The notes beneath the pieces were generated by a model. It was not told where the DNA came from. It made no database searches and saw only the letters and a list, made by a program, of their open reading frames with translations. Positions 1 through 64,000 of a stretch of 64,000 nucleotides of DNA are shown here, piece by piece. Origin of the DNA: a virus; IMG/VR virus record IMGVR_UViG_3300021091_000027, positions 1 to 64,000 of that record; one strand, given 5' to 3'. The translations under genes were made by a program, and so were the position numbers. Positions within the stretch are counted from its first letter, which is position 1, and every line of letters begins with the position of its first letter.

Positions 1-4
1 CCCT

Positions 5-448
5 ATGGGGCCGCCACCTATGGATCCTGCAATGATGGGCGGAGCACCACCTATGGATCCTGCAATGATGGGTGGAGCGCCACCTATGGATCCTGCAATG
101 ATGGGTGGAGCACCACCTATGGATCCTGCAATGATGGGCGGAGCGCCTGCTGCTCCAGCTGCTCCAATCGAACAAGAAATTGCATCTATCAAAGATATGT
201 TGCAACAGTTGATGGATGCACAAATAGCTATGATGCAGATTTTAGGCGGAGGAGGATTACCCCCAGCAGGATCTCCTCCTCCTATGGACCCTGCGATGAT
301 AGGCGCACCTTCTGGGATGAACGGCGGAGCAGATCCAGCAATGATGGGACTGCCTTCAGCTCCTCCTCCGGGAATGATTGCACAAGCTTCTGTAGATGAT
401 GAAGATTTTAATAATTACATAAAAACTATTACAGAGTTACTTAGATGA
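5..448 (+). CDS. Pro/Met/Gly-rich low-complexity protein, probably 5'-truncated by the window edge
   Basis: ORF with PPMDPAMMGGA repeats. The frame is open back to the window start, and the stop overlaps the next start (ATGA). Confidence 0.7.
   Translation: MGPPPMDPAMMGGAPPMDPAMMGGAPPMDPAMMGGAPPMDPAMMGGAPAAPAAPIEQEIASIKDMLQQLMDAQIAMMQILGGGGLPPAGSPPPMDPAMIGAPSGMNGGADPAMMGLPSAPPPGMIAQASVDDEDFNNYIKTITELLR
14..145 (+). repeat. 4 x 33-bp coding tandem repeat (PPMDPAMMGGA)
   Basis: The unit ccacctatggatcctgcaatgatgggYggagcR occurs at 14, 47, 80 and 113 and differs only at synonymous positions. Confidence 0.95.
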
Positions 449-672
449 GAGCTAGACTTCAAAAGTCTAATATTTTAGTACCACCTAGGTATGAGAAGAA
501 TTTATCTTCCATACTAATATACGACGATAAAGATCAGGTTATATTTGCAGTAATCTTAACTCCAGCAGGGACATACAAATTTACTCATGCGGGGTTAGAT
601 AATTTTAAACAAGAAGTGAAGTTAATCACCGGAATGGATATAGACAATCCAAAACTTGAAGAGGTGAATTAA
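445..672 (+). CDS. hypothetical protein
   Basis: 75-aa ORF translationally coupled to the upstream gene. Confidence 0.65.
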   Translation: MRARLQKSNILVPPRYEKNLSSILIYDDKDQVIFAVILTPAGTYKFTHAGLDNFKQEVKLITGMDIDNPKLEEVN

Positions 673-676
673 GTCA

Positions 677-1522
677 ATGATTGACCCTGTTAGACAACTC
701 TTGGTTAAGATGGCCTATACCCCAAATCCTTTTAGGGGCAATTTATATAATTCTGCTTATAAAGCGGAAAGTCCAGAACAATACGGACAGCTGGTCAGCA
801 GAGATATACAGACCTACGGACATTTGGCCCCAGGATCTGATGAATACAATATGACTATGCAAGAAAAGGGATTTACACCTGAATATATGCAGGGAATCTC
901 TTCAGCAGGACAAAGGGTGCTGCGCGCTGCAAATGATCCTGAATTTGTAAGAGGAATGCAGCAAGGTACCGCAAATATATCAGATCTATACAAAGACTTT
1001 CAAGGCTCCTCAGGCATTGCGAAAGCGCTTGGCGGATGGAGTAACGTGGCGGCCTATGGATTACGTAATCCGATAGATTCTGCTCAAGCTCTTTACGGTG
1101 CGGGAAGAGATTGGCTTACAAATTCTGACCAATCTTCAAAGCAATTTGGAGATAAGTTAATGTCAAGCATAGATATGAATTCCCCCTTAGCTCGTGCTGC
1201 TAAATCAAGAGGGGCCACAACATATCTTAATTCTAAAATTCAAGATATTTTTAGCGGGCTGGGAGGATTTGGAAAAGGTGTTGGAGGCGGGCTTAGTTTC
1301 TTACTAGGTCTTTTGTCAAAAATACCTGGATACGACACACTAGCAAACAAGCTGGTTGATTGGAGTGGGGGATTTAAACCTGGAGGTCAAAGAGCTTTGC
1401 CGCATTCGCCTTTTGCAGTCAAGGCTGGATCAGTTAGATTTATACAAGGCAAGCCTTATTCTCACTATGCCGTCACTTCAACTCAGTGCGGTTCTGAGGT
1501 GCTGACATGGAACCGACAGTAA
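677..1522 (+). CDS. hypothetical, putative internal virion protein (leader ending KMA; Gly-rich hydrophobic segment)
   Basis: N-terminus MIDPVRQLLVKMA; contains GLGGFGKGVGGGLSFLLGLL. Confidence 0.6.
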   Translation: MIDPVRQLLVKMAYTPNPFRGNLYNSAYKAESPEQYGQLVSRDIQTYGHLAPGSDEYNMTMQEKGFTPEYMQGISSAGQRVLRAANDPEFVRGMQQGTANISDLYKDFQGSSGIAKALGGWSNVAAYGLRNPIDSAQALYGAGRDWLTNSDQSSKQFGDKLMSSIDMNSPLARAAKSRGATTYLNSKIQDIFSGLGGFGKGVGGGLSFLLGLLSKIPGYDTLANKLVDWSGGFKPGGQRALPHSPFAVKAGSVRFIQGKPYSHYAVTSTQCGSEVLTWNRQ

Positions 1523-3366
1523 CAACCGTGGGACAACTGCTGATAAATTCTGCTCTTCCAGAAGACAGCAGAGACTATGGAAGAATCTGGGACAAGCTCT
1601 CTATGAGGAAATTTCTAACGGAAATGGCCTCTAAATTGACTCCCGATAAGTACAGGGAGATGGTTCAACAACTTACTTTAATTGGCTTGAAGAGTGCAAG
1701 ACAATCGTCTTTATCTAGTTTTAGTCTTGAAAGCCTTAAGCCACCAAAGGTTAAACGCGATATAACAAATGTACTAAGACAGGAAGTACGTCAGATTGTT
1801 AGGTCTGTAAAGGATCCTGCCCAAAGAAATGAAGCTATAGTGGATGTAGCTTTAAAGTATCAAAAAACTTTGGCAGATAAGGTGTATCAGGAGTTACTAC
1901 AAAACGATAATCCATTTGCTATGCATGTATATGCCGGAGCACGTGGAAATAAAGATCAGCTGGCTTCTATGATTGGCAGCGATCTTCTCTATAGTGATAA
2001 TAAAGGTCGCCCCGTTCCGATTCCTGTGCTGAATTCATATTCAGAGGGTATGGATCCCGTGGAGTACTGGGCAGGATCATATGGCGCTAGAGCAGGAGCT
2101 ATTGATACTAAATTGGCTGTAGGCGATGCTGGGTATTTTGCTAAACGTCTTACTGCCTCTGCACATAGGCTTGTTGTTACGGATGAGGACATTGAAGACG
2201 GCCAAGGATTTATAGTAGAAGTAAACGATCCAGACAATATAGGTGGAGTGCTTGCTAGAGATGAGGGGCAGTTTAAGAAAGGTACGTATGTGGATGCTGC
2301 CGTACTAAAGGCCTTGAACGTATCTGGCAAGAAGAACATTATGATCTACTCTCCTATCGCAGCCGTAAGTGGAATTGGCGGACTGCCCAGACTGGCTGCC
2401 GGAATAAGAGAACACGGTAAGCTTGCAGAAATAGGTATGAATGTAGGGATTACTGCTGCTCAGGCAATTGCAGAACCTATAAGCCAGGGCATGTTGAATT
2501 CCAAGCACTCAGGGGGAGTATCAAAAGGCAAAACAAAAAGAACTGTAACTGGCTTTAACTATTTAAATCAACTCATAGAAGTTCCAAAAACTTTTACAGA
2601 TGGAGCTCCGGTAACTAAAGCGGACGGCATTGTTGGGAAAGTAGAATCTGCTCCTCAAGGCGGAAACTATGTTTATGTAAATAATGAAAAATACTATGTT
2701 CCAGTAGAGCAATCAGTATCCGTTAGACAAGGTCAAACGTTAGAAGCTGGAGATGCCTTATCCGACGGTATAATTAATCCAAAGGATATTGCTGAGCTTA
2801 AAGGAATTGGAGAGGCTCGCAGACACTTTGTAAAACAATTTAAATCTGCTTTACAGGAGAATGGACTGCCGGTTCATCGTAGAAATGTCGAAGTAGTTGC
2901 AAGAGGTTTGATTAATCAAGTAGAACTGACTGAGTCCGATGTGGTAGAGGGAGCATATCCAGAAGACATAGTGAGTTATGACTACCTAGCTTCAAGATAT
3001 AAACCAAGACAAGGCTTTCAAACTGGAAGTCCTTCTAAATATCTAAATCATTATCTAGAAAAACCAATTTTGCACTATTCTATTGGAACTCGTATAACTC
3101 CCACTGTAGCCAAAGAGCTAAAAGAAAATGGATTCTCAGATGTGATCGTTCATAAAAATCCTCCTCCATTTAAACCAACCATGACTAGAGCTATGATGTC
3201 ATTGCTCGGAGATAGAGATTGGATGGTTCAACTTGGAGGATTTAATCTTAAAAAGACCTTTTTGGATAATATACAGCGAGGATCTACCTCCCAGATACAC
3301 GGCACATCCTGGATTCCAGCTTTGGCTACTGGAGAAATCTCAAAGGGTCCAAAAGGCACCTACTGA
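1507..3366 (+). CDS. rpoC: DNA-directed RNA polymerase beta' subunit, C-terminal half (split subunit)
   Basis: Collinear matches to bacterial beta': TTVGQLLIN (TTVGR); AGARGN (SGARGS); bridge helix EGMDPVEYWAGSYGARAGAIDTKLAVGDAGYFAKRL; trigger loop GITAAQAIAEPISQGMLNSKHSGG; SBHM-like GQTLEAGDALSDG; VHRRNVEVVARGL. There is no NADFDGD motif. Confidence 0.92.
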   Translation: MEPTVTTVGQLLINSALPEDSRDYGRIWDKLSMRKFLTEMASKLTPDKYREMVQQLTLIGLKSARQSSLSSFSLESLKPPKVKRDITNVLRQEVRQIVRSVKDPAQRNEAIVDVALKYQKTLADKVYQELLQNDNPFAMHVYAGARGNKDQLASMIGSDLLYSDNKGRPVPIPVLNSYSEGMDPVEYWAGSYGARAGAIDTKLAVGDAGYFAKRLTASAHRLVVTDEDIEDGQGFIVEVNDPDNIGGVLARDEGQFKKGTYVDAAVLKALNVSGKKNIMIYSPIAAVSGIGGLPRLAAGIREHGKLAEIGMNVGITAAQAIAEPISQGMLNSKHSGGVSKGKTKRTVTGFNYLNQLIEVPKTFTDGAPVTKADGIVGKVESAPQGGNYVYVNNEKYYVPVEQSVSVRQGQTLEAGDALSDGIINPKDIAELKGIGEARRHFVKQFKSALQENGLPVHRRNVEVVARGLINQVELTESDVVEGAYPEDIVSYDYLASRYKPRQGFQTGSPSKYLNHYLEKPILHYSIGTRITPTVAKELKENGFSDVIVHKNPPPFKPTMTRAMMSLLGDRDWMVQLGGFNLKKTFLDNIQRGSTSQIHGTSWIPALATGEISKGPKGTY

Positions 3367-3373
3367 TATTTTT

Positions 3374-3382
3374 TGCTATAAT
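3374..3382 (+). promoter_or_regulatory. extended -10 promoter element TGCTATAAT
   Basis: Exact TGnTATAAT in the intergenic gap, 22 nt before ATG 3405. Confidence 0.55.
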
Positions 3383-3404
3383 CATAATATATGGAACTTA
3401 AACT

Positions 3405-3956
3405 ATGAAAAAAACTTTTTTAAAACTATCGGAACTCTCGGAAGAATATCGCCCTTTACTTTTAAGCGAACTCAGGCTTCAGAAACAAGCTGACTCGTCC
3501 TTCTTATCGAAGGCTTTAGAGAAAGGACAAGAATATGCTCCTGCGGTTGGATACGGCGCAGCCGGAGGCGCCTTGGCAGGAGTTCCTGTGGCCCTTCTGG
3601 CAAACGCTCTTTTTGGAAAAGACAAGAGTATGAGGGGCCATCTTCGCTCAGCACTTATGGGCAGTATTCTGGGAGGGGGAGTCGGAGCTTTAGGCGCTGG
3701 CGGCCTTCGTTACTATACCGAAGATCCTAGTGTATCCATTCCGTTGACCAGAGGACTTTCTAATATTAGCGGCGCTTCTGCGCGATTCCTCGATAGAATG
3801 GGTTTAGGTGATTTTAATAGGAAGGGCTTGACGGGTGAACTTACCCCAGAGGGCAAGTTCAAGGAGCCATTTAGGGGCTCAGACGAAACATACAACACCA
3901 CTCGTACCCAAGATGTAAGTGATTTTATACGGAAAAATTTTATTGCCCCCCACTAA
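3405..3956 (+). CDS. glycine-zipper protein with KxA leader, putative internal/ejected virion protein
   Basis: Leader ends LQKQAD, followed by two GxxxG-rich hydrophobic helices (GYGAAGGALAGVPVALLA; MGSILGGGVGALGAGGL). Confidence 0.65.
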   Translation: MKKTFLKLSELSEEYRPLLLSELRLQKQADSSFLSKALEKGQEYAPAVGYGAAGGALAGVPVALLANALFGKDKSMRGHLRSALMGSILGGGVGALGAGGLRYYTEDPSVSIPLTRGLSNISGASARFLDRMGLGDFNRKGLTGELTPEGKFKEPFRGSDETYNTTRTQDVSDFIRKNFIAPH

Positions 3957-3962
3957 GGGCTG

Positions 3963-3978
3963 GAATGTGATCACATTC
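3963..3978. promoter_or_regulatory. perfect 16-bp palindrome, putative operator
   Basis: GAATGTGATCACATTC is its own reverse complement and lies in the intergenic gap upstream of ORF 4059. Confidence 0.45.
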
Positions 3979-4058
3979 TGATACTTACGAACAACACTAG
4001 TAGTAGATTGGGACTAGTCTAAATAAGGCCCTTTCAATTTACAAAAAGGAATTAAAAC

Positions 4059-4637
4059 ATGGCTAATAGTAATCTTTTGACTGATTTAGAAAGCTATCGT
4101 AGCTTTGCAATGGCGTCTCACGTCTATCGCAACATCTCTGGCGCTAAGCGTTTCTTCGCTTATGTCGGCCCCAACGGTAAAGAACTTGAATCTGGCGCTA
4201 CTGAAGTTGTAGAACTGCGTGCGAGCGACTCCTTTGGAATTCTAGAGAAGCAGGCAATTGCTCGAGATCTTGCAGCTGGCAATATTCGTTATGGCAACAA
4301 TGGAGTGACCCTATATCACTTCCGTTTTGAAAAAGGCGCTACTGAACAAGCAGCAGCTGCAACCATGCCAGGTCGTGTAGTGGGCATGTTTGTTATGACT
4401 GAGGATGGCGCAGATGGCAACGAAACAATCTCTGCTACGGTTGCTGGCACGCCTATTGTTGCCGCTTCGCAAACTGCAGTTGCAAATAGCGCAACTTCAG
4501 GAAAAGCAAAAGCGGTTTCCTTGAGTACAACCGATGCGAACTTGAACACATTCCCTGGCATCATTTCTGTAGAGCTTAACAATGTAGGCCCAAATGACGC
4601 CATTACTGTTGTTGTCGCAATCGCTCACTTTGTTTGA
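4059..4637 (+). CDS. putative abundant virion structural protein (decoration-like)
   Basis: AAAGGA RBS, an Ala/Thr-rich beta-type C-terminal domain, and a downstream GAAA hairpin like those after the capsid and tube genes. Confidence 0.55.
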   Translation: MANSNLLTDLESYRSFAMASHVYRNISGAKRFFAYVGPNGKELESGATEVVELRASDSFGILEKQAIARDLAAGNIRYGNNGVTLYHFRFEKGATEQAAAATMPGRVVGMFVMTEDGADGNETISATVAGTPIVAASQTAVANSATSGKAKAVSLSTTDANLNTFPGIISVELNNVGPNDAITVVVAIAHFV

Positions 4638-4649
4638 CTTTAATCCTAC

Positions 4650-4679
4650 TTACCTGGCGGGGGAAACCCCGCCAGGTAA
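4650..4679 (+). terminator. 13-bp GAAA-loop hairpin (terminator or 3' stabiliser)
   Basis: ttacctggcgggg-gaaa-ccccgccaggtaa. Confidence 0.75.
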
Positions 4680-4698
4680 ATTCCCTTAAGAGATAACT

Positions 4699-6834
4699 AT
4701 GGCCAGAAAGAACATCATTAAGCTTGCAGATGACGTAACGTTTGAGCAAAACTTCTTTCAGTTGGCTTTTGCTTATATTCGTGACAAGATTCCTAATCTG
4801 CTTGACTACATGCTTGGTTTTGAGGTAGTTAACAAGAACGAGGATGGCACTCAAGCCGTTGGTCTTTTTAAGTTTGACATAAGCGGTAGAGAGCTTTTTG
4901 TACCGATCTTCTACAAGAACGGCGAGCTCAAAGGTGCTGAGTTGCTATATAATCAGAATCAGGACCAGTTTGTTCCAAATAAGGAAAACTGGGTCGATAC
5001 TATTCTAAATGCAAGACCGGAAGAGCTGGGGGTTCCATCCGAGTTAAACAAAGGTGAGATCATGGCAGGCATGCAGTCTGGCATGGATTTATCTAAGATA
5101 TACAACCCTACCCAAAATACTAAGTTTAGCATGGATAGAATGCAGAATTTGTCCAGTCAGTTTAACATTGACTTTAAAAAATTTCTCAAAACCGCTAATT
5201 GTAAGTTTGCTGAAATATATACCAAGACCTTGATGCACAATCCAGAACTTCATAAGGTGGCCATAGAAGCCTACGGCTCTGAACTTTATGAATGTCTAAA
5301 GGGATGTAAACAGTCTGAAACCATTGTATTAGACAACAACAAAGTTCCAGAAGTTGAAGTTATAGATGTACACGGCCCTCAGGATGTTTTGAACAGCATA
5401 ACTGATTCAGAAAAACAAGAACTCATTGAAGAAGGCGTAGTTCTACGAGACAATCGTAAAAACTTGGGAAGAATTTCTTACAAAATTGAAGGGCCCATGG
5501 CTCTGAATGCTTGTAATTGTGCAGGATTGTATAGCGTTTTAATGCCTGGTGGAAGTGTCGACAAGATGGCCGTAATTCCTTCTGCAGTATCTGGTTGCTC
5601 CTACACCTCTTCAAACTGTGTGGAAAGTGTCATTATTGCAGTAGGTGAGGGCAAGTCCGACAGGGTTGAATCATCGAAGGTTTTCTCTTTGGGTGCCTCC
5701 ATGCCAGGATCAGATTTCAAGGCATTTGTAGATAAGCTAAAGTCTGTTGATTCAGCAAAGACGGAAGCTCCAAGCAAAAACTACGATCTAAACAAAAAAG
5801 GAAATTTCAATGTTTTCGTAGAAGCTGACGGCAGCCAGGCTGCTGGACCATGCACTTTGGAGAATGCTGTGGTTAGCGGAGATGTGACTACGTATTCAGT
5901 GTTTGGGTTACCGTGCTGTGATAAAATTGTTGTGTCTCCTTCGTACAGACGCATGAAGATGTTTGACAGAACTTTGTACGTGCCCAAGACGGCAAAAGTA
6001 CATACTTTTTCTGATAACAGGTATCGCAGCAAAATTGAACTTGGCGGAGCTAGGGATATTGATGCCAGAATTAAAGGTTTGAATGATCAGGTCAAGGTAT
6101 CCAAGGATAGAATCGGATTCCGAGTTTTAATAAATGGAAAAACAGTATTCAAGGAAGCCTCGAAGAGAGATGCGTATGTTGGCTTAGTGGCTGGATTTGG
6201 AATGAGCATTTTAGAAGCCAAATCAGCACTTAAGTCTGCAGCTGCTCTTGAAGATGTAGTGCTGTATTTCGAGAAAAAGGCGCAACCATTCTTTGATCCA
6301 GGCATGGTTGCGACTCCAAATGTACCTTCGGCACCCATGGGCATAAATCCCACGTTGGGTGTTGCAGAGCAGTACCCACAAGCCGACACCGTCTCTGCTA
6401 CTTCTGGTCAGCCTGGAGATGTACTTAATCAAAGAATCATGGATAGCATTACTGGAATGGGTCAAGGCCAACAAGGTCTTAACCAACAGTCTGTAGACAG
6501 AATAATGCAGGCAGCACAATCCGGGGAGCAAAACGTATTTGACGTTGCTAATATCTCCGAACTTATAAATCGTGCTGACATAGACACTCCGCTCGATCAA
6601 TACATGGCAGATCTGCAAACAGCCCTTGATCGTTTAGGAAGAATATATTTCCTTATGCTATTCCATGGAGATAAGTTCTCTGAGCGCTTTAGCCAGGAAG
6701 ATTTGCCAAGCATGGAAGAGTCTGTTAGAAATACTTTCCTTAATCTTGGGGAACTAATCCTTAAGCTTAAGGAACGCAAGATCGAAGCAGACTCAGGTTC
6801 TGCAGTTGAAACCGATCTTAATCAGTTAGTGTAA
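4699..6834 (+). CDS. large hypothetical head-region protein (KxA-rich)
   Basis: 711-aa ORF with IKLAD, LKTAN, FKEAS, EKKAQ and a Q/G/P-rich linker before a helical C-terminus. Confidence 0.7.
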   Translation: MARKNIIKLADDVTFEQNFFQLAFAYIRDKIPNLLDYMLGFEVVNKNEDGTQAVGLFKFDISGRELFVPIFYKNGELKGAELLYNQNQDQFVPNKENWVDTILNARPEELGVPSELNKGEIMAGMQSGMDLSKIYNPTQNTKFSMDRMQNLSSQFNIDFKKFLKTANCKFAEIYTKTLMHNPELHKVAIEAYGSELYECLKGCKQSETIVLDNNKVPEVEVIDVHGPQDVLNSITDSEKQELIEEGVVLRDNRKNLGRISYKIEGPMALNACNCAGLYSVLMPGGSVDKMAVIPSAVSGCSYTSSNCVESVIIAVGEGKSDRVESSKVFSLGASMPGSDFKAFVDKLKSVDSAKTEAPSKNYDLNKKGNFNVFVEADGSQAAGPCTLENAVVSGDVTTYSVFGLPCCDKIVVSPSYRRMKMFDRTLYVPKTAKVHTFSDNRYRSKIELGGARDIDARIKGLNDQVKVSKDRIGFRVLINGKTVFKEASKRDAYVGLVAGFGMSILEAKSALKSAAALEDVVLYFEKKAQPFFDPGMVATPNVPSAPMGINPTLGVAEQYPQADTVSATSGQPGDVLNQRIMDSITGMGQGQQGLNQQSVDRIMQAAQSGEQNVFDVANISELINRADIDTPLDQYMADLQTALDRLGRIYFLMLFHGDKFSERFSQEDLPSMEESVRNTFLNLGELILKLKERKIEADSGSAVETDLNQLV

Positions 6835-7730
6835 TGCGCAAAGCCAAAGTATCTTTATCTGACAAATCTCCAGCACCTCGTAGACTGAAAAGTCCCGACT
6901 GGAGGTATAATTACGTTATAAAACTTTTAGATGAGTGGCGAGAACCTCGTAAAGACGATGATAAGTATGTAAAAGAGCTGTATCAATTACTGAAGACGAT
7001 CAGGCAAGACCCAGTTGATATAGTAGAAGTTTATAAAGATGCCAACCCGGATATTGCCGATGCCTTGACGCTGTATGAAAATGGTCCTTCGTACAGATTG
7101 GACGTAGATACCAGAATATTAGCGTCCTACTCGTATAAAGAAATTGCAGATATTGTAGGACATAACGAAACAGTAATTAAATACTATATCATGTGTTTTT
7201 TTGACGTGTTAGATAGCCTTACCAATTATGGCTATCTAAATCGCTGGGTCATAGAGCCTGTAATGCGTTCTGCCCCATTTAGCACTGAAGCTTTTTGGAA
7301 AAGAGTTGCTATATTTGGTGGCAAAGAAATGATTAAATCAATAGAAAAATGCTCTCAGCACCAAATGCAGAAATTATTTGAAACTCTTTTTGACAATTTA
7401 GTACTATCAAAAGGTATACAGGCTGCAAATGGAATTGTTCCAAATACTAGAAATGCCACTGAGCTCATAGGATTAGCCAAAGATAACATTAACGAACGCA
7501 AGAAAATTGAAGCTATTTTTGGGGGAGTCAAGGAGGACGATGCCTTTACTTCCCAAATTGTTAGCGTTATGTTAAAATCATTTACCTTTGGAATAATGAA
7601 TCAAGGATCCATGCCTGCAGATCCATTACGATCTGGAAATTACACAAATTCAGATATAGACAAATTACACTCTGATAATCCACCTCGCTTTATAGAAAAC
7701 CAAAATATCGGTAGAATAGAAGAACAATGA
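6834..7730 (+). CDS. hypothetical protein with possible helix-turn-helix
   Basis: SYKEIADIVGHNETVIKYY resembles an HTH. The gene is coupled to its neighbours (TAATG, ATGA). Confidence 0.55.
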   Translation: MRKAKVSLSDKSPAPRRLKSPDWRYNYVIKLLDEWREPRKDDDKYVKELYQLLKTIRQDPVDIVEVYKDANPDIADALTLYENGPSYRLDVDTRILASYSYKEIADIVGHNETVIKYYIMCFFDVLDSLTNYGYLNRWVIEPVMRSAPFSTEAFWKRVAIFGGKEMIKSIEKCSQHQMQKLFETLFDNLVLSKGIQAANGIVPNTRNATELIGLAKDNINERKKIEAIFGGVKEDDAFTSQIVSVMLKSFTFGIMNQGSMPADPLRSGNYTNSDIDKLHSDNPPRFIENQNIGRIEEQ

Positions 7731-9013
7731 CCGAATTAAAGCATATAACTCCTGAAAACAAAGAGCGCCTAGTTAATCTAATTAACAAGACTGCGTCTTT
7801 TGTTAACAGTGGAATGACTCCAACAGATGCTTTGGTTAAAGCTGCATCTAACGATGAATATCCTCCAGAATTTATAATGAGGGCTGCAGAGGCATACAAC
7901 GGTGCAGCACATCTGGCATATTTTAAATCAGCTTCAATTGAGGATAGAGGAAACTCTTTCTTATTGGCTGATGGCGGAAAAGCTCTGGAGCAGATTCTTA
8001 ATTCTGTAGACGCTAAAAATAAAGTTGCTGAAAGTGTGCCACTTGCATACGTATCCGAATCTCAAAATTTCTTTGACTCTCAGCCTATCGATGATAGTTT
8101 TTTGATGTCCTCAAAGGCTGCCTCTAATAAGCTTACATCTTTTAATGAGTTGCAGAAGGCTGCGACTGTATTAAGCAAAAATGAAAAGCTATCTATCGAG
8201 ATTCTGAGAAACAGATACAATGAGGCCTGTGAAGGACTTGCAAATAGCATCAAGTACTTTAAGGAAAAGGTAGCAGGGGTATCGTCCTACAGAAAAACTC
8301 ACTGGGCGAGAGAGACAATCGAAAAACACGGTAAAGATATTATTGACGTAGTTAGCTTGGCTACTGGAGTTACCGGCAAGGATTGCGAGAAGCTTGCCGA
8401 AGATAGAGTAGGATATTTTTCTTTAGGTATTGAAGAGTTAAACTCTCTTGACAATATAGTTAAAAACTATAATCAAACGGCACTGTTAAATTCCAAACTT
8501 GCACAAGCCGAGCACGATGCATATGTTAATAATTTAGAAAGAACTAGTTTGTTGAATAGTGCTGTAGGGATCAGAAAAAAAGCAGCATTGCCTATAAATC
8601 CAGAAGAAGCTGTAGGTAAGCTGGTCCCCGGATCAGAACAGACCAGGGAGGATATACAGCGTGGAGCTCTTGACAATCTGGCAGATCCAGACTTTGTAGA
8701 TCAAATTACTCGCATCGATAATGCTCTAAATATCCACAAGCTGATGAAGACGGATCCAATCGTTGGCGGACATTCTCCAAAGGAGATCGAAGAAGCCCTT
8801 GGCGAGATATACTCTATAGCACCAATTGCTTCAAAACAAACTCCTTTGCTTAGATCTATGCTTCGTCGTAGACTCGAGGCCGGAGATCAGATAGACGACT
8901 TCTCTTTGAATCAAATGCTAGCAATGGAAGAAAAGATGAGAGACCAGCGTAGAGAATATGCTGTTGTTCCAAGACTTACGGGTCTTGATAACCCACAAAG
9001 GACTGTAAGATGA
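7727..9013 (+). CDS. helical head-region protein, very KxA-rich (putative core/scaffold)
   Basis: NKTAS, VKAAS, FKSAS, NKVAE, SKAAS, QKAAT, EKVAG, EKLAE, SKLAQ, RKKAA. Confidence 0.6.
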   Translation: MTELKHITPENKERLVNLINKTASFVNSGMTPTDALVKAASNDEYPPEFIMRAAEAYNGAAHLAYFKSASIEDRGNSFLLADGGKALEQILNSVDAKNKVAESVPLAYVSESQNFFDSQPIDDSFLMSSKAASNKLTSFNELQKAATVLSKNEKLSIEILRNRYNEACEGLANSIKYFKEKVAGVSSYRKTHWARETIEKHGKDIIDVVSLATGVTGKDCEKLAEDRVGYFSLGIEELNSLDNIVKNYNQTALLNSKLAQAEHDAYVNNLERTSLLNSAVGIRKKAALPINPEEAVGKLVPGSEQTREDIQRGALDNLADPDFVDQITRIDNALNIHKLMKTDPIVGGHSPKEIEEALGEIYSIAPIASKQTPLLRSMLRRRLEAGDQIDDFSLNQMLAMEEKMRDQRREYAVVPRLTGLDNPQRTVR

Positions 9014-9948
9014 CTGATATTAATTCATTACTAATTAAGTTTGCTTCAGCAAGATCAAAAATTGCAGGTCCGTACCCAGTTTCAGCCGGAGATGCTAATA
9101 ACGACGGCCTTTATGATGAAGGCGCCAGGGAGCGCATTCCCATCGGTGAGATGAGCGCTAGAAACCTTTTGCCTTTTGGTATCCCAGCAGGGAATCAAGA
9201 GGGGTTTAATCTTGGGGAAATCCTAGGATTAGGTGGATTGGGATATCTTGGTAGTAAATTTCTTAGAGAAAGGTTTACTCCTGGCGGTTTATTTAGAAGA
9301 GACAGCTATAATCCACGTGAGGCTCAAAATATTGCTAATTTAAAGCCAGGTCCTGCTCAAAGTCTAATGGCCAGATATTTAAGCGGTCCTGCTGCAGGCA
9401 TATCAGTTACTCCTACTACGCCTGGTGGAACTGTTCGAGAATTCCCTTTAACTATAGAGGGAAAAAATGTCCCAGTAACTGCAGATGCCAGAGCAGCGGA
9501 GCTCATGAGGCCACCGCCACCACGACGACGTGGAGATTCCCCGGGTAACCCGGTTCGAACTCCAGGACTACCTGGCGGTGGAGGAATTACTCCAAGCACT
9601 CCACGTAGAAGATTCTTTGGCGTAAATGCACCAGGAGCAAAAGTAGAGATGGCTCTTCCCCCAAAGGCATTTGAGGGCACCATGGGCGCTCTTTCTCGTG
9701 TTGGCGGAGCACTGTCTGATAGTAGAATGCCGTCTCCTGCAATTCGACCAAGAACATTTCTTGGAGGTTTGAGAACTGTACTGCCTAGCAGATTGGGCGG
9801 AGTGCGTGGAGGCAGCTCCGGTCCGTTGGGACTGATCGCAGGACTTGCGCTTCCTGCGGCCTATAACGCATTTATGTCTAAACCGGAAAACTTCGATCCT
9901 TTATCATCTCAGCAAAATCTAAGCGGACAGCCCATAATTCCTAAATAA
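9010..9948 (+). CDS. Gly/Pro/Arg-rich protein with KxA leader, putative internal virion protein
   Basis: Leader MTDINSLLIKFASARSKIA; two Gly-rich hydrophobic segments. Confidence 0.6.
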   Translation: MTDINSLLIKFASARSKIAGPYPVSAGDANNDGLYDEGARERIPIGEMSARNLLPFGIPAGNQEGFNLGEILGLGGLGYLGSKFLRERFTPGGLFRRDSYNPREAQNIANLKPGPAQSLMARYLSGPAAGISVTPTTPGGTVREFPLTIEGKNVPVTADARAAELMRPPPPRRRGDSPGNPVRTPGLPGGGGITPSTPRRRFFGVNAPGAKVEMALPPKAFEGTMGALSRVGGALSDSRMPSPAIRPRTFLGGLRTVLPSRLGGVRGGSSGPLGLIAGLALPAAYNAFMSKPENFDPLSSQQNLSGQPIIPK

Positions 9949-9966
9949 CATAGTATAAAACAAGTT

Positions 9967-11322
9967 ATGTTTATCAAAGCATTTAGTCCTGATCACTTTA
10001 ATCTAGGTAGTGACGCCCCGTTTGAGATTCTTAGATTTTCCTCAAAGGGTCTTGACTCTGGTCAGGAGAAGCGCGCTAATATGTTTTCCAAGTTGATTGA
10101 AGGATATGTTCCCTCAAAAGACAAGACGGCAGTTCACACGATAGCCATGACTTCTTCAGAGAAATTTGGATTTAATAGAAATGGCGACGGCTGGAAACGT
10201 GCTAATCTAATAAGAGACCATCCCACTTTTATTTCTCATGCAAAGGTGTTTCGCCACCACAAGAATACTCCATTAGATTCCTCTTTTGGAGTTATTAAAG
10301 CTGCTACATTCAACGACGACATGGACAGAGTTGAATTGTTAATGGAGCTGGACAACTCTAAGTGCGCCGAAGAACTGTCTTTGCTTGAGAGAAATGGTAG
10401 CTATCCTGTTTCCATGGCTTGCAAGATTTCACATGACGTATGCTCCATATGCTCAAATAAAGCAAAAACTCCAAAAGAGTATTGTTGGCATGTGAAAGAA
10501 GCGCTTGGCAAGATTATGGATGATGGTAAGATTGTTGGAGTCGACAACCCTCAATCCATATTTTTTGACATATCTAGAGTTATTCGCCCAGCCGATAGAG
10601 TCGCTTATACTTTAAAGAAAGCCTCTACCGGTATCAGCGGAGGAGCCGCTCTTGCAGAAGAGCTAGGATATTCTTTAAATACTTTAGACACAATAGAATC
10701 TACTTTGACCTGCAACTATAAGTCTGCAGAGAAAAAAAGAAAAATATTAGAAAAAATATCAAAAATGGAAAAAAGAATTGATGGCATTGCTCAACCAGCT
10801 GTCATTGATTCTCAAGAGGAGGTAGAGGAGGCTGTAAAAAAGCTTTCTTCTTTTATTCCGATCTATATGGACTCGGTGATGAGAGGGCTTAGCGATAATG
10901 GTATTGTCCTACGTCCATCTGAGTTTTATACCCTTATGACTGGAAATTCTTTGGGACCTACCCAAGCAATAAATTTTAATAAATCTGCAGTTGCCGAAGG
11001 AATAAGCCAATTTTCTTCAGAGGATCTGATTTTTAGTTCATTATATGAGCCGGCAAGCATGAAGATATCTGGCAAGATTGCAAATTTATGTGATGCTATC
11101 AGGCCCTATCGTAGTGTAACTATTCCATTAATGGGTAGAATTATTGGTACACAAATTAGAAAATCAAATCCAATTAAGCTATCTTCTGATTTAGATTCAT
11201 GTTGGTCTAAAGAATATGTTCGATATCAGCTTGAAACATATAAGTCCATCAAGGCCGCATCTTCCGCAGGCGACATTGATGATTTAGTCTTTTGCGGAAT
11301 TTGCCAAAATACTGTAGAATAA
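9967..11322 (+). CDS. prohead (capsid maturation) serine protease, clan SH/HK97-like, with Zn-finger insert
   Basis: NRNGD, FRHH (candidate catalytic His), VSMAC (candidate catalytic Ser), then CSICSN...YCWH. It lies directly upstream of the scaffold, cement and capsid genes. Confidence 0.75.
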   Translation: MFIKAFSPDHFNLGSDAPFEILRFSSKGLDSGQEKRANMFSKLIEGYVPSKDKTAVHTIAMTSSEKFGFNRNGDGWKRANLIRDHPTFISHAKVFRHHKNTPLDSSFGVIKAATFNDDMDRVELLMELDNSKCAEELSLLERNGSYPVSMACKISHDVCSICSNKAKTPKEYCWHVKEALGKIMDDGKIVGVDNPQSIFFDISRVIRPADRVAYTLKKASTGISGGAALAEELGYSLNTLDTIESTLTCNYKSAEKKRKILEKISKMEKRIDGIAQPAVIDSQEEVEEAVKKLSSFIPIYMDSVMRGLSDNGIVLRPSEFYTLMTGNSLGPTQAINFNKSAVAEGISQFSSEDLIFSSLYEPASMKISGKIANLCDAIRPYRSVTIPLMGRIIGTQIRKSNPIKLSSDLDSCWSKEYVRYQLETYKSIKAASSAGDIDDLVFCGICQNTVE

Positions 11323-11349
11323 CTACCACACGAAAAGGACACCACTAAT

Positions 11350-12948
11350 ATGGCCACCAGTTTTGAACACCGAGCACTAGTTGAACAACTTCGTGCACTT
11401 ACTCAGAAGCGCGCCGAAAATCCTGGCGAGCAAATTTTAAATACTTCTCATCCCAGTGGAAGCAATTCAGCTGCTGATGATCACACTCGTCCAGCCGTTG
11501 TAGGTCATCGCTATTCTGAAAATACTTCTGATAACAAAGCGATGTATCCTGCCGGTACCGACAGTGACACCAAGCTTGAAGCTGGTAGTCAGCAGAAGGA
11601 CCCAGGCCACAACAAGGGCCTACACCCACGTCCATCGGGCGAGGCTCCTGAGGTTGAGCGTAAGTATAATTTAAACGAGCATAACGATCCGGGCTCTTCT
11701 CATCCAAGTGGCAAGGCTGCGCAAGAATTTATTTCCGAAGCAAAAACTCTTGCTGCAGAGTTGCGCAATCTGATCAAAGCTTCTGCTTCTGGCTCAGGGG
11801 CTGATACCTATGTCACCGGTAATCCTCCAGAGGAGGCTACCAACAGTAATGATGCTAATGCTAAGGGAACTGAGGCTTATCCTCAGAATGAAGAAAACGA
11901 TGGAAACATTGCTTTATCTAAGGAGCAAGGTAAAGATGCGGCTGCCGGTCTAGCCGATATCAGAGCTCGTGCGACTGCTGAGTACGTCGAGACATGTAAT
12001 TCTCTGAAAGCATCTGCTGCACTTGATGCAGAATCGTTTATTCAAACTATCACTGCTGTTATGGATAAGTTTGCGGCCCCCCATGTCCTACCTGCGATCG
12101 AGCAGCATCAGAAAGCTGCAGCTGTCGCCCAAATAGACGACCTAGCTTCTAAGATTGCAATGTACGATCTTCTTGCAGAAGCTGACAGTATGCCAAAGTT
12201 TGCTGAAATGATGGAAGGCAAGAAGAAGGACAACAAGAAGCCTGATGCTGACGGCGACGGCGTTCCTGATTGGGCAGATAAAAAAGAAGGCCCAGATGCG
12301 GAAAAGAAGGAAGCTGCAAAGTTGGCAACTCTTCTCAAAAAGGTCGCAGAGATGTATGTTTCTGAAGATGCCTCCAACGACGACTCTGATGACAGCTCGG
12401 AAAAATCAAAGGATAAGCCTAAGCCTGCAAATACACAAGAAAAGAAAGAGGCCTCCCGTAAAGGGGGTACCTTTCGAAAGCGCTCCGAAGAAGAAGAAGA
12501 GATGATGGAGGACGAGGAGGGCGAAGATTCGCCCTCTGAAGAAGAGGTCTCCGATGACGAGGAGGCTGCAGCAGAAGAGGTCCTTGCAAACATGGCCTCA
12601 ATGCCAAGTGGTGGTGGAGCGCCAGACGAAATGGCTAAGATGATGGATCCCGGGGCAATGGCAGAGGGCGCGGAACAAGCTCCTCTTTCACCAGAGGAGG
12701 AGGCTGCTCTTATGGCACTCATGCAGCAGGAAGGAATGAAGGAGTCTGATGTAAAGGCATTTGCCACTACATCTGCCCTCATCGCTTCTGGCAAATTGGA
12801 TACCAATAAGCTGTCTCAGGCTCAAGTCGCTTACCTTCAATCTTGCGATGGTGCAGTAAAGCGCGCTGGAGCTAAGTTCCAGACTCTTCGCTCTGCCAGT
12901 CGTCTACGTAATGAAATTAAATCAATTTACAAAGGAATCCAGTCGTGA
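11350..12948 (+). CDS. putative capsid scaffolding protein
   Basis: Acidic, disordered and helical composition; many KxA sites; AAAAGGA RBS; located between the protease and capsid genes. Confidence 0.6.
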   Translation: MATSFEHRALVEQLRALTQKRAENPGEQILNTSHPSGSNSAADDHTRPAVVGHRYSENTSDNKAMYPAGTDSDTKLEAGSQQKDPGHNKGLHPRPSGEAPEVERKYNLNEHNDPGSSHPSGKAAQEFISEAKTLAAELRNLIKASASGSGADTYVTGNPPEEATNSNDANAKGTEAYPQNEENDGNIALSKEQGKDAAAGLADIRARATAEYVETCNSLKASAALDAESFIQTITAVMDKFAAPHVLPAIEQHQKAAAVAQIDDLASKIAMYDLLAEADSMPKFAEMMEGKKKDNKKPDADGDGVPDWADKKEGPDAEKKEAAKLATLLKKVAEMYVSEDASNDDSDDSSEKSKDKPKPANTQEKKEASRKGGTFRKRSEEEEEMMEDEEGEDSPSEEEVSDDEEAAAEEVLANMASMPSGGGAPDEMAKMMDPGAMAEGAEQAPLSPEEEAALMALMQQEGMKESDVKAFATTSALIASGKLDTNKLSQAQVAYLQSCDGAVKRAGAKFQTLRSASRLRNEIKSIYKGIQS

Positions 12949-13352
12949 AAAATATCAACCTTCCAGTAAGGGCAATTGAAAAACTTGCCTCTTTTATGGA
13001 GCGAGTTCCTCAGGTGGTTGCTGCCATTTCGAACGAAACTCCAAATTCGCAATATGCGGCCGCTGCTAATGTTTCTGTTTATCGTAAAGAAGCAGAAGCT
13101 TGTACCGCAGATCTCGTCAAGCACGCTGGTTTAGATCCAGCTCGTCAATCTGAATTCATGAATTTCATCATGACCCCAGAGGGCTCGCTCAAGACCATCG
13201 GCTCCCTTACTAGCAAAATCGCTAGCCTTCAGACAGAAGTTGCCCAGGCTCGTAATCTTGCAGTAGGCGGTCCTTCTTCTGTAACAGCAAAAGCTGCAGG
13301 TAGCTCTGTATCTCAGGCCGCAAATGTCTGGTGCGAAGCTCTCCTCGGCTAA
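12945..13352 (+). CDS. small scaffold/core-like protein
   Basis: GTG start overlapping the upstream stop; EKLAS, VKHAG, SKIAS, AKAAG; short coiled coil. Confidence 0.55.
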   Translation: MKNINLPVRAIEKLASFMERVPQVVAAISNETPNSQYAAAANVSVYRKEAEACTADLVKHAGLDPARQSEFMNFIMTPEGSLKTIGSLTSKIASLQTEVAQARNLAVGGPSSVTAKAAGSSVSQAANVWCEALLG

Positions 13353-13410
13353 TTGAAAGTAATATATATTTACACTAAACTATAGCAAGTCTAAAACTTG
13401 GAGATAAAAA

Positions 13411-14049
13411 ATGGCTTACAAAACTCTTACTCAAATGACAAAGAATATGCTCGAACCAGTCCGTGGATGGTGGGACGAGCGTCAACTCTCACGCGTTTGC
13501 CCCATCCACAATGGCGATACCTCCACGATCACTGCACTTGATGCCGTAGTCGCAGGTGCCGTCGGCCACCTCAATTCCAACAACGAGTTTGTTCTCGGCG
13601 GCGGCGTAAAGCACAAGATGCCACTATTTGCTCGTGGCGGCGGCGCTGATAATGACGCTGTTCGCTTCGAAGGCAACCTAGCTAGTCAGCGTGCAACTGC
13701 CACTCAGGGCACCGCTGCTCAGGCTGGCCCATCTGCCACGGTCTTCCGTGAAGTTGGAATTTCCTGCCTTGTCGGTACTGGCGCTTATGAGCTCGGCACC
13801 ACCGAGTATGCCGGCTCTGTAGCTGCTGGCGATCTTCTCATGGCTAGCACCACATCCGTAGGAAAGATTGCAACGTTTGCTCCTAGCACTTCAGGTGCTG
13901 CAAACTCTCTTTACACCGCCACTACCTCCGCCGCTGCCCCCATCAACAATAACCAGGTCGTCGGGATTGCAACGTCTGCTGCTGGCGTAAAGAATCAGTA
14001 CGGCGTAGCAATGCTTTACTTCTACGTTAACTGGTGGCCAGCACTCTAA
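13411..14049 (+). CDS. capsid cement/decoration protein
   Basis: Immediately precedes the capsid gene; GAYELGTTEY..VAAGDLL..VVGIAT pattern; strong codon bias. Confidence 0.6.
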   Translation: MAYKTLTQMTKNMLEPVRGWWDERQLSRVCPIHNGDTSTITALDAVVAGAVGHLNSNNEFVLGGGVKHKMPLFARGGGADNDAVRFEGNLASQRATATQGTAAQAGPSATVFREVGISCLVGTGAYELGTTEYAGSVAAGDLLMASTTSVGKIATFAPSTSGAANSLYTATTSAAAPINNNQVVGIATSAAGVKNQYGVAMLYFYVNWWPAL

Positions 14050-14092
14050 TTTAAAACTTATAAAGAAACTAAACTAAACAGGAGTAATACAG

Positions 14093-15070
14093 ATGGCATT
14101 AGAACATCTCACAGATATGGAAAAAAGAGCGAACCAAGTTGTTCGTCAGCACCTTGATCAAATGGAGTTTAACCCCGAGTCCACCATCAAGGTCTCTCGG
14201 GCTACTTCAGACTACATCCGCATGAAGCTGCGTGAAGAGGGTTTCCTTCGTAAGATCCTTCCAGCACAGACAATTACCGGAGATGATCTCACCAAGCAAG
14301 TTTCCACCGACAAACCCTCCAAGGTTGTCGAACTAGAGCCAGATTCGCCTGGCGCTATGTCGATCCCCTTCGGCGAGTTTCCAAGCAGCACTTATATCTA
14401 CGGTAAGCGTTGGCTCGTAACCTTTAGCCGCATTGCTACTCCAATGTTCAGTAAGGACGTTGCAGAGCTGCACGACTATGATCTCGACATTCGTCAGGTC
14501 ATTAGCGATAATGCGCTCAAGGATCTACAGGCTGAGGAGGACGGCAAGTTCATTCAGACGATCAACTCGCTCCTCTCCAATGACACCATGAATTCTGAGC
14601 AGAATCTGCCCTACGGCCCAGGTGGTGCAAACATTAAACTTTGGAGGAATCTCTCTGGCGGTCTCACTCGTGAGAACGTCGTTGAAGCCAAGAAGCTAAT
14701 GATGGCTGCAAATGCTCGCCTTCGTCCTCAGACTGCCCTTGTCAACCAGAAGACTGCTCTTGAGTTCGAGAAGTGGACTCGTGAAGAGGTCGGCGGCGAT
14801 ATGGCGCAAGGTATCCTTGTTAACGGTTGGGCCAGCGAAGCCAACAAGTGGTGTGCCCTTAACTGGATCACCACCATCAAGGACGATCTCATCAAGGACA
14901 ACAGCATGTTCCTTTTTGCCGCACCAGAGTTCCTTGGCCGCCTTTATTTCCTTGAGGACACCACAATGTTCGTCAAGCGTGAAGGCCCAATGCTCAGCTG
15001 GTACGCATATGAAATGCTCGGCGGCGGCATTGCCAACGTTGCAGCATGCAGCAGAGTTGACTTTACATAA
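14093..15070 (+). CDS. major capsid protein (HK97-fold)
   Basis: 325 aa; CAGGAG RBS; strongest codon bias in the window; KLREEGFLRKILP..LQAEEDGKF..YAYEMLGGGIAN pattern; position after protease, scaffold and cement; followed by a hairpin. Confidence 0.8.
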   Translation: MALEHLTDMEKRANQVVRQHLDQMEFNPESTIKVSRATSDYIRMKLREEGFLRKILPAQTITGDDLTKQVSTDKPSKVVELEPDSPGAMSIPFGEFPSSTYIYGKRWLVTFSRIATPMFSKDVAELHDYDLDIRQVISDNALKDLQAEEDGKFIQTINSLLSNDTMNSEQNLPYGPGGANIKLWRNLSGGLTRENVVEAKKLMMAANARLRPQTALVNQKTALEFEKWTREEVGGDMAQGILVNGWASEANKWCALNWITTIKDDLIKDNSMFLFAAPEFLGRLYFLEDTTMFVKREGPMLSWYAYEMLGGGIANVAACSRVDFT

Positions 15071-15087
15071 TTTAAAGATAGGATGCG

Positions 15088-15115
15088 CCTACTGGGGGAG
15101 AAATCCCCCAGTAGG
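15088..15115 (+). terminator. 12-bp GAAA-loop hairpin after capsid gene
   Basis: cctactggggga-gaaa-tcccccagtagg. Confidence 0.75.
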
Positions 15116-15134
15116 AATTTAATAAGATACAACT

Positions 15135-15710
15135 ATGGTTTCAGACGGCCCAACAGATCCTTCTTCTCCAGAATTCATCGAGCAGATGTACAAGCACCTG
15201 GTCTCCATTGGTGCAGATAAGCACGATCCAGAGGGCTTCAAGAAAGACTACGAAAAGGCTTTAGCAGAGGCTAAGGCAAAACACTCCAAAAAGGAATCCC
15301 CTATGTCAGACACTGATAACTCTGAAGCAAAAAAGATCGCAGCTCTTCAGGCACTTATTGCCACCAACTACATTCCAGAATTTGTAAAGACTTGTTTCGA
15401 CAGTGGCCTTGAGTTTGAATCTGAGTCAGACTTAGCTCACGCCTTACAAATCAACGGTAAGTTTGCTGCACTTGTCTCTTCTGGTGTATCTGTTGATGCC
15501 TTGATTGACACCATTGTCTCCAACCTGAATGTCAAGCATGCTAGCGAAGGCCAGATTAAGTTGTCCTTAGCCAGCATTAATCATGCCTTAGATTCTGGCC
15601 TAGAGTCTGCCGGCGTCCCTGTTGATTCAATGAATAAGGCGGCAGCGGCAGATATAACAAACGATGTATCTGATGAGGAGCTCCTTACGTTTCTTAACGC
15701 TGTCAGCTAA
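15135..15710 (+). CDS. hypothetical head-region protein (KxA-containing)
   Basis: KKIAA, GKFAA, VKHAS, NKAAA. Confidence 0.6.
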   Translation: MVSDGPTDPSSPEFIEQMYKHLVSIGADKHDPEGFKKDYEKALAEAKAKHSKKESPMSDTDNSEAKKIAALQALIATNYIPEFVKTCFDSGLEFESESDLAHALQINGKFAALVSSGVSVDALIDTIVSNLNVKHASEGQIKLSLASINHALDSGLESAGVPVDSMNKAAAADITNDVSDEELLTFLNAVS

Positions 15711-15736
15711 TTAAGCTGAAAACAAGGAGCGCGGCT

Positions 15737-16771
15737 GTGAACTTCTACCAAGCGCCTGTAGCCAGAAGAATAGCACTTACTACCAAAACTGAGCAAAGCA
15801 ACACTTTTGTCACTCCATTGGCACCAGGCAGCCTTGGTACCTTTGCTCTTCCTGGCTTTGGACATGGCCTAAATGTAACTCTATTTCTAGAGACGCCAGG
15901 ATGGGCTACAGCGGCAAGTAAAATCAATGTTAGAGGACATGCTCTGGCCACGACCACCGGCAGCTGTGTAGCTGCTCCTAACGTTTGTTTGTCGGATGCA
16001 GATAGTTATCTCTTTTTAAGAGGTAATAATGTATATGCAAATAACTCTACTCCTGCAAACGGATCGCATATAGTTTATTGTGCCCAGTTGGATATAAACT
16101 CAGTTGGATCTACTAGAAGTGCGGCTGAAAACGATTACTGGGTACGACCTGGGGATACGTTTACATTTACCAATCCGTTCACTGGCACAGTTGGATCCAA
16201 TATAGGTACCGACGGAACAAGAAATGCGCCTTTAATTACTTCGGTTAGGCATAAAAGTGGATCAAGGTCTCTTTTAATTGAATTTACCGTACCTATTAAC
16301 ACTACTATTAATGTGAATGGGTATGCTGGAGGCGACTACAGTGCTTGGAAAGGAAGAGACCTAATATTTTTTGAAGGTCCCACCCCCGGCGAAGCCGTCG
16401 CTTCAAAAGGACTGTCTTACCACAGATTGACTTTGAACGTTACAGATCCTTCTGGTGCGTGGACTGGCACTCTATCTAATGCAACTAACCTTACCTATAC
16501 TGCAGCAAACAGACCAGGACTGATTCCTGTAGGCACTGCGCCACTATCTGCAGATATGGTAGATCCCAGCAAGATGATTGTTTGTAACTCTGCATCTTTA
16601 GCGGCAAACGGGAGACTCCATATGGGACTTACCGGACTAGCTACATTACATAATGATTATGCTTTTGAGCATATTTCTGACTTTAGTCAAGGTAGCGTTC
16701 CTTATAGATGTATTTCTTTTAGCGCTGCCAGTTCGTGGATTATAGAAGCACTAGTAAACCCGCTGCATTAA
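15737..16771 (+). CDS. putative beta-rich virion structural protein
   Basis: AAGGAG RBS before a GTG start; T/G/N/S-rich composition; located in the head-neck region. Confidence 0.55.
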   Translation: MNFYQAPVARRIALTTKTEQSNTFVTPLAPGSLGTFALPGFGHGLNVTLFLETPGWATAASKINVRGHALATTTGSCVAAPNVCLSDADSYLFLRGNNVYANNSTPANGSHIVYCAQLDINSVGSTRSAAENDYWVRPGDTFTFTNPFTGTVGSNIGTDGTRNAPLITSVRHKSGSRSLLIEFTVPINTTINVNGYAGGDYSAWKGRDLIFFEGPTPGEAVASKGLSYHRLTLNVTDPSGAWTGTLSNATNLTYTAANRPGLIPVGTAPLSADMVDPSKMIVCNSASLAANGRLHMGLTGLATLHNDYAFEHISDFSQGSVPYRCISFSAASSWIIEALVNPLH

Positions 16772-16791
16772 TAAAGTAAAATCTTGCAGCA

Positions 16792-16800
16792 TGGTATAAT
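16792..16800 (+). promoter_or_regulatory. extended -10 element TGGTATAAT
   Basis: Intergenic, 11 nt before ATG 16812. Confidence 0.55.
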
Positions 16801-16811
16801 TAGGCGTACCG

Positions 16812-17342
16812 ATGACTGCAGGAAACGCAAGTAACACTGTATTTACAGCAATTCCTGTAGGAGAGGATTTTTACATGTCCTTTTCTACAGAACGCTTTTT
16901 TCATAATATAATTCCAGCCGATATTTCAAATATTGTTTTTAAACTTTATGATGCAAGGACAATTGGAAGTATAGGTAATCCAAATCCAAATGCTATTATA
17001 GAGACAGTAGATAGATCCCAAAACTCCAATAGATTTACAGTAGGAGATAAGTCCATATCTGTACTAGTGCTGTCTTCGACGCTAGACACTTGGGAACAGA
17101 CTAAGACGTCTGATAATCAGGCAAAGTTTCGAGGTGAACTTTATGGCTTTGCAGAGCTTGCAGTAATTGGTGAGGAGGCGGGAGACTTCATAAGACTTAT
17201 ACCTACTCCTATTTCTTTAAAAGTAAGATTCAATGCATCTTTGATTCTAGAGGAAGTGTGGTGGGATGGATACATAAACTCAGGAGACGTACAGCTCTGT
17301 TCGTGCAAGTTTGCAGTACTGCCCTCACCAATTTTGAACTAA
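16812..17342 (+). CDS. hypothetical structural protein (Ig/BppU-like)
   Basis: Beta-strand pattern; neck-region context. Confidence 0.45.
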   Translation: MTAGNASNTVFTAIPVGEDFYMSFSTERFFHNIIPADISNIVFKLYDARTIGSIGNPNPNAIIETVDRSQNSNRFTVGDKSISVLVLSSTLDTWEQTKTSDNQAKFRGELYGFAELAVIGEEAGDFIRLIPTPISLKVRFNASLILEEVWWDGYINSGDVQLCSCKFAVLPSPILN

Positions 17343-17346
17343 TATT

Positions 17347-18204
17347 ATGCCGTATCCAAGCATACAAAATAATATAATCCTTGGACCTGTAGCTGTAGTC
17401 GTTGGAGCTAACAGGCATAAGATTCCAGCAAGTCCGTATAGGTCCAAGTCAAACTACCTGCCCGTGGATATGGTCCCAGAATCTGGAGCCGCCTTTTTTG
17501 CGACTCAAGTATTCACGCCAGATAATAATCCATTGAATATAGTGGATATGAAGTTAAAGTACGTAGTCAGGGATTCCCTGTTTAGCGAATCGTACACAGA
17601 AATAGACTGCACTGTCACAAAATCGGACTACGGGCTTATAGAGGTCTACATACCTTCGAACATAATGAGCAAGCCGGGGCTTCATCTTGCCTCAATACAG
17701 ATTTACAATCTGGATGGAAAGCTCATATATCAATGTCCAAGATACCTCGAGATCACTCCTACAGTAACTTCTACAAATCGTCCAGTCACAGTCGCGGAAG
17801 TCAGATTTGCCTTGAGAGATTTTCCAGAACTTAACAGTCTATTGAACGATGTGGAATTTTCCGATAATGAGATCGCACACTGTATAACCAAACCGGTAGA
17901 GACTTGGAATTCTATGTTGCCTGATGTAGGACAATATGACATACATAATTTTCCTTGGCGACAAGTGCATATAAATGCTACTATAGGTGAATTACTAAAA
18001 ATAGCCGGTTACAATTACATGAGAAATCAGTTGCCATATAGTTCTGGCGGATTAACCGTAGATGATAAAAATAAAGGTCCGAGTTACATACAGCTTGCAG
18101 AGCAGGAGTCTCAAAAATTTAAAATGTTTTGCCAAGAGCGTAAGTTTGAGGCCAATTTCATGGGCGGATTTATATGGTTACCTGGTCCGTACAATAGGGT
18201 GTGA
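17347..18204 (+). CDS. head-tail adaptor/neck protein with N-terminal BppU-like domain
   Basis: VRFALRDFPELNSLL..EFSDNEI..RNQLPYSSGGLTV adaptor-like C-terminal half; position after the capsid genes. Confidence 0.6.
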   Translation: MPYPSIQNNIILGPVAVVVGANRHKIPASPYRSKSNYLPVDMVPESGAAFFATQVFTPDNNPLNIVDMKLKYVVRDSLFSESYTEIDCTVTKSDYGLIEVYIPSNIMSKPGLHLASIQIYNLDGKLIYQCPRYLEITPTVTSTNRPVTVAEVRFALRDFPELNSLLNDVEFSDNEIAHCITKPVETWNSMLPDVGQYDIHNFPWRQVHINATIGELLKIAGYNYMRNQLPYSSGGLTVDDKNKGPSYIQLAEQESQKFKMFCQERKFEANFMGGFIWLPGPYNRV

Positions 18205-19058
18205 TTGTGGGAGAACCGTTTAAGGACATACTTATATTTTATGATGGACTAGGTAATACTAATGTATCCTGGGTATTAGATAGTCGATTCGATGATCCTT
18301 TTCCCCATGTGTTTGCTTTGGAGTTTTGTGCCAATGAAGCAGGATTTGAGGCAAACGAATATTTGACAATAGCAGAAGGCAATAACGTTGTTCAACTCTC
18401 AGATTCAGTGTTTAGAACTGCCGGAATGACCAATACCGCATTCTATAGAGTGCGTCTCACCACTTCTGCTGGAAAATATTACTCTCCAATAAAAGGACTA
18501 GGTGGAAATGTCGACAGATCTCATATTGGATTATTGCGAGAATTACTAAGAAAAGAAGCCATATTATTCAGAAAGGACAGAGGGGGAGTTCATGGATACT
18601 TATTTAAAAAGCGATACTATGGTCCAAGATGCACTTGCCACGATAAAAATACAGGGACGCTGGTTACTAATACCTGTATAAAGTGCGTAGGCACTGGGTT
18701 TATAGATGGATTTTTTCCAGGAATGCCATTTCCCATACTGATAGAAAGCCAAGAAACAAGAAATTCTCAAATAACCAATGTAGGAAATGTTGACATAAGG
18801 CAACTCAGCGTTCGATGTTTTGCAAATCCGGTAGCTGATGCCAGCGATCTATGGATGGAGGCGGATACTGGAAAGGTATATCAGATCGCAAACTGCACGA
18901 TAGTTGCAAGACTCTCGTATCAGCCAATTGCCGCAAAGATGGAGATGCGGGAGCTTCCTCTTGTTGATGCAGTCTCACTGCTATTATCTACGACCAAGGA
19001 TAAGAATAATGTGGTAAGCGGCTCTTTTGTATCCTCACTTAAACCACATGGAATATAA
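18201..19058 (+). CDS. head-closure/neck protein with Zn finger
   Basis: GPRCTC..CIKCVGTGFIDGF motif; follows the adaptor gene. Confidence 0.55.
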   Translation: MIVGEPFKDILIFYDGLGNTNVSWVLDSRFDDPFPHVFALEFCANEAGFEANEYLTIAEGNNVVQLSDSVFRTAGMTNTAFYRVRLTTSAGKYYSPIKGLGGNVDRSHIGLLRELLRKEAILFRKDRGGVHGYLFKKRYYGPRCTCHDKNTGTLVTNTCIKCVGTGFIDGFFPGMPFPILIESQETRNSQITNVGNVDIRQLSVRCFANPVADASDLWMEADTGKVYQIANCTIVARLSYQPIAAKMEMRELPLVDAVSLLLSTTKDKNNVVSGSFVSSLKPHGI

Positions 19059-19240
19059 ATAATCTTAATTTTTTAATTAAACAAGATAATTACCGGAGCA
19101 AACGATACTCTAACTGTTGATTTAATTGCACTAGACATAGCCTCAAATGTATTTTCAATATTAGTGCGGTATAAGTTGGCATAGTTTGCAAATATTATTA
19201 GACTTGTTGACATAAAGAATATAGATTTTAGGAACGCAAT

Positions 19241-21112
19241 ATGGCCAACACTATTCGTATTAAACGTCGCTCATCAGACGCAACTGCACCGACCACAGCT
19301 CAGGCAGTAAATGGCGAGCTGGCATTTAATGAAAGCAATGATATTCTTTATTACGGTGAAGGCGGCGATGCTAGTGCTTCAAACTCCGTAATCAAGATCG
19401 GTGGCTCTGGTGCATTCATCACCACAGATACCACGCAAAACTCCAGTGTTATTACTGGAACAAAGACCTTCACTACAAGTACCTTTAAACTTACAGGCGG
19501 AAGCAGTGGGCAAGCCTTAACCACTGATGGCAGTGGCAATTTATCTTTTAGCCTTATTCCAGTAAATAAAGCCGGCGATAGCATGACCGGTTTATTGACT
19601 TTGAGTGCCAATCCTAGCTCTGAAATGCATGCGGCAACAAAACAATATGTAGATAGCGTTGCATCTGGTCTCGATGTTAAAGCTAGTTGTCGTGCCGCTA
19701 GCACAGCGAATCTAGCTGTTACATATTCAGCTACTGGTGGATCCTCTGGTAGAGGTGAGATAACGGGAGCCCCCAATAGCTTGGATGGAGTGGCTCTTGC
19801 TGCTAATGATAGAGTTCTTTTGAAGAATCAGACTGCCGGTGCTCAGAATGGTATTTGGGTAGTCAGCACTCTAGGAACCGGATCAAACGGTATTTGGTAC
19901 CGTGCAAGTGATTTTGATTCTGATAGCAAGGTAACTCCGGGGGCCTATGTTTATATTGAAGAAGGGTTAGCAACTGAGTACGGTTATAACAACGCTCAGG
20001 CTGCATTTGTTCTTACTACAGCCGCTCCTATTGTAATCGGTGGAACATCCGGCACTGCCTTGACCTTTGTGCAGTTTTCTGGAGTAGGGCAAATTACGGC
20101 TGGAGCAGGCCTTGTAAAGACTGGAAATACTATAGAAGTCGGCTCTTTCGGTAGCGGAAGTCTCACCATAGGCGCGGATTCAATAAATCTTACCAGCGGA
20201 ATTGCCACCACAGGAACTTATAGATCAGTGACTGTAGATACCTATGGTCGTGTAACGGGAGGTACTGCTCCAACTACTCTTTCCGGTTATGGCATTTCAG
20301 ATACGTCAGCAAATCTTGCTCTAGCAATAACCGATTTAACAGATAACTTAGTTACTATAGCAACCGAACAAAGCATTACCGGTAACAAAACATTTGACGG
20401 ACTCGTAACAGCTAATGCTGGAATAGAGGCACTTAATCTTACTTTGCAACCAGGTACCGAGGATGCAGGCCCATTATATTTTAATTCAGGTGATTTATTA
20501 ATAAACCAAGCAGTAAACAACATGAATGCAGGTCAAGCTGCAATAGAGTTTAATGAAAATCGCTTGTATGCGTCGAATGTTAATAACAAACGAGCTTTAA
20601 TACCAACAGAACATTTTGCCGTAATTACTACAACAAGAAGCATTAACAGCAGTAACGCTTTTCAGAATGTATTTGATAGTACTAATGCTATAATCACACT
20701 CGCACCAAGTACAACATATACCTTTGAAGGACTTTATCGAATTGCTAGTGGTACTGTGTCGCACACTACCCAAGTAATATTTAGTGAGGTAGGTTTTGGT
20801 GGAACGGCGGGAACGTGGTATTGGTTTGCACTTACTCACGGTGGAACAGCGGGTAATACTACCCGCACTCAAGATACTGTACATTTTACAACCGCTGCGG
20901 GTGGTGCTGTAAATGCTACTTCCACCAATGCCTTAATAACCGTTTTGTTCCGTGGTGTAGTTACAACACCCAGTGATTACAACTCAACAGTAACTCCACA
21001 AATTAGATTTAATATAGCACCCGGTGGAACAAATCAAATCGGCATAGGAACTTTCATAAAATTCTCTCCAATTGGAACTAATACGGTTCAATCGGTCGGA
21101 CCATGGAGCTAA
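19241..21112 (+). CDS. phage fibre protein (neck/head/tail fibre)
   Basis: Common fibre motifs: IRIKRR..GELAFNE, HAATKQYVD, DRVLLKNQT..QNGIW, GTYRSVTVDTYGRV, PTTLSGYGISD, QSITGNKTF. Confidence 0.85.
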   Translation: MANTIRIKRRSSDATAPTTAQAVNGELAFNESNDILYYGEGGDASASNSVIKIGGSGAFITTDTTQNSSVITGTKTFTTSTFKLTGGSSGQALTTDGSGNLSFSLIPVNKAGDSMTGLLTLSANPSSEMHAATKQYVDSVASGLDVKASCRAASTANLAVTYSATGGSSGRGEITGAPNSLDGVALAANDRVLLKNQTAGAQNGIWVVSTLGTGSNGIWYRASDFDSDSKVTPGAYVYIEEGLATEYGYNNAQAAFVLTTAAPIVIGGTSGTALTFVQFSGVGQITAGAGLVKTGNTIEVGSFGSGSLTIGADSINLTSGIATTGTYRSVTVDTYGRVTGGTAPTTLSGYGISDTSANLALAITDLTDNLVTIATEQSITGNKTFDGLVTANAGIEALNLTLQPGTEDAGPLYFNSGDLLINQAVNNMNAGQAAIEFNENRLYASNVNNKRALIPTEHFAVITTTRSINSSNAFQNVFDSTNAIITLAPSTTYTFEGLYRIASGTVSHTTQVIFSEVGFGGTAGTWYWFALTHGGTAGNTTRTQDTVHFTTAAGGAVNATSTNALITVLFRGVVTTPSDYNSTVTPQIRFNIAPGGTNQIGIGTFIKFSPIGTNTVQSVGPWS

Positions 21113-21136
21113 AAGGTAATTATTTTATTAATAATC

Positions 21137-21268
21137 AATTACTCTTATCAAGATGTGATAAATCTATTGACAGATCTGAAAGTAACAAAATATGAAATCA
21201 TAGAAAACGACAACTATGACAGAGAAGAGTATTTTGTTGTAATCCACCGAAAAGTAGGACAATCTTGA
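21137..21268 (+). pseudogene. 3' remnant of a methyltransferase paralog
   Basis: Translates as NYSYQDVINLLTDLKVTKYEIIENDNYDREEYFVVIHRKVGQS*, matching the C-terminus of the next gene (NLLTDLGIIKFDIAEYDGLDRYEYFV). Its stop overlaps that gene's TTG start. Confidence 0.7.
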
Positions 21269-21840
21269 ATAACCACAATATCAAAGGTCTTTATGAAATT
21301 TATAAGGAGCCTGGCAGTAACGGCTATGGCAAAGATCTAGCTAAAAAAAGATTTGAAATACTAAGAGGGCATTCCTTTCATTCCGTGTTAGATGTAGGAT
21401 CTGGTCCTTGTTACTTACATGAGTGGTTGAAGGAAAATAAGCCAAACGTCTTATATGAAGCCGTCGATATTCGACCTGAAGCTTTGAAGCTGTGTAATTG
21501 TTGTACTTATGAAAAGATTCCTCAAAACAAAAAATACGACTTGGTGTGTCTTTTTGGAACAATTACTTACAATATTGGTGGAGACGAGCTTAAGAATAAA
21601 GTTATCTTAAAGACTCTATTACAGGCTTCAAAAAAAGTCTGTAATTCTATTTTAATATTTACAGTATTCAAGCAAAAAGTAAAATCTGAATTATCATCAT
21701 TTATGCAAGATAAATTTGTTAACTTCGCAGAGGTAGAGTTAAGAAATTTATTAACTGATTTAGGTATAATTAAGTTTGATATTGCTGAGTACGATGGTTT
21801 AGACAGATACGAGTATTTTGTTACATGTAAAATAGCTTGA
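21265..21840 (+). CDS. class I SAM-dependent methyltransferase
   Basis: SVLDVGSG motif I, YEAVDI motif II, KYDLVCLFGT. Confidence 0.85.
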   Translation: MNNHNIKGLYEIYKEPGSNGYGKDLAKKRFEILRGHSFHSVLDVGSGPCYLHEWLKENKPNVLYEAVDIRPEALKLCNCCTYEKIPQNKKYDLVCLFGTITYNIGGDELKNKVILKTLLQASKKVCNSILIFTVFKQKVKSELSSFMQDKFVNFAEVELRNLLTDLGIIKFDIAEYDGLDRYEYFVTCKIA

Positions 21841-21874
21841 TTATTTCTTTCTATCAAGATATACTTTAACTACT

Positions 21875-22540
21875 ATGGAGCTAAACACTACAGAGATTGA
21901 TAAGCCCTTAGAGCTAAGCTCAGAAGAGCCTCTGTATTGTCAATTTCCGAATAGATTAGCAGTAACTGGAATCATACTAGACTGCCTGCGTCAATTATTT
22001 TTAAATTCAAACAATTTAACGCATCCCTTAATTAAAGATTTCTTTTGGGCGGCAGATCAAACCCCCAATGCGCTTAAAGCTCCATTTCAGCTAATAATTG
22101 AAGATTCATTTTTCTTTGATGTGCAAAAGACCGGCATACGTCCAGCTATAATTGTAAAAGCTGGAACATGGCAAGAGTCTAAGCTTGTAATTGGCGATAA
22201 TGGAATGAATGGAGAGACGTATTACAAAAAAATAACCGGATCTCACGCCATTCAAATTATAGCAAAAAGTATATCTCAGGCTGAGCTTATTGCAAGAGAA
22301 GTTCATGGCTATTTGAGCCACTTTGGCCCAATCCTGAGAGAATGGATAGATTTTTCAAAATGGGAGGTCCCAAACATAGGGGAGCCGACCGAACTTGAAG
22401 AGCAGGCGGAAAATGTGGTAATTCCTATTACATTAAACTATGAAATCGTATATTCCTGGGAACTTCACCCGGAAACCTCTCGTTTGCTGAGAAATATAGC
22501 ACTAAATGCTATAATAACCAACACAAATACCAATACCTAA
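21875..22540 (+). CDS. putative tail completion/terminator protein
   Basis: RPAIIVK..AELIAREV pattern; directly upstream of the sheath gene. Confidence 0.5.
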   Translation: MELNTTEIDKPLELSSEEPLYCQFPNRLAVTGIILDCLRQLFLNSNNLTHPLIKDFFWAADQTPNALKAPFQLIIEDSFFFDVQKTGIRPAIIVKAGTWQESKLVIGDNGMNGETYYKKITGSHAIQIIAKSISQAELIAREVHGYLSHFGPILREWIDFSKWEVPNIGEPTELEEQAENVVIPITLNYEIVYSWELHPETSRLLRNIALNAIITNTNTNT

Positions 22541-22559
22541 TTAGGAGCATGACCGAACT

Positions 22560-25382
22560 ATGGCCAGCCCAAAACCAGCCGTAATTGTTAGAAGAGAATT
22601 TGAAGCCACCCCTGACGTCGTAGCACAACAGCTTCGTGCGTGTATTGTAGGACCCTCTTGCCAATTGGTAAGATTCAAGGAGTCTTCAGAAAAGAATAAA
22701 GGCTTTATTGCTGCCTTCAACTCAGATCCAAGTACAGGCAACGGAGATTTAAAAGCGTTGATGTCAGCGGATGCGAGTTACTCTATTCCCAATCTGCAGT
22801 CTACCTCGTTCCTGGATCTCAGCTATACTAAGGTATTTGCTGAAGATGCACTTTTAACTTATGCACATATTGCAAGCGATGCGGCGGCGGGTTTTTCGGT
22901 GACGGCAAACGCAAATTCAATAGCATTGGAAAACGCTTCGTGGAAGGGCGCAGGCAGATATAGTGCACTTGTTCAAGATGTTGCTGTAGGAGATATTATT
23001 CAGTTCTATACATCTGCCGGGCTTCAGCATACCTCTACTGTATCTGGATTCACAGCTGCTGCTGGATCAAGCTCTTCGATTGGAACAATTGGAGTCAATT
23101 CTGCTCCAACAAACTCTGCAGCAACTACTGTTGTTAGCCCCGCTACTATTTCAATTGGAGGGGCGACCGTAACGATAAGTACAACCAATTATCTTGGAGG
23201 CACAGCTAATCCCACTAGTGCTCAGTACGCAGCCGATCCAAGAATCGTTGGAAAGCTCTCAACTCAATATACAGTAACTATCACCGGACATAGCAGCACC
23301 GGCGTAAGCTACACCGTTGTTTCCGATACAGGGCTTGACAACTTAGTTGCATTAGATAAGCCTGGATCGGGAGGCGCCGCAGTTTCGTTTCCGAGTGGAG
23401 CGACTATCCAATTAGGTTTTAGTAGCCTTCCCCCAGTGGGCTCTCAAACTACGTTTACAATTACTCCTCTTCACACACGACAAACAATAGCTACAGCTGG
23501 CTCTAGCTTTATCGTTGGGGGATCTATCTCTGCTACAGCGCCATCGACTACCTATATCATCACTTGCACTAAGGGGGGCAGCTTAAAGAACTCCACCGCC
23601 AATAATCCAGGAGTTACCTTCAAGGTATTTACCAATAACGGAGCTGATAGTCCCGGCAATTTCACACTTACTGGAGCAGCTAGCCAATCAGTAAGTATTG
23701 GAAACTACGGCCTTACGTTGACAAGCAGCGGCACAGCAGCGATTAGTGTTTACGCTAATGGCTTTGTAAAGGGCGACACCTTTAGCATAACGCTGAATCC
23801 CGCATCTTCTGGAAACATAAAGACTCTAGTCTTTGCAGATGCGGCCCCAGCAACAATTGCGGAGAATACGGCGAATAGAGTGCGTTTGTCCAAAAAGAAG
23901 ACAGTGGAAATTCCTGCAGAATCTGGAGTCGTCAACTGGACCATTACTGATCCAACTTCTGCGGCAGATGCCAAGATTAAGTTGGAAAATATAATGACTA
24001 TGCGTGACTCCTCCGTAAATGCAGGAGGTACGGAAATAAACATCACGGCAGGAAAGTTTTATATTCAGTATCGTGCTTTCCAGGCTATTCCAAGAGAGGT
24101 TGGATCGGTAAATACCCTATCCGACATTACCACTCAGCTGGGGACCATTGATCCAGATAACTTTCTGGCCTACGGTGTATTCAAAGCTTTCTCAAATGCT
24201 AACGGAGCCACTGTTCACTTTATCCCAACTGTCTCTCCCTCTTTAGGTGGCAGTAGAGGATTCGCTGATGCGCTATCTTTGGCGAAGGGCAACAGAAACT
24301 GCTACAGCCTTGTTCCCCTGTCGTCCGACAGTAACGTATGGGATGCCTTTGTAGCTCATGCAAAGGACGAGTCCGCCCCTGAAGTTGGAAGATTCCGCAT
24401 TGTATGGATTGCCCCTGAAATCGACCAGCATAACAAGATTCTTGACAAGGATTCTTCAAACAACGATATCTTGGTGACTTCTGGCTCTTCTTCATACTCT
24501 AGCGGAAAATGGCAAATTGATACCGCTCAGTCCACTAAGTTTACAGAAAATGTTCAGGCTGGCGACTGGGTCAGAATTATAACCGGTTTAACTTCTCAGG
24601 GACAGGAGACATTTAAAGAATACAAAGTATTTGCAGTGCTGGATAACAACAGCTTAGTTATTGATGTAGGTAGCGAGACATTGAGTTGGACTAATCAAAA
24701 GATTGAAATTTTCCGAGATCTAAGTGCAGCTGCTTTGGCAACTAAATACATTCAAGTCGCTGGGGGTTTCAGCTCTGAGCGCGTATTTGCAGTTGTTCCA
24801 GATCGTGGAGTTAACGGTCTTAGAGTTGGCGGCCTTTCTGTAAAGAATTGGAATATTGCTTGCGCCTTTGCAGGTCTTCGTTCCGGCTCCCGCCCTCAGC
24901 AGCCATTATCTAATGTTGAATTACTCGGATTTGATGGGGTTAATATTTCCACACCTGTATTTGATGAGGCAGAACTCAACATTCTTCGTGATGGCGGAGC
25001 CTGGGTTGTCCGCAATAACGAGGAGGGGAGAATATACGCAGAGCGTCAATTGTCGACTTCTACGCTTGACATCTTCCGCAAGGAGCAGTCAGTGACCTCT
25101 AATATTGACTCTATCTCCTTTACGCTTTCCGATTCTCTCAGGAGTCTAGTGGGCAGAGTTACCATCACTAAAGATACTACGGCACTGGTGGCAGCTATAA
25201 TTGAGAAAACCCTATTACAGTTATCCGCTACTGCAGGCGCACTGACTGTAGGGCCTCAGCTAAACAGCTTCACAATTGGCGGTATAACTGTTCCAGCAAC
25301 TGCAAAAGATACCCTAATAGTTCGTGTATCTGTTGCCGTACCGCTGCCGATGAACCTTATCGATATAACTCTTGTAATTTAA
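22560..25382 (+). CDS. contractile tail sheath protein with large beta-rich insertions
   Basis: Sheath-like C-terminus (PQQPLSN..ELNILRDGG..ERQLST..VPLPMNLIDITL); N-terminal PAVIVRRE..CIVGP; AGGAG RBS; followed by a tube-sized gene. Confidence 0.85.
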   Translation: MASPKPAVIVRREFEATPDVVAQQLRACIVGPSCQLVRFKESSEKNKGFIAAFNSDPSTGNGDLKALMSADASYSIPNLQSTSFLDLSYTKVFAEDALLTYAHIASDAAAGFSVTANANSIALENASWKGAGRYSALVQDVAVGDIIQFYTSAGLQHTSTVSGFTAAAGSSSSIGTIGVNSAPTNSAATTVVSPATISIGGATVTISTTNYLGGTANPTSAQYAADPRIVGKLSTQYTVTITGHSSTGVSYTVVSDTGLDNLVALDKPGSGGAAVSFPSGATIQLGFSSLPPVGSQTTFTITPLHTRQTIATAGSSFIVGGSISATAPSTTYIITCTKGGSLKNSTANNPGVTFKVFTNNGADSPGNFTLTGAASQSVSIGNYGLTLTSSGTAAISVYANGFVKGDTFSITLNPASSGNIKTLVFADAAPATIAENTANRVRLSKKKTVEIPAESGVVNWTITDPTSAADAKIKLENIMTMRDSSVNAGGTEINITAGKFYIQYRAFQAIPREVGSVNTLSDITTQLGTIDPDNFLAYGVFKAFSNANGATVHFIPTVSPSLGGSRGFADALSLAKGNRNCYSLVPLSSDSNVWDAFVAHAKDESAPEVGRFRIVWIAPEIDQHNKILDKDSSNNDILVTSGSSSYSSGKWQIDTAQSTKFTENVQAGDWVRIITGLTSQGQETFKEYKVFAVLDNNSLVIDVGSETLSWTNQKIEIFRDLSAAALATKYIQVAGGFSSERVFAVVPDRGVNGLRVGGLSVKNWNIACAFAGLRSGSRPQQPLSNVELLGFDGVNISTPVFDEAELNILRDGGAWVVRNNEEGRIYAERQLSTSTLDIFRKEQSVTSNIDSISFTLSDSLRSLVGRVTITKDTTALVAAIIEKTLLQLSATAGALTVGPQLNSFTIGGITVPATAKDTLIVRVSVAVPLPMNLIDITLVI

Positions 25383-25396
25383 AAAAAGGATAATAA

Positions 25397-25888
25397 ATGG
25401 CAAATTCGGACATTTTTGGAAAAACAGCTAAAAAAGCACAATCGGGGAAAGGCTTTAGCATTGATAAAGCTACAATGACCTTTACCGGTATGGATTCAGC
25501 TAAAGGTCTTTTGGTGCAAAATGTTCAAATCGCGTATCAACAGCAAGTTAGCTTTATATATGATCTAGCTAGTCCAGAGGACGTATATTATGTATCAGGT
25601 CGTACTTCTGGAACTGCATCCATTGGTAAAATGGTTGGACCTTCAGGCTTGATGGTCGAGTTCTATAACAAATATGGAAATGTTTGTAAGGCAGGAGAGA
25701 CTATTGTGTTTGGTGGTTTAGCTGGATGCACTGAGTCGACCGAAATAGAAGGATCCAAATTAACTTTGATAAATCCAATTGTAACTCAAATTGGCATTTC
25801 GCTTAGCATAGATACTGCGTTAATTAATGAGAATATTCAGATTATGTTCTCATCTTTGCTCTCAGGCGCTGGACAAGCTACCGAATAG
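25397..25888 (+). CDS. tail tube protein
   Basis: 163 aa directly after the sheath; LVQNVQIAYQQQVSFIYDL..YYVSGR; strong RBS and downstream hairpin. Confidence 0.75.
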   Translation: MANSDIFGKTAKKAQSGKGFSIDKATMTFTGMDSAKGLLVQNVQIAYQQQVSFIYDLASPEDVYYVSGRTSGTASIGKMVGPSGLMVEFYNKYGNVCKAGETIVFGGLAGCTESTEIEGSKLTLINPIVTQIGISLSIDTALINENIQIMFSSLLSGAGQATE

Positions 25889-25954
25889 ACCGGCTAAGCA
25901 TAAAGTACAATAACTCTAACAGTTTGAATTTGTCTAACTAGTTATAGACGATAT

Positions 25955-25987
25955 ACTAGGCTCTGGAAACGGAGCCTAGTTTATTTT
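25955..25987 (+). terminator. intrinsic terminator after tube gene
   Basis: actaggctctg-gaaa-cggagcctagt (one G-U pair) followed by ttatttt. Confidence 0.75.
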
Positions 25988-28708
25988 ATGAGTCTACCTA
26001 CTAACTCTACCAAAATTGCAGCAAATGCAGGGGCTGCAGTATTCTCAAAAAAATATGACAACTATGTTAGGGATGGGGAGCTGTCTCAAAGAAAAAACTT
26101 CTCCAGCCAGGTATTTCTTGCAACTATTTTAGAGGTAAATCAGCAGCTTCAATGTTATAGAATCAGAGTTGGAGGGTTGCCAGATATGATTGCAACCTCT
26201 ATTCAACCATTTGGAAAGACTTCTGATGGGGCATTCTCCACCATTAGCAGCAGTCTATACGGTGTGGGTACTAGAGTACTGGCAATACTGACTCCTGCAT
26301 TGGGCGTAAATCAAGCTCTTATACTTGGGTCTCCGGCTTCACACTTTGGTACAACAGTTGCAAAGGGCAGCCCGGAACTAATAGCCTCATCTCCAGTTGG
26401 ATCGTTTAAAGATAATATATCTTCATCTGGATTAATAAACTGCTATTTTAATAATTTTAATGATAGCCGCCCTATTGATGCTTATCCAGGCGATACCACA
26501 ATACTCAATAATCTAGGTTGTGGTTTATTTGTTGGAGCGCTTCAAGCTTCATTGATATCTGGCATGGATTGTTCCGTAGAGCTTCATTACATCGATGCAT
26601 TGCTCAGAATTAATTCCTATAATTTTGAACAAAACACAGCGGGATCCGAAACGTTGGCATATTGCGATGCAGGCGACTATACAGAAATAAAAAGATTAAA
26701 TCCCTACGTAGTAGAGTCTCTTGGAGCTTCTGGAGAGTACTCTCCAATACCTAAGGTTGAAGCCCAAATAAGATCTAAATCTCAAGATAGGGCAGAACTA
26801 ACAGGTAAATATAAACCCGAACTGGAGACACAGTTGGGGTGGTTTAGATATTCAGAATTTTCAGGATATTTGGCCAATCTAAAACTCAACTTTGTCACTG
26901 CTCCGATAGTCAAGAAAGTAAGAGATTCGGAGGATACTGAACAAGATGAGGCCGGGTTGTTCAGGGAGCATGTGGATAGTTCTGGCGCCTATAGCGTGGT
27001 GTCGGCAAAATCCATATCGCTTATCAAGGATTGCTTTATCCCCACACCTAAGGAAAAATACAGGGCGGACGATAGCCGAGGATCAAAAGTACAATCTATA
27101 TCAGAAGACAGGGAAAGCAATGCCCCAAATCTAGCCGACTATACTATAGAGGGAGCTACAAATGAAGAGGAGCACGCCTCACTATTATATTCGGCGGCAA
27201 GTTCAGATAGTGCTGCATTTAAAACCCACAGGAGCCTCGTTCACTTTAGGGAAAGAAAAGACGATTGGACGCTGAAAGAAATTGATGAAGTTGATTTAGC
27301 TGGATTTAGATCAAGCATCGATTCCAGCGGATACATAAACGCAGCAAATGGCGTTAGCAAGTCTAGATATTTTGCCAAACTTCCACAGATAGGAACTTTA
27401 AAAATAAATTCCAGGGAGCAAGTAAAGTATTTTGCCTCCAGATCTATGATAATGATGCATGAAGATGGCTCCATACATCTTCAGGATGGCTATGGGTCCA
27501 CAATAAGTATGAGGGCTGGAAGCATAGATATCTCGTGCCCCGGCGACATTACCTTACGTCCAGGTAAGAATCTTGTATCTATAGCGGGCGATTCAGTGTC
27601 CACAATTGCTGGAAACGATGTTGAGCTAAGTGCCAATCTAGGCGACTTAAGATTGCAAGCTGACCGCAATGTGTCAGTTCTGGCAGGTAATGATGGTAAA
27701 GGCGGAGTGCTGATAGAGTCCAAAGCGATCAAAAATAATCTTATATTTGAGGATAATGATACGTTTACGAATCCAAACAATAATTCTAACTTCTACGGAG
27801 GGATATGGTTCAAGGCCCCAGGCTCCTCAGTATGCACTGTTTCCAAGGAGGCCTATATTGGAAATAAAACTGATGAATGCAGGATCTATTTGGATTCGGG
27901 AGATACTTCGATTAACTTCAACGGAAGCCAGTGCATATTTGCAGCGCAGCAGTCTATGTTTTGCACAAATTTTGACAGTCCTGAAGCTGGAACAAACTTC
28001 CTTATAAATCAATCAGGCTTGTCTCTTCAGACAAGAGGGGGATTTTTTATGGAGTCAGAGTTCTTTATGGCTTCTGGAAAGTCTTCCGACATAAATTTCT
28101 ATATTGACGGATCAGCGATTTTCTCCAGGACTCTTATGGCACGGTCGTTTGCCGCCACGAATCCGCAAATTGCAGATCTGGAAGAGGACGATTTAAAGCT
28201 TGATAGATCTGTTCAAGAATCTATATCCAATTTTTCAAAAGGAGTTTTAGAAATAGTTGAAGCACAAAAAGAGATCTACGATCTTATAGATAAATCTGTA
28301 GTTGGTAAGTCAGACAGCACTCTTAAGAATCTGACTTTCTGCTATCCGGACTCTGATCTTAGAGGAATACCGGACGCCGTGAAGTATGTTCTATTTCAAT
28401 CTGATTGGCAGCAGCAGTATAAAGCACAAAGTGTCGGAGAGCCTATGATATTTAAAGGCGTGGACACATCTGTGGAGGCTGGAACTACCTCTCAGGGCGT
28501 TTCTAGTGACAAGACTTATTTTTGGCCTGGTGCAGAAGCTTTGGTTAGAAAGTTTGGAAAATTTAATTCTAATAAAAGATATGTTGATGATAAACTAAGA
28601 TTCAACAAAAATGGATATGATCAGCCTGTATCAATAGATCCCGAGGCAGCCAGCTTCCAGGATAATTATGTAGTCATTTCTAAAAACGGACTCAGAACAA
28701 AGGAATAA
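25988..28708 (+). CDS. baseplate central spike-like protein (gp5/gpV/VgrG-like)
   Basis: N-terminal OB-fold-like segment (ATILEVN..YRIRV..GVGTRVL) and beta-helix-type repeats (HEDGSIHLQDGYGSTISMRAGSIDISCPGDITL..GNDVELSA..DRNVSVLAG). Confidence 0.65.
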   Translation: MSLPTNSTKIAANAGAAVFSKKYDNYVRDGELSQRKNFSSQVFLATILEVNQQLQCYRIRVGGLPDMIATSIQPFGKTSDGAFSTISSSLYGVGTRVLAILTPALGVNQALILGSPASHFGTTVAKGSPELIASSPVGSFKDNISSSGLINCYFNNFNDSRPIDAYPGDTTILNNLGCGLFVGALQASLISGMDCSVELHYIDALLRINSYNFEQNTAGSETLAYCDAGDYTEIKRLNPYVVESLGASGEYSPIPKVEAQIRSKSQDRAELTGKYKPELETQLGWFRYSEFSGYLANLKLNFVTAPIVKKVRDSEDTEQDEAGLFREHVDSSGAYSVVSAKSISLIKDCFIPTPKEKYRADDSRGSKVQSISEDRESNAPNLADYTIEGATNEEEHASLLYSAASSDSAAFKTHRSLVHFRERKDDWTLKEIDEVDLAGFRSSIDSSGYINAANGVSKSRYFAKLPQIGTLKINSREQVKYFASRSMIMMHEDGSIHLQDGYGSTISMRAGSIDISCPGDITLRPGKNLVSIAGDSVSTIAGNDVELSANLGDLRLQADRNVSVLAGNDGKGGVLIESKAIKNNLIFEDNDTFTNPNNNSNFYGGIWFKAPGSSVCTVSKEAYIGNKTDECRIYLDSGDTSINFNGSQCIFAAQQSMFCTNFDSPEAGTNFLINQSGLSLQTRGGFFMESEFFMASGKSSDINFYIDGSAIFSRTLMARSFAATNPQIADLEEDDLKLDRSVQESISNFSKGVLEIVEAQKEIYDLIDKSVVGKSDSTLKNLTFCYPDSDLRGIPDAVKYVLFQSDWQQQYKAQSVGEPMIFKGVDTSVEAGTTSQGVSSDKTYFWPGAEALVRKFGKFNSNKRYVDDKLRFNKNGYDQPVSIDPEAASFQDNYVVISKNGLRTKE

Positions 28709-28711
28709 ATT

Positions 28712-29503
28712 ATGGATCTTCCACTAGAACCAGATAAGAAGTATAAGCTAAATGAGGCAGGAGATTTTGTAGAAACTGATAAGTTGCCAGAAAATATTGC
28801 ACCTATTCCTGAAGAAGATCTTCCTCCGGATATGAGATCTGACGCTAAGAAGACTGTTGAAAAATTAACGGAGGCTGTGAATAAGATAAGCAAGATTGTT
28901 GAGGAAAGAAAAGAAAGTAAACCCTCAAATAGTGAGCCTGAATATAGTGTTTCGAAGGAAGAAAAATTAGCATTCCTAAAGTCCATAGTATCCAATTGCC
29001 CATATAAAAAGACATTTAATGCTTTTAACGGGGCCGTCAAGATGACCTTTAAGACACTGTCAACATCTGAGCTGGATGCCATATCCGAAGCAATAGTCAT
29101 TCAAAGTACCAGAGTTCCATACTCAAATATGATTGCTTTGGCTGGAGCTCATATGAGATTTGCTATGGCCAGCTCTCTCGTAGAAATTCAATTTCAGGGA
29201 GAGGACGGTGTGACTATAAAAGGTTTTCAAAGTGTAGAAAAGATGTATGGAGATGAGTCAAAAAAAGATTCTTTTCTTATAAGAGATAAAGATGGCGTAA
29301 TGCAAAAAAAAGAATCTGTACTGAGTTCGACTCCAGGTCAAAAAGTTCTATGGGCAGCTGTAGATAAGTTTTCTGATCTTAGCGTACCTATGTACAATTT
29401 AATGTTCGAAAAGTATCAAAGATTTGATGCTGAAGTGCTGCAACTAACCAAAGAAGCAGGAGATCCAGATTTTTTTCAAACTGGGGCAGATGGGCGCTCC
29501 TAA
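28712..29503 (+). CDS. tail assembly chaperone (gpG-like)
   Basis: Located upstream of the tape measure gene; ends DPDFF over a T7 slippery run. Confidence 0.7.
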   Translation: MDLPLEPDKKYKLNEAGDFVETDKLPENIAPIPEEDLPPDMRSDAKKTVEKLTEAVNKISKIVEERKESKPSNSEPEYSVSKEEKLAFLKSIVSNCPYKKTFNAFNGAVKMTFKTLSTSELDAISEAIVIQSTRVPYSNMIALAGAHMRFAMASSLVEIQFQGEDGVTIKGFQSVEKMYGDESKKDSFLIRDKDGVMQKKESVLSSTPGQKVLWAAVDKFSDLSVPMYNLMFEKYQRFDAEVLQLTKEAGDPDFFQTGADGRS

Positions 29504-29826
29504 TACTTGACGCCTATGAGAATTCTCTACTGAGCCATAGCCCCACTCAAGACAGACTAGGAGTAGCTAGAGAATCAATAATTATTCAGTATAAGGCCTA
29601 TAAAAGGTCAATAGCGGTATATAAAGAAATACTGAATAATAAAAGAGCGGTTCTGTCTGCTGGTATTTACCAAAATCCAATAGACGGATTAAACGACGCC
29701 ATGGCTCAGTATGTAGATAAGATTGACTTTATTGCGGATAAGGCTTATTCCGTAAAATCAAGTAATCAGACCAACGAAGAGCTATATGAGGAGTGGAAGC
29801 AGATTTTTGGTAAAATAGACGAATAA
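29470..29826 (+). CDS. -1 frameshift extension of tail chaperone (gpGT-like)
   Basis: T TTT TTT at 29470-29476. The -1 frame stays open for 116 codons (SNWGRWALLILDAYEN...EEWKQIFGKIDE*) and stops 2 nt before the tape measure ATG. Confidence 0.8.
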   Translation, partial: FFSNWGRWALLILDAYENSLLSHSPTQDRLGVARESIIIQYKAYKRSIAVYKEILNNKRAVLSAGIYQNPIDGLNDAMAQYVDKIDFIADKAYSVKSSNQTNEELYEEWKQIFGKIDE

Positions 29827-29828
29827 TT

Positions 29829-32800
29829 ATGGGTCAAGTTCCAGAACAATTTCCAAGACAATTTGTAGATACTGCTTCTGCCTATAGCAATCAAAATTTG
29901 GCCATGATGGGCCAAATTAGTAATATGTTGCAAGCAAATGCCTATTTGCTTGGAACACAATTTAAACCAAATAGCACTTATTCTTTACCTTTGCCATATC
30001 AGTCTCCCAATATGTTTGGGCAGATGACCGATGTTTTTAGCGCTGTAGCGGGACCTGAGGCAGGTGCAATAGCTCAGATGGTGATCCCGATGCTTAAATC
30101 TCCAGAGCTAGCACCGTACTTAGGGCCAATACCTGGGGCGATTACTGCAATGCAAAACTCAATGCCCATAGGAGGAGGAGCGGATGCAGGGGCATTTTTA
30201 TATTCTCAATTGCAAAAACGACTAGGTGCATCTATTTTGAAGCCTCCGCCGCTGCCTAGCCTGATGTCCAATCAGCAAGAAATAGATAAATTTAATGAGC
30301 ATATGTTACAGATGCAGGCATTTACTGGCAATCCTGCCCCCGTAGAGCAACTCATGTCCTTTGATCCAAGTTTAGGAGCAGCTGAAACTGGGTACGGATT
30401 TGGAGTGCAACTGGCGAATATAGAGAAACTGAGAAACAGTTCAAGATTTAAAGATACCTTTTCTTTATACGAGGCAGCTGTTGGAGGGCCGTCTGTTAGT
30501 AGCGATCCTGAACTTAAGAAATTAATAGAGTTGGCGCAGAAAGGAACGCCAGAATCTGCAGTTGAAGCGAACAAACTACTGACTCCAGACCTTAAGGCTA
30601 CGGTACAGCAAGTAATCAAAAACGCCGAGGGAGCGACAAATTTTGTCAATACTTCTGGCATGATGGCTAAGATGGCGCCCCAATTAATTCAAGCATTGGG
30701 TTTATCGTCGGATAGCCCCGCAGGGCAGGCTCTATTAGATGCCATTATGGATATAACTGGGGTGAGTAAAGATTCAAGTACTTTTAGCCAGGCTGCAATA
30801 CAGTCTCTTTCCATGATGGGGTCACTTGGAACCACTATATCAGGCCAGGATGCTATGGGGCGTCCAATAATGGCTGCTGACAGAATAACATCTGGAATAG
30901 TAAGCAGAATAGAGTCTGCTAGTTCTCCCTTCTCAGGAATAAGAGGGATGGGAATGCTACGTGCTGGCCAAATGATGAACGAGCTGGCAAAGTCAGGAGT
31001 ACTTACTTCTGGTGGAGTCGATACATTCGGAGCCGTCACGCCTGAAGATGTAAAGAAACTAGAGGAGTCCATATCAATTCAATTGGAAGGATTCAGCGAG
31101 GTAGCTGCTGCAGGTAAGCGAATTGGTATGCAGATATCCGAGATAACTCAGTCGATGCAAAAAATATTTAAGGGACAGTTTGGAAGAGCTTTGGATGATT
31201 CGGCAGGAAGAATATTCCAGGATCTTGCAGCTCAGGCTGGGCCAGGTCCAATGGACGATCAAACTAGGGTATTCCTAGAGGCTCAGGCACAAAGAAAAGC
31301 CGGAACTTCTATGATGCAACAGGTCGAGGCAGCAATTCATTTAGGTAAATTCGCAAGCTTGGGGCCTAGGGAATCCATGGCAGTTTTGGAGACTTCTTCA
31401 CAACTCGCCGAGAGCCTGGGCCTAAGCGGAGGCGTAGGTATAGAGCTGGGTTCAGCCGCTATTGCCCGTGTAGGGCTATCTCAGCGAATGCAAAGACCAA
31501 TGACTCTTGAGCAATCTCTTGCTCAGCAAATGGATATAGCAGCCAAGGCCAAGATAAACCCTTCTACTAGGGCATTCCTGTCGCTAAAGGCAGCAATAAG
31601 TGATGGGGTTTTAAGCGCAAACGATCCTGATGTTAAACAGCTGTTGGACGACGTTGATCAAGGTAAAAATATATCCCCTGAGACTGTGGCAGAATTGATT
31701 AGTAAAACAGGTGCCAAGGTTTCTGCATATGTGAGTCCTGAAGGCATAGAAAGGGGCATGTCGGTTACAGGTGCTATGACTAGTGTGAGCGATTTCTTTG
31801 CTAGAAGTGAGGATGTAAACCTACTGGGCACATTGAAGAGAGAGTTTGAAAGTGTCAATACAAATCCAGAGAGTTTAACAAAAAAGATGACAGGAGGGGC
31901 TGCTGCTGAACTTGCAAAAGCATTTGGCATGGAGGAATCACAAGTAGCTCAAATGAATTTCCATGAATTTGCTGTAAGATTTAACGACATGAAGGATCAG
32001 TCTAGTAGAGCGGCGTTACTAGAATCTTTGGTAAATAGCGGAGTAATAGAAAGGACAGAAAGGGGTCAGATACTATCTATTCTTGGAAATAGTATGGATC
32101 GTTTTGGCTTAGCTGCCGATCGGGGGCCTCAGCGCACAGCAACGGTTAGACTAAAAGAAGAACTTGACATAGAAAAATATGGTGCAACTAGCATGGTACT
32201 GCAGGCACAGGCAGTTACTGAGAATCAGAATGCAATAAACTCTACTTTAAGAAGCAGCAAAGGCAATCTTCAACAAAACGTTTCTTCTGCCTTGGGCGCC
32301 ATAAGAAGAGCCAAAATAGATAAGTTAAAAGCGGGAAGTCCCGGCATGTCGGATGACGACGCCGCTGCGGCTGTGGAAGGGGCGGGTTTTACATTTGGGG
32401 AGATAGTAGAGGCAGCCTCAGGTACGTCATCTGTAGAGCTCGAGGAGGCCTTGAATACCAGAGCTCAAACTCTTGAGGGCGAACTTAAGAAATTGGAAGC
32501 ACTGTCCAGCCCTAACCAAAAGCAAAAAAGAGAAACAGAAGTAGTTAAAAGGGCGCTCGCAGATATCCGGGGTATCCAGGCTGTTAGAGCGGCTACTACT
32601 GAGGATGAAAAGAAAAAACTGATGGAAGAAATAAAAGCTAGGACAAGTCCACCATCTTCAACTGTTACCGCGGCTACCGCTACCGCGGCTACTGAAGAGC
32701 AGCAGAAGAAGAGAGCAGAGGTTGAAAAAAGAGTACAGGACTACATGAAGTCCAGAGGTGTTACCGAAGCGGAGGCAAGAGTGAATGTTGAGCTAGAGTA

Positions 32801-33107
32801 CGAACGTGAAGCGCGCCAACTGATTGCCCCTACTAGTGCCGCAAGTGTAGCCTCCTCCCCCGCTGTGCCCGAACTGCTTGCACGTCCAGTTGAGGGTACC
32901 GAAAAGACACCTGTAGGCGAAGCTCCTGTTGCAAGAAGCTCCGACTCTTTTGTTGATGCTAGGCCAGTAAAAGCAGATGAAGTTAATAAAGCTATAGTAA
33001 TGATGAGCAGTGTTCTAGATGATGTGAAGAAACTGCTTGTAAAACTAGTGGCTTCGTCTCAAAGAGGCGCCGATGCCGGCCAAGCTATGGCAGATGCCAC
33101 TCAATAA
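29829..33107 (+). CDS. tail tape measure protein
   Basis: 1092 aa, helical and A/G/S/M/Q-rich; follows the frameshifted chaperone. Confidence 0.75.
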   Translation: MGQVPEQFPRQFVDTASAYSNQNLAMMGQISNMLQANAYLLGTQFKPNSTYSLPLPYQSPNMFGQMTDVFSAVAGPEAGAIAQMVIPMLKSPELAPYLGPIPGAITAMQNSMPIGGGADAGAFLYSQLQKRLGASILKPPPLPSLMSNQQEIDKFNEHMLQMQAFTGNPAPVEQLMSFDPSLGAAETGYGFGVQLANIEKLRNSSRFKDTFSLYEAAVGGPSVSSDPELKKLIELAQKGTPESAVEANKLLTPDLKATVQQVIKNAEGATNFVNTSGMMAKMAPQLIQALGLSSDSPAGQALLDAIMDITGVSKDSSTFSQAAIQSLSMMGSLGTTISGQDAMGRPIMAADRITSGIVSRIESASSPFSGIRGMGMLRAGQMMNELAKSGVLTSGGVDTFGAVTPEDVKKLEESISIQLEGFSEVAAAGKRIGMQISEITQSMQKIFKGQFGRALDDSAGRIFQDLAAQAGPGPMDDQTRVFLEAQAQRKAGTSMMQQVEAAIHLGKFASLGPRESMAVLETSSQLAESLGLSGGVGIELGSAAIARVGLSQRMQRPMTLEQSLAQQMDIAAKAKINPSTRAFLSLKAAISDGVLSANDPDVKQLLDDVDQGKNISPETVAELISKTGAKVSAYVSPEGIERGMSVTGAMTSVSDFFARSEDVNLLGTLKREFESVNTNPESLTKKMTGGAAAELAKAFGMEESQVAQMNFHEFAVRFNDMKDQSSRAALLESLVNSGVIERTERGQILSILGNSMDRFGLAADRGPQRTATVRLKEELDIEKYGATSMVLQAQAVTENQNAINSTLRSSKGNLQQNVSSALGAIRRAKIDKLKAGSPGMSDDDAAAAVEGAGFTFGEIVEAASGTSSVELEEALNTRAQTLEGELKKLEALSSPNQKQKRETEVVKRALADIRGIQAVRAATTEDEKKKLMEEIKARTSPPSSTVTAATATAATEEQQKKRAEVEKRVQDYMKSRGVTEAEARVNVELEYEREARQLIAPTSAASVASSPAVPELLARPVEGTEKTPVGEAPVARSSDSFVDARPVKADEVNKAIVMMSSVLDDVKKLLVKLVASSQRGADAGQAMADATQ

Positions 33108-33118
33108 GGATATCTACA

Positions 33119-33601
33119 ATGCCAGACATATTTGGATCTAGTTTTGGAAAGATGTTCAAGGTGCCAAATTCCACTCCAGCGAAATTAGCATCGATAGATC
33201 TTATGCCATCTAAGCTGGGCGGTAGTAATGTAGATATACTTATAACTAGTGTTGGGTTGAGTCAATCTGCTAAATTGGCATTTTTTCACACTCTCAGCGA
33301 CTCAATATATATTTATCCGCTGGGAAATGAAATATCCAAATGCGTTATTGAGGGAATTGCAGTTAACTCTTGTGATACCAACGAATACAGTGCAGCTAAA
33401 AAAATAATAGACTTTTATGAAAATAATAGAGCTTCAAATTTTAAAAATATATCAACTCCGATCACATTGACCATACCTCCTATAAATAATTTAGTTGGAT
33501 TTATAGACGGCATGACGATGCAGATAAATGCTTCAGGTAATGAATTTGGTTTTGCAAAATTTAGTATAAGTATGTCAGTGATTCCAAGTAGGAATAGATA
33601 A
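33119..33601 (+). CDS. tube-like baseplate/tube initiator protein
   Basis: Resembles the tube protein (DIFG near both N-termini; ITSVGLSQSAKLAFFHTL..IYIYPLG vs VQNVQIAYQQQVSFIYDL..VYYVSG). Confidence 0.55.
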   Translation: MPDIFGSSFGKMFKVPNSTPAKLASIDLMPSKLGGSNVDILITSVGLSQSAKLAFFHTLSDSIYIYPLGNEISKCVIEGIAVNSCDTNEYSAAKKIIDFYENNRASNFKNISTPITLTIPPINNLVGFIDGMTMQINASGNEFGFAKFSISMSVIPSRNR

Positions 33602-34344
33602 TGACAGTATATGATTCTACTAACCCAATTCCTGTAGACGCCCCGTTCTCAAAGATGCTCGGCGCCTTGTCCATGGATGGTTATTTTCCAGGATTTCCTC
33701 ATACTTCTTCAGGGGAGTACTCATTACAGCAGCTTGCCGTATATGAAAAAGCAGCTAAATTGCTTGGGCTTGTTTCGACTGACCCTATGTATCTGGCGTA
33801 TAGAATAAGGCACCTTGACTACTGCATAAGGAATAGCAAATTTAAAGATGTAATATCTTGGAGGTCTGGGTTAGAAGCTTTGAATCAATTAGATTCAATT
33901 TTTGATCAACCTCACAAATTGGTGGAGTCAACTAAAACTTCTAATCTCAACATAAGCTATTACATATCCGGACCTTTGAATAAATTTAATCTTCAATGGT
34001 CTCTTAGAGTTTATGGAATATATCCAAGTTTAAAAATAGATATAAACGGATTATTTAATCAGAGTTGGTCAGCAGCCAACCCTATTTCATTTGAACTGGG
34101 CACCTCCGGCTACAATGTAACACTTAAATGTACCGCAGGAAACGGAGATCCCGTAGAGGGGTTGTTTAAGTTTATAACTCCCTATTCCGGAGATTTAGTT
34201 CAAATATGGAAAGACATCAAGTTAGATAAAGATTTTTTGACGCAACTGATGTACGGGAAGTCAGAATATTCCGAAGCCTTATTTTTCTCTACCTCAGTAG
34301 AAGACGGTATTGCCGCCTTTATATTGGCAGTTAACGAAGCATGA
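33601..34344 (+). CDS. hypothetical baseplate-region protein
   Basis: Translationally coupled ORF in the baseplate operon. Confidence 0.55.
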   Translation: MTVYDSTNPIPVDAPFSKMLGALSMDGYFPGFPHTSSGEYSLQQLAVYEKAAKLLGLVSTDPMYLAYRIRHLDYCIRNSKFKDVISWRSGLEALNQLDSIFDQPHKLVESTKTSNLNISYYISGPLNKFNLQWSLRVYGIYPSLKIDINGLFNQSWSAANPISFELGTSGYNVTLKCTAGNGDPVEGLFKFITPYSGDLVQIWKDIKLDKDFLTQLMYGKSEYSEALFFSTSVEDGIAAFILAVNEA

Positions 34345-35954
34345 ACTCAATACCATCTAATCAAGCTGCATATCAACTGGAGGCATACTTAACTGTAAAA
34401 GATAAGTCGATTCCAATTGTAGACATGGTGGTTGAGTTCGTACTTAATCAGATACCAATAGCCAGAGTACAGATACCGTCAGGGGTAACTTTAAATAATC
34501 CAGCTAATTCAATTAATTTAACCCCGGATGACATAAAGTCTAAAACAAAAGCTTCCATAAAAGTTAAGGGGTTTGGAAAGCCCCATCCCGACAATGTTAA
34601 AGACGCTCTTCCAAAAGGAGACTCTGAAGATATTATTTTTGATGGATATGTGTTGTCGAGCACAGTTGACTTTAATACAACTGGAACAACTACAACAATT
34701 GTGCTTATTCACTGGCTTTATGATCTTGACATAAGTTCGTTCGCATCTGGTGATTTTGACAAAAATACTCCATACGACTGGTTCAAGACAGAGTTCAGTC
34801 AATTAGCGATACCCGATGTTCCAAATGCTCCAAGAGTGGCAGGGGGAGCAGGAGGCACTCCTATTGATTTTAACGTATACGGAGAAAGCGATTGGTGGGA
34901 GGACGTTATAAAGCCTTCTATGATCTTTAAGGCGGAGCAGCCTCTTGCAAATTTTATCAGGCAGCCCCCCTCCAATAATTCTTTAGCAGTGGATGCTCTT
35001 AAAAAAATATTTAGCTATGGCGGTATGAAATTAACATCCAAAGCTTCCAGTGCCTTGACGAAGGTTCCAGATGTTTTGAGAAATATAAATGAACTGGTGG
35101 GATCCGTAATACTTACTGGAGAAGGAGGATCCAGCGGATTTGAAAAGCTGACATCTTTATTATCTACATTTGGCTGTGTGCTTATACCGGGAGTCAAGAC
35201 ATGCAAGGTGTCTCCATATCCTTCTACGGCCCTTGCACTGAAAACATTTAAGGATTATGAATTTGATTTTGCAGGAGGATCCCCAAATATTGGAATTTTG
35301 CCAACAGGGGCCATACTGTATGGAAACGCCCAATCAGATGAGCTTGCTAAGTCCGGCTCCCCTAAGGTAATAGATACTAGATTTGTAGGGCAATTTGTAC
35401 CGACATTACCTGGCATAGACGGTGGGCCATTCATGGTGTTTCCTTTGCCGAATTATATGAGTTGCGTATACAGAAGCAGATTGGATAAAGGTCAGTTTAA
35501 ATCAAAGGTAGGAATAGTACCTTCATATGAACCTTCTCCTAATTCTGCTCCAAGCTCTTCAAGTTCTACTACAGCTCAAGATATTGCTGATTTTGCAGAT
35601 GAGTTAACTAAGTCTTATTATTTTTCAAAGCTATTTAGCACAAGAACTCAAGATATAATGTTTGGATATAGGTTAGATATATGTCCGGGTAATGTAATAC
35701 TTTTGGAGAGGAATACAGGATCTAGTGCAGGAGAAAATATATCAGGTTTGGCTAAGGATTGGAAGAAAAGAGGTGTAGTTGAATCGGTATCCATCATTAT
35801 GTCTACGTCTTCCAATAGAGTAATGACTAGCGTGAGAATAAGGCATGTAATGGAAAAACAAGACTTAGATATTTTTGAACAATATTTATCTGGTTCTGAG
35901 TTGGCATTATTTAAAGGCTCTACCTCAGTGTTAAAGTCAAAATTATTAGACTAA
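34341..35954 (+). CDS. baseplate hub protein (gp27/gpD-like)
   Basis: EFVLNQIPIARVQI..IIFDGYV N-terminus; RLDICPG..GVVESVSI C-terminus; typical position. Confidence 0.6.
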   Translation: MNSIPSNQAAYQLEAYLTVKDKSIPIVDMVVEFVLNQIPIARVQIPSGVTLNNPANSINLTPDDIKSKTKASIKVKGFGKPHPDNVKDALPKGDSEDIIFDGYVLSSTVDFNTTGTTTTIVLIHWLYDLDISSFASGDFDKNTPYDWFKTEFSQLAIPDVPNAPRVAGGAGGTPIDFNVYGESDWWEDVIKPSMIFKAEQPLANFIRQPPSNNSLAVDALKKIFSYGGMKLTSKASSALTKVPDVLRNINELVGSVILTGEGGSSGFEKLTSLLSTFGCVLIPGVKTCKVSPYPSTALALKTFKDYEFDFAGGSPNIGILPTGAILYGNAQSDELAKSGSPKVIDTRFVGQFVPTLPGIDGGPFMVFPLPNYMSCVYRSRLDKGQFKSKVGIVPSYEPSPNSAPSSSSSTTAQDIADFADELTKSYYFSKLFSTRTQDIMFGYRLDICPGNVILLERNTGSSAGENISGLAKDWKKRGVVESVSIIMSTSSNRVMTSVRIRHVMEKQDLDIFEQYLSGSELALFKGSTSVLKSKLLD

Positions 35955-35988
35955 TTCTTTTGTAGTAAAAATACGGTAAAATAACAAT

Positions 35989-37011
35989 ATGGACTTATTT
36001 CCAACCATACCTAAACCTTCAAAGACTCTAAGTCTGTTTAATGGATTTGAGCAACCCGCTTTCTACGATTCAATGGAGGCTATTAAGAAGCCTGCAGAGC
36101 CTCCTTTAGCTCCAGAGCTTCCAGAAGAGCCCCTAAAGGCTCCGGAGCCCCCAGAGCCCCTAGAGCCCATATTCCCCAAACTTGCCCCAACAGGCACTGA
36201 CGGACTTCCTAAATCCCCGCAGATTGCAACAACTACTTTCCCCGCTGCCAGCGCCTCTCCGATTCCTCAAGCTCCGGTAAAAAAACAAACCTTAGAGGAA
36301 ATGCACTCTGATTGGGCTAAAAATAAAAAAACTGAAAATATGCAAAAGATTCTTGATGAACTTTCATCAGATATTGATAAGGCAATTTACGCTTATTCTG
36401 GTCTCAATGCCGGTCCTGCTGTAAAGAGTAAGGCCAAAGTATTGGCAGCAAAAGCTATAAAAACTTATGACCCTAAATCTGGAGCATCTTTAAAAAGTTG
36501 GGTATACACCCAGTTACAGCCTTTAAGCAGATACTCTAGAGATCTTAATCCTTCTCCTATGCCAGAGCGTGCCTATCAGCAGCTAAGTTCCATTAAGAAG
36601 CATGAGGCTGAGTTCTACGAAAATAAAGGCCGTCCGCCTTCAGATGCAGAATTAGCAGATTTAACTGGAATGTCAGTAAAGCAGATTCAAAAAGTAAAGG
36701 AAATGGAAAAGAAGACTTACAGCGAAGGACACACTGCCTACTCCGGAAGCACCCCTGCCACCTCTCAAGAAATTACTGCAACCGAAAATACTAATTTTAA
36801 AAAGAACGTACTTGACACTTTATACAGTTCGCTAACTCCTCAAGAGCAGTTAATCTTAGAACATAAATTAGGCTATAATGGTAAAAAAATACTTTCTAAT
36901 AATGAAATATCTAAAAAACTTGGAATAAGCCCAGGAAGAGTTAGTCAACTTACTTCAGAGCTATCTAAAAAACTGGAGGAGTACGTAGAGTTAAATAAAG
37001 GCAGCATGTGA
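35989..37011 (+). CDS. sigma-70 family RNA polymerase sigma factor (FliA/SigF-like regions 2-4) with Pro-rich N-extension
   Basis: Region 2 KAIKTYDPKSGASLKSWV; region 3 GRPPSDAELADLTGMS; region 4 LTPQEQLIL..SNNEISKKLGISPGRVSQL. Confidence 0.88.
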   Translation: MDLFPTIPKPSKTLSLFNGFEQPAFYDSMEAIKKPAEPPLAPELPEEPLKAPEPPEPLEPIFPKLAPTGTDGLPKSPQIATTTFPAASASPIPQAPVKKQTLEEMHSDWAKNKKTENMQKILDELSSDIDKAIYAYSGLNAGPAVKSKAKVLAAKAIKTYDPKSGASLKSWVYTQLQPLSRYSRDLNPSPMPERAYQQLSSIKKHEAEFYENKGRPPSDAELADLTGMSVKQIQKVKEMEKKTYSEGHTAYSGSTPATSQEITATENTNFKKNVLDTLYSSLTPQEQLILEHKLGYNGKKILSNNEISKKLGISPGRVSQLTSELSKKLEEYVELNKGSM

Positions 37012-37418
37012 AAGAAGTAACCAAAACTGTTTTTAAGGCACTCAAAAAGGTCAGCAAGGACTCCTCCTCTGGCTTGAGCGGTGGCTCTTTTTTTAGAAAT
37101 TTATGGGAGCCGGAAGAGGGAAATAATAACTTCAAAGAGTTGGTCGATATGTTTGATCGTTCTGAGTTGGAGCAAGAGTATGTTGCCACTACCGTTCTTG
37201 AGTCTTTTAAATTCTTTGATTTGATGAAACTGCAGATGCAAAACGATGCGGTGGCTCCAATTCATAGAGATATGGCCTATAGGTACTCGTCTAGGATAAA
37301 CAGAGTGCTAAACGAGGTTGGTAGAAGAGAAGCCATGGCCCAGGATAAGACGGGAATCATATCTCAACTTGAGGATGCTATTACTGGATTCTTGGCTACT
37401 AGAGAGGGGGAGAGATGA
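37008..37418 (+). CDS. hypothetical protein
   Basis: Coupled ORF (GTGA and ATGA overlaps). Confidence 0.55.
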   Translation: MKEVTKTVFKALKKVSKDSSSGLSGGSFFRNLWEPEEGNNNFKELVDMFDRSELEQEYVATTVLESFKFFDLMKLQMQNDAVAPIHRDMAYRYSSRINRVLNEVGRREAMAQDKTGIISQLEDAITGFLATREGER

Positions 37419-37870
37419 CGGTATCGCAAAACTATGTAGGCAAGAATGTGGATATATGCGTACTTGAGACTGGAGCTTCTGCCGGCCCTGCGGATGTATT
37501 CGTTGGCTGGAAGCAGTCGGGAACAGTTATTTCTGGGCCCTATAAAATAGTGCAGAAGTTTGTAAAGTTTCTGCTGACCGAACGGGGCACTGTACCGTCC
37601 GACACAACATACGGAACATCATTCATAGGTAAACTTACAACTGGTCAAATATCTACACAACTTGCCTTGTCCCTTGAATTCTATGCCGATTTGCCTGAGA
37701 TACTTAATTATATAGATTCTACGAATCTCAATCCAAGTCCTGATGAAACTTTATCAAAAGTAACATTGCAATCTTTTACCGTATCTTTAGATTCGGCTAC
37801 AATGAAGCTTTTATTTGAATTTAAAGACTCTTCCACAATACTGACTCCAGTGAATATATCTACGATTTAA
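37415..37870 (+). CDS. baseplate wedge/sheath initiator (gp25/gpW-like)
   Basis: KIVQKFVKFLLTERGTVPSDTTYGTSF motif; precedes the J-like gene. Confidence 0.75.
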   Translation: MTVSQNYVGKNVDICVLETGASAGPADVFVGWKQSGTVISGPYKIVQKFVKFLLTERGTVPSDTTYGTSFIGKLTTGQISTQLALSLEFYADLPEILNYIDSTNLNPSPDETLSKVTLQSFTVSLDSATMKLLFEFKDSSTILTPVNISTI

Positions 37871-37871
37871 T

Positions 37872-39566
37872 ATGGAAACTCCACTAGCTGAACAACCTCC
37901 AGAAAAAATCTATGCAAAGGAAGAGCAAATACTTTCCTTTGTAAAGGCCACATACCCAAATTTAGATCTATCGCCAGGAACCATCTTGAGAGATCTGGTA
38001 GTAAAACTATATGCGCACCTCGAAACTCGTGTACAAGAGCAGATTGATCTGGCTACTATCTCTAGCAGTTTGCTTGAAATTAGCAAAAATCCTAATGTTG
38101 TAAATAATGAGCAGGTATCTAGAGTATTGTCTAATTTTAATGTTGAGCGAGGCGATGGGTCTACAGCATCCGGACTGTTAAGGCTGTTTTTAACCACAAG
38201 CTCCTCTGTAGTAATATCTCCCGATACTAAGTTTACAGTTGGCGGTGTGACCTTTAGCACCTCTTCTTCATATGTGCTAGTTACTTCGACTAATTTTACA
38301 GGAGCTGCGTCTCAAAGACTTATAGAGTCCTCGGGTACTCTGTTTACCGCTACCTTACCGGTATCGGCAACTAATCCTGGGTCCATAGGAAATGTCAGAG
38401 CATCAACGGTGATTTCTTCTATTGTCCCAGCAATATCTTCTATAGTATCTGGAAAAGCTGATTCCGATTTCATCGGAGGCGCTGATGTAGAGGACAATGT
38501 ATCTTTACTCAATAAGGCTAAGACAGGGGTGGTCGGTAAGGCGCTTTCAGGCAGGGCACACATAAATGCCAAGTTGAAGTCTCAATTTGCTGAGATAAAG
38601 GACGTCGGAGTGGTGGGATTTCTTGATCCAGAGATGCATAGAGATGTTGTCGACGAAGTCCACATAGGTAACAGAATAGATTTATATGTTAAGTCTGCAA
38701 GCTATCCTTCGAGGATAACGGAAAGGCTGCCTATGCAGATGATTTCCTATGACCATCAGTACACCCAGGAGGCGATATTTGAAATCGTGTTGCCGCCTTC
38801 TAAAGCGTCCGGCATATACACAATAGAATCTATTCGCTCTGATCTAACACAGGCTGGATCGTTTGAACTCATATCTGATAAAAGAACCATGCAGGGAAAT
38901 TCAATTCATTTGGTTTCCGATAAGGAGACTCCTGCGTTTACTTCATATCAAAATATAGTATTTAGATTTAAGATTCCATATGTTCATATAAATGAGTGCG
39001 CACTGCCGGCTAATAATGCGATGAGCTCATGGGTAAGTAATGCGGCGCCGCCTGCAATATTTCTCAATCAAGAATCGAGTACACCAGACCAGTTCCATGT
39101 ATACGTAGAATACTTAAAGATGCCTAATCTTAAGGAGGTGCAAGCTTACGTCGATTCGGCCGAGGAGCGTAGTCTCAGCGCAGACATGCTTGTAAAGGCG
39201 CCTATTCCTGTAATGTGCAGTATGCAAATGCGATTACTTAAACCTACTGGCTCTGAAAGTCCTAATGTAAATATTCTAAAATCGGCACTGGTATCTAAGT
39301 TTAATTCTTTTGGGATAGGAAAATCAATTCCAGCAAGTGCCCTAATACATACAGCTTATCAGAATTTGCCGGCCGGATATTCCATAGATCTGCCAATACA
39401 TATGTACGGCGTCATTATAAATCCAGACTTATCGAAGGATGTAATTTTTTCTTCTGATGCGCTGAGGCCTCCTAAAAACTATTCTAAGGGTGTTAGTGAA
39501 AACACCTGTGCTTTCTTCATAGAAGCTAATCTTATCGATATCTCCGTAGTGGAGTGCAACTCTTGA
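37872..39566 (+). CDS. baseplate J-like wedge protein (gp6/gpJ)
   Basis: DLSPGTILRDL, SNFNVER..ASG, ATNPGSIGN, FIGGADVED. Confidence 0.85.
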   Translation: METPLAEQPPEKIYAKEEQILSFVKATYPNLDLSPGTILRDLVVKLYAHLETRVQEQIDLATISSSLLEISKNPNVVNNEQVSRVLSNFNVERGDGSTASGLLRLFLTTSSSVVISPDTKFTVGGVTFSTSSSYVLVTSTNFTGAASQRLIESSGTLFTATLPVSATNPGSIGNVRASTVISSIVPAISSIVSGKADSDFIGGADVEDNVSLLNKAKTGVVGKALSGRAHINAKLKSQFAEIKDVGVVGFLDPEMHRDVVDEVHIGNRIDLYVKSASYPSRITERLPMQMISYDHQYTQEAIFEIVLPPSKASGIYTIESIRSDLTQAGSFELISDKRTMQGNSIHLVSDKETPAFTSYQNIVFRFKIPYVHINECALPANNAMSSWVSNAAPPAIFLNQESSTPDQFHVYVEYLKMPNLKEVQAYVDSAEERSLSADMLVKAPIPVMCSMQMRLLKPTGSESPNVNILKSALVSKFNSFGIGKSIPASALIHTAYQNLPAGYSIDLPIHMYGVIINPDLSKDVIFSSDALRPPKNYSKGVSENTCAFFIEANLIDISVVECNS

Positions 39567-40738
39567 AATTGCTGAAGACCAGTTATGTACTGTCCCTGCT
39601 GGGAACTTTCTGGTCCAGATTTTTTAAATCTGTTGAATTGCTTAAATCTATAGTTTCTGGGCAGCTGAGCGTACACGCTCAGTCCGAGCAAGCTGTAGAT
39701 GAGCTGTTGCTGTCTACATCAAATATCGAGATGCCCGCAGGTAAGACAACTGTATGGGAGAAATACGTATTTAGTAATTACAATCAAGCCAAGGAGATAT
39801 TTGGAAATTCAAACAGTAAATATGGTTTTAGTTATTTTTATGGCGAGCCAAGTAGCAATGCTGCTCAATATGCGATACCTGAAGAAATACTATCCATACC
39901 CTTTATGTATGACAGCATTTCCAATCCTACTAAGGTTTTAATCGAAGGAATAGATTATAAATTATCTAAAGGCTTGCTGACTTTTAAACAAACTTTAAAT
40001 GCTTTTCCAACAATATTTTACGCTAAAAATGTTGTAAAGGAATCTGGATTTGTGACCAGCAGACTTGGCTATGCTGTAGGAGTTCAGCTATCCGACGAGG
40101 TATATAGAAAAGTGCCATTCAAACATATATGGAGGCTATTTTCTTATGGTCAGAATTATTTTGACCTTATAAATATGCTTGGGTATTGTGCTAATTCTCC
40201 TATAAGCCAACAAGATGAGACAGTGGAGGCAGTGTTTAATTATCCAAATGTTTGCCAAATCATAACTGATAAGTCTTGCTATATGGTAAAGCCGTCAAAG
40301 ATAAAACAGGATATTGTCGTAGGTAAATTAGTTAAAAAAGGCGAATGCTTTACGTATGGGGTGGAAATCCTACACGATAAGTCTCCAAATATTTTGGAAA
40401 ACATTCCTCAAAATTATAAATCAAATAATACATTTAGATATGGCAGTAAACTGGCAAAAGCCAGTTCTTTGATTCTTATAAAGGCAGATATAGATGGGCT
40501 GGCAAGCTCTTCACTAAAGGTATTACAACAAGTGCTACCTTTGAATATTAGAACTTTAATATTTACAAATGTAGACGTCCCAGCTGCTAATGCGGTTAAT
40601 GCTAATTTTTCTTTTACATGCCTTGGAAGTTTGTCGATTAAGGCTCCTAGCGCTATGATTGGCGTCAGCCCTGACTTAAACCCAAAAATCTCCATTAAAG
40701 CTCAAGGCAGAGTAAAATACACCTCCTACGGATATTAA
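39554..40738 (+). CDS. baseplate wedge protein (gp7/gpI-like)
   Basis: Follows J; LSLLGTFWSRFF; EGIDY. Confidence 0.5.
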   Translation: MQLLKLLKTSYVLSLLGTFWSRFFKSVELLKSIVSGQLSVHAQSEQAVDELLLSTSNIEMPAGKTTVWEKYVFSNYNQAKEIFGNSNSKYGFSYFYGEPSSNAAQYAIPEEILSIPFMYDSISNPTKVLIEGIDYKLSKGLLTFKQTLNAFPTIFYAKNVVKESGFVTSRLGYAVGVQLSDEVYRKVPFKHIWRLFSYGQNYFDLINMLGYCANSPISQQDETVEAVFNYPNVCQIITDKSCYMVKPSKIKQDIVVGKLVKKGECFTYGVEILHDKSPNILENIPQNYKSNNTFRYGSKLAKASSLILIKADIDGLASSSLKVLQQVLPLNIRTLIFTNVDVPAANAVNANFSFTCLGSLSIKAPSAMIGVSPDLNPKISIKAQGRVKYTSYGY

Positions 40739-40739
40739 A

Positions 40740-41234
40740 ATGCCCACAGTAACTGTATTTACATCAGAATTCCCCCAAGCAATGGCAGAGGCCATCTCAG
40801 AAAAGCCTCATAAAATGTTTATGTATCTGGAGTACATTAATGGCAGCCCTCCTAACTATCCAGATGCAAGCTCTGTGCTTGGATTCTCAGATCCTAAGGC
40901 TTACTATTCTGGATTAGGCTCTTCGTCAAACTATCTTAGAGTCCCTGCAATAAAAGATCCAAATGTTCAATTAAACAATTCTAGCCCCTATTCAGCAACT
41001 GTAAACTTTTTTGGACAGTCTAATTCCGCTGCAACAGGGGTAAATGAATCCGGAGCGCCGTTTGGAAGCGGCGTTACCTGCTACGGAGCGGCATTGGTTC
41101 TGGCGCCTTTTGAGCAAGATAAAACCCAGGATCTAATCATAGCCAGGGCATATTTCACAAATGCCCCTTTGATAAAGACAGCTAGCTCCGAGCTGTTCGT
41201 AACCTTCCCATTCTCCACTAGCATAACTGGTTGA
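40740..41234 (+). CDS. baseplate/fibre attachment protein (putative)
   Basis: C-terminal IIARAYF..KTASSELFVTF resembles fibre-collar domains; context. Confidence 0.45.
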   Translation: MPTVTVFTSEFPQAMAEAISEKPHKMFMYLEYINGSPPNYPDASSVLGFSDPKAYYSGLGSSSNYLRVPAIKDPNVQLNNSSPYSATVNFFGQSNSAATGVNESGAPFGSGVTCYGAALVLAPFEQDKTQDLIIARAYFTNAPLIKTASSELFVTFPFSTSITG

Positions 41235-43486
41235 CGCAAATGATCATTCAATCGTGGCAGAACATCCTAGACTCAATTAGAAACGGCGAACCAGTAACCG
41301 CAGAGGTTGCCAATCGCGCCATATTTCAACTTGCTCAAAGAACTGAGCACCTCAAGACTCGTCAGGATGCGCAAGATTACGCCCAGGCACTATTCGTAGC
41401 AGACGCTCCGTTCACCGCAGATGTCAAAACCGGTCATGCGGTGTACTTTGACAAGATCTCAAACAAATTTGCGCCAGCGTATGCCGAGATGGTATATAAA
41501 GATGGTTACCTATCCTTAAGCGAAGCAAGCGCAGTGGTCGGCCTCGTCGTTAACAAGGATACTGCGGACTCAGGTGTAATAGTCGTTGAGGGTCTGATTG
41601 ATCCGACTAAGTATACCGGCATAGACTGCACCGGCGACGACATGACGGCAAATATGCTGGTAAATCAGAACGACAGGGGTCTGCTATATCTGTCCTCCGG
41701 ATTTGCAAATGCCGGATCCCTGATACCAAAACCTGGAGTGCTCAACGTTCCAGTATGCCATCTTTTTGACTCAAAGCATCTTTTGGTCAGACCTCCAGTA
41801 TCGTCTGCCCTTGAGACACAGGCTCTTAAATTCAATCTACATAGCGGACCCGCAACGCCAGAGCTTATACTGCAGAGAGTGTCGGGGTCGACAACAGAGA
41901 ACTTTGCATCTGCGCCGTTCTTAGTTGGAGCAAAGGTGCGATTGGTGTCCGTCCCTTCAAGCAATCCTGACGGAGCTATTATAGACACCTATTTAACCGC
42001 AACGGTGCACAAGATCGACCTTACCCCTGGTAAGATATCGCTGATAGATGTTAAGGTCTCAAAGCATCTGGTGGAATTGCTTGGATCCACAAATCCCCTA
42101 ATAGGCAATTACTCCTCTGTGATGAAAGCTCCATCGGGAAGGGAGCTGGTCTTAAAGCCTATGGATTCGCTGACAGGAACCCAAATAAGCTACAACTCAG
42201 CCTCCATTTCCTCATACGTATCCGTAATCCTAAACGAACCTATTGGACACTCCATAAATACAACCTACGTGGACAAGAGTCTTCCAGGATGGTTGCCGGC
42301 AACTTCTACCTACTTTCCTGACGTTCAGATACCTGCAGGAGCAAGATATGGATACAACTTTGCAGCCGACAGCAACCTGAATCAGCTTTTTCCAGAAGGC
42401 GTAGTTGGAACTTACGTAGTTTTCAAGGATGGCCAAGCTGTATCCTCCCAAGTAGTCAGCACCAACAGCAACGCTATTTGGTGGTTTGACAGCTTCAACG
42501 AACTCCCTTGGGGCAAGTTAGGATACTCCCCCAATGATAGACATATACTGCCAAACACCAACATAACCTACACTGATTGGACTCTAGATGACGCTTCGGG
42601 CATCATAAAGCCCACCCAACTTACTCTGGTGTATACAAAACTGGTAAGCGGCGGGATCAGGGTAGTGACATCGTTAGAGGCCGATACGAATTCTCCTATA
42701 ACAATTACTGATCCTAACGGCAATCCGGCTACAACGGGACCGCTAAAGTTAAGTGCAGGACTCACTATAACTAACCCTTCAAATTCAGAAACAGGGGCCA
42801 TAGTTGTAAAAGACATAACTGGGTTTGCCATGAAGCGTGGGCCAGTGGTGGAAAAACTAGTGGCAGGAGAAAATATATCTCTGAATTCAAGTCTTCCAAA
42901 TGGCCAGGGGGCGGTCACTGTTTCCGTATTAGGGCTCGATGGAAAACTAGAAGGTCAGCCTGATATTCTTGCTATAGACGACATACTAGTCGAAAAGGAT
43001 GCAAGTTTGCCTCTTTTTTATTCAGCAATGCCTCCAGGTAAGGATTCATGTATACTCGGTAAGGTAGATATTCCGGAATTTTTACAGGGCACCTATAAAT
43101 TAAAATTAATTTTTAACTTTATAGCTTTGCACCCCGCCCCGAACGCCGAGCAACTACCTTCATTGGCCTTAACTTGGATTTCAATGAAAGCGCCGCCGAT
43201 CGATGAAGTATACAATTTATCAAGTGGTCCAAATGTTCCGGTTTATGGAGAATACGCGGATCCCGATACCCACTATACCGGCATGCCTCCATTTATTGGA
43301 ATGGCATCTAATAGAGATAACTTTAGAAAAGAAGCAGCTACAGCTTCAGTCACTGCCGGAGGAACGGTATTCTTTAAATTGGCAAGATATAGTTTAAATA
43401 TAGAAGCAGAGTCTGACCCTCCTTACCCTTATAAAATTGGCATAGTGTCAATCAAATATAGACTTGAAAAAGTTGTTGTTGTTTGA
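41231..43486 (+). CDS. tail fibre/baseplate-anchored structural protein
   Basis: N-terminal GEPVTAEVANRAIFQLAQRTEHLK is a fibre-anchor-type motif; beta-rich body. Confidence 0.6.
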   Translation: MTQMIIQSWQNILDSIRNGEPVTAEVANRAIFQLAQRTEHLKTRQDAQDYAQALFVADAPFTADVKTGHAVYFDKISNKFAPAYAEMVYKDGYLSLSEASAVVGLVVNKDTADSGVIVVEGLIDPTKYTGIDCTGDDMTANMLVNQNDRGLLYLSSGFANAGSLIPKPGVLNVPVCHLFDSKHLLVRPPVSSALETQALKFNLHSGPATPELILQRVSGSTTENFASAPFLVGAKVRLVSVPSSNPDGAIIDTYLTATVHKIDLTPGKISLIDVKVSKHLVELLGSTNPLIGNYSSVMKAPSGRELVLKPMDSLTGTQISYNSASISSYVSVILNEPIGHSINTTYVDKSLPGWLPATSTYFPDVQIPAGARYGYNFAADSNLNQLFPEGVVGTYVVFKDGQAVSSQVVSTNSNAIWWFDSFNELPWGKLGYSPNDRHILPNTNITYTDWTLDDASGIIKPTQLTLVYTKLVSGGIRVVTSLEADTNSPITITDPNGNPATTGPLKLSAGLTITNPSNSETGAIVVKDITGFAMKRGPVVEKLVAGENISLNSSLPNGQGAVTVSVLGLDGKLEGQPDILAIDDILVEKDASLPLFYSAMPPGKDSCILGKVDIPEFLQGTYKLKLIFNFIALHPAPNAEQLPSLALTWISMKAPPIDEVYNLSSGPNVPVYGEYADPDTHYTGMPPFIGMASNRDNFRKEAATASVTAGGTVFFKLARYSLNIEAESDPPYPYKIGIVSIKYRLEKVVVV

Positions 43487-43545
43487 TTAATTTGATATAC
43501 ACTGAGCTTTTAGTACACTAGACTTTTTGGCTAGGAGGCTATTAT

Positions 43546-44484
43546 ATGTCTGGAATTATAGGAACTGAATGGCTGAACTCTAATTTGCTGAGAAACTATC
43601 CTCTCAGCCAGTCTGCCACATTAAAATCAATAGATAGTTCGTTTGTCATTCCCGATAGCCTTATGGTAGATATGAAAATCGCCATACCGTTTTTAGCTAA
43701 CTTTCACCCAACAAATGTCTACGTTAGCGCCATAACCATATACCCGCAGGGACTTATAATTCAGTTAGGGTATAAAGACATTACCTCTATCGCTGTATCA
43801 GATCCTATTCTTTTCTCGGGATTTCAAGAATATTCAGCCACTTATTTCAGAGGAGTGGTAAGCGGATTGGCAGACTTTTCTCAACTTTTTGGTACAGCTA
43901 TTATTGGAAAAGTAGATTCCATAAAATCCTATCTTGGCACGTTTAAATTCGAATTGGAGGCAGGGAGATTAGAATCATCCGTAGTATCAGTTGGAGCCAA
44001 AAGAATAAGTGGAATCAAGGTAGTAAAGTCTGAGGCAACTACTCCGGTGCTCTCCGGACAAATTGCTTTTGAGAGCGGCTCAAACCACTCAATTCAGGTA
44101 GATGAAAACACCTTGAAGTTTAATGCAGTAGACGGAGGAGGGCTGCAGACACAGTGTGAGTGCAACGACGTACAGCTAGGACCGTGTATACGCACGATAA
44201 ATAATGTTGAAGGCGATTCTTTGGGTAACATAGTGGTAGCCGCCGGAGACTGCATATCAATAGCCAGTCAAATAGGCGGAATATCTATATCCGATTCATG
44301 CGCAAAACCTTGCTGTGGCTGTAACGAACTGCAAGTCGTAGTCACCGATGTCGAGTCGCTATCTACTCAACTATCTTTTCTTGCTAATCAAATAGCTATA
44401 CTGACCAGTAGTGTTCAGTCGCTGCAGGCTACTTGCCTGGCATCAAATGTAGATTCGTCAAGTTGCGCTCAAGACGGAAACTAA
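43546..44484 (+). CDS. fibre-like paralog 1 (Cys-rich, coiled-coil end)
   Basis: EWLNSNLLRNYP; CIRTINNVEGDSLGNI; CAKPCCGC. Confidence 0.6.
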   Translation: MSGIIGTEWLNSNLLRNYPLSQSATLKSIDSSFVIPDSLMVDMKIAIPFLANFHPTNVYVSAITIYPQGLIIQLGYKDITSIAVSDPILFSGFQEYSATYFRGVVSGLADFSQLFGTAIIGKVDSIKSYLGTFKFELEAGRLESSVVSVGAKRISGIKVVKSEATTPVLSGQIAFESGSNHSIQVDENTLKFNAVDGGGLQTQCECNDVQLGPCIRTINNVEGDSLGNIVVAAGDCISIASQIGGISISDSCAKPCCGCNELQVVVTDVESLSTQLSFLANQIAILTSSVQSLQATCLASNVDSSSCAQDGN

Positions 44485-44485
44485 A

Positions 44486-47400
44486 ATGCGCATAGATAAT
44501 TATAATAGTACCAAACACGATATTTATACGTTTGATGAGACCTACCTGAGACTCATTAGCTGGGGGTTTGGCTCAGGTCCCATAATCCCTTGCGTTACAA
44601 CAGAGTATTCGTCTTATGTAAATTCCAGCGGTCAGACAATTCCAATTCCTCCCGGGGGGCCACTTCCTGATGGATTCATATTTAGACAGCACGCTCCAGT
44701 AATTGGGTATAACCCCGGAATGGTCTCTTTCCTGCAGTCAAGGGGAGTTGACGTACCTGATTTCAGCGGACTGCATGTTAGAAATAGAGGGTCAAATCTC
44801 AATAGGTTTGCGTTCAGATCTGATAGCGGCTTCATACAGGGTGAACCTTTCTGGATCCTTGCCGATAATGGAAACATTCAGAATCCGACTAACGGAATGT
44901 ATGCCGAAAATCCTATTTTTAATCCCCTTGATCACAACAATTGGAACAATGGGGTGCCGCCATTCTGCATGGTGTCTCCGAAGCACTTTCTTGGATGTAA
45001 CCACTTTGTAGGACCTGAAAATAATACAAATCAAACTATACGACTTTTAAAAAAAAATGGTGACATAGTTAATAGGGAAGGTCAATTCATATCTAGATAT
45101 GAGGATGCTAATTTATATAGACTGCTAATTCCACTTACTGAGGAAGAGCAACAACAAATTAATTGCTACGATATAGTTGACTTTAGAACTATTCCCCCTG
45201 AAGTAAAAATTTGGAGACAAGATTCAAACGGTAAATATTTAGTATATACTGTTACTCAAGGTAGCAGTTACTATTCGTCGTCTGGTTTCTCTGGATATTC
45301 GCCTATATTATATAGGCCATATCAAGACCATTCTGGAGAATTTCCAGTTCCCTGGAACCCGCCAAATACACCTTCATGGTATTCAGGTTTAGGTTTTGTT
45401 TGGAATGGTGACAGCGGAAGCCCGCTACTGCTTACTGCAAATGGAAAAACTTATTTATATGGCTTTAGTAATGGCATTATTGACTCCTTTGCCAAAAATA
45501 CTCCGCAAACTGATTGGCTATTAGGAGCGTTGGAGCAAGACGGGGTGGTAAAAAAGCTTGTAAATGCTGAAGAAGGTGGCCAGCTTATTAAATTACCTAC
45601 AGCCTATAAGGCTGGATTTTTAGAGGAAGCAGAATCTAGCGGTCTTCCATTTATAGTTAAAAATCCAAATGGAAATCCCGCTATAGTAAGTGTAAAACTT
45701 TCTGGAGAGTACAACGTATACCCCGGAGAACAGGTTTATCTTAACGACATAGAGATATCTAGTATCTTTAACACTTCAATAGATACGTCTTCTACTGAAG
45801 AAGGTTTGGTCTTTTATATACTTACATGCAACGTATACGCTGGCGATAGATTATTGATAAGTAAATCAGACTTTCAATCATCAGGAGCTTACACGGCAAA
45901 GATTGTAAATATTGGAAAATACAATCACCTTCAACTGAATATAGACGAAGGAAGGCTGGCATTGACAATAGTGTTTTTAAGTGTGCCGACGCTTGTTGAT
46001 TTTAGTCCAACAGATAACTTTCCGCTATCTCCCTTTTGCCTGGAACCTTACACTGGACAGGTATCGCTAAATTTACAAGATCGCAATATATCTACAGGAT
46101 TGTTAACTTTTTCTTCAGGATACAACTATCAATTAGATTATAAATCTGAAAATTTCACAGCAGTGAATTTTGCCGTATCAATAGGGGCTGGAGAGGGGCT
46201 GCAGCCTTGCGAAGATCTTATAGACGTACCTGGCTACCTTAGATCTATAAATGGAGTATCGCCAAACGATAGGGGCGATATAAAGTTGCAAGCCCCTTCG
46301 GAAGATTGTGTCAGTGTTGATACGGGGTACTCTGCTACGTCAGGAGGCAAAATAAAACTTGATTCTCACTGCGCCCCTTGCTGCAGATGCACCGACTATG
46401 AGAATTCATCGGACTACATAAAAGGCGTAGCGGTAAAGTACAGCGAGCTCGTAAAGCAATATAACGCTCTTGTATCCATTTATAATAATGTTCAAACTAA
46501 TTTTGAAGATAGTTTACGCTCCTGTCCAACTCAAGGAAAGCTGAATTCCAGATTTAGAATGTGGCCTCAGCAGAACTTTAAAGTTCAAGTGCAGGCCATG
46601 GTAGAAAATAATACTAATACGCCAACGATAATCAAGAAACTTAAACTTGAGTTAAGTTTAAGCCTTTACAATCCAATATCGGCGGTAGATCCGGAAACAA
46701 ATGCTACGTATCAGATGGATGAAAATGATTCTGTGGCCGCAGTACCGCTTGAGGATGCGTCGTATTTGTACTACAAGAATCTGAATCCAGTATCGCAGGG
46801 CTTCACATTTAGCGTACCGAACTCTGGATCACTTAAATTCGAGGCCGATTTGACTCAATCTGGAATGCCTGTTCCTGGCGGACCCCCAGGGCAAAGTCCT
46901 TATATAACTCCGCCATGTAGCGGGTATGCCATGATAACTGGTGGCTTTGTTATAGTTGATCCTCTGTTTAGAAAGATAGTATCGCTTAATTACAGATCAG
47001 GACTTAACATAAAATTAAATATACTATTTAAATACACTGGAACGGCTCAAGATGAGGATCCATGTAATAATCCGGACGAAGCGGAACATTTGCTAGTTCC
47101 AGCGGGAGGAGTGGAAAAGTCCATAACAATACGGCCTAATAAAAGTTCGGTTAATCCATGCGATTCAATACAGCCTAGCACAATAGCTCAATCTGTAAAT
47201 GAAGAAAATAATATTTTATTTAATTTAAACTTACCTCAAGTAACCTATGGTACCGGCCAGGTAACGATCACCTATAAATCCTTGACAGATGCAGGCTGGC
47301 AAGAGTTTTCCTCGTCTACTGTTAATATAAGTACCGGAAACGCAGGAACTCAGACAATTTCTTTAGGAGGCCTTCCAGAGAACTTAGGAAGTGGAAATCA

Positions 47401-47533
47401 CCAGGTATTGATATCCTATGTACCTGAAGCTGGTGCTAGGCTGTACACAAAGTGCGTGAGATCAGACGATTCAAATGATGTGGCGGAAATACCTGTAGCT
47501 CCATTTCAGGTAGGCAAAGCCTTTAATTTGTAA
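44486..47533 (+). CDS. fibre-like protein with N-terminal trypsin-like (S1/clan PA) serine protease domain
   Basis: MVSPKHFLGCNH (His), YEDANLYRL (Asp), GDSGSPL (Ser); later LRSINGVSPNDRGDI and CAPCCRC plus a coiled coil. Confidence 0.75.
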   Translation: MRIDNYNSTKHDIYTFDETYLRLISWGFGSGPIIPCVTTEYSSYVNSSGQTIPIPPGGPLPDGFIFRQHAPVIGYNPGMVSFLQSRGVDVPDFSGLHVRNRGSNLNRFAFRSDSGFIQGEPFWILADNGNIQNPTNGMYAENPIFNPLDHNNWNNGVPPFCMVSPKHFLGCNHFVGPENNTNQTIRLLKKNGDIVNREGQFISRYEDANLYRLLIPLTEEEQQQINCYDIVDFRTIPPEVKIWRQDSNGKYLVYTVTQGSSYYSSSGFSGYSPILYRPYQDHSGEFPVPWNPPNTPSWYSGLGFVWNGDSGSPLLLTANGKTYLYGFSNGIIDSFAKNTPQTDWLLGALEQDGVVKKLVNAEEGGQLIKLPTAYKAGFLEEAESSGLPFIVKNPNGNPAIVSVKLSGEYNVYPGEQVYLNDIEISSIFNTSIDTSSTEEGLVFYILTCNVYAGDRLLISKSDFQSSGAYTAKIVNIGKYNHLQLNIDEGRLALTIVFLSVPTLVDFSPTDNFPLSPFCLEPYTGQVSLNLQDRNISTGLLTFSSGYNYQLDYKSENFTAVNFAVSIGAGEGLQPCEDLIDVPGYLRSINGVSPNDRGDIKLQAPSEDCVSVDTGYSATSGGKIKLDSHCAPCCRCTDYENSSDYIKGVAVKYSELVKQYNALVSIYNNVQTNFEDSLRSCPTQGKLNSRFRMWPQQNFKVQVQAMVENNTNTPTIIKKLKLELSLSLYNPISAVDPETNATYQMDENDSVAAVPLEDASYLYYKNLNPVSQGFTFSVPNSGSLKFEADLTQSGMPVPGGPPGQSPYITPPCSGYAMITGGFVIVDPLFRKIVSLNYRSGLNIKLNILFKYTGTAQDEDPCNNPDEAEHLLVPAGGVEKSITIRPNKSSVNPCDSIQPSTIAQSVNEENNILFNLNLPQVTYGTGQVTITYKSLTDAGWQEFSSSTVNISTGNAGTQTISLGGLPENLGSGNHQVLISYVPEAGARLYTKCVRSDDSNDVAEIPVAPFQVGKAFNL

Positions 47534-47541
47534 GGAATCAT

Positions 47542-49101
47542 ATGAGAGTAGTAACCAGAGATTTTCTAAACGATAACGAGTTTAAATCGTATCCTATAGA
47601 TATAAGGGCTACCTACGAGCCCTATTACTCTACTGATAAAGTCTCCAGCATAAATTGTCTCCTTACGGATATGTCTATAACTATTCCGGAAAGTGCAGCG
47701 GCTTGCATATTTATAGCAAACATTTCAATAACCCGATCTCTAATATCTATGACTATAATGGGATCTAAGTCTCATCCCTTTTCCGATAATGCGCCGGATG
47801 CCGACGACTACTCCTTGGAGTACTCCATGCTTGGATCCTACGTTGTCGCCACTGTAGAAACTCGTAGACAAACAAATATGAATGGGGTTACCGTTGCTAT
47901 ATCTCCAAAAATTCCAGGAGTCGGTGGATGGATAACCTTTGGATCTGGGGCCTCTAAGGAAGGCGTTTGGATATTTCAAGGGCCTAGCAGTTCTATGATT
48001 TCAGATTTTTGCATAACCAAATACTCCTATGGAGGTGTGACCACTATTGGAAGATTGGGGTATGACACAGTTTTGGATGGCAGAGTCGAAATGACTGGGC
48101 AAAACGGAATTGAAATACAGCCGGATTCCGATAAGAATGAAATAATAATACGGTTCTCTGGAACATCCAACGAAATAAAACAATCCTTGAGACAATATTC
48201 AGGTGCATGTGGCGGCAGACCTGAATCTGAAACGTGCAGTTTCAGCCCCATAAAAACTATAAATGGGATAAGACCAGAAGGATTAAATTCTGAGATAGTG
48301 CTGGTATTGGATCGTCCACTTTATGCAACCATAACTAACCAGCAGACTGAAAGAGAGAATTTCAAGATATCCTCGGATATTCCATTGGAATCTTTCTGCA
48401 AGGGCAGAATATCCATACCTGAAAGTTGTGCCTCCTCTCAAAGTCTTACAAATATTTTAAAGCAGGCATTCAACGAGACTACAAGTCAGATAGTCCCCGA
48501 TCCATCCATAAAATTGGTATTTGAGGTTCATAGCACAGGGGCACATGTCTTTACTATATTCAATTATAGCCATCAAAATCCATTGAATGCAGGACAAGCC
48601 ATATTCAAGTCTAATGGCAGCGTCAATGTGTTGGGGGAGTCGCTGAATGAGTTGGTTATTGACATGGCTCTTGGAGAGTGGCAAATGTATGGGGTGTCCG
48701 GAGTAAGCATGACTTTATTCGGATCCCTACTGAATAATCTAAGAGCTTTCAAAGAAATTACATATCAGGGGATTACATATCAGGTGTATATTGGCATAGC
48801 TACGGTCTATGATCTGCAGGAAGTGTATGCCGTGGATGTAATTATATCTGCCCCAGACTCATTTGAGGAGGCTGGAAAATATGTTCGTATAGCACATTCT
48901 AGATATGTGCATTCAAATAATCCAGAATACTCCCTTGAATTGAGAGGAACTGGAAATTCTTGGATACTGTCTAAAAATGGAATGTTGTTAGGGGCTGGAA
49001 CGCTAGATGACCAAGGATTCGATTCTAAAGTTCAGTCATACGTTCGTACCAATGGCGAGTCTGCGATAAGAAGTTTGGCTATTAGGAAGGCTGCAGAATG
49101 A
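47542..49101 (+). CDS. fibre-like paralog 3
   Basis: DFLNDNEFKSYP; CGGRPESETC..IKTINGIRP. Confidence 0.6.
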   Translation: MRVVTRDFLNDNEFKSYPIDIRATYEPYYSTDKVSSINCLLTDMSITIPESAAACIFIANISITRSLISMTIMGSKSHPFSDNAPDADDYSLEYSMLGSYVVATVETRRQTNMNGVTVAISPKIPGVGGWITFGSGASKEGVWIFQGPSSSMISDFCITKYSYGGVTTIGRLGYDTVLDGRVEMTGQNGIEIQPDSDKNEIIIRFSGTSNEIKQSLRQYSGACGGRPESETCSFSPIKTINGIRPEGLNSEIVLVLDRPLYATITNQQTERENFKISSDIPLESFCKGRISIPESCASSQSLTNILKQAFNETTSQIVPDPSIKLVFEVHSTGAHVFTIFNYSHQNPLNAGQAIFKSNGSVNVLGESLNELVIDMALGEWQMYGVSGVSMTLFGSLLNNLRAFKEITYQGITYQVYIGIATVYDLQEVYAVDVIISAPDSFEEAGKYVRIAHSRYVHSNNPEYSLELRGTGNSWILSKNGMLLGAGTLDDQGFDSKVQSYVRTNGESAIRSLAIRKAAE

Positions 49102-49973
49102 ATTCATTAAATAACTTAGGGTGGAGAAACCTTAATTCAATGAGGAATTACCCTTTCACCGATTCCTCAACTTTATCTATGAATAGTTTATTTCTGCCCC
49201 AAACATGGATACTGGATGCTAGAGTTTATTGCAACAACTCTTATGAAGCAACGGAGACTCCATATATATCTAAGATTATAAAGACAGAGCTATTAATATC
49301 ATTAGTTATATCTTCATCAAATGGCGAAGAGATCGGAGAAGCCAAAGTATTCTTAAATAAGACTGATGACTCAATTAAAATCGCAGATTCAAAAGGATTT
49401 ACAAATGGATGTATAGTTATAGATCCAAATAGTACAGCTTTGGCTCAAGCCTTGCCTGATGGTGAAACCGAATTAGTTCCATCAGTAGCTAGATTTTTAC
49501 CACATGTATGTCAATACTTGCCAGGTCCGCAAGTTCAAAGTATAAATGGAAAACATGGAAATATTGAATTAGTAGCAGAAGTTGGAGTAAAGCTTACTGC
49601 TGTTTCACATGAGAGCAGCTCATCCACCGAACATACGAGCACTATAAGAATAGATTTGATAGGAGATCCTCATTTTACTAGATATAACTGTATAACAGGC
49701 GCAAACGATCAGACAGATGACATATTTGAGTTAAGTTCAAGATTTTTGAAGAGATTAAAAGTTTTGCATTATGTAAAAAGTCCAAGTACCGGACAAATTA
49801 CTGGGCCGTATAAAAGTTCGCTAAAGAGGAAAAAGAACGGATCGATAATGCTGGCTCTATCCACTCCATTGAGCGATCCTAGCGGTACTACTGTTGAAAT
49901 AAGAGAAGCAAGACCTTCTTTTAGAATTCAAGTATCAGATAACAAAATAACTCTAAATTTAGCAGGTGCATAA
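49098..49973 (+). CDS. fibre-like paralog 4
   Basis: GWRNLNSMRNYPF; VQSINGKHGNIEL. Confidence 0.6.
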   Translation: MNSLNNLGWRNLNSMRNYPFTDSSTLSMNSLFLPQTWILDARVYCNNSYEATETPYISKIIKTELLISLVISSSNGEEIGEAKVFLNKTDDSIKIADSKGFTNGCIVIDPNSTALAQALPDGETELVPSVARFLPHVCQYLPGPQVQSINGKHGNIELVAEVGVKLTAVSHESSSSTEHTSTIRIDLIGDPHFTRYNCITGANDQTDDIFELSSRFLKRLKVLHYVKSPSTGQITGPYKSSLKRKKNGSIMLALSTPLSDPSGTTVEIREARPSFRIQVSDNKITLNLAGA

Positions 49974-50944
49974 TGTATGAATATTTTAAGACAGTAAGCT
50001 ATCCATTAAAGGAATTTAACTCGGATTACTTTTCGGAGAATCAAAATGATGCTATAAAATCTACGATAGTAGATTTTGGCATCAATATATACGGTTTATC
50101 GCCAGAACTTGAAAATCTTATAATTGGGACACCTAGGATATTTTTAACAGAAATTGGATCCTCCGACTCCTATTCTTTAATACTTAAATTACAATTAATG
50201 ATAACAATCGACGACTTAGACTTCTCTTTAGCTGGCGGGGACTTATCAGTTTCTACAGATACTCACCCAGCAAATGAAGAATTTATTAGAGTTTATTTTG
50301 ATAGTGAGGACTTTGAATCGCCCGGCTTTATTATTGATGGATTTCTGTGCTTAAATAATTACTCAAAATTAATTAGAGTATTAGATGGAACAATCTTTAA
50401 TCCTCCAAATATGGAATTTGAGCCTACAACTATAAATTTCTTTTCTAGGCATAGGGTAAATAGTATAACTTGTAAAAACTCAAAGCCTCTAATAATGCAA
50501 AAAGCTAATGAGCTGATACACCAACCTCCACAGGATCCGGTATTTGGAGATATAAAGCTAGTGCCCGGAAATAATTGCACTATATCTGTGCGACCTCAAA
50601 CTAATACAGTAATTATAGGGGCAGTTTTAAATGCTAATGACACCCCCGAAGAAATCTGCGGAGTGTGGAAAGATAAAATTTCAGGTACAGGTTCAAAAGA
50701 TTTACTTTGTAGTGAAGTTGTGTATTCTATAGCTGGCGCAAAGCCAGATAATTTTGGCAATATTGAAATACAGGCAAATACGCCTCTTAGTGTTAACGCT
50801 TTAGTAAAAGATGATTTACCAACTCCATTTAAAACTTTTATAAACGGATCTAGTTCAGAGTTTTCCCCTATAATACACTATATATACATAGGGCTCCCCC
50901 AATCTAATGGGAATTCAAGTGTATTTGATTGTCAAACGGAGTAA
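49973..50944 (+). CDS. fibre-like paralog 5
   Basis: SYPL near the N-terminus; GDIKLVPGNNC; VYSIAGAKPDNFGNI. Confidence 0.55.
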   Translation: MYEYFKTVSYPLKEFNSDYFSENQNDAIKSTIVDFGINIYGLSPELENLIIGTPRIFLTEIGSSDSYSLILKLQLMITIDDLDFSLAGGDLSVSTDTHPANEEFIRVYFDSEDFESPGFIIDGFLCLNNYSKLIRVLDGTIFNPPNMEFEPTTINFFSRHRVNSITCKNSKPLIMQKANELIHQPPQDPVFGDIKLVPGNNCTISVRPQTNTVIIGAVLNANDTPEEICGVWKDKISGTGSKDLLCSEVVYSIAGAKPDNFGNIEIQANTPLSVNALVKDDLPTPFKTFINGSSSEFSPIIHYIYIGLPQSNGNSSVFDCQTE

Positions 50945-50953
50945 CTAGTTCCA

Positions 50954-52156
50954 ATGCCACTAGCTCTAGACTCATGCGTACCAATTAATCCAGTAGTATC
51001 TGGGACAACCTGCGTGACTAACGGAGAAGTAAGTTGCGACACTGGAATTATTCCAATTAAAAAATGTGGACCCGATCCTAACAATCCTACAGCAGAAATA
51101 AAATGCGTAAATGACATAGTCAGAAGACCTTGGCCTACTCCGCCACCTGCTGAAATAGGCTGCAATCCTCTAACGGTAAATATTGAAAATACAGTACCAG
51201 ACGAAGACGACCCCGATCAGACAATGAGGTTGGAGGGTAGCGTCGGTTATATATCTGGGGATGCCTGTTTGCCAAAGGTTAATCTAAAGCTAGTGGCTCC
51301 GCCCAGCATACTTATTGGGGGCGGATCTCCGAACGTATACGGATCAGGATACAATCTAAATGGGATTTGTCATCCAGTAGGGCCAACAAGTGAAGCTGAA
51401 TTTAAGACTCCTCAGCAGTTTTTGGGTAATGAAAGAAATGCTCACTTGTTTACGCCCACTAGCAACTTTCAAGAAGCTCAAAGCCGTTGTCAAGATTCAT
51501 GCGATAGAAGAAGCCGATATGGAGCCAGTGCGGCAAGGTTTAATATTATTGGACCTTTCTTAGCATCAATAACTTCACGTCAGGCTATCGGGCAAACAAC
51601 AATACCTTATACAAATGAAAACGGGGAATCAGTAACTGAGGTCGTAGTTTTTGCCTGGAGGTATGGCTTCAATGCCGAGCAATGCGTAATTGCAGGAAAC
51701 GCATGTCAATATCCTTGTGCACCTACAAATAGCTGGGCACAATATCCTAGTGATCTTGAGTACATGCTGGCATTTAATATAAAAGAAAATTTGGAAAATC
51801 CCTACAGCTCTGGAGATAAGATATACGGAGTGGGGGTCAATCTCAGCGACATGCTTAGTAAAGGATACAGACCTCAACCAATAATGTTAGGGGCAATGGT
51901 TATGGTGTATGGCTATATAAGTTGGGGCACAAGTATTGAATATCAGAGCAGCGGATCAGGAACTACATCTGAGGCAGATCCAACTACCTGCGACTGTCCA
52001 GTGGTGTGGTTTATAGATGAACAGAATGCTTTTGATGGACAATGCCGAGAAAGCGAAACTTCTGATGCTGTCCAAGCACTATCTAATCTACCTCAAAGAA
52101 ACGTAACTTCTGCAGGTATGTTCTTCGGAGTAAACGACAATGCCAATAGAGTTTAA
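50954..52156 (+). CDS. Cys/Pro-rich hypothetical structural protein
   Basis: 400-aa ORF with many Cys residues, in the fibre cluster. Confidence 0.55.
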   Translation: MPLALDSCVPINPVVSGTTCVTNGEVSCDTGIIPIKKCGPDPNNPTAEIKCVNDIVRRPWPTPPPAEIGCNPLTVNIENTVPDEDDPDQTMRLEGSVGYISGDACLPKVNLKLVAPPSILIGGGSPNVYGSGYNLNGICHPVGPTSEAEFKTPQQFLGNERNAHLFTPTSNFQEAQSRCQDSCDRRSRYGASAARFNIIGPFLASITSRQAIGQTTIPYTNENGESVTEVVVFAWRYGFNAEQCVIAGNACQYPCAPTNSWAQYPSDLEYMLAFNIKENLENPYSSGDKIYGVGVNLSDMLSKGYRPQPIMLGAMVMVYGYISWGTSIEYQSSGSGTTSEADPTTCDCPVVWFIDEQNAFDGQCRESETSDAVQALSNLPQRNVTSAGMFFGVNDNANRV

Positions 52157-52574
52157 AAGTGTTGTACATAGACACTCAATTCAAACTGGAATAGTTCCCA
52201 GTTCAACAGAGCTATATCCTGGCGAATTGGCACTTAATTTAATTGATCAAAAGTTATTTACTATGGGCGTCGGCGGAAACATAATAGATCTTACGTCGGC
52301 TAATTCGATGTTTTCTTTTTCCGGCGTTACAGCAGGAGCTGTGCTCATATATGACTCTGCTTCAAGTAGATTCATTTCAGAAGGCGGAGCAAGCTATATA
52401 AGAGCCGTAGCCGATGTACCAGCTAGAGACGCTATACTTCCTGAAAGAAGACAGGTAGGAATGTTGGTGTATGTCGTAGATGTCGGTAAATACTATACTC
52501 TTACAGATGGAATACTTAATACTGATTGGGTAGAGTTTGACGGAGTGCTAACAATGGATGGAGGGGTGTACTGA
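52140..52574 (+). CDS. small fibre-domain protein
   Basis: VPSSTELYPGELALNLIDQKLF resembles the N-terminus of 19241; also ARDAI..RRQVGMLVYV and a terminal DGGVY. Confidence 0.6.
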   Translation: MPIEFKSVVHRHSIQTGIVPSSTELYPGELALNLIDQKLFTMGVGGNIIDLTSANSMFSFSGVTAGAVLIYDSASSRFISEGGASYIRAVADVPARDAILPERRQVGMLVYVVDVGKYYTLTDGILNTDWVEFDGVLTMDGGVY

Positions 52575-52984
52575 TGGCAAGATTTTCTATAAGCTTTGCA
52601 ACAAATGTCATGTATGAGGCTGACAAAGATCCTGTATACAGGGTGAGGGTATCCACTGGGCTGCAGGAGCCTGCAAACTTTTCCGCAATTGATTCAAATT
52701 TATTGGTTATAAGTAGAAATAAAAATAGCGATAGCGACTACGTAGATACGTTTTACGGAATAATTAAGCCTTCCGACTTTGCGGCAATGAGTAAAAACAA
52801 ACCTAAGCCTGGAGTAAATTTCTACAGGGCTGCTGAATGGAATTTAATATTCTATAATTTAAAAACCATGAATGAAGCAATTACTCTAATGAAAAAGCAG
52901 ATTGATATACTGGCAGAGGACATGACGGTTTTCTTTAGAGAGCAAAATAATCGCTACGAAACACACATATCGACCTCATTTTAA
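52574..52984 (+). CDS. hypothetical protein
   Basis: Coupled ORF (TGATG). Confidence 0.55.
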   Translation: MARFSISFATNVMYEADKDPVYRVRVSTGLQEPANFSAIDSNLLVISRNKNSDSDYVDTFYGIIKPSDFAAMSKNKPKPGVNFYRAAEWNLIFYNLKTMNEAITLMKKQIDILAEDMTVFFREQNNRYETHISTSF

Positions 52985-52996
52985 TAGGGTATTTTC

Positions 52997-53284
52997 ATGG
53001 AAAAAAAATTTGCAATGACGTACGCTACCATAAACGCTCTTCTTAATAACGAAGAGGTAAGACAGATAAGCCCCTTGATTAAAAATGCTTATGATGTTGT
53101 AAACTCAGATATAACATCATCTGGGTGTTCATCTTGTGCTAAAAGAAAGAAGCTGAATGATGCTGCAATTTCGCTTTTAAGCCAACTTCAAAGCGCCTCA
53201 GACATGGAGTTAGATAGAATAAAGAAAGCCCTAGGTGTAGATAAACTAGTGTTTGCAAGTGGGTTTAAGGCTATCGAGCGGTGA
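52997..53284 (+). CDS. small CxxC protein
   Basis: GCSSCAKRKK. Confidence 0.55.
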   Translation: MEKKFAMTYATINALLNNEEVRQISPLIKNAYDVVNSDITSSGCSSCAKRKKLNDAAISLLSQLQSASDMELDRIKKALGVDKLVFASGFKAIER

Positions 53285-54318
53285 TGTCGACCAATCCAGC
53301 TATACCTTGTTGCTGCATAAGTCCTAAATTTGTATGCTGCAAAACATACGCTGTAGCTTTAACTTGCCCTGTGGAACAGATAGGGGATGATTGCGATGTA
53401 ATTTCAGGGGTTCCTCCAGAAGTTAAATGCGAGTATGAATATAAAATAGTTTCATGTGTGGATAGTGAGGAGGAGTGTGTATGTGAGGAAATATCTGAAC
53501 AAGAGGTGACAGGTACTGGAGGATTCGGCAGCGGTGGCGGCGGCGGTGGAATGGGCGGTAGCTCTGGAGGCCTCCCACCAGGACATACAATATCTGCATG
53601 CATATCAGCTGTATTTCATAATATAAAGTGTGAAAATAATCAACCTCCTAACGACAGGGAGATTTGCAAGAACGACAAAAATAGACCGTGTTGCAAAAAA
53701 GAATGCGGCCCGTGTGGACCTATGGCCGCCGGATGCGCAGATGACTGCCCTCCTCCAAATTGCGAAGAACAGGAGTGTTGTGAGCCTCCGCCTCCTACGC
53801 TATGCTGCTGCTCTACTATTGAAGGGGGCGAATGCTCAGTTAAAACTTGCGGTCCATGCCCTCCTGATCCCATTCCTCCAAACTGTTATCAGGTCCCTGC
53901 CTGCGATCAGTGTACAGATGGGCCAGATGACTGTACTTTTTACCAATCAGCCTTATGTTGTCCAACCGAGTTCTGCTGTTGCAACCCGGAGGCGACCTGC
54001 GACTGCTGCGACGGCAGCATCCCTGCCTGCTGCGAATGCGAGGAGCCCGGCTGCGTGCGTTTCAAGTGCATATGTCCGTGTGGTTCAGGCCCACCGTCAG
54101 GTCCGCCTCTTTGTATGGGATGTGGTCAACCTACGGCAAACCCAGCGGGTTGTTTGGCGTTGGGGCTCCAGACCGAAATGCAACATCCCGGAAATAAATT
54201 TGAGGATAACTTTGGTACCTTCGTAGAAAACAGTATTGAGAAGGGATTGATAAAAACTAAGACTGATGTTAAGCTGAACACCTTGTTTCTATTTGGCTAT
54301 GGATATAAAAATCTATGA
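53281..54318 (+). CDS. extremely Cys-rich protein (~50 Cys in 345 aa)
   Basis: CCC/CC/CxxC clusters, Pro runs and a poly-Gly linker; coupled to both neighbours. Confidence 0.7.
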   Translation: MMSTNPAIPCCCISPKFVCCKTYAVALTCPVEQIGDDCDVISGVPPEVKCEYEYKIVSCVDSEEECVCEEISEQEVTGTGGFGSGGGGGGMGGSSGGLPPGHTISACISAVFHNIKCENNQPPNDREICKNDKNRPCCKKECGPCGPMAAGCADDCPPPNCEEQECCEPPPPTLCCCSTIEGGECSVKTCGPCPPDPIPPNCYQVPACDQCTDGPDDCTFYQSALCCPTEFCCCNPEATCDCCDGSIPACCECEEPGCVRFKCICPCGSGPPSGPPLCMGCGQPTANPAGCLALGLQTEMQHPGNKFEDNFGTFVENSIEKGLIKTKTDVKLNTLFLFGYGYKNL

Positions 54319-55247
54319 GAGCAATTCATTCATATAAGTTTGATAAGTTAAGACCGCTATTAGAATCTATTGGCGGGGCGTCAGTGGTAAAGCCAATTAT
54401 AACCATGATGGCGCTTTCGGCAGTCAGTATACGCAAACATCATGATGACTTTGTCCTGATTACAGACGATATTGGAGCTGAACTTGCTAAAGCATGTAGT
54501 TTGCCTTACTCAAAGGTCGTTTCAGTTGGTTATGAGTTTGGTTCGCACGAATGTTTCTGGATTCACAGTAAGCTGCACACCTACGCAACAATAGATTGCC
54601 CATTTGTTCACTACGATATCGATTTATTTTTGTGGGATCCGCTTCCAAAAGAATTTTTAGATAACGATATATTTAACTTTTACTCAGAGGCCCACGTTTG
54701 GCCTAGATATGAACAGATCCTTGAAAATTTCATTGCCTCAGGTGTAAAGGTTCCACTTTACGATAAACTATACCCTGAGAATAAATCTCCATTAAATATG
54801 GCGATATTTGGAGGGCACGACATAAAAACCATTAAATCCTGTGGTCAAGAACTTTTAGATTTAATGGAAACTAATGATAGATTTTATAACAAGTCAGATG
54901 AGATAGTATACGCAATAGAAAATGGAATTTCCTATATAGAACAAGCGCTAAGTTCTTACATACTTCAGAGCAAACATAGAAAAAGAGTAGTGCCACTTCT
55001 AAAAGAGCATCAGGTATTATCCGGAAAAACCGTTCCAGGGATTAAGGTAACGCACTTGCACTCCTTGAAACAAGTAGCACAAGCCCAAGGAAAAATTAAT
55101 GAATTACAAGCAAAACTTGACAGTAAGTTGAAATATCTGGCTCCAGACGTACACTCTGCCGTAGCAAAGTTTACTAAAGTTAAAGTTAATATAGATGACA
55201 TGATAAAGGAGGCAAACTTAAATGATTCGAATCTCACCAATAAATAA
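54315..55247 (+). CDS. putative nucleotide-sugar glycosyltransferase (GT-A, DUF6734-like)
   Basis: LITDDIG; FWIHSKLHTY..PFVHYDIDLFLW (DxD); NMAIFGG; IEQ; THL. Confidence 0.65.
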   Translation: MRAIHSYKFDKLRPLLESIGGASVVKPIITMMALSAVSIRKHHDDFVLITDDIGAELAKACSLPYSKVVSVGYEFGSHECFWIHSKLHTYATIDCPFVHYDIDLFLWDPLPKEFLDNDIFNFYSEAHVWPRYEQILENFIASGVKVPLYDKLYPENKSPLNMAIFGGHDIKTIKSCGQELLDLMETNDRFYNKSDEIVYAIENGISYIEQALSSYILQSKHRKRVVPLLKEHQVLSGKTVPGIKVTHLHSLKQVAQAQGKINELQAKLDSKLKYLAPDVHSAVAKFTKVKVNIDDMIKEANLNDSNLTNK

Positions 55248-55497
55248 ACATGAACAGATTCAAGACGAGGGTCTCAGAGTATATATAGAGGGGGTTGCTC
55301 CATTGGCTCTCACCTCGCCAGAGGCTCAAAGGATGGTATTTAATTACGTAAAAGAAGCAGGTCTGAAAGAATATGGAATGAATAAGTTTGTAGCTATGGA
55401 GTCACGTAATCTCAGCAATAATGATTTATATCCTTATAAAGGATATTGGCTAATGCTTCCAAATCAGTGGAATCAAAAGAAGACAGTTAAAGTATGA
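55222..55497 (+). CDS. hypothetical protein
   Basis: 91-aa ORF overlapping its neighbours. Confidence 0.5.
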   Translation: MIRISPINKHEQIQDEGLRVYIEGVAPLALTSPEAQRMVFNYVKEAGLKEYGMNKFVAMESRNLSNNDLYPYKGYWLMLPNQWNQKKTVKV

Positions 55498-55784
55498 GTA
55501 CCACTTTAACCAACGCTGAACAAAAGATATTTGTACGGAAAAGCGAGTTCGCAGATAAACTAATACCCATATGTGAAGCCTTAAAGTTAGCAGGATTCGA
55601 AATTGCAACAATTGCAGATATTATGGAAAATCTGCAAAACGAAAAAGAACTTCCTGCTAAGTTTTCAATCATAAATAATAGATATCTCGTGTATAAGAAG
55701 GATTTGGTATACGATTTATATAAATCGACTGCAATTGAGCAGCCGGATGAACAGAAAAGAATGGCGATTATATTTTGGATTTAG
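55494..55784 (+). CDS. hypothetical protein
   Basis: 96-aa coupled ORF. Confidence 0.5.
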   Translation: MSTTLTNAEQKIFVRKSEFADKLIPICEALKLAGFEIATIADIMENLQNEKELPAKFSIINNRYLVYKKDLVYDLYKSTAIEQPDEQKRMAIIFWI

Positions 55785-55785
55785 C

Positions 55786-56094
55786 ATGGAAGTAAAGCTG
55801 CGCAACAATACTTGGAAAATAGTTAAAATGGATTTAGGGCCCTCTATAAGAGGAGAAATAGATCCACCGAGCTATGTAAATAAAAGCATAAGAATTTCAA
55901 CTAGGCTTAGAAAAAGTCAGGAGATTTTGGAGGTACTTCTTCATGAATGCCTGCACGGATGCTTTTGGGACATAGACGAGGAAGCTGTGGAAAGAGCGGC
56001 TTTCGATATCTCTAGAGCACTTTACAAACTAGGTGCAAGAGTAGACGCAAGCAAGCTATCTAAGAAAATAACAAATACTACTAGGGGCTCTTAA
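55786..56094 (+). CDS. small HEXXH zinc metallopeptidase-like protein
   Basis: EVLLHECLHG..DEEAVE. ATG 55786 is preferred over TTG 55735, which overlaps the upstream gene. Confidence 0.65.
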   Translation: MEVKLRNNTWKIVKMDLGPSIRGEIDPPSYVNKSIRISTRLRKSQEILEVLLHECLHGCFWDIDEEAVERAAFDISRALYKLGARVDASKLSKKITNTTRGS

Positions 56095-56146
56095 GGGCAA
56101 GCTAAGGCGGATGATTCGCCTTCCCCCCAATAAACGCCCCATACGT

Positions 56147-56184
56147 AACAAAACCCAGGGTTCATGGGCCCTGGGTTTTGTTTT
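56147..56184. terminator. bidirectional intrinsic terminator between convergent blocks
   Basis: Perfect 14-bp stem aacaaaacccaggg / ccctgggttttgtt with A and T tracts at the two ends. Confidence 0.8.
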
Positions 56185-56202
56185 AATATGTCTATTAAGT
56201 TT

Positions 56203-56778
56203 TTAGAGTAAACCTTTTTGAATTAGCCTTCTTTGAAAATCTCTTGCCAGCTGTTGTTTAAGCTCTGGGTCGGAGAACACCTCTACATCACCTAGATCTG
56301 CTCCAACCGGCAGGTTTTGCATCAAGTTTTCAATTTCCTTATTCTTTCTTACTTTCTTACCATAGCCGTACATTGCTCCAGCGCCGCCTCCCAGTAGAGC
56401 GCCTATAGCTGCGCCAAGTGGAGCATTAGAGCCTCTTAAAGCTCCGACGCTTCCGCCTAATCCTCCGCCCAATAAAGCTCCCAAGGCTCCTGCGCCCAAG
56501 CCTGCCCACGATGGACTGGATAGGCCTGAAGATACTGGGTCTGCTGGGGTGCTAAATAACATTGGCAAAATCTTGGCTTTAGCTTTGTCTATTTCATCAA
56601 TTTCGTCTTTAGTAAAGTATCTTTTGCAACCAAATCCGGGGGTGCACTTGATAGGAACATCTACTATGGATTCTGAAGATGAGATTTCGGCTTTTTTCTC
56701 GGAGATGTCCGCACAGCTTTCTTTAAGCCATCTTCTTAGATCTGCCTTCTTTAAATTAATGTATGCATCAAGATTCAT
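56203..56778 (-). CDS. glycine-zipper protein with KxA leader
   Basis: MNLDAYINLKKAD..EKKAE; GLGAGALGALLGGGLGGSVG..LGAAIGALLGGGAGAMYG. Confidence 0.65.
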   Translation of the reverse strand: MNLDAYINLKKADLRRWLKESCADISEKKAEISSSESIVDVPIKCTPGFGCKRYFTKDEIDEIDKAKAKILPMLFSTPADPVSSGLSSPSWAGLGAGALGALLGGGLGGSVGALRGSNAPLGAAIGALLGGGAGAMYGYGKKVRKNKEIENLMQNLPVGADLGDVEVFSDPELKQQLARDFQRRLIQKGLL

Positions 56779-57476
56779 TTAGACACTCCCTTTGCAAACC
56801 CTGATACAAACTTATTCCATGACCTAGAGTCCTTATTCATCAATGGCACGTTGTTAAGCTCCAGCATCATCTTGCTGGTCCTCCTATCGACATATGCCTG
56901 TACGTCATCTTTGAATTTAATTTGATTTTGGATCATTATTTGAAGTTGTACGGTATCTGTAGCGTAGGATTCCATATTTGCTACATAATCGTTTGGGCCC
57001 ATTTCCGCTACTTTTGAAAGCGATGGAGGCAAACGATAGAGGCCCAGCTCCTTACAGATCTCGCCTATATATCTACGAACTTCTGGACTGAGACGCTCAG
57101 GGGTGTTGGAGTCCAGCATAGTGAGCTCGGTAATAGCCCAAGCACATTCATATGGATCGGCTATGTCAAAGACGTCATAGCTCATAGGTGTTCCACTTAA
57201 AACATTGGCACAGTTCATAAAAGTGGACACATCTGTATGAACTAGGTCGGTCGTCAAAGAGTTCCAAAGTGCCCATATTTTATCGGTGTTCACATCAGGG
57301 ATATCAGATACTGAAAACCCCTCCTCAAGCTCCTGACGAAATGCCTGAGGGTCCATATCAAAGATCTCCTGACCGTAAGAGTCCAGAATCATAGTAAGCA
57401 GCACAGTGCCGACGGTATCCCGACTTTTCCACAGCTGATCGTACGCTTTAGATGCTGTTATGCTTTTAATTGGCAT
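56775..57476 (-). CDS. hypothetical protein
   Basis: 233-aa ORF coupled in the minus-strand operon. Confidence 0.6.
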   Translation of the reverse strand: MPIKSITASKAYDQLWKSRDTVGTVLLTMILDSYGQEIFDMDPQAFRQELEEGFSVSDIPDVNTDKIWALWNSLTTDLVHTDVSTFMNCANVLSGTPMSYDVFDIADPYECAWAITELTMLDSNTPERLSPEVRRYIGEICKELGLYRLPPSLSKVAEMGPNDYVANMESYATDTVQLQIMIQNQIKFKDDVQAYVDRRTSKMMLELNNVPLMNKDSRSWNKFVSGFAKGVSK

Positions 57477-57487
57477 TAGATTTCAGT

Positions 57488-58300
57488 TTATTCTTCTGCC
57501 TTTGCAAGGTTATCTGCGAATATGCCGGCGTTAGGATAAGCCTCGTTGATAAGTTTAGATTGCATCTCAATCTGCTTCTTCAGATCCTTCTTTGTATCAA
57601 GGATATGAGATATAGCTGGATTCTTATAGGTGCCAGTATATCTCTTTTTGGCGGCATCTGATAGCTGCTTGTACATCTTTGCAACAGCTTTGTAGTCGGC
57701 ACCTGGCGCTGCAACGCCTAAGGTGTGCTCCTTTATCAGAGTTTGAATCTGCTTAGCTATATTTGGGTTTTTAGATAGGCTATCAACTATATTCTTGTCC
57801 GAGGTGAATATCCTAGAAAGAAAGCCCATTTCCTTCTTTCTCTCTGCCAATAACTCATCCAGTCGCTTGTCTGCTTCAGATCTATCAAGTAAGGTTAGCG
57901 CTGCACTGCTTAGATTTTTACGTGAATCAGATGTTACCAATGGGTGTTGGCCAAGGCTTATTCCCGTTATTCCCAAAGCTCGTAAGTAAGCGATTGTACT
58001 CGCAGCTAATGCAGTAGCGGTTCCGGGACCAAAAGCTATATCCTTGTCCTTAAGCTTCTTTCCGTCTAGCATCCCCTTTCTACTGACACTCTTGGCCTGT
58101 CGTGCAGCATCGTTGATATTCATTGCTGCGAACTGCAAAACCGTCTTGTTGATGTCGTCGGCCGTCAGGTTTCTATTCTCATGCGGATGCGGAGTCATAC
58201 CTGCCATTCTGTCGTTCCAAAATGACATAAGATACTCCTCTTCTGATGGAATACTGTGTGTGGCAGCTAATTTTCTTAAATTATTTGCTACTTTAATCAT
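57488..58300 (-). CDS. hypothetical, putative internal virion protein with MIKVANNL leader
   Basis: MIKVANNLRKLAA. Confidence 0.6.
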   Translation of the reverse strand: MIKVANNLRKLAATHSIPSEEEYLMSFWNDRMAGMTPHPHENRNLTADDINKTVLQFAAMNINDAARQAKSVSRKGMLDGKKLKDKDIAFGPGTATALAASTIAYLRALGITGISLGQHPLVTSDSRKNLSSAALTLLDRSEADKRLDELLAERKKEMGFLSRIFTSDKNIVDSLSKNPNIAKQIQTLIKEHTLGVAAPGADYKAVAKMYKQLSDAAKKRYTGTYKNPAISHILDTKKDLKKQIEMQSKLINEAYPNAGIFADNLAKAEE

Positions 58301-58314
58301 AACTTATTTTTCTT

Positions 58315-58731
58315 TTATTTGTTCCCGGGTGTTTTCCCAGGATATAACGGACCTAACTCGGTCTCGACTGTGGTCGAACCTTCACCTTGAGATCTAGGGT
58401 TCCCGGGAATCGTTATTGTTGGATTGCCGTGTATGGGGATGTAATCATCCAGCAGGCGATTTTTAGCTTTAAGACCCCCGTACAGGCCTACTCCGCCACC
58501 CAGTCCGAGTCCGGCCAGGCCACCATAGCCGAGGCCTTTTAGAATCGACTTGCCTCTCAGCGCCTGAATCAAGCCGCCAATGGCAGAACCCCCCAGGGCC
58601 CCCAGACCGCCGCCGATGGCGGTGTTCGTATACGGCAGGATCTTGGCGAGATCTGCGAGCGTTCCACTCCACTGCAAACCGGCAGACTTGACAGAGACCA
58701 TACGTTGAAGATTATTTGCTACTTTAATCAT
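58315..58731 (-). CDS. glycine-zipper protein with MIKVANNL leader
   Basis: MIKVANNLQRMVSVKSAG; two Gly-zipper helices. Confidence 0.65.
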   Translation of the reverse strand: MIKVANNLQRMVSVKSAGLQWSGTLADLAKILPYTNTAIGGGLGALGGSAIGGLIQALRGKSILKGLGYGGLAGLGLGGGVGLYGGLKAKNRLLDDYIPIHGNPTITIPGNPRSQGEGSTTVETELGPLYPGKTPGNK

Positions 58732-58733
58732 AA

Positions 58734-60080
58734 TTACATTTCTTGGGCTGTGCCTATTTGAGAGTTAAGAGAGTTCTGTTCGTGCTGTTGTCTTGCTTGT
58801 CGAGCCTTAACCGCAGCGAGTCCAGCCTGAGCATCGAGAGCATCTAGTTTAGCTTGTTCTTTCTTTTCGTTCATGCGAGCCTCAAAAGAAGAATCGTCTT
58901 CGCCGGGCATTGGATTAGTGTCATCCATAAGCATTTGTTGCATAGCGGGCATCATGCCCATATTGGCTTCTTTAAATAAACGACTCAGTAGATCGTCGGT
59001 TGTTTCTGGTATATAGCCGGAGGTCTTAACAGCTTCTTCAAAGCGGCGGGCTTCTGGTTTAGGCATAGTGGGCAGAATTTCTGCAGCCTTGTTGCGGTCT
59101 ACGTTAAAGCCATCTGTCTGGCAGTAAGACAAAAAATCGTCTCCAGCAATCTTAAGGCCTTTTTCAAGTTGATGGTCGCTGATCTTGGTGAGATCTACTG
59201 GGATGCCAGTAGTTAAATGAACAATTCCATCAGCTACTGATGCAGCTTTAGTAAGGCTGACCCTAAAGCATACATCAATGGGGTGCTGCAGAGCCGAACC
59301 CCACTTTGAATTTAAGCCGTGTTTAATATCAAAAGCCTCTAGGCAGTTACAAATTATATCCCCCGCGTTACACAATTCAAATGGATGGGTGCTTAAATCA
59401 TTGGCTACTTTTAATAACTCATCTTCAAGTTCTGACCACTTAACGGTAGGTATGCTACTTAATCTGTCTGTGATAGCAACAGCTATTTTGCAGTTTATAT
59501 TTGAATAAGTATTTGAATTAGCAACTCTGTCAATATAGGCAGCAGCTTTTACGTTTAATTTAAAAATGTCTGCCCTTGCCTGCAACTTAGAGGCTGTTTT
59601 CCTTTGAACATCTGTAAGAAACTTATACCTATTTTCATATAGCCACTCTGCGCTGGCCGTAGCTGCTTCTTTGGTGTGATCTGGACATCTTTCTATCTTT
59701 GCACCTTTATGCTCAAATGTCATAGCATACGATACTGGAATAATTTGTTGTTCAAATGCAGATTTGATAGTTTCTACATCTTCTAAGATGCCCCAAACTC
59801 TTGCTGCATTTAATAATTTTACTTCAGCTTGTTTCCCTATCGGTGAAGTGCTACACTGGTTGCCGTAGAAATAAAGAGCAGAACACCAGCAATCAGATTT
59901 ACTGTCGAGGGCAAATTTCTTGTTTACTGTGTCCGCAAAGCATTTAGAACTCTTTATAGCAGCGGCGTCTTTAGTAAGAACGCCTGCAGACTTAACATAT
60001 TCAGGCATTGCCACTTGTTGTATGAGCGCATTATAGTACTTTTTAGAGACGTCATCAGTTATGTCAATCCAGCGAATCAT
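58734..60080 (-). CDS. KxA-rich hypothetical protein
   Basis: VKSAG, GKQAE, RKTAS, LKVAN, TKAAS, FKEAN; upstream GAAGGA RBS and TATAAT on the minus strand. Confidence 0.7.
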   Translation of the reverse strand: MIRWIDITDDVSKKYYNALIQQVAMPEYVKSAGVLTKDAAAIKSSKCFADTVNKKFALDSKSDCWCSALYFYGNQCSTSPIGKQAEVKLLNAARVWGILEDVETIKSAFEQQIIPVSYAMTFEHKGAKIERCPDHTKEAATASAEWLYENRYKFLTDVQRKTASKLQARADIFKLNVKAAAYIDRVANSNTYSNINCKIAVAITDRLSSIPTVKWSELEDELLKVANDLSTHPFELCNAGDIICNCLEAFDIKHGLNSKWGSALQHPIDVCFRVSLTKAASVADGIVHLTTGIPVDLTKISDHQLEKGLKIAGDDFLSYCQTDGFNVDRNKAAEILPTMPKPEARRFEEAVKTSGYIPETTDDLLSRLFKEANMGMMPAMQQMLMDDTNPMPGEDDSSFEARMNEKKEQAKLDALDAQAGLAAVKARQARQQHEQNSLNSQIGTAQEM

Positions 60081-62733
60081 AGATGGTGTTCCTTCGGAAA
60101 AGTTCTACTCGGCCTTCCATTATACAAAAATTCTGAAACTTTTGGGCTACGACGATATTGCCAAACCTGGCAGTTATGTTAGATGCATTAAGTGTAAAAC
60201 TGCAAATATGTACGTTTCGGCGTTAATTCCATTTGGCGGATGGATGTACTGCGATAAATGTAAACTTTCATGTGAAGGCCTTCGCCTGTACGGCCAGGCG
60301 TACAAGATCTTAAATCCAGAAGAATTAGTACATAAAATTGCAGAAGAGCTAAAAATAAAAGATCTGTTAATGGAAGATTTAATTAGTTATTCTACATTTT
60401 ATCAAAGGTATTACAATAAAGTATTGAAGGTGTGGGAAATCGCCAGAAACAACATGTTTCCAACCGCTAATAGATTTGCTACAGGCAGACTTAGCGAACT
60501 TAATCTTTGGGTAAGTCAGGAGACCTATAATCGAGGATTTACAGATTGGTTCGGATATGCCCATAAACATGAAATAGAGGAGCTGCTGGAAGATAAAATC
60601 CATGGATTTGGAAAAGCTACAGAAGGGCTAATAGTTACTCCTTTTTACTTAAACCCTGGATTTATTTCAGGATTTGGATTTATAGGAAATAAAGACCAGC
60701 TTAATTATTTAAACGTCTTAAGTGGGCACTATCCAGGATACTGCGGCTTAAATTCTTGTCATAGAGACCCCTCTGCAGAGGTCTATGTCTTAGATCACCC
60801 CCTTCAAGCAGCGAGAATAGTCCAAAAATGTACGATAGAGCGTTATAATAAATTGTCTGTGGTGGCCAAGTCCCCAATAGGTCAATTAGATCCACTGTTC
60901 TTACCTAAGCCAACAATCGTTTGGACGGACGCCCCAGATACCGCATTTTTAAAAACTTGTATAAAGTCTAAAAACTTTAAAATAATGCTAGATGATACTC
61001 CGTATATTTGGAGGCCTGCTGAGAAAACATCAAAGTTATGGATGGGTAATTTAATGCCTACGATCCATAAACATATATCTGAAAATAATTTAATCAATCC
61101 TTTGGATTTTCTCACTACAGAACTTATCACAATGGGGGTTGTAAACGCTAGGAATGTCGTAAAAGCTATGGAGCTTTCGACATTTCAAAAGAACCTCATA
61201 CTTGCTTCGTGCTCAAATACGATACGAGAAGAGCTTGAGGATATTCTTGAGAATGTGGCAACCTCTCAACTAGTAATAATAGATAAAAAAATAGTATTTG
61301 AAAAAGATGGAAAACTGTGGATGCAGGGTTCCAGGGAAATTCCAGATGAACTCATATGCAATGCTACAGTGAGAATCACTAATATATGCAGATCAAAACA
61401 AGATGGAAAGGCGTCTTTGTTTGGGAGATTTACATTTGAAGGCAAAGAAGTGGATTTTCAGATGGACGAAGAACTCCTGGAATCCGATCCTGCAAAAGCT
61501 CTTGCATTAATTTCTGTCAATGCAGGCATATCAAAGCATCCATTTTTGCTCGATTCAATGTCTAAAAAGTATTTAGACATAATATTGAGACTTAGTTCAC
61601 CAGAGGTGCATGCTGTGCAGAACTACGTTGGCTATGACTTTGATACCGGTAGATTCAATATACCTAGAATGTCGATAGATTCGCACCAGATAAGAGTCGG
61701 AGTTCCATTCGTAATGGATGACGTGGAGCCGCCCTGTGCATCCGTAATGATGGATCCCGGCATAGCCATAGACTCAATAGCCAGTTTATTTGATTATGGG
61801 CCAGAAACAGCGGCATATATGGCAGGAATGGCCTCCATGATTTCTGCTATACATTCGGTCATCAACGAATCTTCGAGAACAAATACCTTGTTTGGGGGTA
61901 GCAAAGGATCCTTGGCAGAATATATATTTGACGTAATCAGGATGGATTTAGGCCTGAAGGCCACCACTTTGAACAACAAAGATGATATGGAGTCTGCTCA
62001 CTCCTTAGCCACTATACACCACGTACCTGTAGCCATAGATGGCAATAGATCCAAGCCCAAGCTTTTGGCTCAGTGGCTGGAGGGACAAGGCCTAAACAGC
62101 ATGGTTGTCGTTAATCCTATGATGGCGTCGGCCCTAGCTGCTGATAAGGATTGGGCATTTGTGCGAGCAGATGTGCCGTTCTCATATGAAACAAAGGCTT
62201 TATTGAAAAGTGAAAATGCATTTCCTTTTCTCATGCAGTATTCTCTTACAGTAAAGCATAATGGACCACATAGCTTTTTAGATAACCTAAAGTATTTGGC
62301 TAATTCTCTAAACAAACCCGCACGAGTAATAGAGGCCGCAAAGGCTATGGTTTCCACAAAAGGTTACATAAATAGCTCTTCAGCAGCCGCACACTTAATA
62401 AACTTTATACATGAGGGTGTCGAAAACGGCATGTTCAAGACCTTTACTGGGGAAAGCACTAAGAAGCGGTATGTGATATTAAAAAATCCAATGGAAGACA
62501 TTGTGGCAATAGATTTAGCTAATTTGTGGGGTCAGATGAGGTATTACAACATACCTGTAGTGGCTTGGGAAGCAGCTATTTTACATTTAAAAGACCTTGG
62601 AGCAAAAAGTATGACCAAAAATGGAGTATCCTTATTGGTATTACCTAAGCCCACATGGAATACCCTTGTGTCGTCAATAAAGAGATTAAAAAGCCTTAGA
62701 AAAGCGGCTTTGATGAATCTATTTAACAACTAA
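60061..62733 (+). CDS. Zn-finger protein, possible primase/helicase-related (DUF927-like) replication protein
   Basis: N-terminal CIKC..CDKC. Size and layout resemble phage primase-helicases, but no intact Walker A or TOPRIM motif was seen. Confidence 0.45.
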   Translation: MSIQRIIDGVPSEKFYSAFHYTKILKLLGYDDIAKPGSYVRCIKCKTANMYVSALIPFGGWMYCDKCKLSCEGLRLYGQAYKILNPEELVHKIAEELKIKDLLMEDLISYSTFYQRYYNKVLKVWEIARNNMFPTANRFATGRLSELNLWVSQETYNRGFTDWFGYAHKHEIEELLEDKIHGFGKATEGLIVTPFYLNPGFISGFGFIGNKDQLNYLNVLSGHYPGYCGLNSCHRDPSAEVYVLDHPLQAARIVQKCTIERYNKLSVVAKSPIGQLDPLFLPKPTIVWTDAPDTAFLKTCIKSKNFKIMLDDTPYIWRPAEKTSKLWMGNLMPTIHKHISENNLINPLDFLTTELITMGVVNARNVVKAMELSTFQKNLILASCSNTIREELEDILENVATSQLVIIDKKIVFEKDGKLWMQGSREIPDELICNATVRITNICRSKQDGKASLFGRFTFEGKEVDFQMDEELLESDPAKALALISVNAGISKHPFLLDSMSKKYLDIILRLSSPEVHAVQNYVGYDFDTGRFNIPRMSIDSHQIRVGVPFVMDDVEPPCASVMMDPGIAIDSIASLFDYGPETAAYMAGMASMISAIHSVINESSRTNTLFGGSKGSLAEYIFDVIRMDLGLKATTLNNKDDMESAHSLATIHHVPVAIDGNRSKPKLLAQWLEGQGLNSMVVVNPMMASALAADKDWAFVRADVPFSYETKALLKSENAFPFLMQYSLTVKHNGPHSFLDNLKYLANSLNKPARVIEAAKAMVSTKGYINSSSAAAHLINFIHEGVENGMFKTFTGESTKKRYVILKNPMEDIVAIDLANLWGQMRYYNIPVVAWEAAILHLKDLGAKSMTKNGVSLLVLPKPTWNTLVSSIKRLKSLRKAALMNLFNN

Positions 62734-62848
62734 TAATGTGTTAAAATAATATAACGGTTGCTAACTCTATATTAGCAGAAAAATGTAGGCTAAAATAGCC
62801 TTATTAATATGTTAAAATACTTTAGTACCTATTTGCTACTAAAGCGCA

Positions 62849-62896
62849 CTTTTTCTATCTTATTACAGGTTTATACATATAATAAGATAGAAAAAG
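62849..62896. repeat. perfect 17-bp AT-rich inverted repeat
   Basis: ctttttctatcttatta-N14-taataagatagaaaaag between convergent genes. Confidence 0.85.
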
Positions 62897-62941
62897 GCGT
62901 ACTGCCCTGATTTAAACTACTTGTTTTTTCAGCCTTAGCTA

Positions 62942-63991
62942 TTAGTCAAGATCGGTATTATTGTAGTAGGCCGATGGATTACTCATGTGTATGTGCTCGT
63001 CTCCATCCAATACTTCGTCCATAAGGTTTGGTATGAGCTCTGGGTATCTTCTCCACAAGGTTATTACAGCAAATGCTACGGCATGTAGGAAATCGTCTGG
63101 CATTCCAGGATTTCTACGGATGTATCTTCGCTCTGTGCCAAACATACTTTCACTACTTTCTTCATAAACAGCCAAAAAATGGTCCATTATGTTCTGGCCC
63201 ACTGAGTCAACCATGCTGTCATACTGGGGAAATCGTATGTTTTTGTTCTTAATTGCCAGGCATACCGCCGCTATAACTTTACTTTTGTCCAAATTGTAAT
63301 AGCTAGTTGGATTTATACTCGTAGGGGGTACGAATTGCAGCATGGATTTTATACTTCCGCTGGCTGCATATCTGCAGTTTATGAGTCTAGAGTCCGGAAC
63401 TCCGATGCTTCTCATGATGCTAAGCCTTACTTCTCCTGCAACTGCAACGTCATGGGCTATGGTGGTGCATTTAAATTCATTGGAGATTTCTACAATCTCT
63501 TTGGTTTCGAGCACCGAGTCCATCATTGCAGGAAATACATGGCCAAATACGATATCTATGTTTCCATCTGGCATGTAGCAAGCCACTGCAGCAGCTGTCA
63601 TTGATTGAAATCGACTTCCTTTTCCTCCCCAATCCACCCCTAGCACTCTGTCTACGTATTTTAAGACCTGAGAAGCATTTTCCTTAGAGTTGGCAGGTAA
63701 AACTCCAGCGGCCTTTAGCTCACTCTGACTCACCAACCTTTGGCCCTCATCACACGCCTCTCCAAGAACTTCATTGATAAAAACAGCCGGAGCCACCAAC
63801 TCTCTTTTTAAAAGCAATGATTTCCAATTTTTGGGGTTTGCATAATGAACTGGGGCTATGACTTGAGGAACGTGGTAGCTCGGAAAGTTATTAGACTTTT
63901 CTTTATATTTATGAACCCAGAATCCCTTTTCAGGTTGAAGTAGTTTATGACATTTGGCACAGCACAATCCTTCGGGACGAATCATTTCCAT
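62942..63991 (-). CDS. terminase large subunit, GpA-like nuclease half (N-terminus outside window)
   Basis: CAKC..GFWV, SYHVPQ, FINEVLGEA, LGVDWG (RNase H-like Asp), PDDFLHA. Confidence 0.8.
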   Translation of the reverse strand: MEMIRPEGLCCAKCHKLLQPEKGFWVHKYKEKSNNFPSYHVPQVIAPVHYANPKNWKSLLLKRELVAPAVFINEVLGEACDEGQRLVSQSELKAAGVLPANSKENASQVLKYVDRVLGVDWGGKGSRFQSMTAAAVACYMPDGNIDIVFGHVFPAMMDSVLETKEIVEISNEFKCTTIAHDVAVAGEVRLSIMRSIGVPDSRLINCRYAASGSIKSMLQFVPPTSINPTSYYNLDKSKVIAAVCLAIKNKNIRFPQYDSMVDSVGQNIMDHFLAVYEESSESMFGTERRYIRRNPGMPDDFLHAVAFAVITLWRRYPELIPNLMDEVLDGDEHIHMSNPSAYYNNTDLD

Positions 63992-64000
63992 AACGCCAAG

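Follow-up and report, generated by a model that had tools for sequence, protein, structure and literature searches.

A Lys-x-Ala motif concentrated in head proteins of an uncultured large phage is the probable cleavage code of its predicted prohead protease

The head module of an uncultured large phage encodes a predicted serine protease of the T4 gp21/herpesvirus assemblin fold, and both the protease and its neighbors are enriched in the tripeptide Lys-x-Ala (K-x-A). From sequence statistics and analogy with characterized relatives, we propose that K-x-A is probably the P3-P1 cleavage code of the protease clade to which this enzyme belongs. The window analyzed here is a stretch of 64,000 nt (positions 1-64,000 of IMG/VR record IMGVR_UViG_3300021091_000027); enrichment was also scanned across the whole contig of 111 kb and 112 ORFs. 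The argument turns on the following features, in which an arrow (↓) marks the proposed scissile bond.

9967..11322, + strand: prohead protease precursor, 451 aa, predicted from PHROG 18299 and a fold match
10069..10077, + strand: K35-R-A37, predicted N-terminal autocleavage site of 9967, conserved and disordered
10615..10623, + strand: K217-K-A219 with Ser as the next residue, C-terminal autocleavage site predicted for 9967, conserved, in a low-pLDDT linker
14093..15070, + strand: major capsid protein, 325 aa, from BLASTP to Arash gp226
4699..6834, + strand: 711-aa virion protein orthologous to Arash gp218, with 11 K-x-A against 3.8 expected
7727..9013, + strand: 428-aa helical protein outside known families, with 11 K-x-A against 3.0 expected
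9010..9948, + strand: 312-aa Gly/Pro/Arg-rich protein, IKFA↓S at 10-12 and SKIA↓G at 17-19
11350..12948, + strand: 532-aa acidic low-complexity protein, scaffold-like, directly after the protease, 13 K-x-A against 7.1 expected
12945..13352, + strand: 135-aa protein, 5 K-x-A-[S/E/G] against 0.5 expected
15135..15710, + strand: 191-aa protein, 4 K-x-A-[A/S] against 1.0 expected (p 0.014), borderline within the set
58734..60080, − strand: 448-aa protein outside known families, the strongest case with 15 K-x-A against 4.3 expected (p 4e-5)
56203..58731, − strand: four small genes adjoining 58734, with N-terminal K-x-A that are individually non-significant

Expected counts were obtained for each protein from 1000 shuffles conditioned on its own composition. 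Under this control, the bare K.A pair occurs 70 times in 4699, 7727, 9967, 11350, 12945, 15135 and 58734 pooled, against 24.1 expected (p 2e-14), and 69 times against 77 expected in the remaining 52 window proteins. A sequence-only reading of this DNA had tallied K-x-A followed by S/A/E/G/N/D in individual ORFs; its counts were reproduced and exceed the shuffled controls in 7727 (8 against 1.3 expected), 11350 (10 against 3.8), 58734 (11 against 1.8), 4699 (6 against 1.6), 9967 (7 against 1.1), 12945 (5 against 0.5) and 15135 (4 against 1.0). When all residue pairs with gaps of 0-2 were scanned, K.A emerged as the best gap-1 pair across the whole window and the top pair in 7727, 9967 and 58734 separately. 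The same scan applied to T4 as a positive control placed L.E at the top in scaffold gp22 and I.E in gp68, and gave no K.A signal. Across the contig, p<0.05 was reached only by 4699, 7727, 9967, 11350, 12945 and 58734; enrichment is limited to 6-7 of the 112 ORFs, five of which adjoin the protease gene. The residue following the motif (P1′) is S/A/E/N/G/T/D at 54 of the 70 sites in the seven enriched proteins, against a background of 49%, and at 36 of 68 K.A sites in non-enriched window proteins. The earlier impression that the motif is sparser in tail proteins holds relative to the head genes, but tail counts merely sit at baseline, since 43 K.A against 51.5 expected in 36 downstream genes is not a significant depletion (p 0.13).

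Among sequence families, 9967 matches PHROG 18299 alone, annotated as 'head maturation protease' (E 5.6e-6). No Pfam family was found at E <= 0.1, a profile of 26 homologs matched no PDB chain at E <= 10, and hhalign against T4 gp21 returned a probability of 0.2 with no sequence alignment; the missing Pfam match and the missing alignment count against the cleavage reading. In the AlphaFold model, a disordered leader (residues 1-37) is followed by a catalytic domain (~38-219, pLDDT 70-93) and a helical C-terminal extension (250-451). Foldseek with the full 451-aa model reached 5jbl, the T4 gp21 structure, at E 0.19 only, and VIA-align was needed to align residues 50-221 with it (Z 10.5, rmsd 2.9 A, 135 aa). 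Herpesvirus proteases (VZV, PrV, HSV, HCMV, KSHV, EBV) scored Z 5-7.1, and next in the ranking were unrelated MCE-domain chains at Z <= 5. H98 and S149 are invariant, and H57 nearly so, in the 26 homologs, which extend down to 26% identity; H98 and S149, with His before Ser, are candidate catalytic residues. A Cys cluster (C159, C162, C173) is also invariant. Judged by these sequence and model comparisons, 9967 is a separate sequence family inside the gp21/assemblin fold class (MEROPS clan SH), apart from S77 (T4 gp21), S78 (HK97 gp4) and S21 (assemblin). Its gene lies in the head module upstream of the scaffold-like and major capsid genes, and the order RNA polymerase beta′, 4699-like, protease, acidic scaffold-like, capsid is common to phages D69 and Arash.

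The protease itself contains 11 K-x-A against 2.7 expected. K35 of the N-terminal site is invariant in the 26 homologs and the site falls within a segment of pLDDT<50 (residues 1-39); a K-x-A lies 15-45 aa upstream of an NRNGD motif in 107 of 109 protease homologs (98%). The C-terminal site, K217-K-A219, falls within linker 212-249 of the model, and 95 of the 109 homologs (87%) have a K-x-A no more than 14 aa past a conserved PADR motif. Further K-x-A are present inside the folded catalytic domain, at residues 53, 77, 111, 132 and 177. These count against the cleavage reading, since cutting there would destroy the enzyme, unless the sites are buried or serve late self-inactivation.

BLASTP with 14093 retrieved Arash gp226, 'major capsid protein' (3e-31), as well as proteins of D69 and phage G (gp27). 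In 19 of 21 anchored capsid relatives, the Ala of a K-x-A stands exactly 11 aa before the anchor [KRQ][LMVI]R[EQ]. The window capsid has K33-V-S35 at this site, not K-x-A, and the phage G capsid protein has no N-terminal K-x-A; both observations count against the cleavage reading. The window capsid also carries K11-R-A13 near its N-terminus, within the leader MEKRAN that had originally been singled out, which is not the relatives' conserved site at residues 33-35.

None of the candidate substrates has a family in PHROGs or Pfam. In 4699 all 11 K-x-A lie in residues 1-528, and the sole region conserved with Arash and D69 falls in the site-free C-terminal 183 aa; Arash gp218 was found in virions (PMC10585845). 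The sites of 7727 are spaced 14-41 aa apart over residues 1-287 and give way to a 141-aa site-free C-terminus. Seven of them (K21/A23, K38/A40, K67/A69, K130/A132, K181/A183, K222/A224 and K257/A259) show no change in any ortholog, down to 51% identity, and the positional counterparts of 7727 in D69 and Arash are likewise K-x-A-rich. We predict that 7727 is an internal head protein whose long propeptide is cut at several points; its model, on which we do not rely, is all helical and of low confidence (pLDDT 56), with several K-x-A at helix ends. For 12945, the predicted cuts would leave fragments of 11-35 aa. All four sites of 15135 are retained in every one of 7 orthologs, where other K/A are conserved at 65%. 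On the opposite strand, 58734 ends in a 76-aa site-free C-terminus, and orthologs at 71% and 61% identity retain 16 and 14 sites, respectively, with positions partly turned over; it is predicted to be a head-internal substrate encoded outside the head module.

K-x-A followed by a small residue occurs within the first 40 residues of 19 of the 112 ORFs, against 9.1 +/- 2.9 expected (p 0.002), with eight of the 19 in the run 3405-14093 and four in 56203-58734. The single-site leaders of 677, 3405 and 56203 are at chance level; LLVKMA of 677, a lone site with Tyr as the next residue, is indistinguishable from chance. Because about 9 of 112 ORFs would carry such a site by chance, these and other single-site leaders are unreliable, and the packaged proteome cannot, as had been suggested, be predicted from the motif alone. 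Candidate short-leader substrates include 9010 (two K-x-A against 0.4 expected, p 0.05) and the small genes beside 58734, where the leader MIKVA↓NNL is common to 57488 and 58315, NLKKA↓D occurs at 10-12 of 56203 and VKSA↓G at 15-17 of 58315.

The signal extends to relatives, represented by 31 divergent IMG/VR clades with proteases <60% identical between clades. Among protease neighbors in these clades, K.A is the top of 1200 pairs (1091 against 545, z 23), and its ratio to expectation peaks at the protease (3.1x) and at positions +1, +2 and -2, declining to ~0.9 from +8 onward. The gene at +1 has a ratio of 2.4, with p<0.01 in 13 of 31 clades, and the gene at +2 a ratio of 2.55 over the 31. 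K-x-A is also enriched in cultured Vibrio phage D69, Salmonella phage Arash, Bacillus phage G and mycobacteriophage I3, most of whose K-x-A-rich proteins have no BLAST match to window proteins, and is not significantly enriched in the protease fusion of Rhodococcus phage E3 (7 against 4.5), a point against the cleavage reading. The fuller motif is [F/L/M]-[E/V/I]-K-[Q/T/V]-A↓[S/A/E], with an aliphatic/aromatic preference at P5 and Ser the most enriched residue at P1′ (2.9x) alongside Ala and Glu; the logo is confined to P5-P2′, as expected of a substrate strand bound in a protease. Comparison with homologs, proposed in the sequence-only reading, came out in favor of the motif: its Lys and Ala are conserved at 87.5% and 88%, against 70% and 66.5% for other Lys and Ala (about 88% versus 67-70%), and its middle residue, at 71%, is at background. 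By this measure, extra selection is on K and A, not x. In 57 enriched ORFs, sites are skewed N-terminally, leaving a site-free C-terminal part of 19% of the length against 9% expected (p 3e-6).

The proposal that 9967 cuts K-x-A↓X, fragmenting scaffolds and removing propeptides, thus has all of the comparative evidence assembled here on its side: the fold, the conserved flanking auto-sites, the position-invariant capsid site, selection on K/A, and family-wide enrichment centered on the protease. That the motif is cut, and what becomes of the fragments, we infer; cleavage after Ala would follow the P3-x-P1↓ rule of the T4, phiKZ and herpesvirus proteases. On the opposing side, the Arash virion mass-spectrometry paper makes no mention of a protease or processing, and its supplement is an annotation without a peptide list. 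We regard it as exceedingly improbable that the motif lacks a specific function and simply reflects composition, helical periodicity, common descent or repeats. The enriched proteins are rich in Lys and Ala, and most of them are helical, but expectations were conditioned on each protein's own composition, and in the seven enriched proteins KA, K..A, A.K, R.A, K.S, K.G, K.T and K.V are at or below expectation. Bias of composition, helix or local clustering is ruled out by this strict i,i+2 pattern, a DNA-level motif by mixed codons (Lys AAG 37 and AAA 33, with all four Ala codons occurring) and the opposite strand of 58734, and paralogy or repeats by the absence of BLASTP matches between K-x-A-rich proteins of the window. 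Moreover, the signal appears again across the 31 clades in proteins that cannot be aligned, with additional constraint on K and A but not on x.

A more serious, though still unlikely, alternative is that K-x-A serves for docking or targeting and is bound rather than cut, perhaps tethering internal proteins to DNA, to the inner wall of the capsid, to the scaffold or to the C-terminal extension of the protease. A binding motif would equally fit the enrichment, the conservation and the confinement to head genes, and the K-x-A-rich Arash counterparts gp220, gp222, gp223 and gp225 were all detected in virions (PMC10585845), indicating that they are not fully removed. However, fragments in virions are compatible with cleavage. 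The small or acidic preference at P1′ and P2′, and the placement of disordered-linker sites exactly at the protease-domain borders and ahead of the capsid fold, are characteristic of cleavage sites, and the i,i+2 geometry is the P3/P1 rule of every characterized relative. It is less probable still that cleavage of the motif falls at a different bond or is the work of a different enzyme, such as a trypsin-like activity that cuts K↓x-A and recognizes Ala at P2′. Sequence statistics cannot position the scissile bond, but Arg does not replace Lys (R.A 9 against 11.0 expected), unlike in trypsin-type S1 pockets, enrichment across the 31 clades peaks on the assemblin-fold protease gene and its neighbors, and the T4, phiKZ/SPN3US and herpesvirus proteases all cut after the second specified residue of an X-x-X motif.

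If K-x-A is a cleavage code, 9967 would act as a prohead serine protease of the gp21/assemblin fold that recognizes Lys at P3 and Ala at P1 and leaves P2 free. Within the prohead it would release its catalytic domain by cutting at K35-R-A37 and K217-K-A219, trim the N-terminus of the major capsid protein, chop 11350, 12945, 7727, 58734, the N-terminal 528 aa of 4699, and 15135 into peptides of ~10-50 residues, and strip short N-terminal leaders off a few small proteins. The site-free C-terminal domains would stay in the head after chopping.

We advance more tentatively a broader scenario, which we consider possible but rather doubtful, in which a widespread clade of 150-500-kb phages (including Arash, D69, phage G and cluster-C mycobacteriophages) uses a herpesvirus-like after-Ala/before-Ser rule gated by Lys at P3 and a hydrophobic residue at P5. 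Selection would act on site density, positions turning over at constant number, and the motif would be a portable, evolvable tag for prohead entry and fragmentation. If so, the sequence by itself would suffice to identify processed head cargo in hundreds of uncultured genomes. The Lys-x-Ala rule as such would help annotators to recognize the protease, which is still annotated as 'hypothetical' or 'structural protein' in Arash and D69, would point to scaffold proteins and to internal or ejected head proteins lacking detectable homologs, and would predict mature protein ends for cryo-EM and proteomics. It is testable at the bench now, as it occurs not only in at least 31 divergent environmental clades but also in cultured phages of Salmonella, Vibrio, Bacillus/Lysinibacillus and Mycobacterium. 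Literature on phages Arash and G, prohead-protease cleavage motifs and mycobacteriophage capsid processing yielded no K-x-A rule.

T4 gp21 (MEROPS S77) cuts (L/I)-x-Glu↓ in gp22, gp67, gp68, gp23, gp24 and internal proteins, and T4 capsid targeting sequences are short N-terminal leaders closing in the cleavage motif. The window resembles T4 in its best structural match, in a protease gene between head-core genes and the capsid gene, in an X-x-X motif dense in scaffold and small core proteins, and in short N-terminal leaders that end in the motif. It differs in having Ala rather than Glu at P1 and Lys rather than Leu/Ile at P3, in the absence of sequence similarity, in the length of 9967 with its 230-aa helical C-terminal extension and invariant Cys cluster, and in a predicted capsid propeptide that is short (~13-35 aa). 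Herpesvirus assemblin (MEROPS S21) has release and maturation sites of the form (V/L/I)-x-Ala↓Ser. Although 9967 is structurally closer to T4 gp21, it shares with assemblin the fold class, Ala at the proposed P1, Ser as the most enriched P1′ residue and a C-terminal scaffold-like extension fused to the protease, from which 9967 is predicted to release itself; P3 is Lys, not aliphatic, and there are dozens of sites over many substrates, not two. To our knowledge, all experimentally characterized T4-type and giant-phage head proteases cut after Glu, whereas the motif enriched here has Ala as its last residue and requires Glu at no position. A Lys-x-Ala rule would give this fold a new specificity, one nearer to herpesvirus assemblin at P1/P1′.

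The giant-phage proteases phiKZ gp175 and SPN3US gp245 cut at (S/A/G)-x-Glu↓ or A-x-Glu↓ (PMC5694885, PMC10052503), and self-trimming has been reported for both (PMC5694885). In contrast to this cleavage after Glu, the bond proposed here follows Ala, the substrates are without homology, and the genomes of this clade are smaller (contigs of about 150-230 kb). As in phiKZ and SPN3US, many head proteins would be processed, with long N-terminal propeptides bearing several motif copies and mature C-terminal parts, and the protease is predicted to trim its own C-terminus. A further likeness concerns the virion multisubunit RNA polymerase of phiKZ and SPN3US: a Pfam search of the window identified 1507 as an RNA polymerase beta′ fragment, and Arash virions hold beta and beta′.

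The region analyzed makes up the structural half of a 111-kb contig. The phage is large and uncultured, and its relatives with complete genomes span 174-183 kb. When each of the region's 59 translated genes was compared with 1000 shuffles of its own protein sequence, the motif Lys-any-Ala (K-x-A) was over-represented in seven proteins, named here by their lower coordinates.

K-x-A occurrences in the seven outlier proteins
4699: 11 observed, 3.8 expected
7727: 11 observed, 3.0 expected
9967 (candidate prohead protease, 451 aa): 11 observed, 2.7 expected
11350 (scaffold-like protein): 13 observed, 7.1 expected
12945: 5 observed, 1.1 expected
15135: 4 observed, 2.0 expected
58734: 15 observed, 4.3 expected

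Together these hold 70 occurrences against 24.1 expected (p = 2e-14), compared with 69 against 77 in the remaining 52 proteins, and a contig-wide test of 112 ORFs found none at p<0.05 beyond this set. The sequence-only reading had counted K-x-A-[SAEGND] correctly (7727, 8; 11350, 10; 58734, 11), and the enrichment it proposed holds over shuffled controls; it had also judged the motif sparser in tail proteins, which in fact lie at baseline and are not depleted. Among all residue pairs with gaps of 0-2, K.A is the top gap-1 pair across the entire window and ranks first independently in 7727, 9967 and 58734, while KA, K..A, A.K, R.A, K.S, K.G, K.T and K.V are all at or below expectation in the seven proteins. 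The following residue is S/A/E/N/G/T/D at 54 of their 70 sites (background 49%), and at 36 of 68 sites in other window proteins. K-x-A is a specific protein-level motif. A nucleotide-level motif was rejected because Lys and Ala codons are mixed at the sites and 58734 lies on the opposite strand; common ancestry was likewise considered, and BLASTP detected no similarity among the K-x-A-rich proteins. The T4 gp21 cleavage rule is established by experiment, and the same scan of T4 genes 17-24 recovers it, since L.E tops scaffold gp22 (10 vs 3.3) and I.E tops gp68; no K.A signal appears there.

The most economical reading is that K-x-A is, quite probably, the code by which the 9967 protease cleaves, K occupying P3 and A occupying P1. 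T4 and herpesvirus proteases read X-x-X motifs and cut after the second X. Those of phiKZ and SPN3US do likewise (PMC5694885), and by analogy with all of these enzymes the cut would fall after Ala. A literature search found no published K-x-A rule. The protease itself matches PHROG 18299 'head maturation protease' weakly and no Pfam family, and an AlphaFold model built from 26 homologs divides it as follows.

9967 residues 1-39: disordered
9967 residues 40-211: folded domain
9967 residues 212-249: disordered linker, then a helical domain at the C-terminus

The folded domain superimposes on T4 gp21 (5jbl; Z 10.5, rmsd 2.9 A, 135 residues aligned) and on herpesvirus proteases (Z 5-7.1), and H98 and S149 are invariant in the homolog alignment. 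Since the fold matches gp21 but sequence methods link 9967 neither to gp21 nor to any solved chain, 9967 is, on the modelled structure, a separate sequence family with an assemblin fold. Shortly after the candidate catalytic S149 lies a cluster of cysteines, C159, C162 and C173, invariant in 26 homologs and accompanied in the window by H175 (residues 159-175, window 10441-10491). The cluster may form a zinc site added to the gp21-like fold; no such site is known in T4 gp21.

K35-R-A37 and K217-K-A219 sit in the two disordered segments flanking the folded domain. Among 109 protease homologs, K-x-A occurs 15-45 residues upstream of the NRNGD motif in 107 and no more than 14 residues downstream of PADR in 95, a layout expected for self-trimming. 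SPN3US gp245 and phiKZ gp175 are reported to trim their own C-termini (PMC5694885). Within the protease itself, 62 distant homologs contain 823 K.A pairs against 232 expected; some sites fit poorly, falling within the folded domain of 9967.

We grouped 80 IMG/VR loci into 31 clusters whose proteases are <60% identical to one another. In protease-neighbour genes K.A tops all pairs (1091 vs 545, z 23; runner-up L.K, z 10). Observed/expected ratios are 3.1 for the protease, 2.4 at gene +1, 2.55 at +2 and 2.4 at -2, and about 0.9 from gene +8 on. A logo of 1428 pooled sites is confined to P5-P2' around the presumed cut.

Residue preferences at pooled K-x-A sites
P5: F/L/M
P4: E/V/I
P3: K
P2: Q/T/V; G, D, N disfavoured
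P1: A
P1': S/A/E; L, V, W disfavoured
P2': D/A/E

The closest isolates by tblastn are Vibrio phage D69, Salmonella phage Arash and Bacillus phage G, followed by cluster-C mycobacteriophages and other actinophages. BLASTP matches to the relatives remain only for the RNA polymerase beta' fragment, a 4699-like protein, the protease and the capsid protein; gene order is conserved, and genes at matching positions are again K-x-A-rich.

K-x-A-rich genes in cultured relatives
D69: ORFs 18373, 19863 (protease), 21271, 22566 and distal 36131
Arash: gp220, gp222 (protease), gp223, gp225
Phage G: gp19 (protease), gp21, gp7
Mycobacteriophage I3: gp103 (L004 11839-16065), protease fusion of 1408 aa, 18 vs 8.1 expected

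Arash gp218, gp220, gp222, gp223 and gp225 were found in virions in a study silent on processing (PMC10585845). In cluster-C mycobacteriophages the protease domain forms the N-terminus of the 1408-aa protein, and I3 gp103 looks like a protease-scaffold polyprotein obeying the K-x-A rule; the protease fusion of Rhodococcus phage E3, which fits less well, lacks significant enrichment. The distal D69 gene (L001 36131-36982; K-x-A 10 vs 2.3) lies ~16 kb beyond the protease, past the tail genes, paralleling 58734 in position with undetectable sequence similarity.

The motif is also conserved as the sequence-only reading would have it: in orthologs at 50-93% identity its K and A are retained above background (87.5% and 88%; other K 70%, other A 66.5%) and the middle residue is not (71%, equal to background), a pattern directly visible in the 7727 alignment. 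Orthologs of 58734 carry 16 sites at 71% identity and 14 at 61%, some gained and some lost. Among 57 enriched ORFs drawn from the 31 clades, the median position of the first K-x-A is about residue 23, and the C-terminal stretch free of sites is twice as long as a uniform distribution would give (p 3e-6). Predicted mature C-terminal pieces measure 183 aa (4699), 141 aa (7727) and 76 aa (58734), preceded by predicted fragments mostly <50 aa; the sole region of 4699 conserved with Arash and D69 lies in its 183-aa piece.

Every one of the 19 capsid orthologs identified in the 31 clades has K-x-A within its N-terminal 40-50 residues. In 19 of 21 anchor-bearing capsid proteins the Ala of K-x-A falls exactly 11 residues upstream of the conserved [KRQ][LMVI]R[EQ]; the clade nearest the window has K-V-A at distance 10. 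Less neat a fit are the capsid proteins of phage G, which lacks an N-terminal K-x-A, and of the window (14093), which has K33-V-S35 (14189-14197) at the conserved position. Capsids of the window and nearest clade share an upstream K11-R-A13, the MEKRAN leader noted from sequence earlier. The alternatives for the window capsid are that P1 tolerates Ser or that the predicted cut has shifted to K11-R-A13 in this lineage. As for the other short leaders proposed to end in K-x-A-[small], an overall excess stands (19 of 112 ORFs vs ~9 by chance, p 0.002), concentrated in 3405-14093 and 56203-58734, but the single sites in 677, 3405 and 56203 are not callable individually; that of 677 is followed by Tyr.

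Products 57488 and 58315 open with an identical MIKVANNL (58280-58300 and 58711-58731, - strand), containing K-V-A|N at residues 3-5, and have unrelated bodies. Long Gly-rich, hydrophobic GxxxG-like runs follow N-terminal K-x-A leaders in three genes, whose products could be membrane-active ejected proteins.

56203-56778, - strand
58315-58731, - strand
9010-9948, + strand

Within the head module, the product of 1507-3366 corresponds to the C-terminal half of an RNA polymerase beta' subunit (Pfam RNA_pol_Rpb1_5, E 2.7e-25) and shows no K-x-A enrichment (4 vs 3.5). Both beta and beta' are present in the virions of Arash (PMC10585845), which by analogy suggests a virion-packaged multisubunit RNA polymerase. 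A 340-aa product amid the tail/baseplate block (35989-37011) matches sigma-factor PHROG 351 (E 4.8e-17). Finally, a 147-aa protein rich in Ala/Gly/Met/Pro (5-448) over-represents the pairs M.G (11 vs 3.1) and G..P (12 vs 3.8), a pattern suggestive of a short repeat within the protein.

Follow-up and report, generated by a model that had tools for sequence, protein, structure and literature searches.

The window analyzed here comprises positions 1 to 64,000 of a 111-kb contig from a large uncultured phage (IMGVR_UViG_3300021091_000027). The contig is 62% complete, and the window begins at contig base 1, ~1.5 kb upstream of an open reading frame on the plus strand (1507..3366) that encodes a protein of 619 amino acids, P0001. 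This protein is the separately encoded C-terminal half (β′C) of a bacterial-type RNA polymerase (RNAP) β′ subunit. A Shine-Dalgarno-like GAGG (1496..1499, plus strand), found by direct reading of the sequence, precedes the ATG (1507) by 7 nt, and the MEP or MDP start is kept in all eight clade members aligned. The β′C start is overlapped by 16 nt by an upstream frame, P0002 (677..1522, plus strand), which encodes a Gly-rich protein of 281 amino acids with a hydrophobic segment and is conserved in the relative L004. P0002 has no match in Pfam or PHROG and no similarity to the RNAP loci of Salmonella phage Arash and Vibrio phage D69 or to the representatives of the P0001 family; it was therefore rejected as a candidate for the N-terminal piece of β′.

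The assignment of P0001, which a first-pass annotation had likewise read as a separately encoded C-terminal β′ half of a phage multisubunit RNAP, is one on which domain, structure, model, and alignment evidence agree. P0001 matches the Pfam family RNA_pol_Rpb1_5 (E value, 2.7e-25), and its best solved relative is the β′ of Mycobacterium smegmatis (residues 664-1174; E value, 1.5e-36). Its AlphaFold2 model has high confidence throughout (pLDDT, 87.6), the top Foldseek matches of the model are all bacterial β′ chains, and comparison with the β′ chains of Thermus and Mycobacterium gives alignments of ~630 to 670 columns with a TMq of ~0.7. Rpb1 domain 5, a bridge helix, a trigger loop, and a fold like that of solved β′ chains are thus all present. 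The gene is under purifying selection, with a dN/dS of 0.11 against the 96%-identical relative L004.

From its N terminus onward, P0001 carries a TTVG motif, the bridge helix, a trigger loop that is complete though altered, the jaw, and the clamp C terminus. The TTVG motif (1522..1533, plus strand; residues 6-9) aligns with residues 571-574 of E. coli β′, where TTVGR spans 571-575, and the split point lies just upstream of it. The bridge helix (2056..2163, plus strand; residues 184-219) is a long helix in the model and aligns with the bridge-helix region of β′. A β-rich segment (2620..2772, plus strand; approximately residues 372-422, with model strands at 374-398) aligns with the part of the E. 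coli and M. smegmatis subunits that follows trigger helix 2, and is the jaw. The initial inventory of bridge helix, trigger loop, and clamp C terminus without NADFDGD was accurate, except that its "SBHM insert" is this conserved jaw and not an extra insert. The SI3 insert is absent from P0001 in the alignment with E. coli RpoC, and NADFDGD was found neither in P0001 nor anywhere on the 111-kb contig.

P0001 belongs to a family of more than 1,000 protein clusters at 50% identity, and related proteins occur in Arash and D69, both of which are in culture. The best 150 representatives are 40 to 58% identical to P0001, those of Arash and D69 are 25 to 28% identical, and nearly all of the best 150 start at the same position as P0001. 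In a quick tree, built with FastTree from the top 150 matches with only two cellular outgroups, the family formed one clade (SH-like support, 99) apart from two gammaproteobacterial β′ sequences and one β′ from a Rhizobium phage. Some family members have C-terminal extensions; these were considered as fused copies of the open reading frames downstream of P0001 in the window, an idea that was discarded because they have no BLAST similarity to those frames or to anything else in the genome.

The trigger loop (2443..2577, plus strand) consists, in the alignments and the model, of a first helix (residues 313-335) that carries QGMLNSKH, a flexible tip (336-348), and a second helix (349-357). Alignment with E. 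coli RpoC places QGMLNSKH opposite QLTMRTFH, and an altered loop with a retained His, as described at first pass, is what is found: the substitutions are M932 to L, R933 to N, and F935 to K. The family consensus is Q-x-x-L-S-(S/A)-K-H, in which the K-H pair is conserved throughout, and an alignment of 59 sequences shows no variation at the residues of the bridge helix and trigger loop. We conjecture that the conserved Lys might compensate for the lost R933.

The zinc sites of cellular-type RNAPs have long been seen as conserved assembly elements. In P0001, alignments identify a remnant of the second β′ zinc site (2191..2397, plus strand), where I229, A286, P294, and A297 replace E. coli C814, C888, C895, and C898, in agreement with the earlier observation that the four cysteines are absent. 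The model is confident here (pLDDT, 93-95), although AlphaFold ignores metals and a confident model is no proof of zinc-independent folding. P0001 contains no Cys at all, compared with a mean of 1.0% for proteins in the window. All eight clade members lack the four second-site cysteines, and each has a Cys count of 0 in β′C, while Arash gp216 and D69_0264 have all four. All five of the fusion partners that were aligned (described below) have lost the N-terminal zinc domain, and the intein-free partners (~1,525 to 1,640 amino acids) contain only 1 to 3 Cys each. With this domain deleted and the second-site ligands replaced, the enzyme of this clade therefore lacks a canonical zinc site. In the quick tree, with its two cellular outgroups, the second site is kept in the basal lineages (Arash and D69) and is absent from a crown clade of 140 rows that includes this phage. 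The loss is thus real in this gene but marks a large clade rather than being peculiar to it, and its distribution fits a single loss in the crown clade, which it supports without proving. A search for related loci with the metagenomic Cys4 representative P0024 found none; the same search with P0005 gave loci.

No partner subunit was found on this contig by Pfam searches for Rpb1_2 and Rpb2_6 or by tblastn with Arash gp206 and D69_0261. The contig is truncated, so that this result is no evidence of absence, and the suggestion that a lack of partner subunits would count against a phage polymerase does not apply to a 62% fragment. Two relatives rated 100% complete, G002 (174.6 kb) and G003 (183.5 kb, with terminal repeats), encode β′C proteins 78 to 80% identical to P0001. 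Together with G005, each contains one frame of 1,638 to 2,034 amino acids with the domains Rpb2_3, Rpb2_6, Rpb1_1, and Rpb1_2, which carries GFNADFDGDQM and ends at approximately E. coli β′ residue 548. In the complete relatives, this fusion of β to the N-terminal part of β′ (β::β′N; ~1,640 amino acids, with NADFDGD) lies 36 to 44 kb upstream of β′C, so P0001 is not the stand-alone protein that it had been called. In relatives of a sister subclade (G006 to G009), Rpb2_6 and Rpb1_2 likewise share one frame, of 1,480 to 1,504 amino acids and 1.7 to 2 kb upstream of β′C. G002 and G003, the two complete genomes, each have one Rpb2_6 and one Rpb1_5 match, that is, a single RNAP set, and no Pfam match to α or ω was found in five genomes.

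The gene order in G002 and G003 is portal, 19 to 25 kb, fusion, 36 to 41 kb, and β′C. A portal homologue is present on this contig at 103.9 to 105.3 kb, and this position, read against the order in G002 and G003, would place the fusion gene beyond the contig end. We infer that this phage carries its partner gene in the ~65 kb of genome that separate the contig end from the contig start and are missing from the assembly. A two-chain enzyme is likewise predicted for this phage itself from relatives that are 78 to 96% identical in β′C.

The same β::β′N plus β′C layout is found in Arash (gp206, 1,525 amino acids; gp216, 606 amino acids; OQ632216) (PMC10585845) and in Vibrio phages D69, D181, and D148. 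β′C of Arash and D69 starts where P0001 does, the trigger loop of both lineages has the form L-x-(S/T)-K-H, and homologues of gp218 and gp222 follow downstream in both. The fusion partners of Arash and D69, like those in the relatives of this phage, lack the N-terminal zinc domain. In contrast, identity is only 25 to 28%, all four cysteines of the second zinc site are kept, and the active site reads AADYDGD instead of the NADFDGD of this phage's relatives. The two RNAP genes of Arash and D69 are separated by 0.6 to 4.8 kb and lie next to the portal, whereas the spacing is 36 to 44 kb in the complete relatives of this phage. The Arash paper annotates gp206 simply as "β" and leaves the fusion undescribed (PMC10585845). 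Judging from these sequence comparisons, the fused-and-split layout appears to be common to a very large and barely described group of phages.

The cut in β′ also resembles that between RpoC1 and RpoC2 of cyanobacteria and plastids, which likewise falls in the linker that follows the catalytic double-psi barrel. Residue 1 of RpoC2 corresponds to approximately residues 14 to 21 of P0001 (8syi_Z, 8gzg_Z, and 8h3v_B), so P0001 starts only ~13 to 20 residues farther toward the N terminus, and the first-pass view that its split point differs was not sustained. P0001 is nevertheless not an RpoC2. TTVG is on the C-terminal piece, and the N-terminal piece is fused to β in the relatives rather than being a separate RpoC1 partner; the large trigger-loop insertion of RpoC2 is absent (619 versus ~1,300 amino acids), the zinc ligands are missing, and α and ω are not encoded in the relatives. 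Natural full-length β-β′ fusions exist in the cellular genomes of Helicobacter and Wolbachia, where the β C terminus is joined directly to the β′ N terminus, as in the fusion of this family; those proteins are not split farther downstream and retain their zinc sites.

Phage multisubunit RNAPs are themselves known, and the papers searched cover three kinds of phage RNAP: the phiKZ/AR9 type, with many chains in two sets; the mReC type, with separate β and β′; and the single-chain enzymes of crAss and YonO. RNAPs of the phiKZ/AR9 type lack α and ω, have β′ divided downstream of the barrel at the position used in cyanobacteria, and include one set that is packaged (PMC7598289 and PMC7824862). They differ in having two paralogous sets, β in two to three chains, no β-β′ fusion, and far more divergent sequences, whereas the relatives of this phage have one set in two complete genomes, with the whole of β fused to β′N. 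P0001 has only weak partial matches to AR9 and PBS1 (E value, ~1e-7). The mReC phages (PMC7481178), Carin-5, and TM30 are, like this phage, large, tailed, metagenome-derived phages with RNAP subunits still alignable with cellular β and β′. However, the mReC tables give separate, adjacent β (~1,000 to 1,377 amino acids) and unsplit β′ (~900 to 1,010 amino acids) (PMC7481178; Weinheimer and Aylward 2020), and the β′ subunits of Cobetia phage Carin-5 and Rhizobium phage TM30 are unsplit at 1,083 and 1,127 amino acids. Membership of the mReC lineage was rejected on the basis of its supplementary tables, in which the gene layout differs and the sample identifiers of this phage's relatives do not appear (PMC7481178). 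No paper describing the fused-and-split two-chain layout was found in the literature searched, even though the layout extends over more than 1,000 clusters and is found in phages that have been cultured.

Downstream of β′C lie conserved head-module genes, a synteny shared with Arash and D69. The first (4699..6834, plus strand) encodes 711 amino acids and is homologous to Arash gp218 and D69_0266 (tblastn E values, 1e-13 and 3e-10). The second (9967..11322, plus strand) is prohead-protease-like (PHROG head maturation protease; E value, 5.6e-6) and homologous to Arash gp222 and D69_0270 (tblastn E values, 6e-35 and 1e-34). In Arash, gp218 was detected in virions, and mass spectrometry of the virions gave the most spectra for gp206 (3,516), 1,210 for gp216, and also detected the sigma factor gp10 (PMC10585845). 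The preparation contained 116 proteins, among them a primase and ribonucleotide reductases (PMC10585845), and the presence of such nonstructural enzymes means that abundant cytoplasmic proteins may have been carried over. Elsewhere in the window, a weak, sub-threshold match to Sigma70_r2 was noted at 36445-36510 (E value, 0.009).

Taken as a whole, these observations are best explained, with a probability of about 0.8, if P0001 is the β′C chain of the phage's own two-polypeptide bacterial-type RNAP. One chain would be the whole of β fused head-to-tail to the front of β′, comprising the clamp N terminus and the NADFDGD double-psi barrel, and the other would be the separate β′C with bridge helix, trigger loop, jaw, and clamp C terminus. 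The break between them would fall in the variable loop just before TTVG, and the core would have no encoded α or ω. The enzyme is probably active, considering the canonical catalytic motif of the relatives and the trigger-loop His and conserved Lys that are kept. It is very improbable that P0001 is instead a decaying or catalytically dead remnant outside any polymerase, for example a decoy or a structural head protein; the lost zinc ligands and R933 and the lack of a partner on the contig could be read that way, whereas the dN/dS of 0.11, the invariance of the bridge-helix and trigger-loop residues, the canonical NADFDGD partner in relatives, and an end-to-end confident model all argue against it. 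Scarcely more probable is an independent capture of a cellular rpoC fragment, with its own split point, by this phage or a recent ancestor, as the first-pass annotation had supposed. P0001 is indeed much closer to cellular β′ (E value, 1e-36) than phiKZ-type subunits are, but the solved β′ chains point to no particular bacterial lineage, and the best 150 representatives of the >1,000-cluster family, together with Arash and D69, share its start, its form of the trigger loop, and a fused partner, all of which fall in the single clade of the quick tree.

As to how the two-chain RNAP would be used, virion packaging, which the first-pass annotation had suggested in view of the neighboring genes, is plausible from the head-module synteny with Arash, in whose virion preparations both RNAP chains occur. 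The enzyme may be packed into the head and then injected to transcribe early genes, the route put forward for Arash. It is rather unlikely, though far from negligible, that the same RNAP would instead be made after infection and act only in the cytoplasm on middle or late genes without being packaged, while the host RNAP reads the early genes, perhaps redirected by phage sigma-like factors. The many nonstructural enzymes in the Arash particle preparation are in keeping with this, as they allow the RNAP signal there to be carry-over, and so are Carin-5 and TM30, whose unsplit β and β′ genes adjoin a sigma factor or are grouped with replication genes. Within the window's own subclade, the fusion gene lies far from the head genes (36 to 44 kb from β′C and ~19 to 25 kb from the portal), which weakens the head-module argument for that chain. 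Against an unpackaged enzyme stand the single RNAP set in two complete relatives, the place of β′C within the head module, conserved from Arash and D69 to this phage, the fusion gene that follows the portal gene in both of those phages, and the gp206 spectra, which outnumber those of every other Arash protein.

If the two-chain RNAP is packaged, the crown clade might have evolved an RNAP free of structural zinc and nearly free of Cys as an adaptation to virion carriage and passage through the tail into the host, a tentative proposal that we would put at less than even odds. An enzyme that is independent of zinc and proof against oxidation would be able to unfold and refold with no need to take up metal again, and such a state may, speculatively, aid survival outside the cell or refolding after ejection. 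If this is true, zinc sites would be dispensable in cellular-type RNAPs, and the replacement motifs SPIAA...GGLPRLAAG in this phage and GGSP.GGVYARDVG in the sister clade would represent two zinc-free solutions.

The value of this window alone is modest, as it adds one more, incomplete, member to the clade. Its enzyme aligns residue by residue with cellular RNAP, yet it does so without α, ω, or the N-terminal zinc domain. The polymerase of this clade would thus be a naturally minimal form of the bacterial core that has no metal sites, and it may help to show which functions truly depend on the zinc sites, trigger-loop R933, and the assembly subunits.

The β′ C-terminal chain (β′C) is encoded on the plus strand at 1507-3366, in a 111,051-base IMG/VR phage contig that is rated 62% complete and whose first 64 kb make up the window. 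The ORF has a GAGG Shine-Dalgarno-like sequence seven bases before its ATG and encodes 619 residues. The product matches Pfam RNA_pol_Rpb1_5 (E, 2.7e-25) and, weakly, Rpb1_4. Its best match of solved structure is β′ of Mycobacterium smegmatis (residues 664 to 1174; E, 1.5e-36), followed at similar scores by β′ of Streptomyces, M. tuberculosis, Thermus, and Clostridioides. An AlphaFold2 model built from a 59-sequence alignment has a mean pLDDT of 87.6, and every Foldseek match to it was a bacterial β′ chain (about 630 to 670 columns aligned; TMq, ~0.7). In an alignment with Escherichia coli RpoC (locus L018), the chain retains the jaw, the clamp region at the C terminus, and the second trigger helix, and it lacks the SI3 insertion. 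The first-pass annotation had described a β′ C-terminal half with a lost second zinc site and an altered trigger loop, and at the residue level this alignment bears it out. TTVG lies at residues 6 to 9 (E. coli 571 to 574), VVTDEDIE takes the place of VVTEDDCG, SPIAAVSGIGGLPRLAAG that of the C888/C895/C898 segment, and QGMLNSKH that of QLTMRTFH. The dN/dS of 0.11 against a 96%-identical relative indicates that the gene is maintained. It is a real, functional-looking gene for the β′C chain of a two-chain phage RNA polymerase (RNAP).

Upstream, at 677-1522 on the plus strand, is an ORF for a Gly-rich 281-amino-acid protein that belongs to no known family and includes the hydrophobic stretch GGLSFLLGLLSKIPG. 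The last 16 nt of this ORF overlap the start of the β′C gene, suggesting that the two are translationally coupled. A giant ORF with RCC1 repeats (L004:3-8315, plus strand), at least 2,770 amino acids long, occurs in the 96%-identical relative and ends just upstream of the block corresponding to window bases 1-1522; the start of our contig comes right after the counterpart of this ORF.

The first-pass annotation had called the chain stand-alone, a description that does not survive comparison with related genomes. Pfam searches found neither Rpb1_2 nor Rpb2_6 on the whole contig, and nothing on it resembles the large RNAP proteins of Salmonella phage Arash or Vibrio phage D69; the contig, however, is a 62% fragment, only 1.5 kb of which precedes the β′C gene. 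Eight IMG/VR relatives carry a β′C 78 to 96% identical to ours. Among them are two complete genomes, G002 at 174.6 kb and G003 at 183.5 kb, the latter bearing terminal repeats. A single Rpb2_6 match occurs in each of these genomes and in the fragment G005, within a frame of 1,638 to 2,034 amino acids that also bears Rpb2_3, Rpb1_1, and Rpb1_2. BLAST and MAFFT comparisons with E. coli showed this frame to be a fusion in which β residues 48 to 1338 pass directly into β′ from about residue 19, with a canonical GFNADFDGDQM catalytic motif. A search for β or NADFDGD-bearing partners on the 62%-complete contig returned none; a fusion carrying NADFDGD is present in these relatives. The fusion (β::β′N) ends in VKVRI at about E. 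coli β′ 548 and thus stops some 19 residues (E. coli numbering) short of the β′C start. The G003 fusion (L015:4780-10884, minus strand) holds an intein with a LAGLIDADG domain in its β part, giving 2,034 versus 1,640 amino acids.

Gene order in both complete genomes is portal, 19 to 25 kb, fusion, 36 to 41 kb, and β′C. Our contig encodes a portal homologue outside the window, at contig positions 103882-105291 on the plus strand (L034:5817-7685; 25% identity to Arash portal gp204; E, 2e-50), and ends at 111 kb. On this synteny, the fusion gene of the window's phage would be expected in the ~65 kb that the assembly lacks between the end of the contig and its start. In each complete genome, Rpb2_6 and Rpb1_5 match only once, and no α or ω homologues were found in five genomes.

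That the split point differs from the cyanobacterial one, as had been proposed, is literally true but minor. Residues 6 to 15 of cyanobacterial RpoC2 align to residues 26 to 29 of our chain, which places the first RpoC2 residue at about position 14 to 21. The phage break is therefore ~13 to 20 residues earlier, leaving TTVG on the C-terminal piece, and both breaks fall in the same post-barrel linker. The phiKZ-type virion and nonvirion RNAPs have the cyanobacterial split site in common (Sokolova et al. review, PMC7598289).

When 1.84 billion cluster representatives were scanned in full with HMMER, 4,843 matched, 1,113 of them at an E value of ≤1e-30. The best 150 of the 4,843 all have E values of <1e-137 and identities of 40 to 58%, and nearly all share one start position, with their residues 2 to 6 aligning to our residues 5 to 6. 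About three-quarters of these 150 are longer than our chain. Some (e.g., P0030 and P0014) carry LAGLIDADG/intein inserts at query positions ~200 to 211, in the bridge helix, or ~330, in the trigger loop. Other long representatives (within P0005 to P0152) have low-complexity, S/T/N/Q/P/A-rich C-terminal extensions of 400 to 1,250 amino acids that end in hydrophobic or amphipathic segments, with a Pfam domain (DUF5661) in only two. Our chain has no such extension, and the contig encodes no separate homologue of one.

Four contigs of the sister subclade (G006 to G009, 157 to 194 kb) have Rpb2_6 and Rpb1_2 in a single frame of 1,480 to 1,504 amino acids, 1.7 to 2 kb upstream of β′C. The only cultured relatives found were Arash and Vibrio phages D69, D181, and D148, at 25 to 28% identity. 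Arash pairs gp206 (1,525 amino acids; Rpb2_6 plus Rpb1_1/2) with gp216 (606 amino acids), and D69 pairs D69_0261 with D69_0264. Because this layout is common to the HMMER family, the sister contigs, Arash, and D69, it was not acquired by the window's phage alone. The earlier idea of independent capture is contradicted by the layout and start position shared across the family, Arash and D69 included; the β::β′N plus β′C layout is a hallmark of a large, old phage family.

This layout differs from those of known phage RNAPs. The phiKZ and AR9 enzymes come in two sets with a split β and are far more divergent in sequence. In the mReC phages (Weinheimer and Aylward), β (1,000 to 1,377 amino acids) and unsplit β′ (900 to 1,010 amino acids) are encoded by separate genes that lie next to each other, and the sample identifiers of our phage's relatives are absent from the mReC tables of those authors. 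In Cobetia phage Carin-5 and Rhizobium phage TM30, β′ is unsplit; Ralstonia phage RP13 is split in the phiKZ-like manner. Our literature search found no paper on the fused-and-split layout or on zinc loss. The Arash paper names gp206 simply "beta" (PMC10585845), and gp206 (L003:5094-9671) and D69_0261 (L002:2521-7104), annotated "RNA polymerase subunit beta" or "hypothetical protein," are really β fused to the catalytic front of β′, with the metal-binding motif AADYDGD rather than NADFDGD. An rpoC match labeled "Acinetobacter phage MD-2021a" (CAKLQF020000005.1; L033) lies on bacterial chromosomal DNA with nusG, rplKAJL, rpoB, and htpG and so was not counted as a phage RNAP.

The β′C gene has head-module neighbors downstream: the gene at 4699-6834 matches Arash gp218 and D69_0266, and a prohead-protease-like gene (PHROGs) at 9967-11322 matches gp222 and D69_0270. 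In Arash and D69, the portal gene is followed by one small ORF and then directly by the fusion gene. Mass spectrometry of Arash virion preparations ranked gp206 top in spectra (3,516), with 1,210 for gp216, and likewise detected sigma factor gp10 and helicase gp217 (PMC10585845). Since the 116 proteins of that preparation include clearly cytoplasmic enzymes (PMC10585845), this evidence is suggestive but not decisive. By analogy with Arash, packaging of the RNAP in the virion of the window's phage is plausible. Sigma factor genes are clear in Arash and D69. None convincing was seen in the window's clade, where a Sigma70_r2 match at 36445-36510 (ORF 35989-37011, plus strand) is weak and below threshold (E, 0.009).

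The trigger loop variant Q-x-x-L-S-(S/A)-K-H is family-wide and occurs also in Arash and D69. His936 is kept, a small polar residue stands in for Arg933, and an invariant Lys stands in for Phe935; we conjecture that this Lys takes over the Arg933 contact with the incoming NTP. The N-terminal zinc-binding domain (E. coli C70, C72, C85, and C88) is wholly missing from all five fusions aligned, those of three relatives, Arash (gp206), and D69 (D69_0261). The second zinc site retains its four Cys in about a dozen metagenomic lineages as well as in Arash, D69, and Rhizobium phage TM30. In place of these ligands, SPI(A/S)A...GG(L/V)PR.AAG is found in the window's subclade and GGSP.GGVYARDVG in the largest subclade. 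The former zinc region is modeled confidently (pLDDT, 93 to 95), which, as AlphaFold does not model metals, establishes no more than the compatibility of the sequence family with a defined fold. Our chain contains no Cys, against an average of 1.0% in the window's proteins; the fusion partners are likewise poor in Cys, with 1 to 3 per ~1,525 to 1,640 residues in the four that are free of inteins, and the G003 frame, with its intein, has 10 in 2,034.

In a FastTree phylogeny (160 sequences; root, two gammaproteobacterial β′ sequences), which is limited in sampling and method, the lineages keeping all four Cys form a basal grade, and all Cys-less sequences fall in one 140-row clade (SH-like support, 95). 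Within this clade, 23 rows are of the window's type and 114 are of the GVY type, the latter with support of 100. A single loss of the second zinc site followed by two divergent replacement motifs is the most parsimonious history, though not a proven one. The zinc- and cysteine-free β′C characterizes a large crown clade rather than the window's phage alone.

What the first reader, a model, noticed from the sequence alone, without database searches (positions are those of the whole stretch)
58280..58733. Identical 23-bp leader (MIKVANNL) grafted on two unrelated adjacent genes
Seen: attatttgctactttaatcataa occurs at 58280-58302 and 58711-58733, covering the start and first codons of both genes. 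The gene bodies are unrelated, and the body of 58315 is visibly more GC-rich than its leader. Known: T4 internal proteins share a ~10-aa capsid targeting sequence. Inference: a portable targeting-tag cassette that recruits new cargo into the head.
Basis: partly seen in the sequence, partly recalled or inferred. Interest (0 to 1): 0.75.

Follow-up and report, generated by a model that had tools for sequence, protein, structure and literature searches.

The report
Shared leader peptide on phage cargo
Two neighbouring genes of an uncultured large freshwater phage begin with the same 16-residue peptide; in related phages this peptide heads at least 17 unrelated small proteins and ends at the probable cutting site of the capsid-maturation protease, so it is most likely a tag that loads exchangeable cargo proteins into the phage head, as the T4 capsid targeting sequence does.

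Summary
The 23-bp repeat is exact, occurs only twice in the 111-kb contig, and covers the start of two adjacent minus-strand genes of 138 aa and 270 aa. Their bodies show no homology, even by profile comparison.

The conserved unit is a peptide, not DNA. The consensus is MIKVANN[LI]xxM[LV]xKxA, and its codons vary synonymously between genomes. In the relatives sampled it heads 33 distinct proteins in at least 17 body clusters, up to six per contig. They lie in variable loci, inside the head module, and next to a polymerase gene whose counterparts are virion proteins in the cultured relative Arash.

The phage encodes a prohead protease with the T4 gp21/herpes assemblin fold (Z 9.4). K-x-A is about twofold enriched in the head module and in this operon, but not in tail or early genes. 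K-x-[AS] ends the leader in 32 of 33 proteins, and K-x-A is about twofold depleted in the cargo bodies.

Best reading (about 0.6): a cleavable capsid-targeting propeptide on exchangeable head cargo, analogous to the T4 internal-protein CTS and the identical N-termini of SPN3US gp53/gp54, but with a different sequence and cut site. Packaging and cleavage are inferred, not shown.

Earlier first-reader notes on this same genome flagged the leader and K-x-A. The two look-ups I ran returned nothing on other DNA.

The parts
58684..58733 (-). Leader of the 138-aa gene: TT + codons 1-16 (MIKVANNLQRMVSVKS). K15-S16-A17 is the putative cleavage motif just after it.
58315..58731 (-). 138-aa glycine-zipper cargo gene. 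It has relatives in related phages: a 107-aa protein in L004 (84% identical) and a 118-aa protein in L003.
58253..58302 (-). Leader of the 270-aa gene: TT + codons 1-16 (MIKVANNLRKLAATHS). K10-L11-A12 is its only K-x-A besides K3-V4-A5.
57488..58300 (-). 270-aa soluble cargo gene, nearly an orphan. A distant homologue, P0003, also starts MIKVA. In L003 it is replaced by an in-frame 35-aa remnant that keeps the leader and the C-terminus.
58734..60080 (-). Conserved 448-aa gene directly upstream; its stop lies 2 nt before the leader ATG. It carries 15 K-x-A motifs against 4.3 expected. Distant relatives carry DUF6582. The fold is unmatched in PDB. It is a candidate processed head-core protein.
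56775..57476 (-). Conserved 233-aa gene that closes the variable slot. Function unknown.
56203..56778 (-). 191-aa glycine-zipper gene. It is an N-terminally shortened member of a 303-366-aa family (DUF5872 + glycine zipper) that elsewhere carries a diverged leader (MIYFSNNL, MISISHNI). This copy has no leader.
9967..11322 (+). Prohead protease, 451 aa. Residues 51-207 have the T4 gp21/herpes assemblin fold. The disordered N-terminus ends in a conserved KRA.
14093..15070 (+). Major capsid protein, homologous to the annotated MCP gp226 of Salmonella phage Arash. Its N-terminus contains DMEKRA-N.
1507..3366 (+). RNA polymerase beta-prime C-terminal half, encoded inside the head module. The homologue in phage Arash (gp216) was detected in virions.

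Best explanation
The shared sequence encodes a 16-residue N-terminal leader, consensus MIKVANN[L/I]xxM[L/V]xKxA. Its hydrophobic residues are spaced for an amphipathic helix. It most likely acts as a capsid-targeting propeptide.

Proposed mechanism, all steps inferred:
1. Late in infection the leader docks the protein that carries it onto the scaffold/core of the assembling prohead.
2. The phage's gp21/assemblin-fold prohead protease (window 9967-11322) cuts at the K-x-A (sometimes K-x-S) that ends the leader.
3. The mature cargo stays in the head, and I presume it is ejected into the host with the DNA.

Because only the leader is needed, bodies can be swapped, duplicated or deleted. This gives variable loci of accessory cargo, of which the 138-aa glycine-zipper protein and the 270-aa protein are this phage's pair.

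Shown here: the peptide-level conservation, the diversity of bodies, the protease fold, and the K-x-A statistics. Inferred: docking, cleavage position, packaging and ejection.
For: (1) Portable tag. Relatives hold 33 distinct proteins with the leader, in at least 17 BLASTP body clusters. Conservation is above 3 bits (near 3 at position 4) at positions 1-8, about 2-3 bits at positions 9-16, and at background from position 17.

(2) Peptide-level selection. Synonymous codon changes are frequent: 869 synonymous against 986 non-synonymous codon differences over all pairs, and 30 different DNA versions.

(3) Lineage specificity. A degenerate DNA pattern for the leader found 17 stretches in the whole of IMG/VR; those I examined lie in this phage lineage.

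(4) Variable slot. Between the conserved 448-aa and 233-aa genes lie 0-3 leader genes. In L003 (93% nt identical flank) identity drops exactly at the end of the leader. There the 270-aa gene is reduced to leader plus C-terminus.

(5) Head context. In the complete 174.5-kb relative G001, a leader gene (192 aa) sits inside the head module, four genes from the protease. Two more follow the RNA polymerase beta/beta-prime-N gene. The cultured relative Arash carries these polymerase subunits and the protease homologue in its virions (PMC10585845).

(6) Protease. The AF2 model's best structural matches are T4 gp21 (Z 9.4, rmsd 2.7 A over 124 residues), VZV protease (Z 7.3) and HCMV protease (Z 5.7). 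There is also a PHROG head-maturation-protease hit.

(7) K-x-A distribution in this genome, observed/expected from composition:
- head module 2.09
- this minus-strand operon 2.06
- tail genes 0.80
- early genes 0.78
- reversed control A-x-K 0.75-0.93 in these four sets
Fisher tests give p = 3e-6 for the head module and p = 0.006 for the operon.

(8) Leader end and cargo bodies. 32 of 33 leaders end in K-x-[AS] at residues 9-21. Cargo bodies hold 19 K-x-A against 39 expected and 38 A-x-K. This fits cargo that is cut once and must otherwise survive the protease.

(9) Breadth. In 72 distant head modules with the same protease family, N-terminal K-x-A outnumbers A-x-K by 733 to 252. Two other lineages have their own shared leaders ending in K-x-A, in L065 and L068.

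(10) Precedent. T4 internal proteins share only a CTS (PMC3012670). SPN3US gp53 and gp54 share identical 15-residue N-termini that carry the protease motif (PMC5694885).
Against: - There is no virion proteome, N-terminal sequence or expression data for this lineage. Packaging and cleavage are unobserved.
- K-x-A was defined after looking at the sequences. Orthologues are not independent, so the p-values are optimistic.
- The baseline observed/expected in tail and early genes is already 0.8. Against that baseline the depletion in cargo bodies is only modestly significant (about 19 against 31).
- Many K-x-A sites lie in folded domains and cannot all be cut.
- In some relatives leader genes sit beside a secreted lysozyme and a spanin-like pair, which suggests a lysis or envelope context.
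- Members of the long DUF5872 family lack the leader in this window and in L006, so the leader is not indispensable for every family.
- Glycine-zipper, membrane-like proteins are unusual head cargo.
- The known gp21-type phage proteases cut after Glu, not Ala (PMC5694885).
Confidence: 0.6

Rival explanations
1. The leader is a conserved N-terminal interaction or assembly peptide with a role unrelated to the capsid. It might bind a dedicated partner, such as the co-located conserved 448-aa or 233-aa protein, a chaperone or a host factor. The genes would be a fast-diverging paralogue family that kept only its N-terminus.
For: - The leader genes are always flanked by the same two conserved genes of unknown function in the main locus.
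- The heptad-like hydrophobic spacing suits helix-helix binding.
- Several body clusters are glycine-zipper proteins that could be very diverged paralogues (clustering without SEG).
- SPN3US gp53 and gp54 are paralogues that kept identical N-termini (PMC5694885).
Against: - Leader genes also occur at three other loci without the 448-aa and 233-aa genes.
- The bodies range from glycine-zipper to Pro/Gln-rich to helical soluble proteins, with no profile similarity.
- This reading does not explain why the leader ends in the head-enriched K-x-A motif, or why that motif is depleted in the bodies.
Confidence: 0.2
2. The leader is a signal tied to the cell envelope or lysis, for example membrane targeting, timing of holin-like proteins, or superinfection exclusion. 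It would not be a capsid tag.
For: - In L020, L029 and L030, up to six leader genes lie between a signal-peptide lysozyme (Pfam Destabilase, E = 5e-10) and a pair that looks like an i-spanin (N-terminal TM) and an o-spanin (lipobox LTGC).
- Many bodies are glycine-zipper, membrane-like proteins.
Against: - The leader is not hydrophobic enough for a signal peptide and has no lipobox or twin-arginine motif.
- Many bodies are soluble, including the 270-aa protein and the Pro/Gln-rich family.
- Other leader genes lie in the head module and beside RNA polymerase genes whose Arash counterparts are virion proteins.
- The spanin and holin assignments rest on my reading of the sequences only. PHROG and Pfam gave no functional name for that pair.
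Confidence: 0.12
3. The 23-bp identity marks a nucleotide-level element at the starts of the two genes: a shared translation-initiation region, a regulatory RNA or protein binding site, or a recombination hotspot.
For: - The two copies in the window are identical, including 2 nt upstream of the ATG.
- The leader is AT-rich (GC 0.33), which favours open initiation regions.
- Mosaic breakpoints between the window and L003 fall at the leader.
Against: - Across genomes the DNA varies at synonymous sites while the peptide is kept: 30 DNA versions of 34, and even a GTG start.
- Upstream regions differ between copies.
- Given the peptide and the observed codon preferences, my own estimate is that identical codons at positions 2-7 have a probability of roughly 6% for a random pair, and more within one genome. 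The exact identity therefore needs no special mechanism.
- Leader-homology recombination may still help cassette exchange as a side effect.
Confidence: 0.05

Closest known systems
Capsid targeting sequence (CTS) of phage T4 internal proteins (IPI, IPII, IPIII, Alt)
   Same: A short N-terminal peptide (10-20 residues) is the only thing shared by a highly diverse set of head-packaged accessory proteins. It directs them to the scaffolding core and is removed by the gp21 prohead protease (PMC3012670, PMC5694885). Here too there is a short shared N-terminal peptide, diverse bodies, variable gene content between close relatives, and a gp21-fold protease in the genome.
   Different: - There is no sequence similarity.
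- The leader ends in K-x-A or K-x-S rather than the Glu-terminated motif after which T4 and phiKZ-type proteases cut (PMC5694885).
- There are many more body families, at least 17, spread over at least four loci.
- Many cargoes are glycine-zipper proteins.
- Packaging and cleavage are untested here.
N-terminal propeptides of ejection-protein paralogues in giant phages (SPN3US gp53/gp54; phiKZ gp93 family)
   Same: Two head proteins that are otherwise extensively diverged have identical 15-residue N-termini containing the protease cleavage motif. The phage packages a multisubunit virion RNA polymerase and many ejection proteins (PMC5694885). The present lineage also carries a split RNA polymerase gene set. 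Its counterparts in the cultured relative Arash are virion proteins (PMC10585845).
   Different: - The SPN3US proteins are recognisable paralogues with propeptides of about 125 residues and A-x-E sites.
- Here the bodies show no detectable homology (hhalign probability 0.09%), the leader is 16 residues, and the motif is K-x-A.
Herpesvirus assemblin cleavage after alanine (established knowledge, not tested here)
   Same: Assemblin shares the fold of the protease modelled here (VZV protease Z 7.3, HCMV protease Z 5.7). This shows that the fold can have a small P1 pocket.
   Different: The host domain differs. A required Lys at P3 is not known for assemblin, and the specificity of the phage enzyme is only inferred from motif statistics.
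Encapsulin cargo-loading peptides (established knowledge, not tested here)
   Same: A short terminal peptide is sufficient to load diverse cargo into an HK97-fold shell.
   Different: These peptides are usually C-terminal and not cleaved, the compartment is not a virus, and there is no sequence relation.

Membership tests
CTS-type capsid-targeting propeptide (T4 internal-protein type) | A short N-terminal peptide shared by otherwise unrelated proteins of one phage lineage | tested here: met
   33 distinct proteins in at least 17 body clusters. Conservation is confined to residues 1-16. The bodies of the two window genes are unrelated.
CTS-type capsid-targeting propeptide (T4 internal-protein type) | The phage encodes a gp21/assemblin-type prohead protease | tested here: met
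   The model of window 9967-11322 matches T4 gp21 (5jbl_A) at Z 9.4, rmsd 2.7 A over 124 residues, followed by the VZV and HCMV proteases. PHROG head maturation protease hit, E = 5.6e-6.
CTS-type capsid-targeting propeptide (T4 internal-protein type) | The leader ends at the protease's cleavage motif and is removed | tested here: inconclusive
   32 of 33 leaders end in K-x-[AS]. K-x-A is about 2.1-fold enriched in the head module and this operon and depleted in cargo bodies. No cleavage data exist.
CTS-type capsid-targeting propeptide (T4 internal-protein type) | Cleavage C-terminal to Glu, as in the T4, phiKZ and SPN3US motifs | tested here: not met
   No conserved Glu-terminated motif. Glu at position 13 occurs in only 35% of the cluster representatives. 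The conserved end is K-x-A or K-x-S.
CTS-type capsid-targeting propeptide (T4 internal-protein type) | Tagged proteins are present inside purified heads, and the tag is sufficient to package a reporter | not testable with these tools
   The lineage is uncultured. Only context is available: a leader gene lies inside the head module of G001, and Arash virions hold the homologous polymerase and protease.
Hyperplastic accessory-gene locus (T4-type HPR) | Gene content varies between close relatives while the flanks are conserved | tested here: met
   0-3 leader genes lie between the conserved 448-aa and 233-aa genes in 17 loci. L003 (93% nt identity) lacks the 270-aa body.
Hyperplastic accessory-gene locus (T4-type HPR) | Shuffling mediated by promoter/stem-loop cassettes (PeSLs) | tested here: inconclusive
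   Promoter-like and terminator-like sites in 55000-63000 are no more frequent than in shuffles. The breakpoints seen lie at the leader itself. The scan does not cover phage-specific promoters.

The most novel reading that the evidence does not exclude
A large, mostly uncultured clade of roughly 150-210-kb phages shares a gp21/assemblin-fold prohead protease that cuts after K-x-A rather than after Glu. At least some of its members, including Arash, carry a virion RNA polymerase. Each lineage in the clade has evolved its own short N-terminal address peptide ending in that site: MIKVANN...KxA here, MNHLxYLIKxA and MTRYEQGFLTKCA elsewhere. Any protein that acquires the peptide is loaded into the head and released by one cut, while cargo bodies are purged of K-x-A. 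The result is a modular, rapidly exchanging arsenal of injected proteins, including membrane-active glycine-zipper proteins.
Probability: 0.35. Interest if true: 0.72.

Novelty: new variant of a known kind. Interest (0 to 1): 0.6.

Why it matters
- If the reading is right, the leader would label which proteins an uncultured phage lineage carries in its head and, presumably, delivers into the host. These are typically counter-defence or take-over proteins that cannot be recognised by homology.
- The reading predicts a new cleavage specificity (after K-x-A) for a widespread gp21/assemblin-fold protease family. This can be tested in the cultured Salmonella phage Arash, mycobacteriophage cluster C or Bacillus phage G.
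- It would provide a 16-residue tag that could be tested for packaging foreign proteins, as the T4 CTS has been used.
- Motif enrichment in scaffold and core proteins, combined with depletion in cargo bodies, offers a way to infer protease sites and head cargo from sequence alone.

Tried and rejected
- PHROG and Pfam scans of the two leader genes, their neighbours and ten cargo bodies from relatives gave no functional name. The only hits were weak Gly-zipper_YMGG matches and DUF5872.
- blastn of the locus and tblastn of the 448-aa and 233-aa proteins against 50,697 cultured phage records found nothing.
- Word-indexed and exhaustive HMMER searches with the 270-aa protein found only itself, a fragment, one 32%-identical homologue and one spurious repeat protein.
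- The 448-aa protein model (pLDDT 78.8) had no PDB match by Foldseek, and in BFVD it matched only uncharacterised viral proteins. A profile search against PDB sequences found nothing significant.
- The protein atlas gave no usable lead for the 448-aa or the 270-aa protein.
- The sigma-70 promoter and terminator scan of 55-63 kb was no better than shuffles.
- Rejected: a DNA-level cassette or RNA element, because of the synonymous variation.
- Rejected: simple duplication of homologous genes.
- Rejected: foreign origin inferred from GC alone.

Full report
**1. The observation**

The 23-mer occurs exactly twice in the window, at 58280-58302 and 58711-58733. No further copy with up to three mismatches was found, and none is expected in shuffles. 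The whole 111,051-bp contig, an IMG/VR virus record estimated 62% complete, also holds only these two copies.

On the minus strand each copy reads TT-ATG-ATT-AAA-GTA-GCA-AAT-AAT. The two copies open adjacent ORFs: 58731..58315 (138 aa) and 58300..57488 (270 aa). The eighth residue is Leu in both, but from different codons. Protein similarity continues to residue 16 and then stops. A scan of every start codon in the genome found no third gene with this N-terminus.

The bodies are unrelated. BLASTP gives nothing beyond the leader, and hhalign of body-only profiles gives probability 0.09%.

That core is 51% Gly+Ala. Its GC3 (0.60) lies above its neighbours (0.36-0.46) but resembles that of the capsid gene (0.58). 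The contrast therefore does not prove a graft.

**2. What relatives show**

The 270-aa protein is nearly an orphan. The conserved 448-aa gene just upstream recovered 17 related viral loci.

- In these loci the slot between the 448-aa gene and a conserved 233-aa gene holds zero to three genes. All begin MIKVA[N/S/T/D]N[L/I], and their bodies are 97 to 301 aa long.
- The gene after the 233-aa gene carries a diverged version (MIYFSNNL, MIRISNNL, MISISHNI, MTISNNNF). In this window that gene (56203-56778) is N-terminally shortened and lacks the leader.
- A degenerate DNA pattern for the leader, run over the whole of IMG/VR, hit 17 stretches. Those I examined lie in this lineage, and the hits revealed further loci with up to six leader genes in a row, two of them with GTG starts.
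- A profile of the leader found six copies in a complete 174.5-kb relative, G001.

In total there are 33 distinct leader proteins, falling into 17 body clusters (23 with low-complexity filtering). Using one representative per cluster:
- positions 1-8 carry above 3 bits (near 3 at position 4)
- positions 9-16 carry about 2-3 bits
- positions 17 onwards are at background

The consensus is MIKVANN[L/I]QRM[L/V]EKQA, with hydrophobic residues spaced as in an amphipathic helix.

**3. Peptide, not DNA**

Between genomes the leader codons vary synonymously (ATT/ATC/ATA, AAA/AAG, GTA/GTT, GCA/GCC/GCG/GCT, AAT/AAC). There are 30 different 24-nt versions among 34 proteins, and the upstream regions differ. 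The exact 23-bp identity in the window therefore follows from a conserved peptide plus AT-rich codon preference. It is not a DNA cassette or an RNA element.

**4. The locus is plastic and the leader is the joint**

L003 is 93% identical to the window through the 448-aa gene. The high identity ends at window 58682, which is the end of the leader. L003 then has a 21-codon insertion and a more diverged body (82.5% identity).

The 270-aa gene is reduced in L003 to an in-frame 35-aa ORF. It keeps the first 19 residues (97% nt identity) and the last 15. A distant homologue of the 270-aa body, P0003 (32% identity), also starts MIKVA.

**5. Link to the head**

The window's first 16 kb is a head module. 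It contains:
- the RNA polymerase beta-prime C-terminal half (1507-3366; Pfam Rpb1 domains 4 and 5)
- a 711-aa structural protein
- a protease (9967-11322)
- an acidic scaffold-like protein
- the major capsid protein (14093-15070)

This module is syntenic with gp216-gp226 of Salmonella phage Arash. In Arash, mass spectrometry of purified particles detected the polymerase beta and beta-prime subunits, the protease homologue and its neighbours (PMC10585845).

The protease model has the T4 gp21 fold (5jbl_A, Z 9.4, rmsd 2.7 A over 124 residues). The next-best matches are the VZV protease (Z 7.3) and the HCMV protease (Z 5.7). Unrelated folds follow at Z 4.9 or less.

In G001 a leader gene (192 aa, MIKIANNVHTMLLKQA...) sits inside the head module, between the orthologues of window genes 4699-6834 and 6834-7730. 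Two more follow the polymerase beta/beta-prime-N fusion gene. The capsid proteins of these relatives are 91-96% identical to the window's. The extra loci therefore probably exist in the missing part of this genome as well.

**6. A candidate cleavage motif**

Earlier first-reader notes on this genome pointed to K-x-A but had not computed any enrichment. I tested it against the reversed motif A-x-K as a composition-matched control.

| Gene set in this genome | K-x-A observed | K-x-A expected | Observed/expected | A-x-K observed/expected |
|---|---|---|---|---|
| Head module | 69 | 33.0 | 2.09 | 0.76 |
| Minus-strand operon | 22 | 10.7 | 2.06 | 0.75 |
| Tail genes | 41 | 51.1 | 0.80 | 0.86 |
| Early genes | 55 | 70.7 | 0.78 | 0.93 |
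| Other genes | 13 | 19.5 | 0.67 | 1.13 |

Fisher tests against the rest of the genome give p = 3e-6 for the head module and p = 0.006 for the operon.

- The 448-aa protein alone has 15 sites against 4.3 expected. The 711-aa and 428-aa proteins and the protease each have 11, and the scaffold-like protein has 13.
- K-x-A falls within the first 36 residues in 8 of 19 head-module proteins, against 17% expected. These include the MCP (DMEKRA-N), the scaffold-like protein (LTQKRA-E) and the protease (QEKRA-N). In the protease the motif sits at the end of a disordered N-terminus, and its Lys is nearly invariant across homologues down to 27% identity.
- The leader ends in K-x-[AS] in 32 of 33 proteins.
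- The cargo bodies contain only 19 K-x-A against 39 expected and 38 A-x-K. The 270-aa body has none against 3.4 expected.
- In 72 distant head modules with the same protease family, N-terminal K-x-A outnumbers A-x-K by 733 to 252, and in the protein bodies by 3855 to 2116.
- Two such lineages have their own shared N-termini ending in K-x-A: L065 (MNHLxYLIKxA) and L068 (MTRYEQGFLTKCAEYGID).
- Arash shows the same motif near the N-termini of gp220, gp222, gp223 and the MCP.

Caveats: the motif was chosen after inspection, orthologues are not independent, and no cleavage has been observed.

**7. Interpretation**

The simplest reading that fits all of this is a cleavable capsid-targeting leader on exchangeable head cargo. 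The leader would dock to the prohead core and be removed at K-x-A by the gp21-fold protease. The cargo would survive because it lacks further sites. I give this about 0.6.

The rivals are:
- a non-capsid partner-binding peptide on diverged paralogues (0.2)
- an envelope or lysis signal (0.12), suggested by loci next to a secreted Destabilase-family lysozyme and a spanin-like pair
- a nucleotide-level element (0.05), contradicted by the synonymous variation

**8. Comparison with known systems**

It works like the T4 CTS, where diverse internal proteins share only the CTS (PMC3012670). It also resembles the identical 15-residue N-termini of SPN3US gp53 and gp54, which carry the protease motif (PMC5694885).

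It is not a sequence member of either. There is no similarity, and the Glu-terminated cleavage motif is not met. Cutting after Ala is known for the homologous herpesvirus assemblins; this is established knowledge that was not tested here.

The finding is therefore a new variant of a known kind. It is notable for the number of cargo families, for the several loci, for the glycine-zipper cargo, and for the predicted new protease specificity.

**9. Limits**

- The functions of the cargo proteins and of the 448-aa and 233-aa genes remain unknown.
- The host is unknown.

Noticed in passing
L020:1831-2283, L029:1292-1717 and 2931-3326, L021:4297-4983 and 6152-6682, L038:5721-6248: A second shared N-terminus, M-x-P-Y-x-H/Q...Y/F-K-Q-A, heads several glycine-zipper proteins that are interleaved with the MIKVANN genes. 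It also ends in K-Q-A.
   Followed up: partly
L003:6733-6840: An in-frame 35-aa mini-ORF is all that remains of the 270-aa gene. It consists of the leader (19 aa) fused to the last 15 residues. This could be a deletion relic or a leader-only landing pad.
   Followed up: yes
window 56203-56778 (-): The 191-aa gene is a shortened member of a 303-366-aa family (DUF5872 Cys-rich modules plus a C-terminal glycine zipper). The family carries a diverged leader in relatives; here and in L006 the leader and N-terminal modules are missing.
   Followed up: partly
window 5-448 (+) and 11350-12948 (+); L051, L098, L099, L115: A PPMDPAMMGGA-type repeat occurs in the first ORF of the window. A related Met/Pro/Gly/Ala-rich stretch lies in the C-terminal part of the scaffold-like protein. 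The repeat recurs in distant head modules with the same protease family.
   Followed up: no
window 58734-60080 (-): The 448-aa protein has an invariant P-E/D-Y-V/I-K-x-A near residue 26-32, conserved down to 23%-identical DUF6582-bearing homologues of about 350 aa. Some homologues are annotated as starting at that Met-Pro.
   Followed up: partly
L038:8000-11446 (-), L039:4-4449 (+); window 1507-3366 (+): The multisubunit RNA polymerase is split unusually. One gene fuses beta (Rpb2 domains 3 and 6) to the N-terminal half of beta-prime (Rpb1 domains 1 and 2). The beta-prime C-terminal half is a separate gene inside the head module.
   Followed up: partly
L020:467-886, 4764-5204, 5216-5527: A signal-peptide lysozyme of the Destabilase family and an adjacent pair that looks like an i-spanin (N-terminal TM) and an o-spanin (lipobox LTGC) lie within a run of leader genes.
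   Followed up: partly
P0146, P0155 (protease homologues, 716-727 aa): Some homologues of the prohead protease carry Hint/intein domains (PF07591, PF13403, PF14890). This indicates intein insertions in a capsid protease.
   Followed up: no
L065:9348 and 13560; L068:205 and 1982: Other phage lineages with the same protease family have their own pairs of different ORFs with shared N-termini: MNHLxYLIKxA and MTRYEQGFLTKCAEYGID.
   Followed up: partly
window 60061-60080: The 448-aa gene (minus strand) and the 890-aa gene (plus strand) overlap by 20 bp at their starts. Each gene's promoter must therefore lie inside the other's coding region.
   Followed up: no
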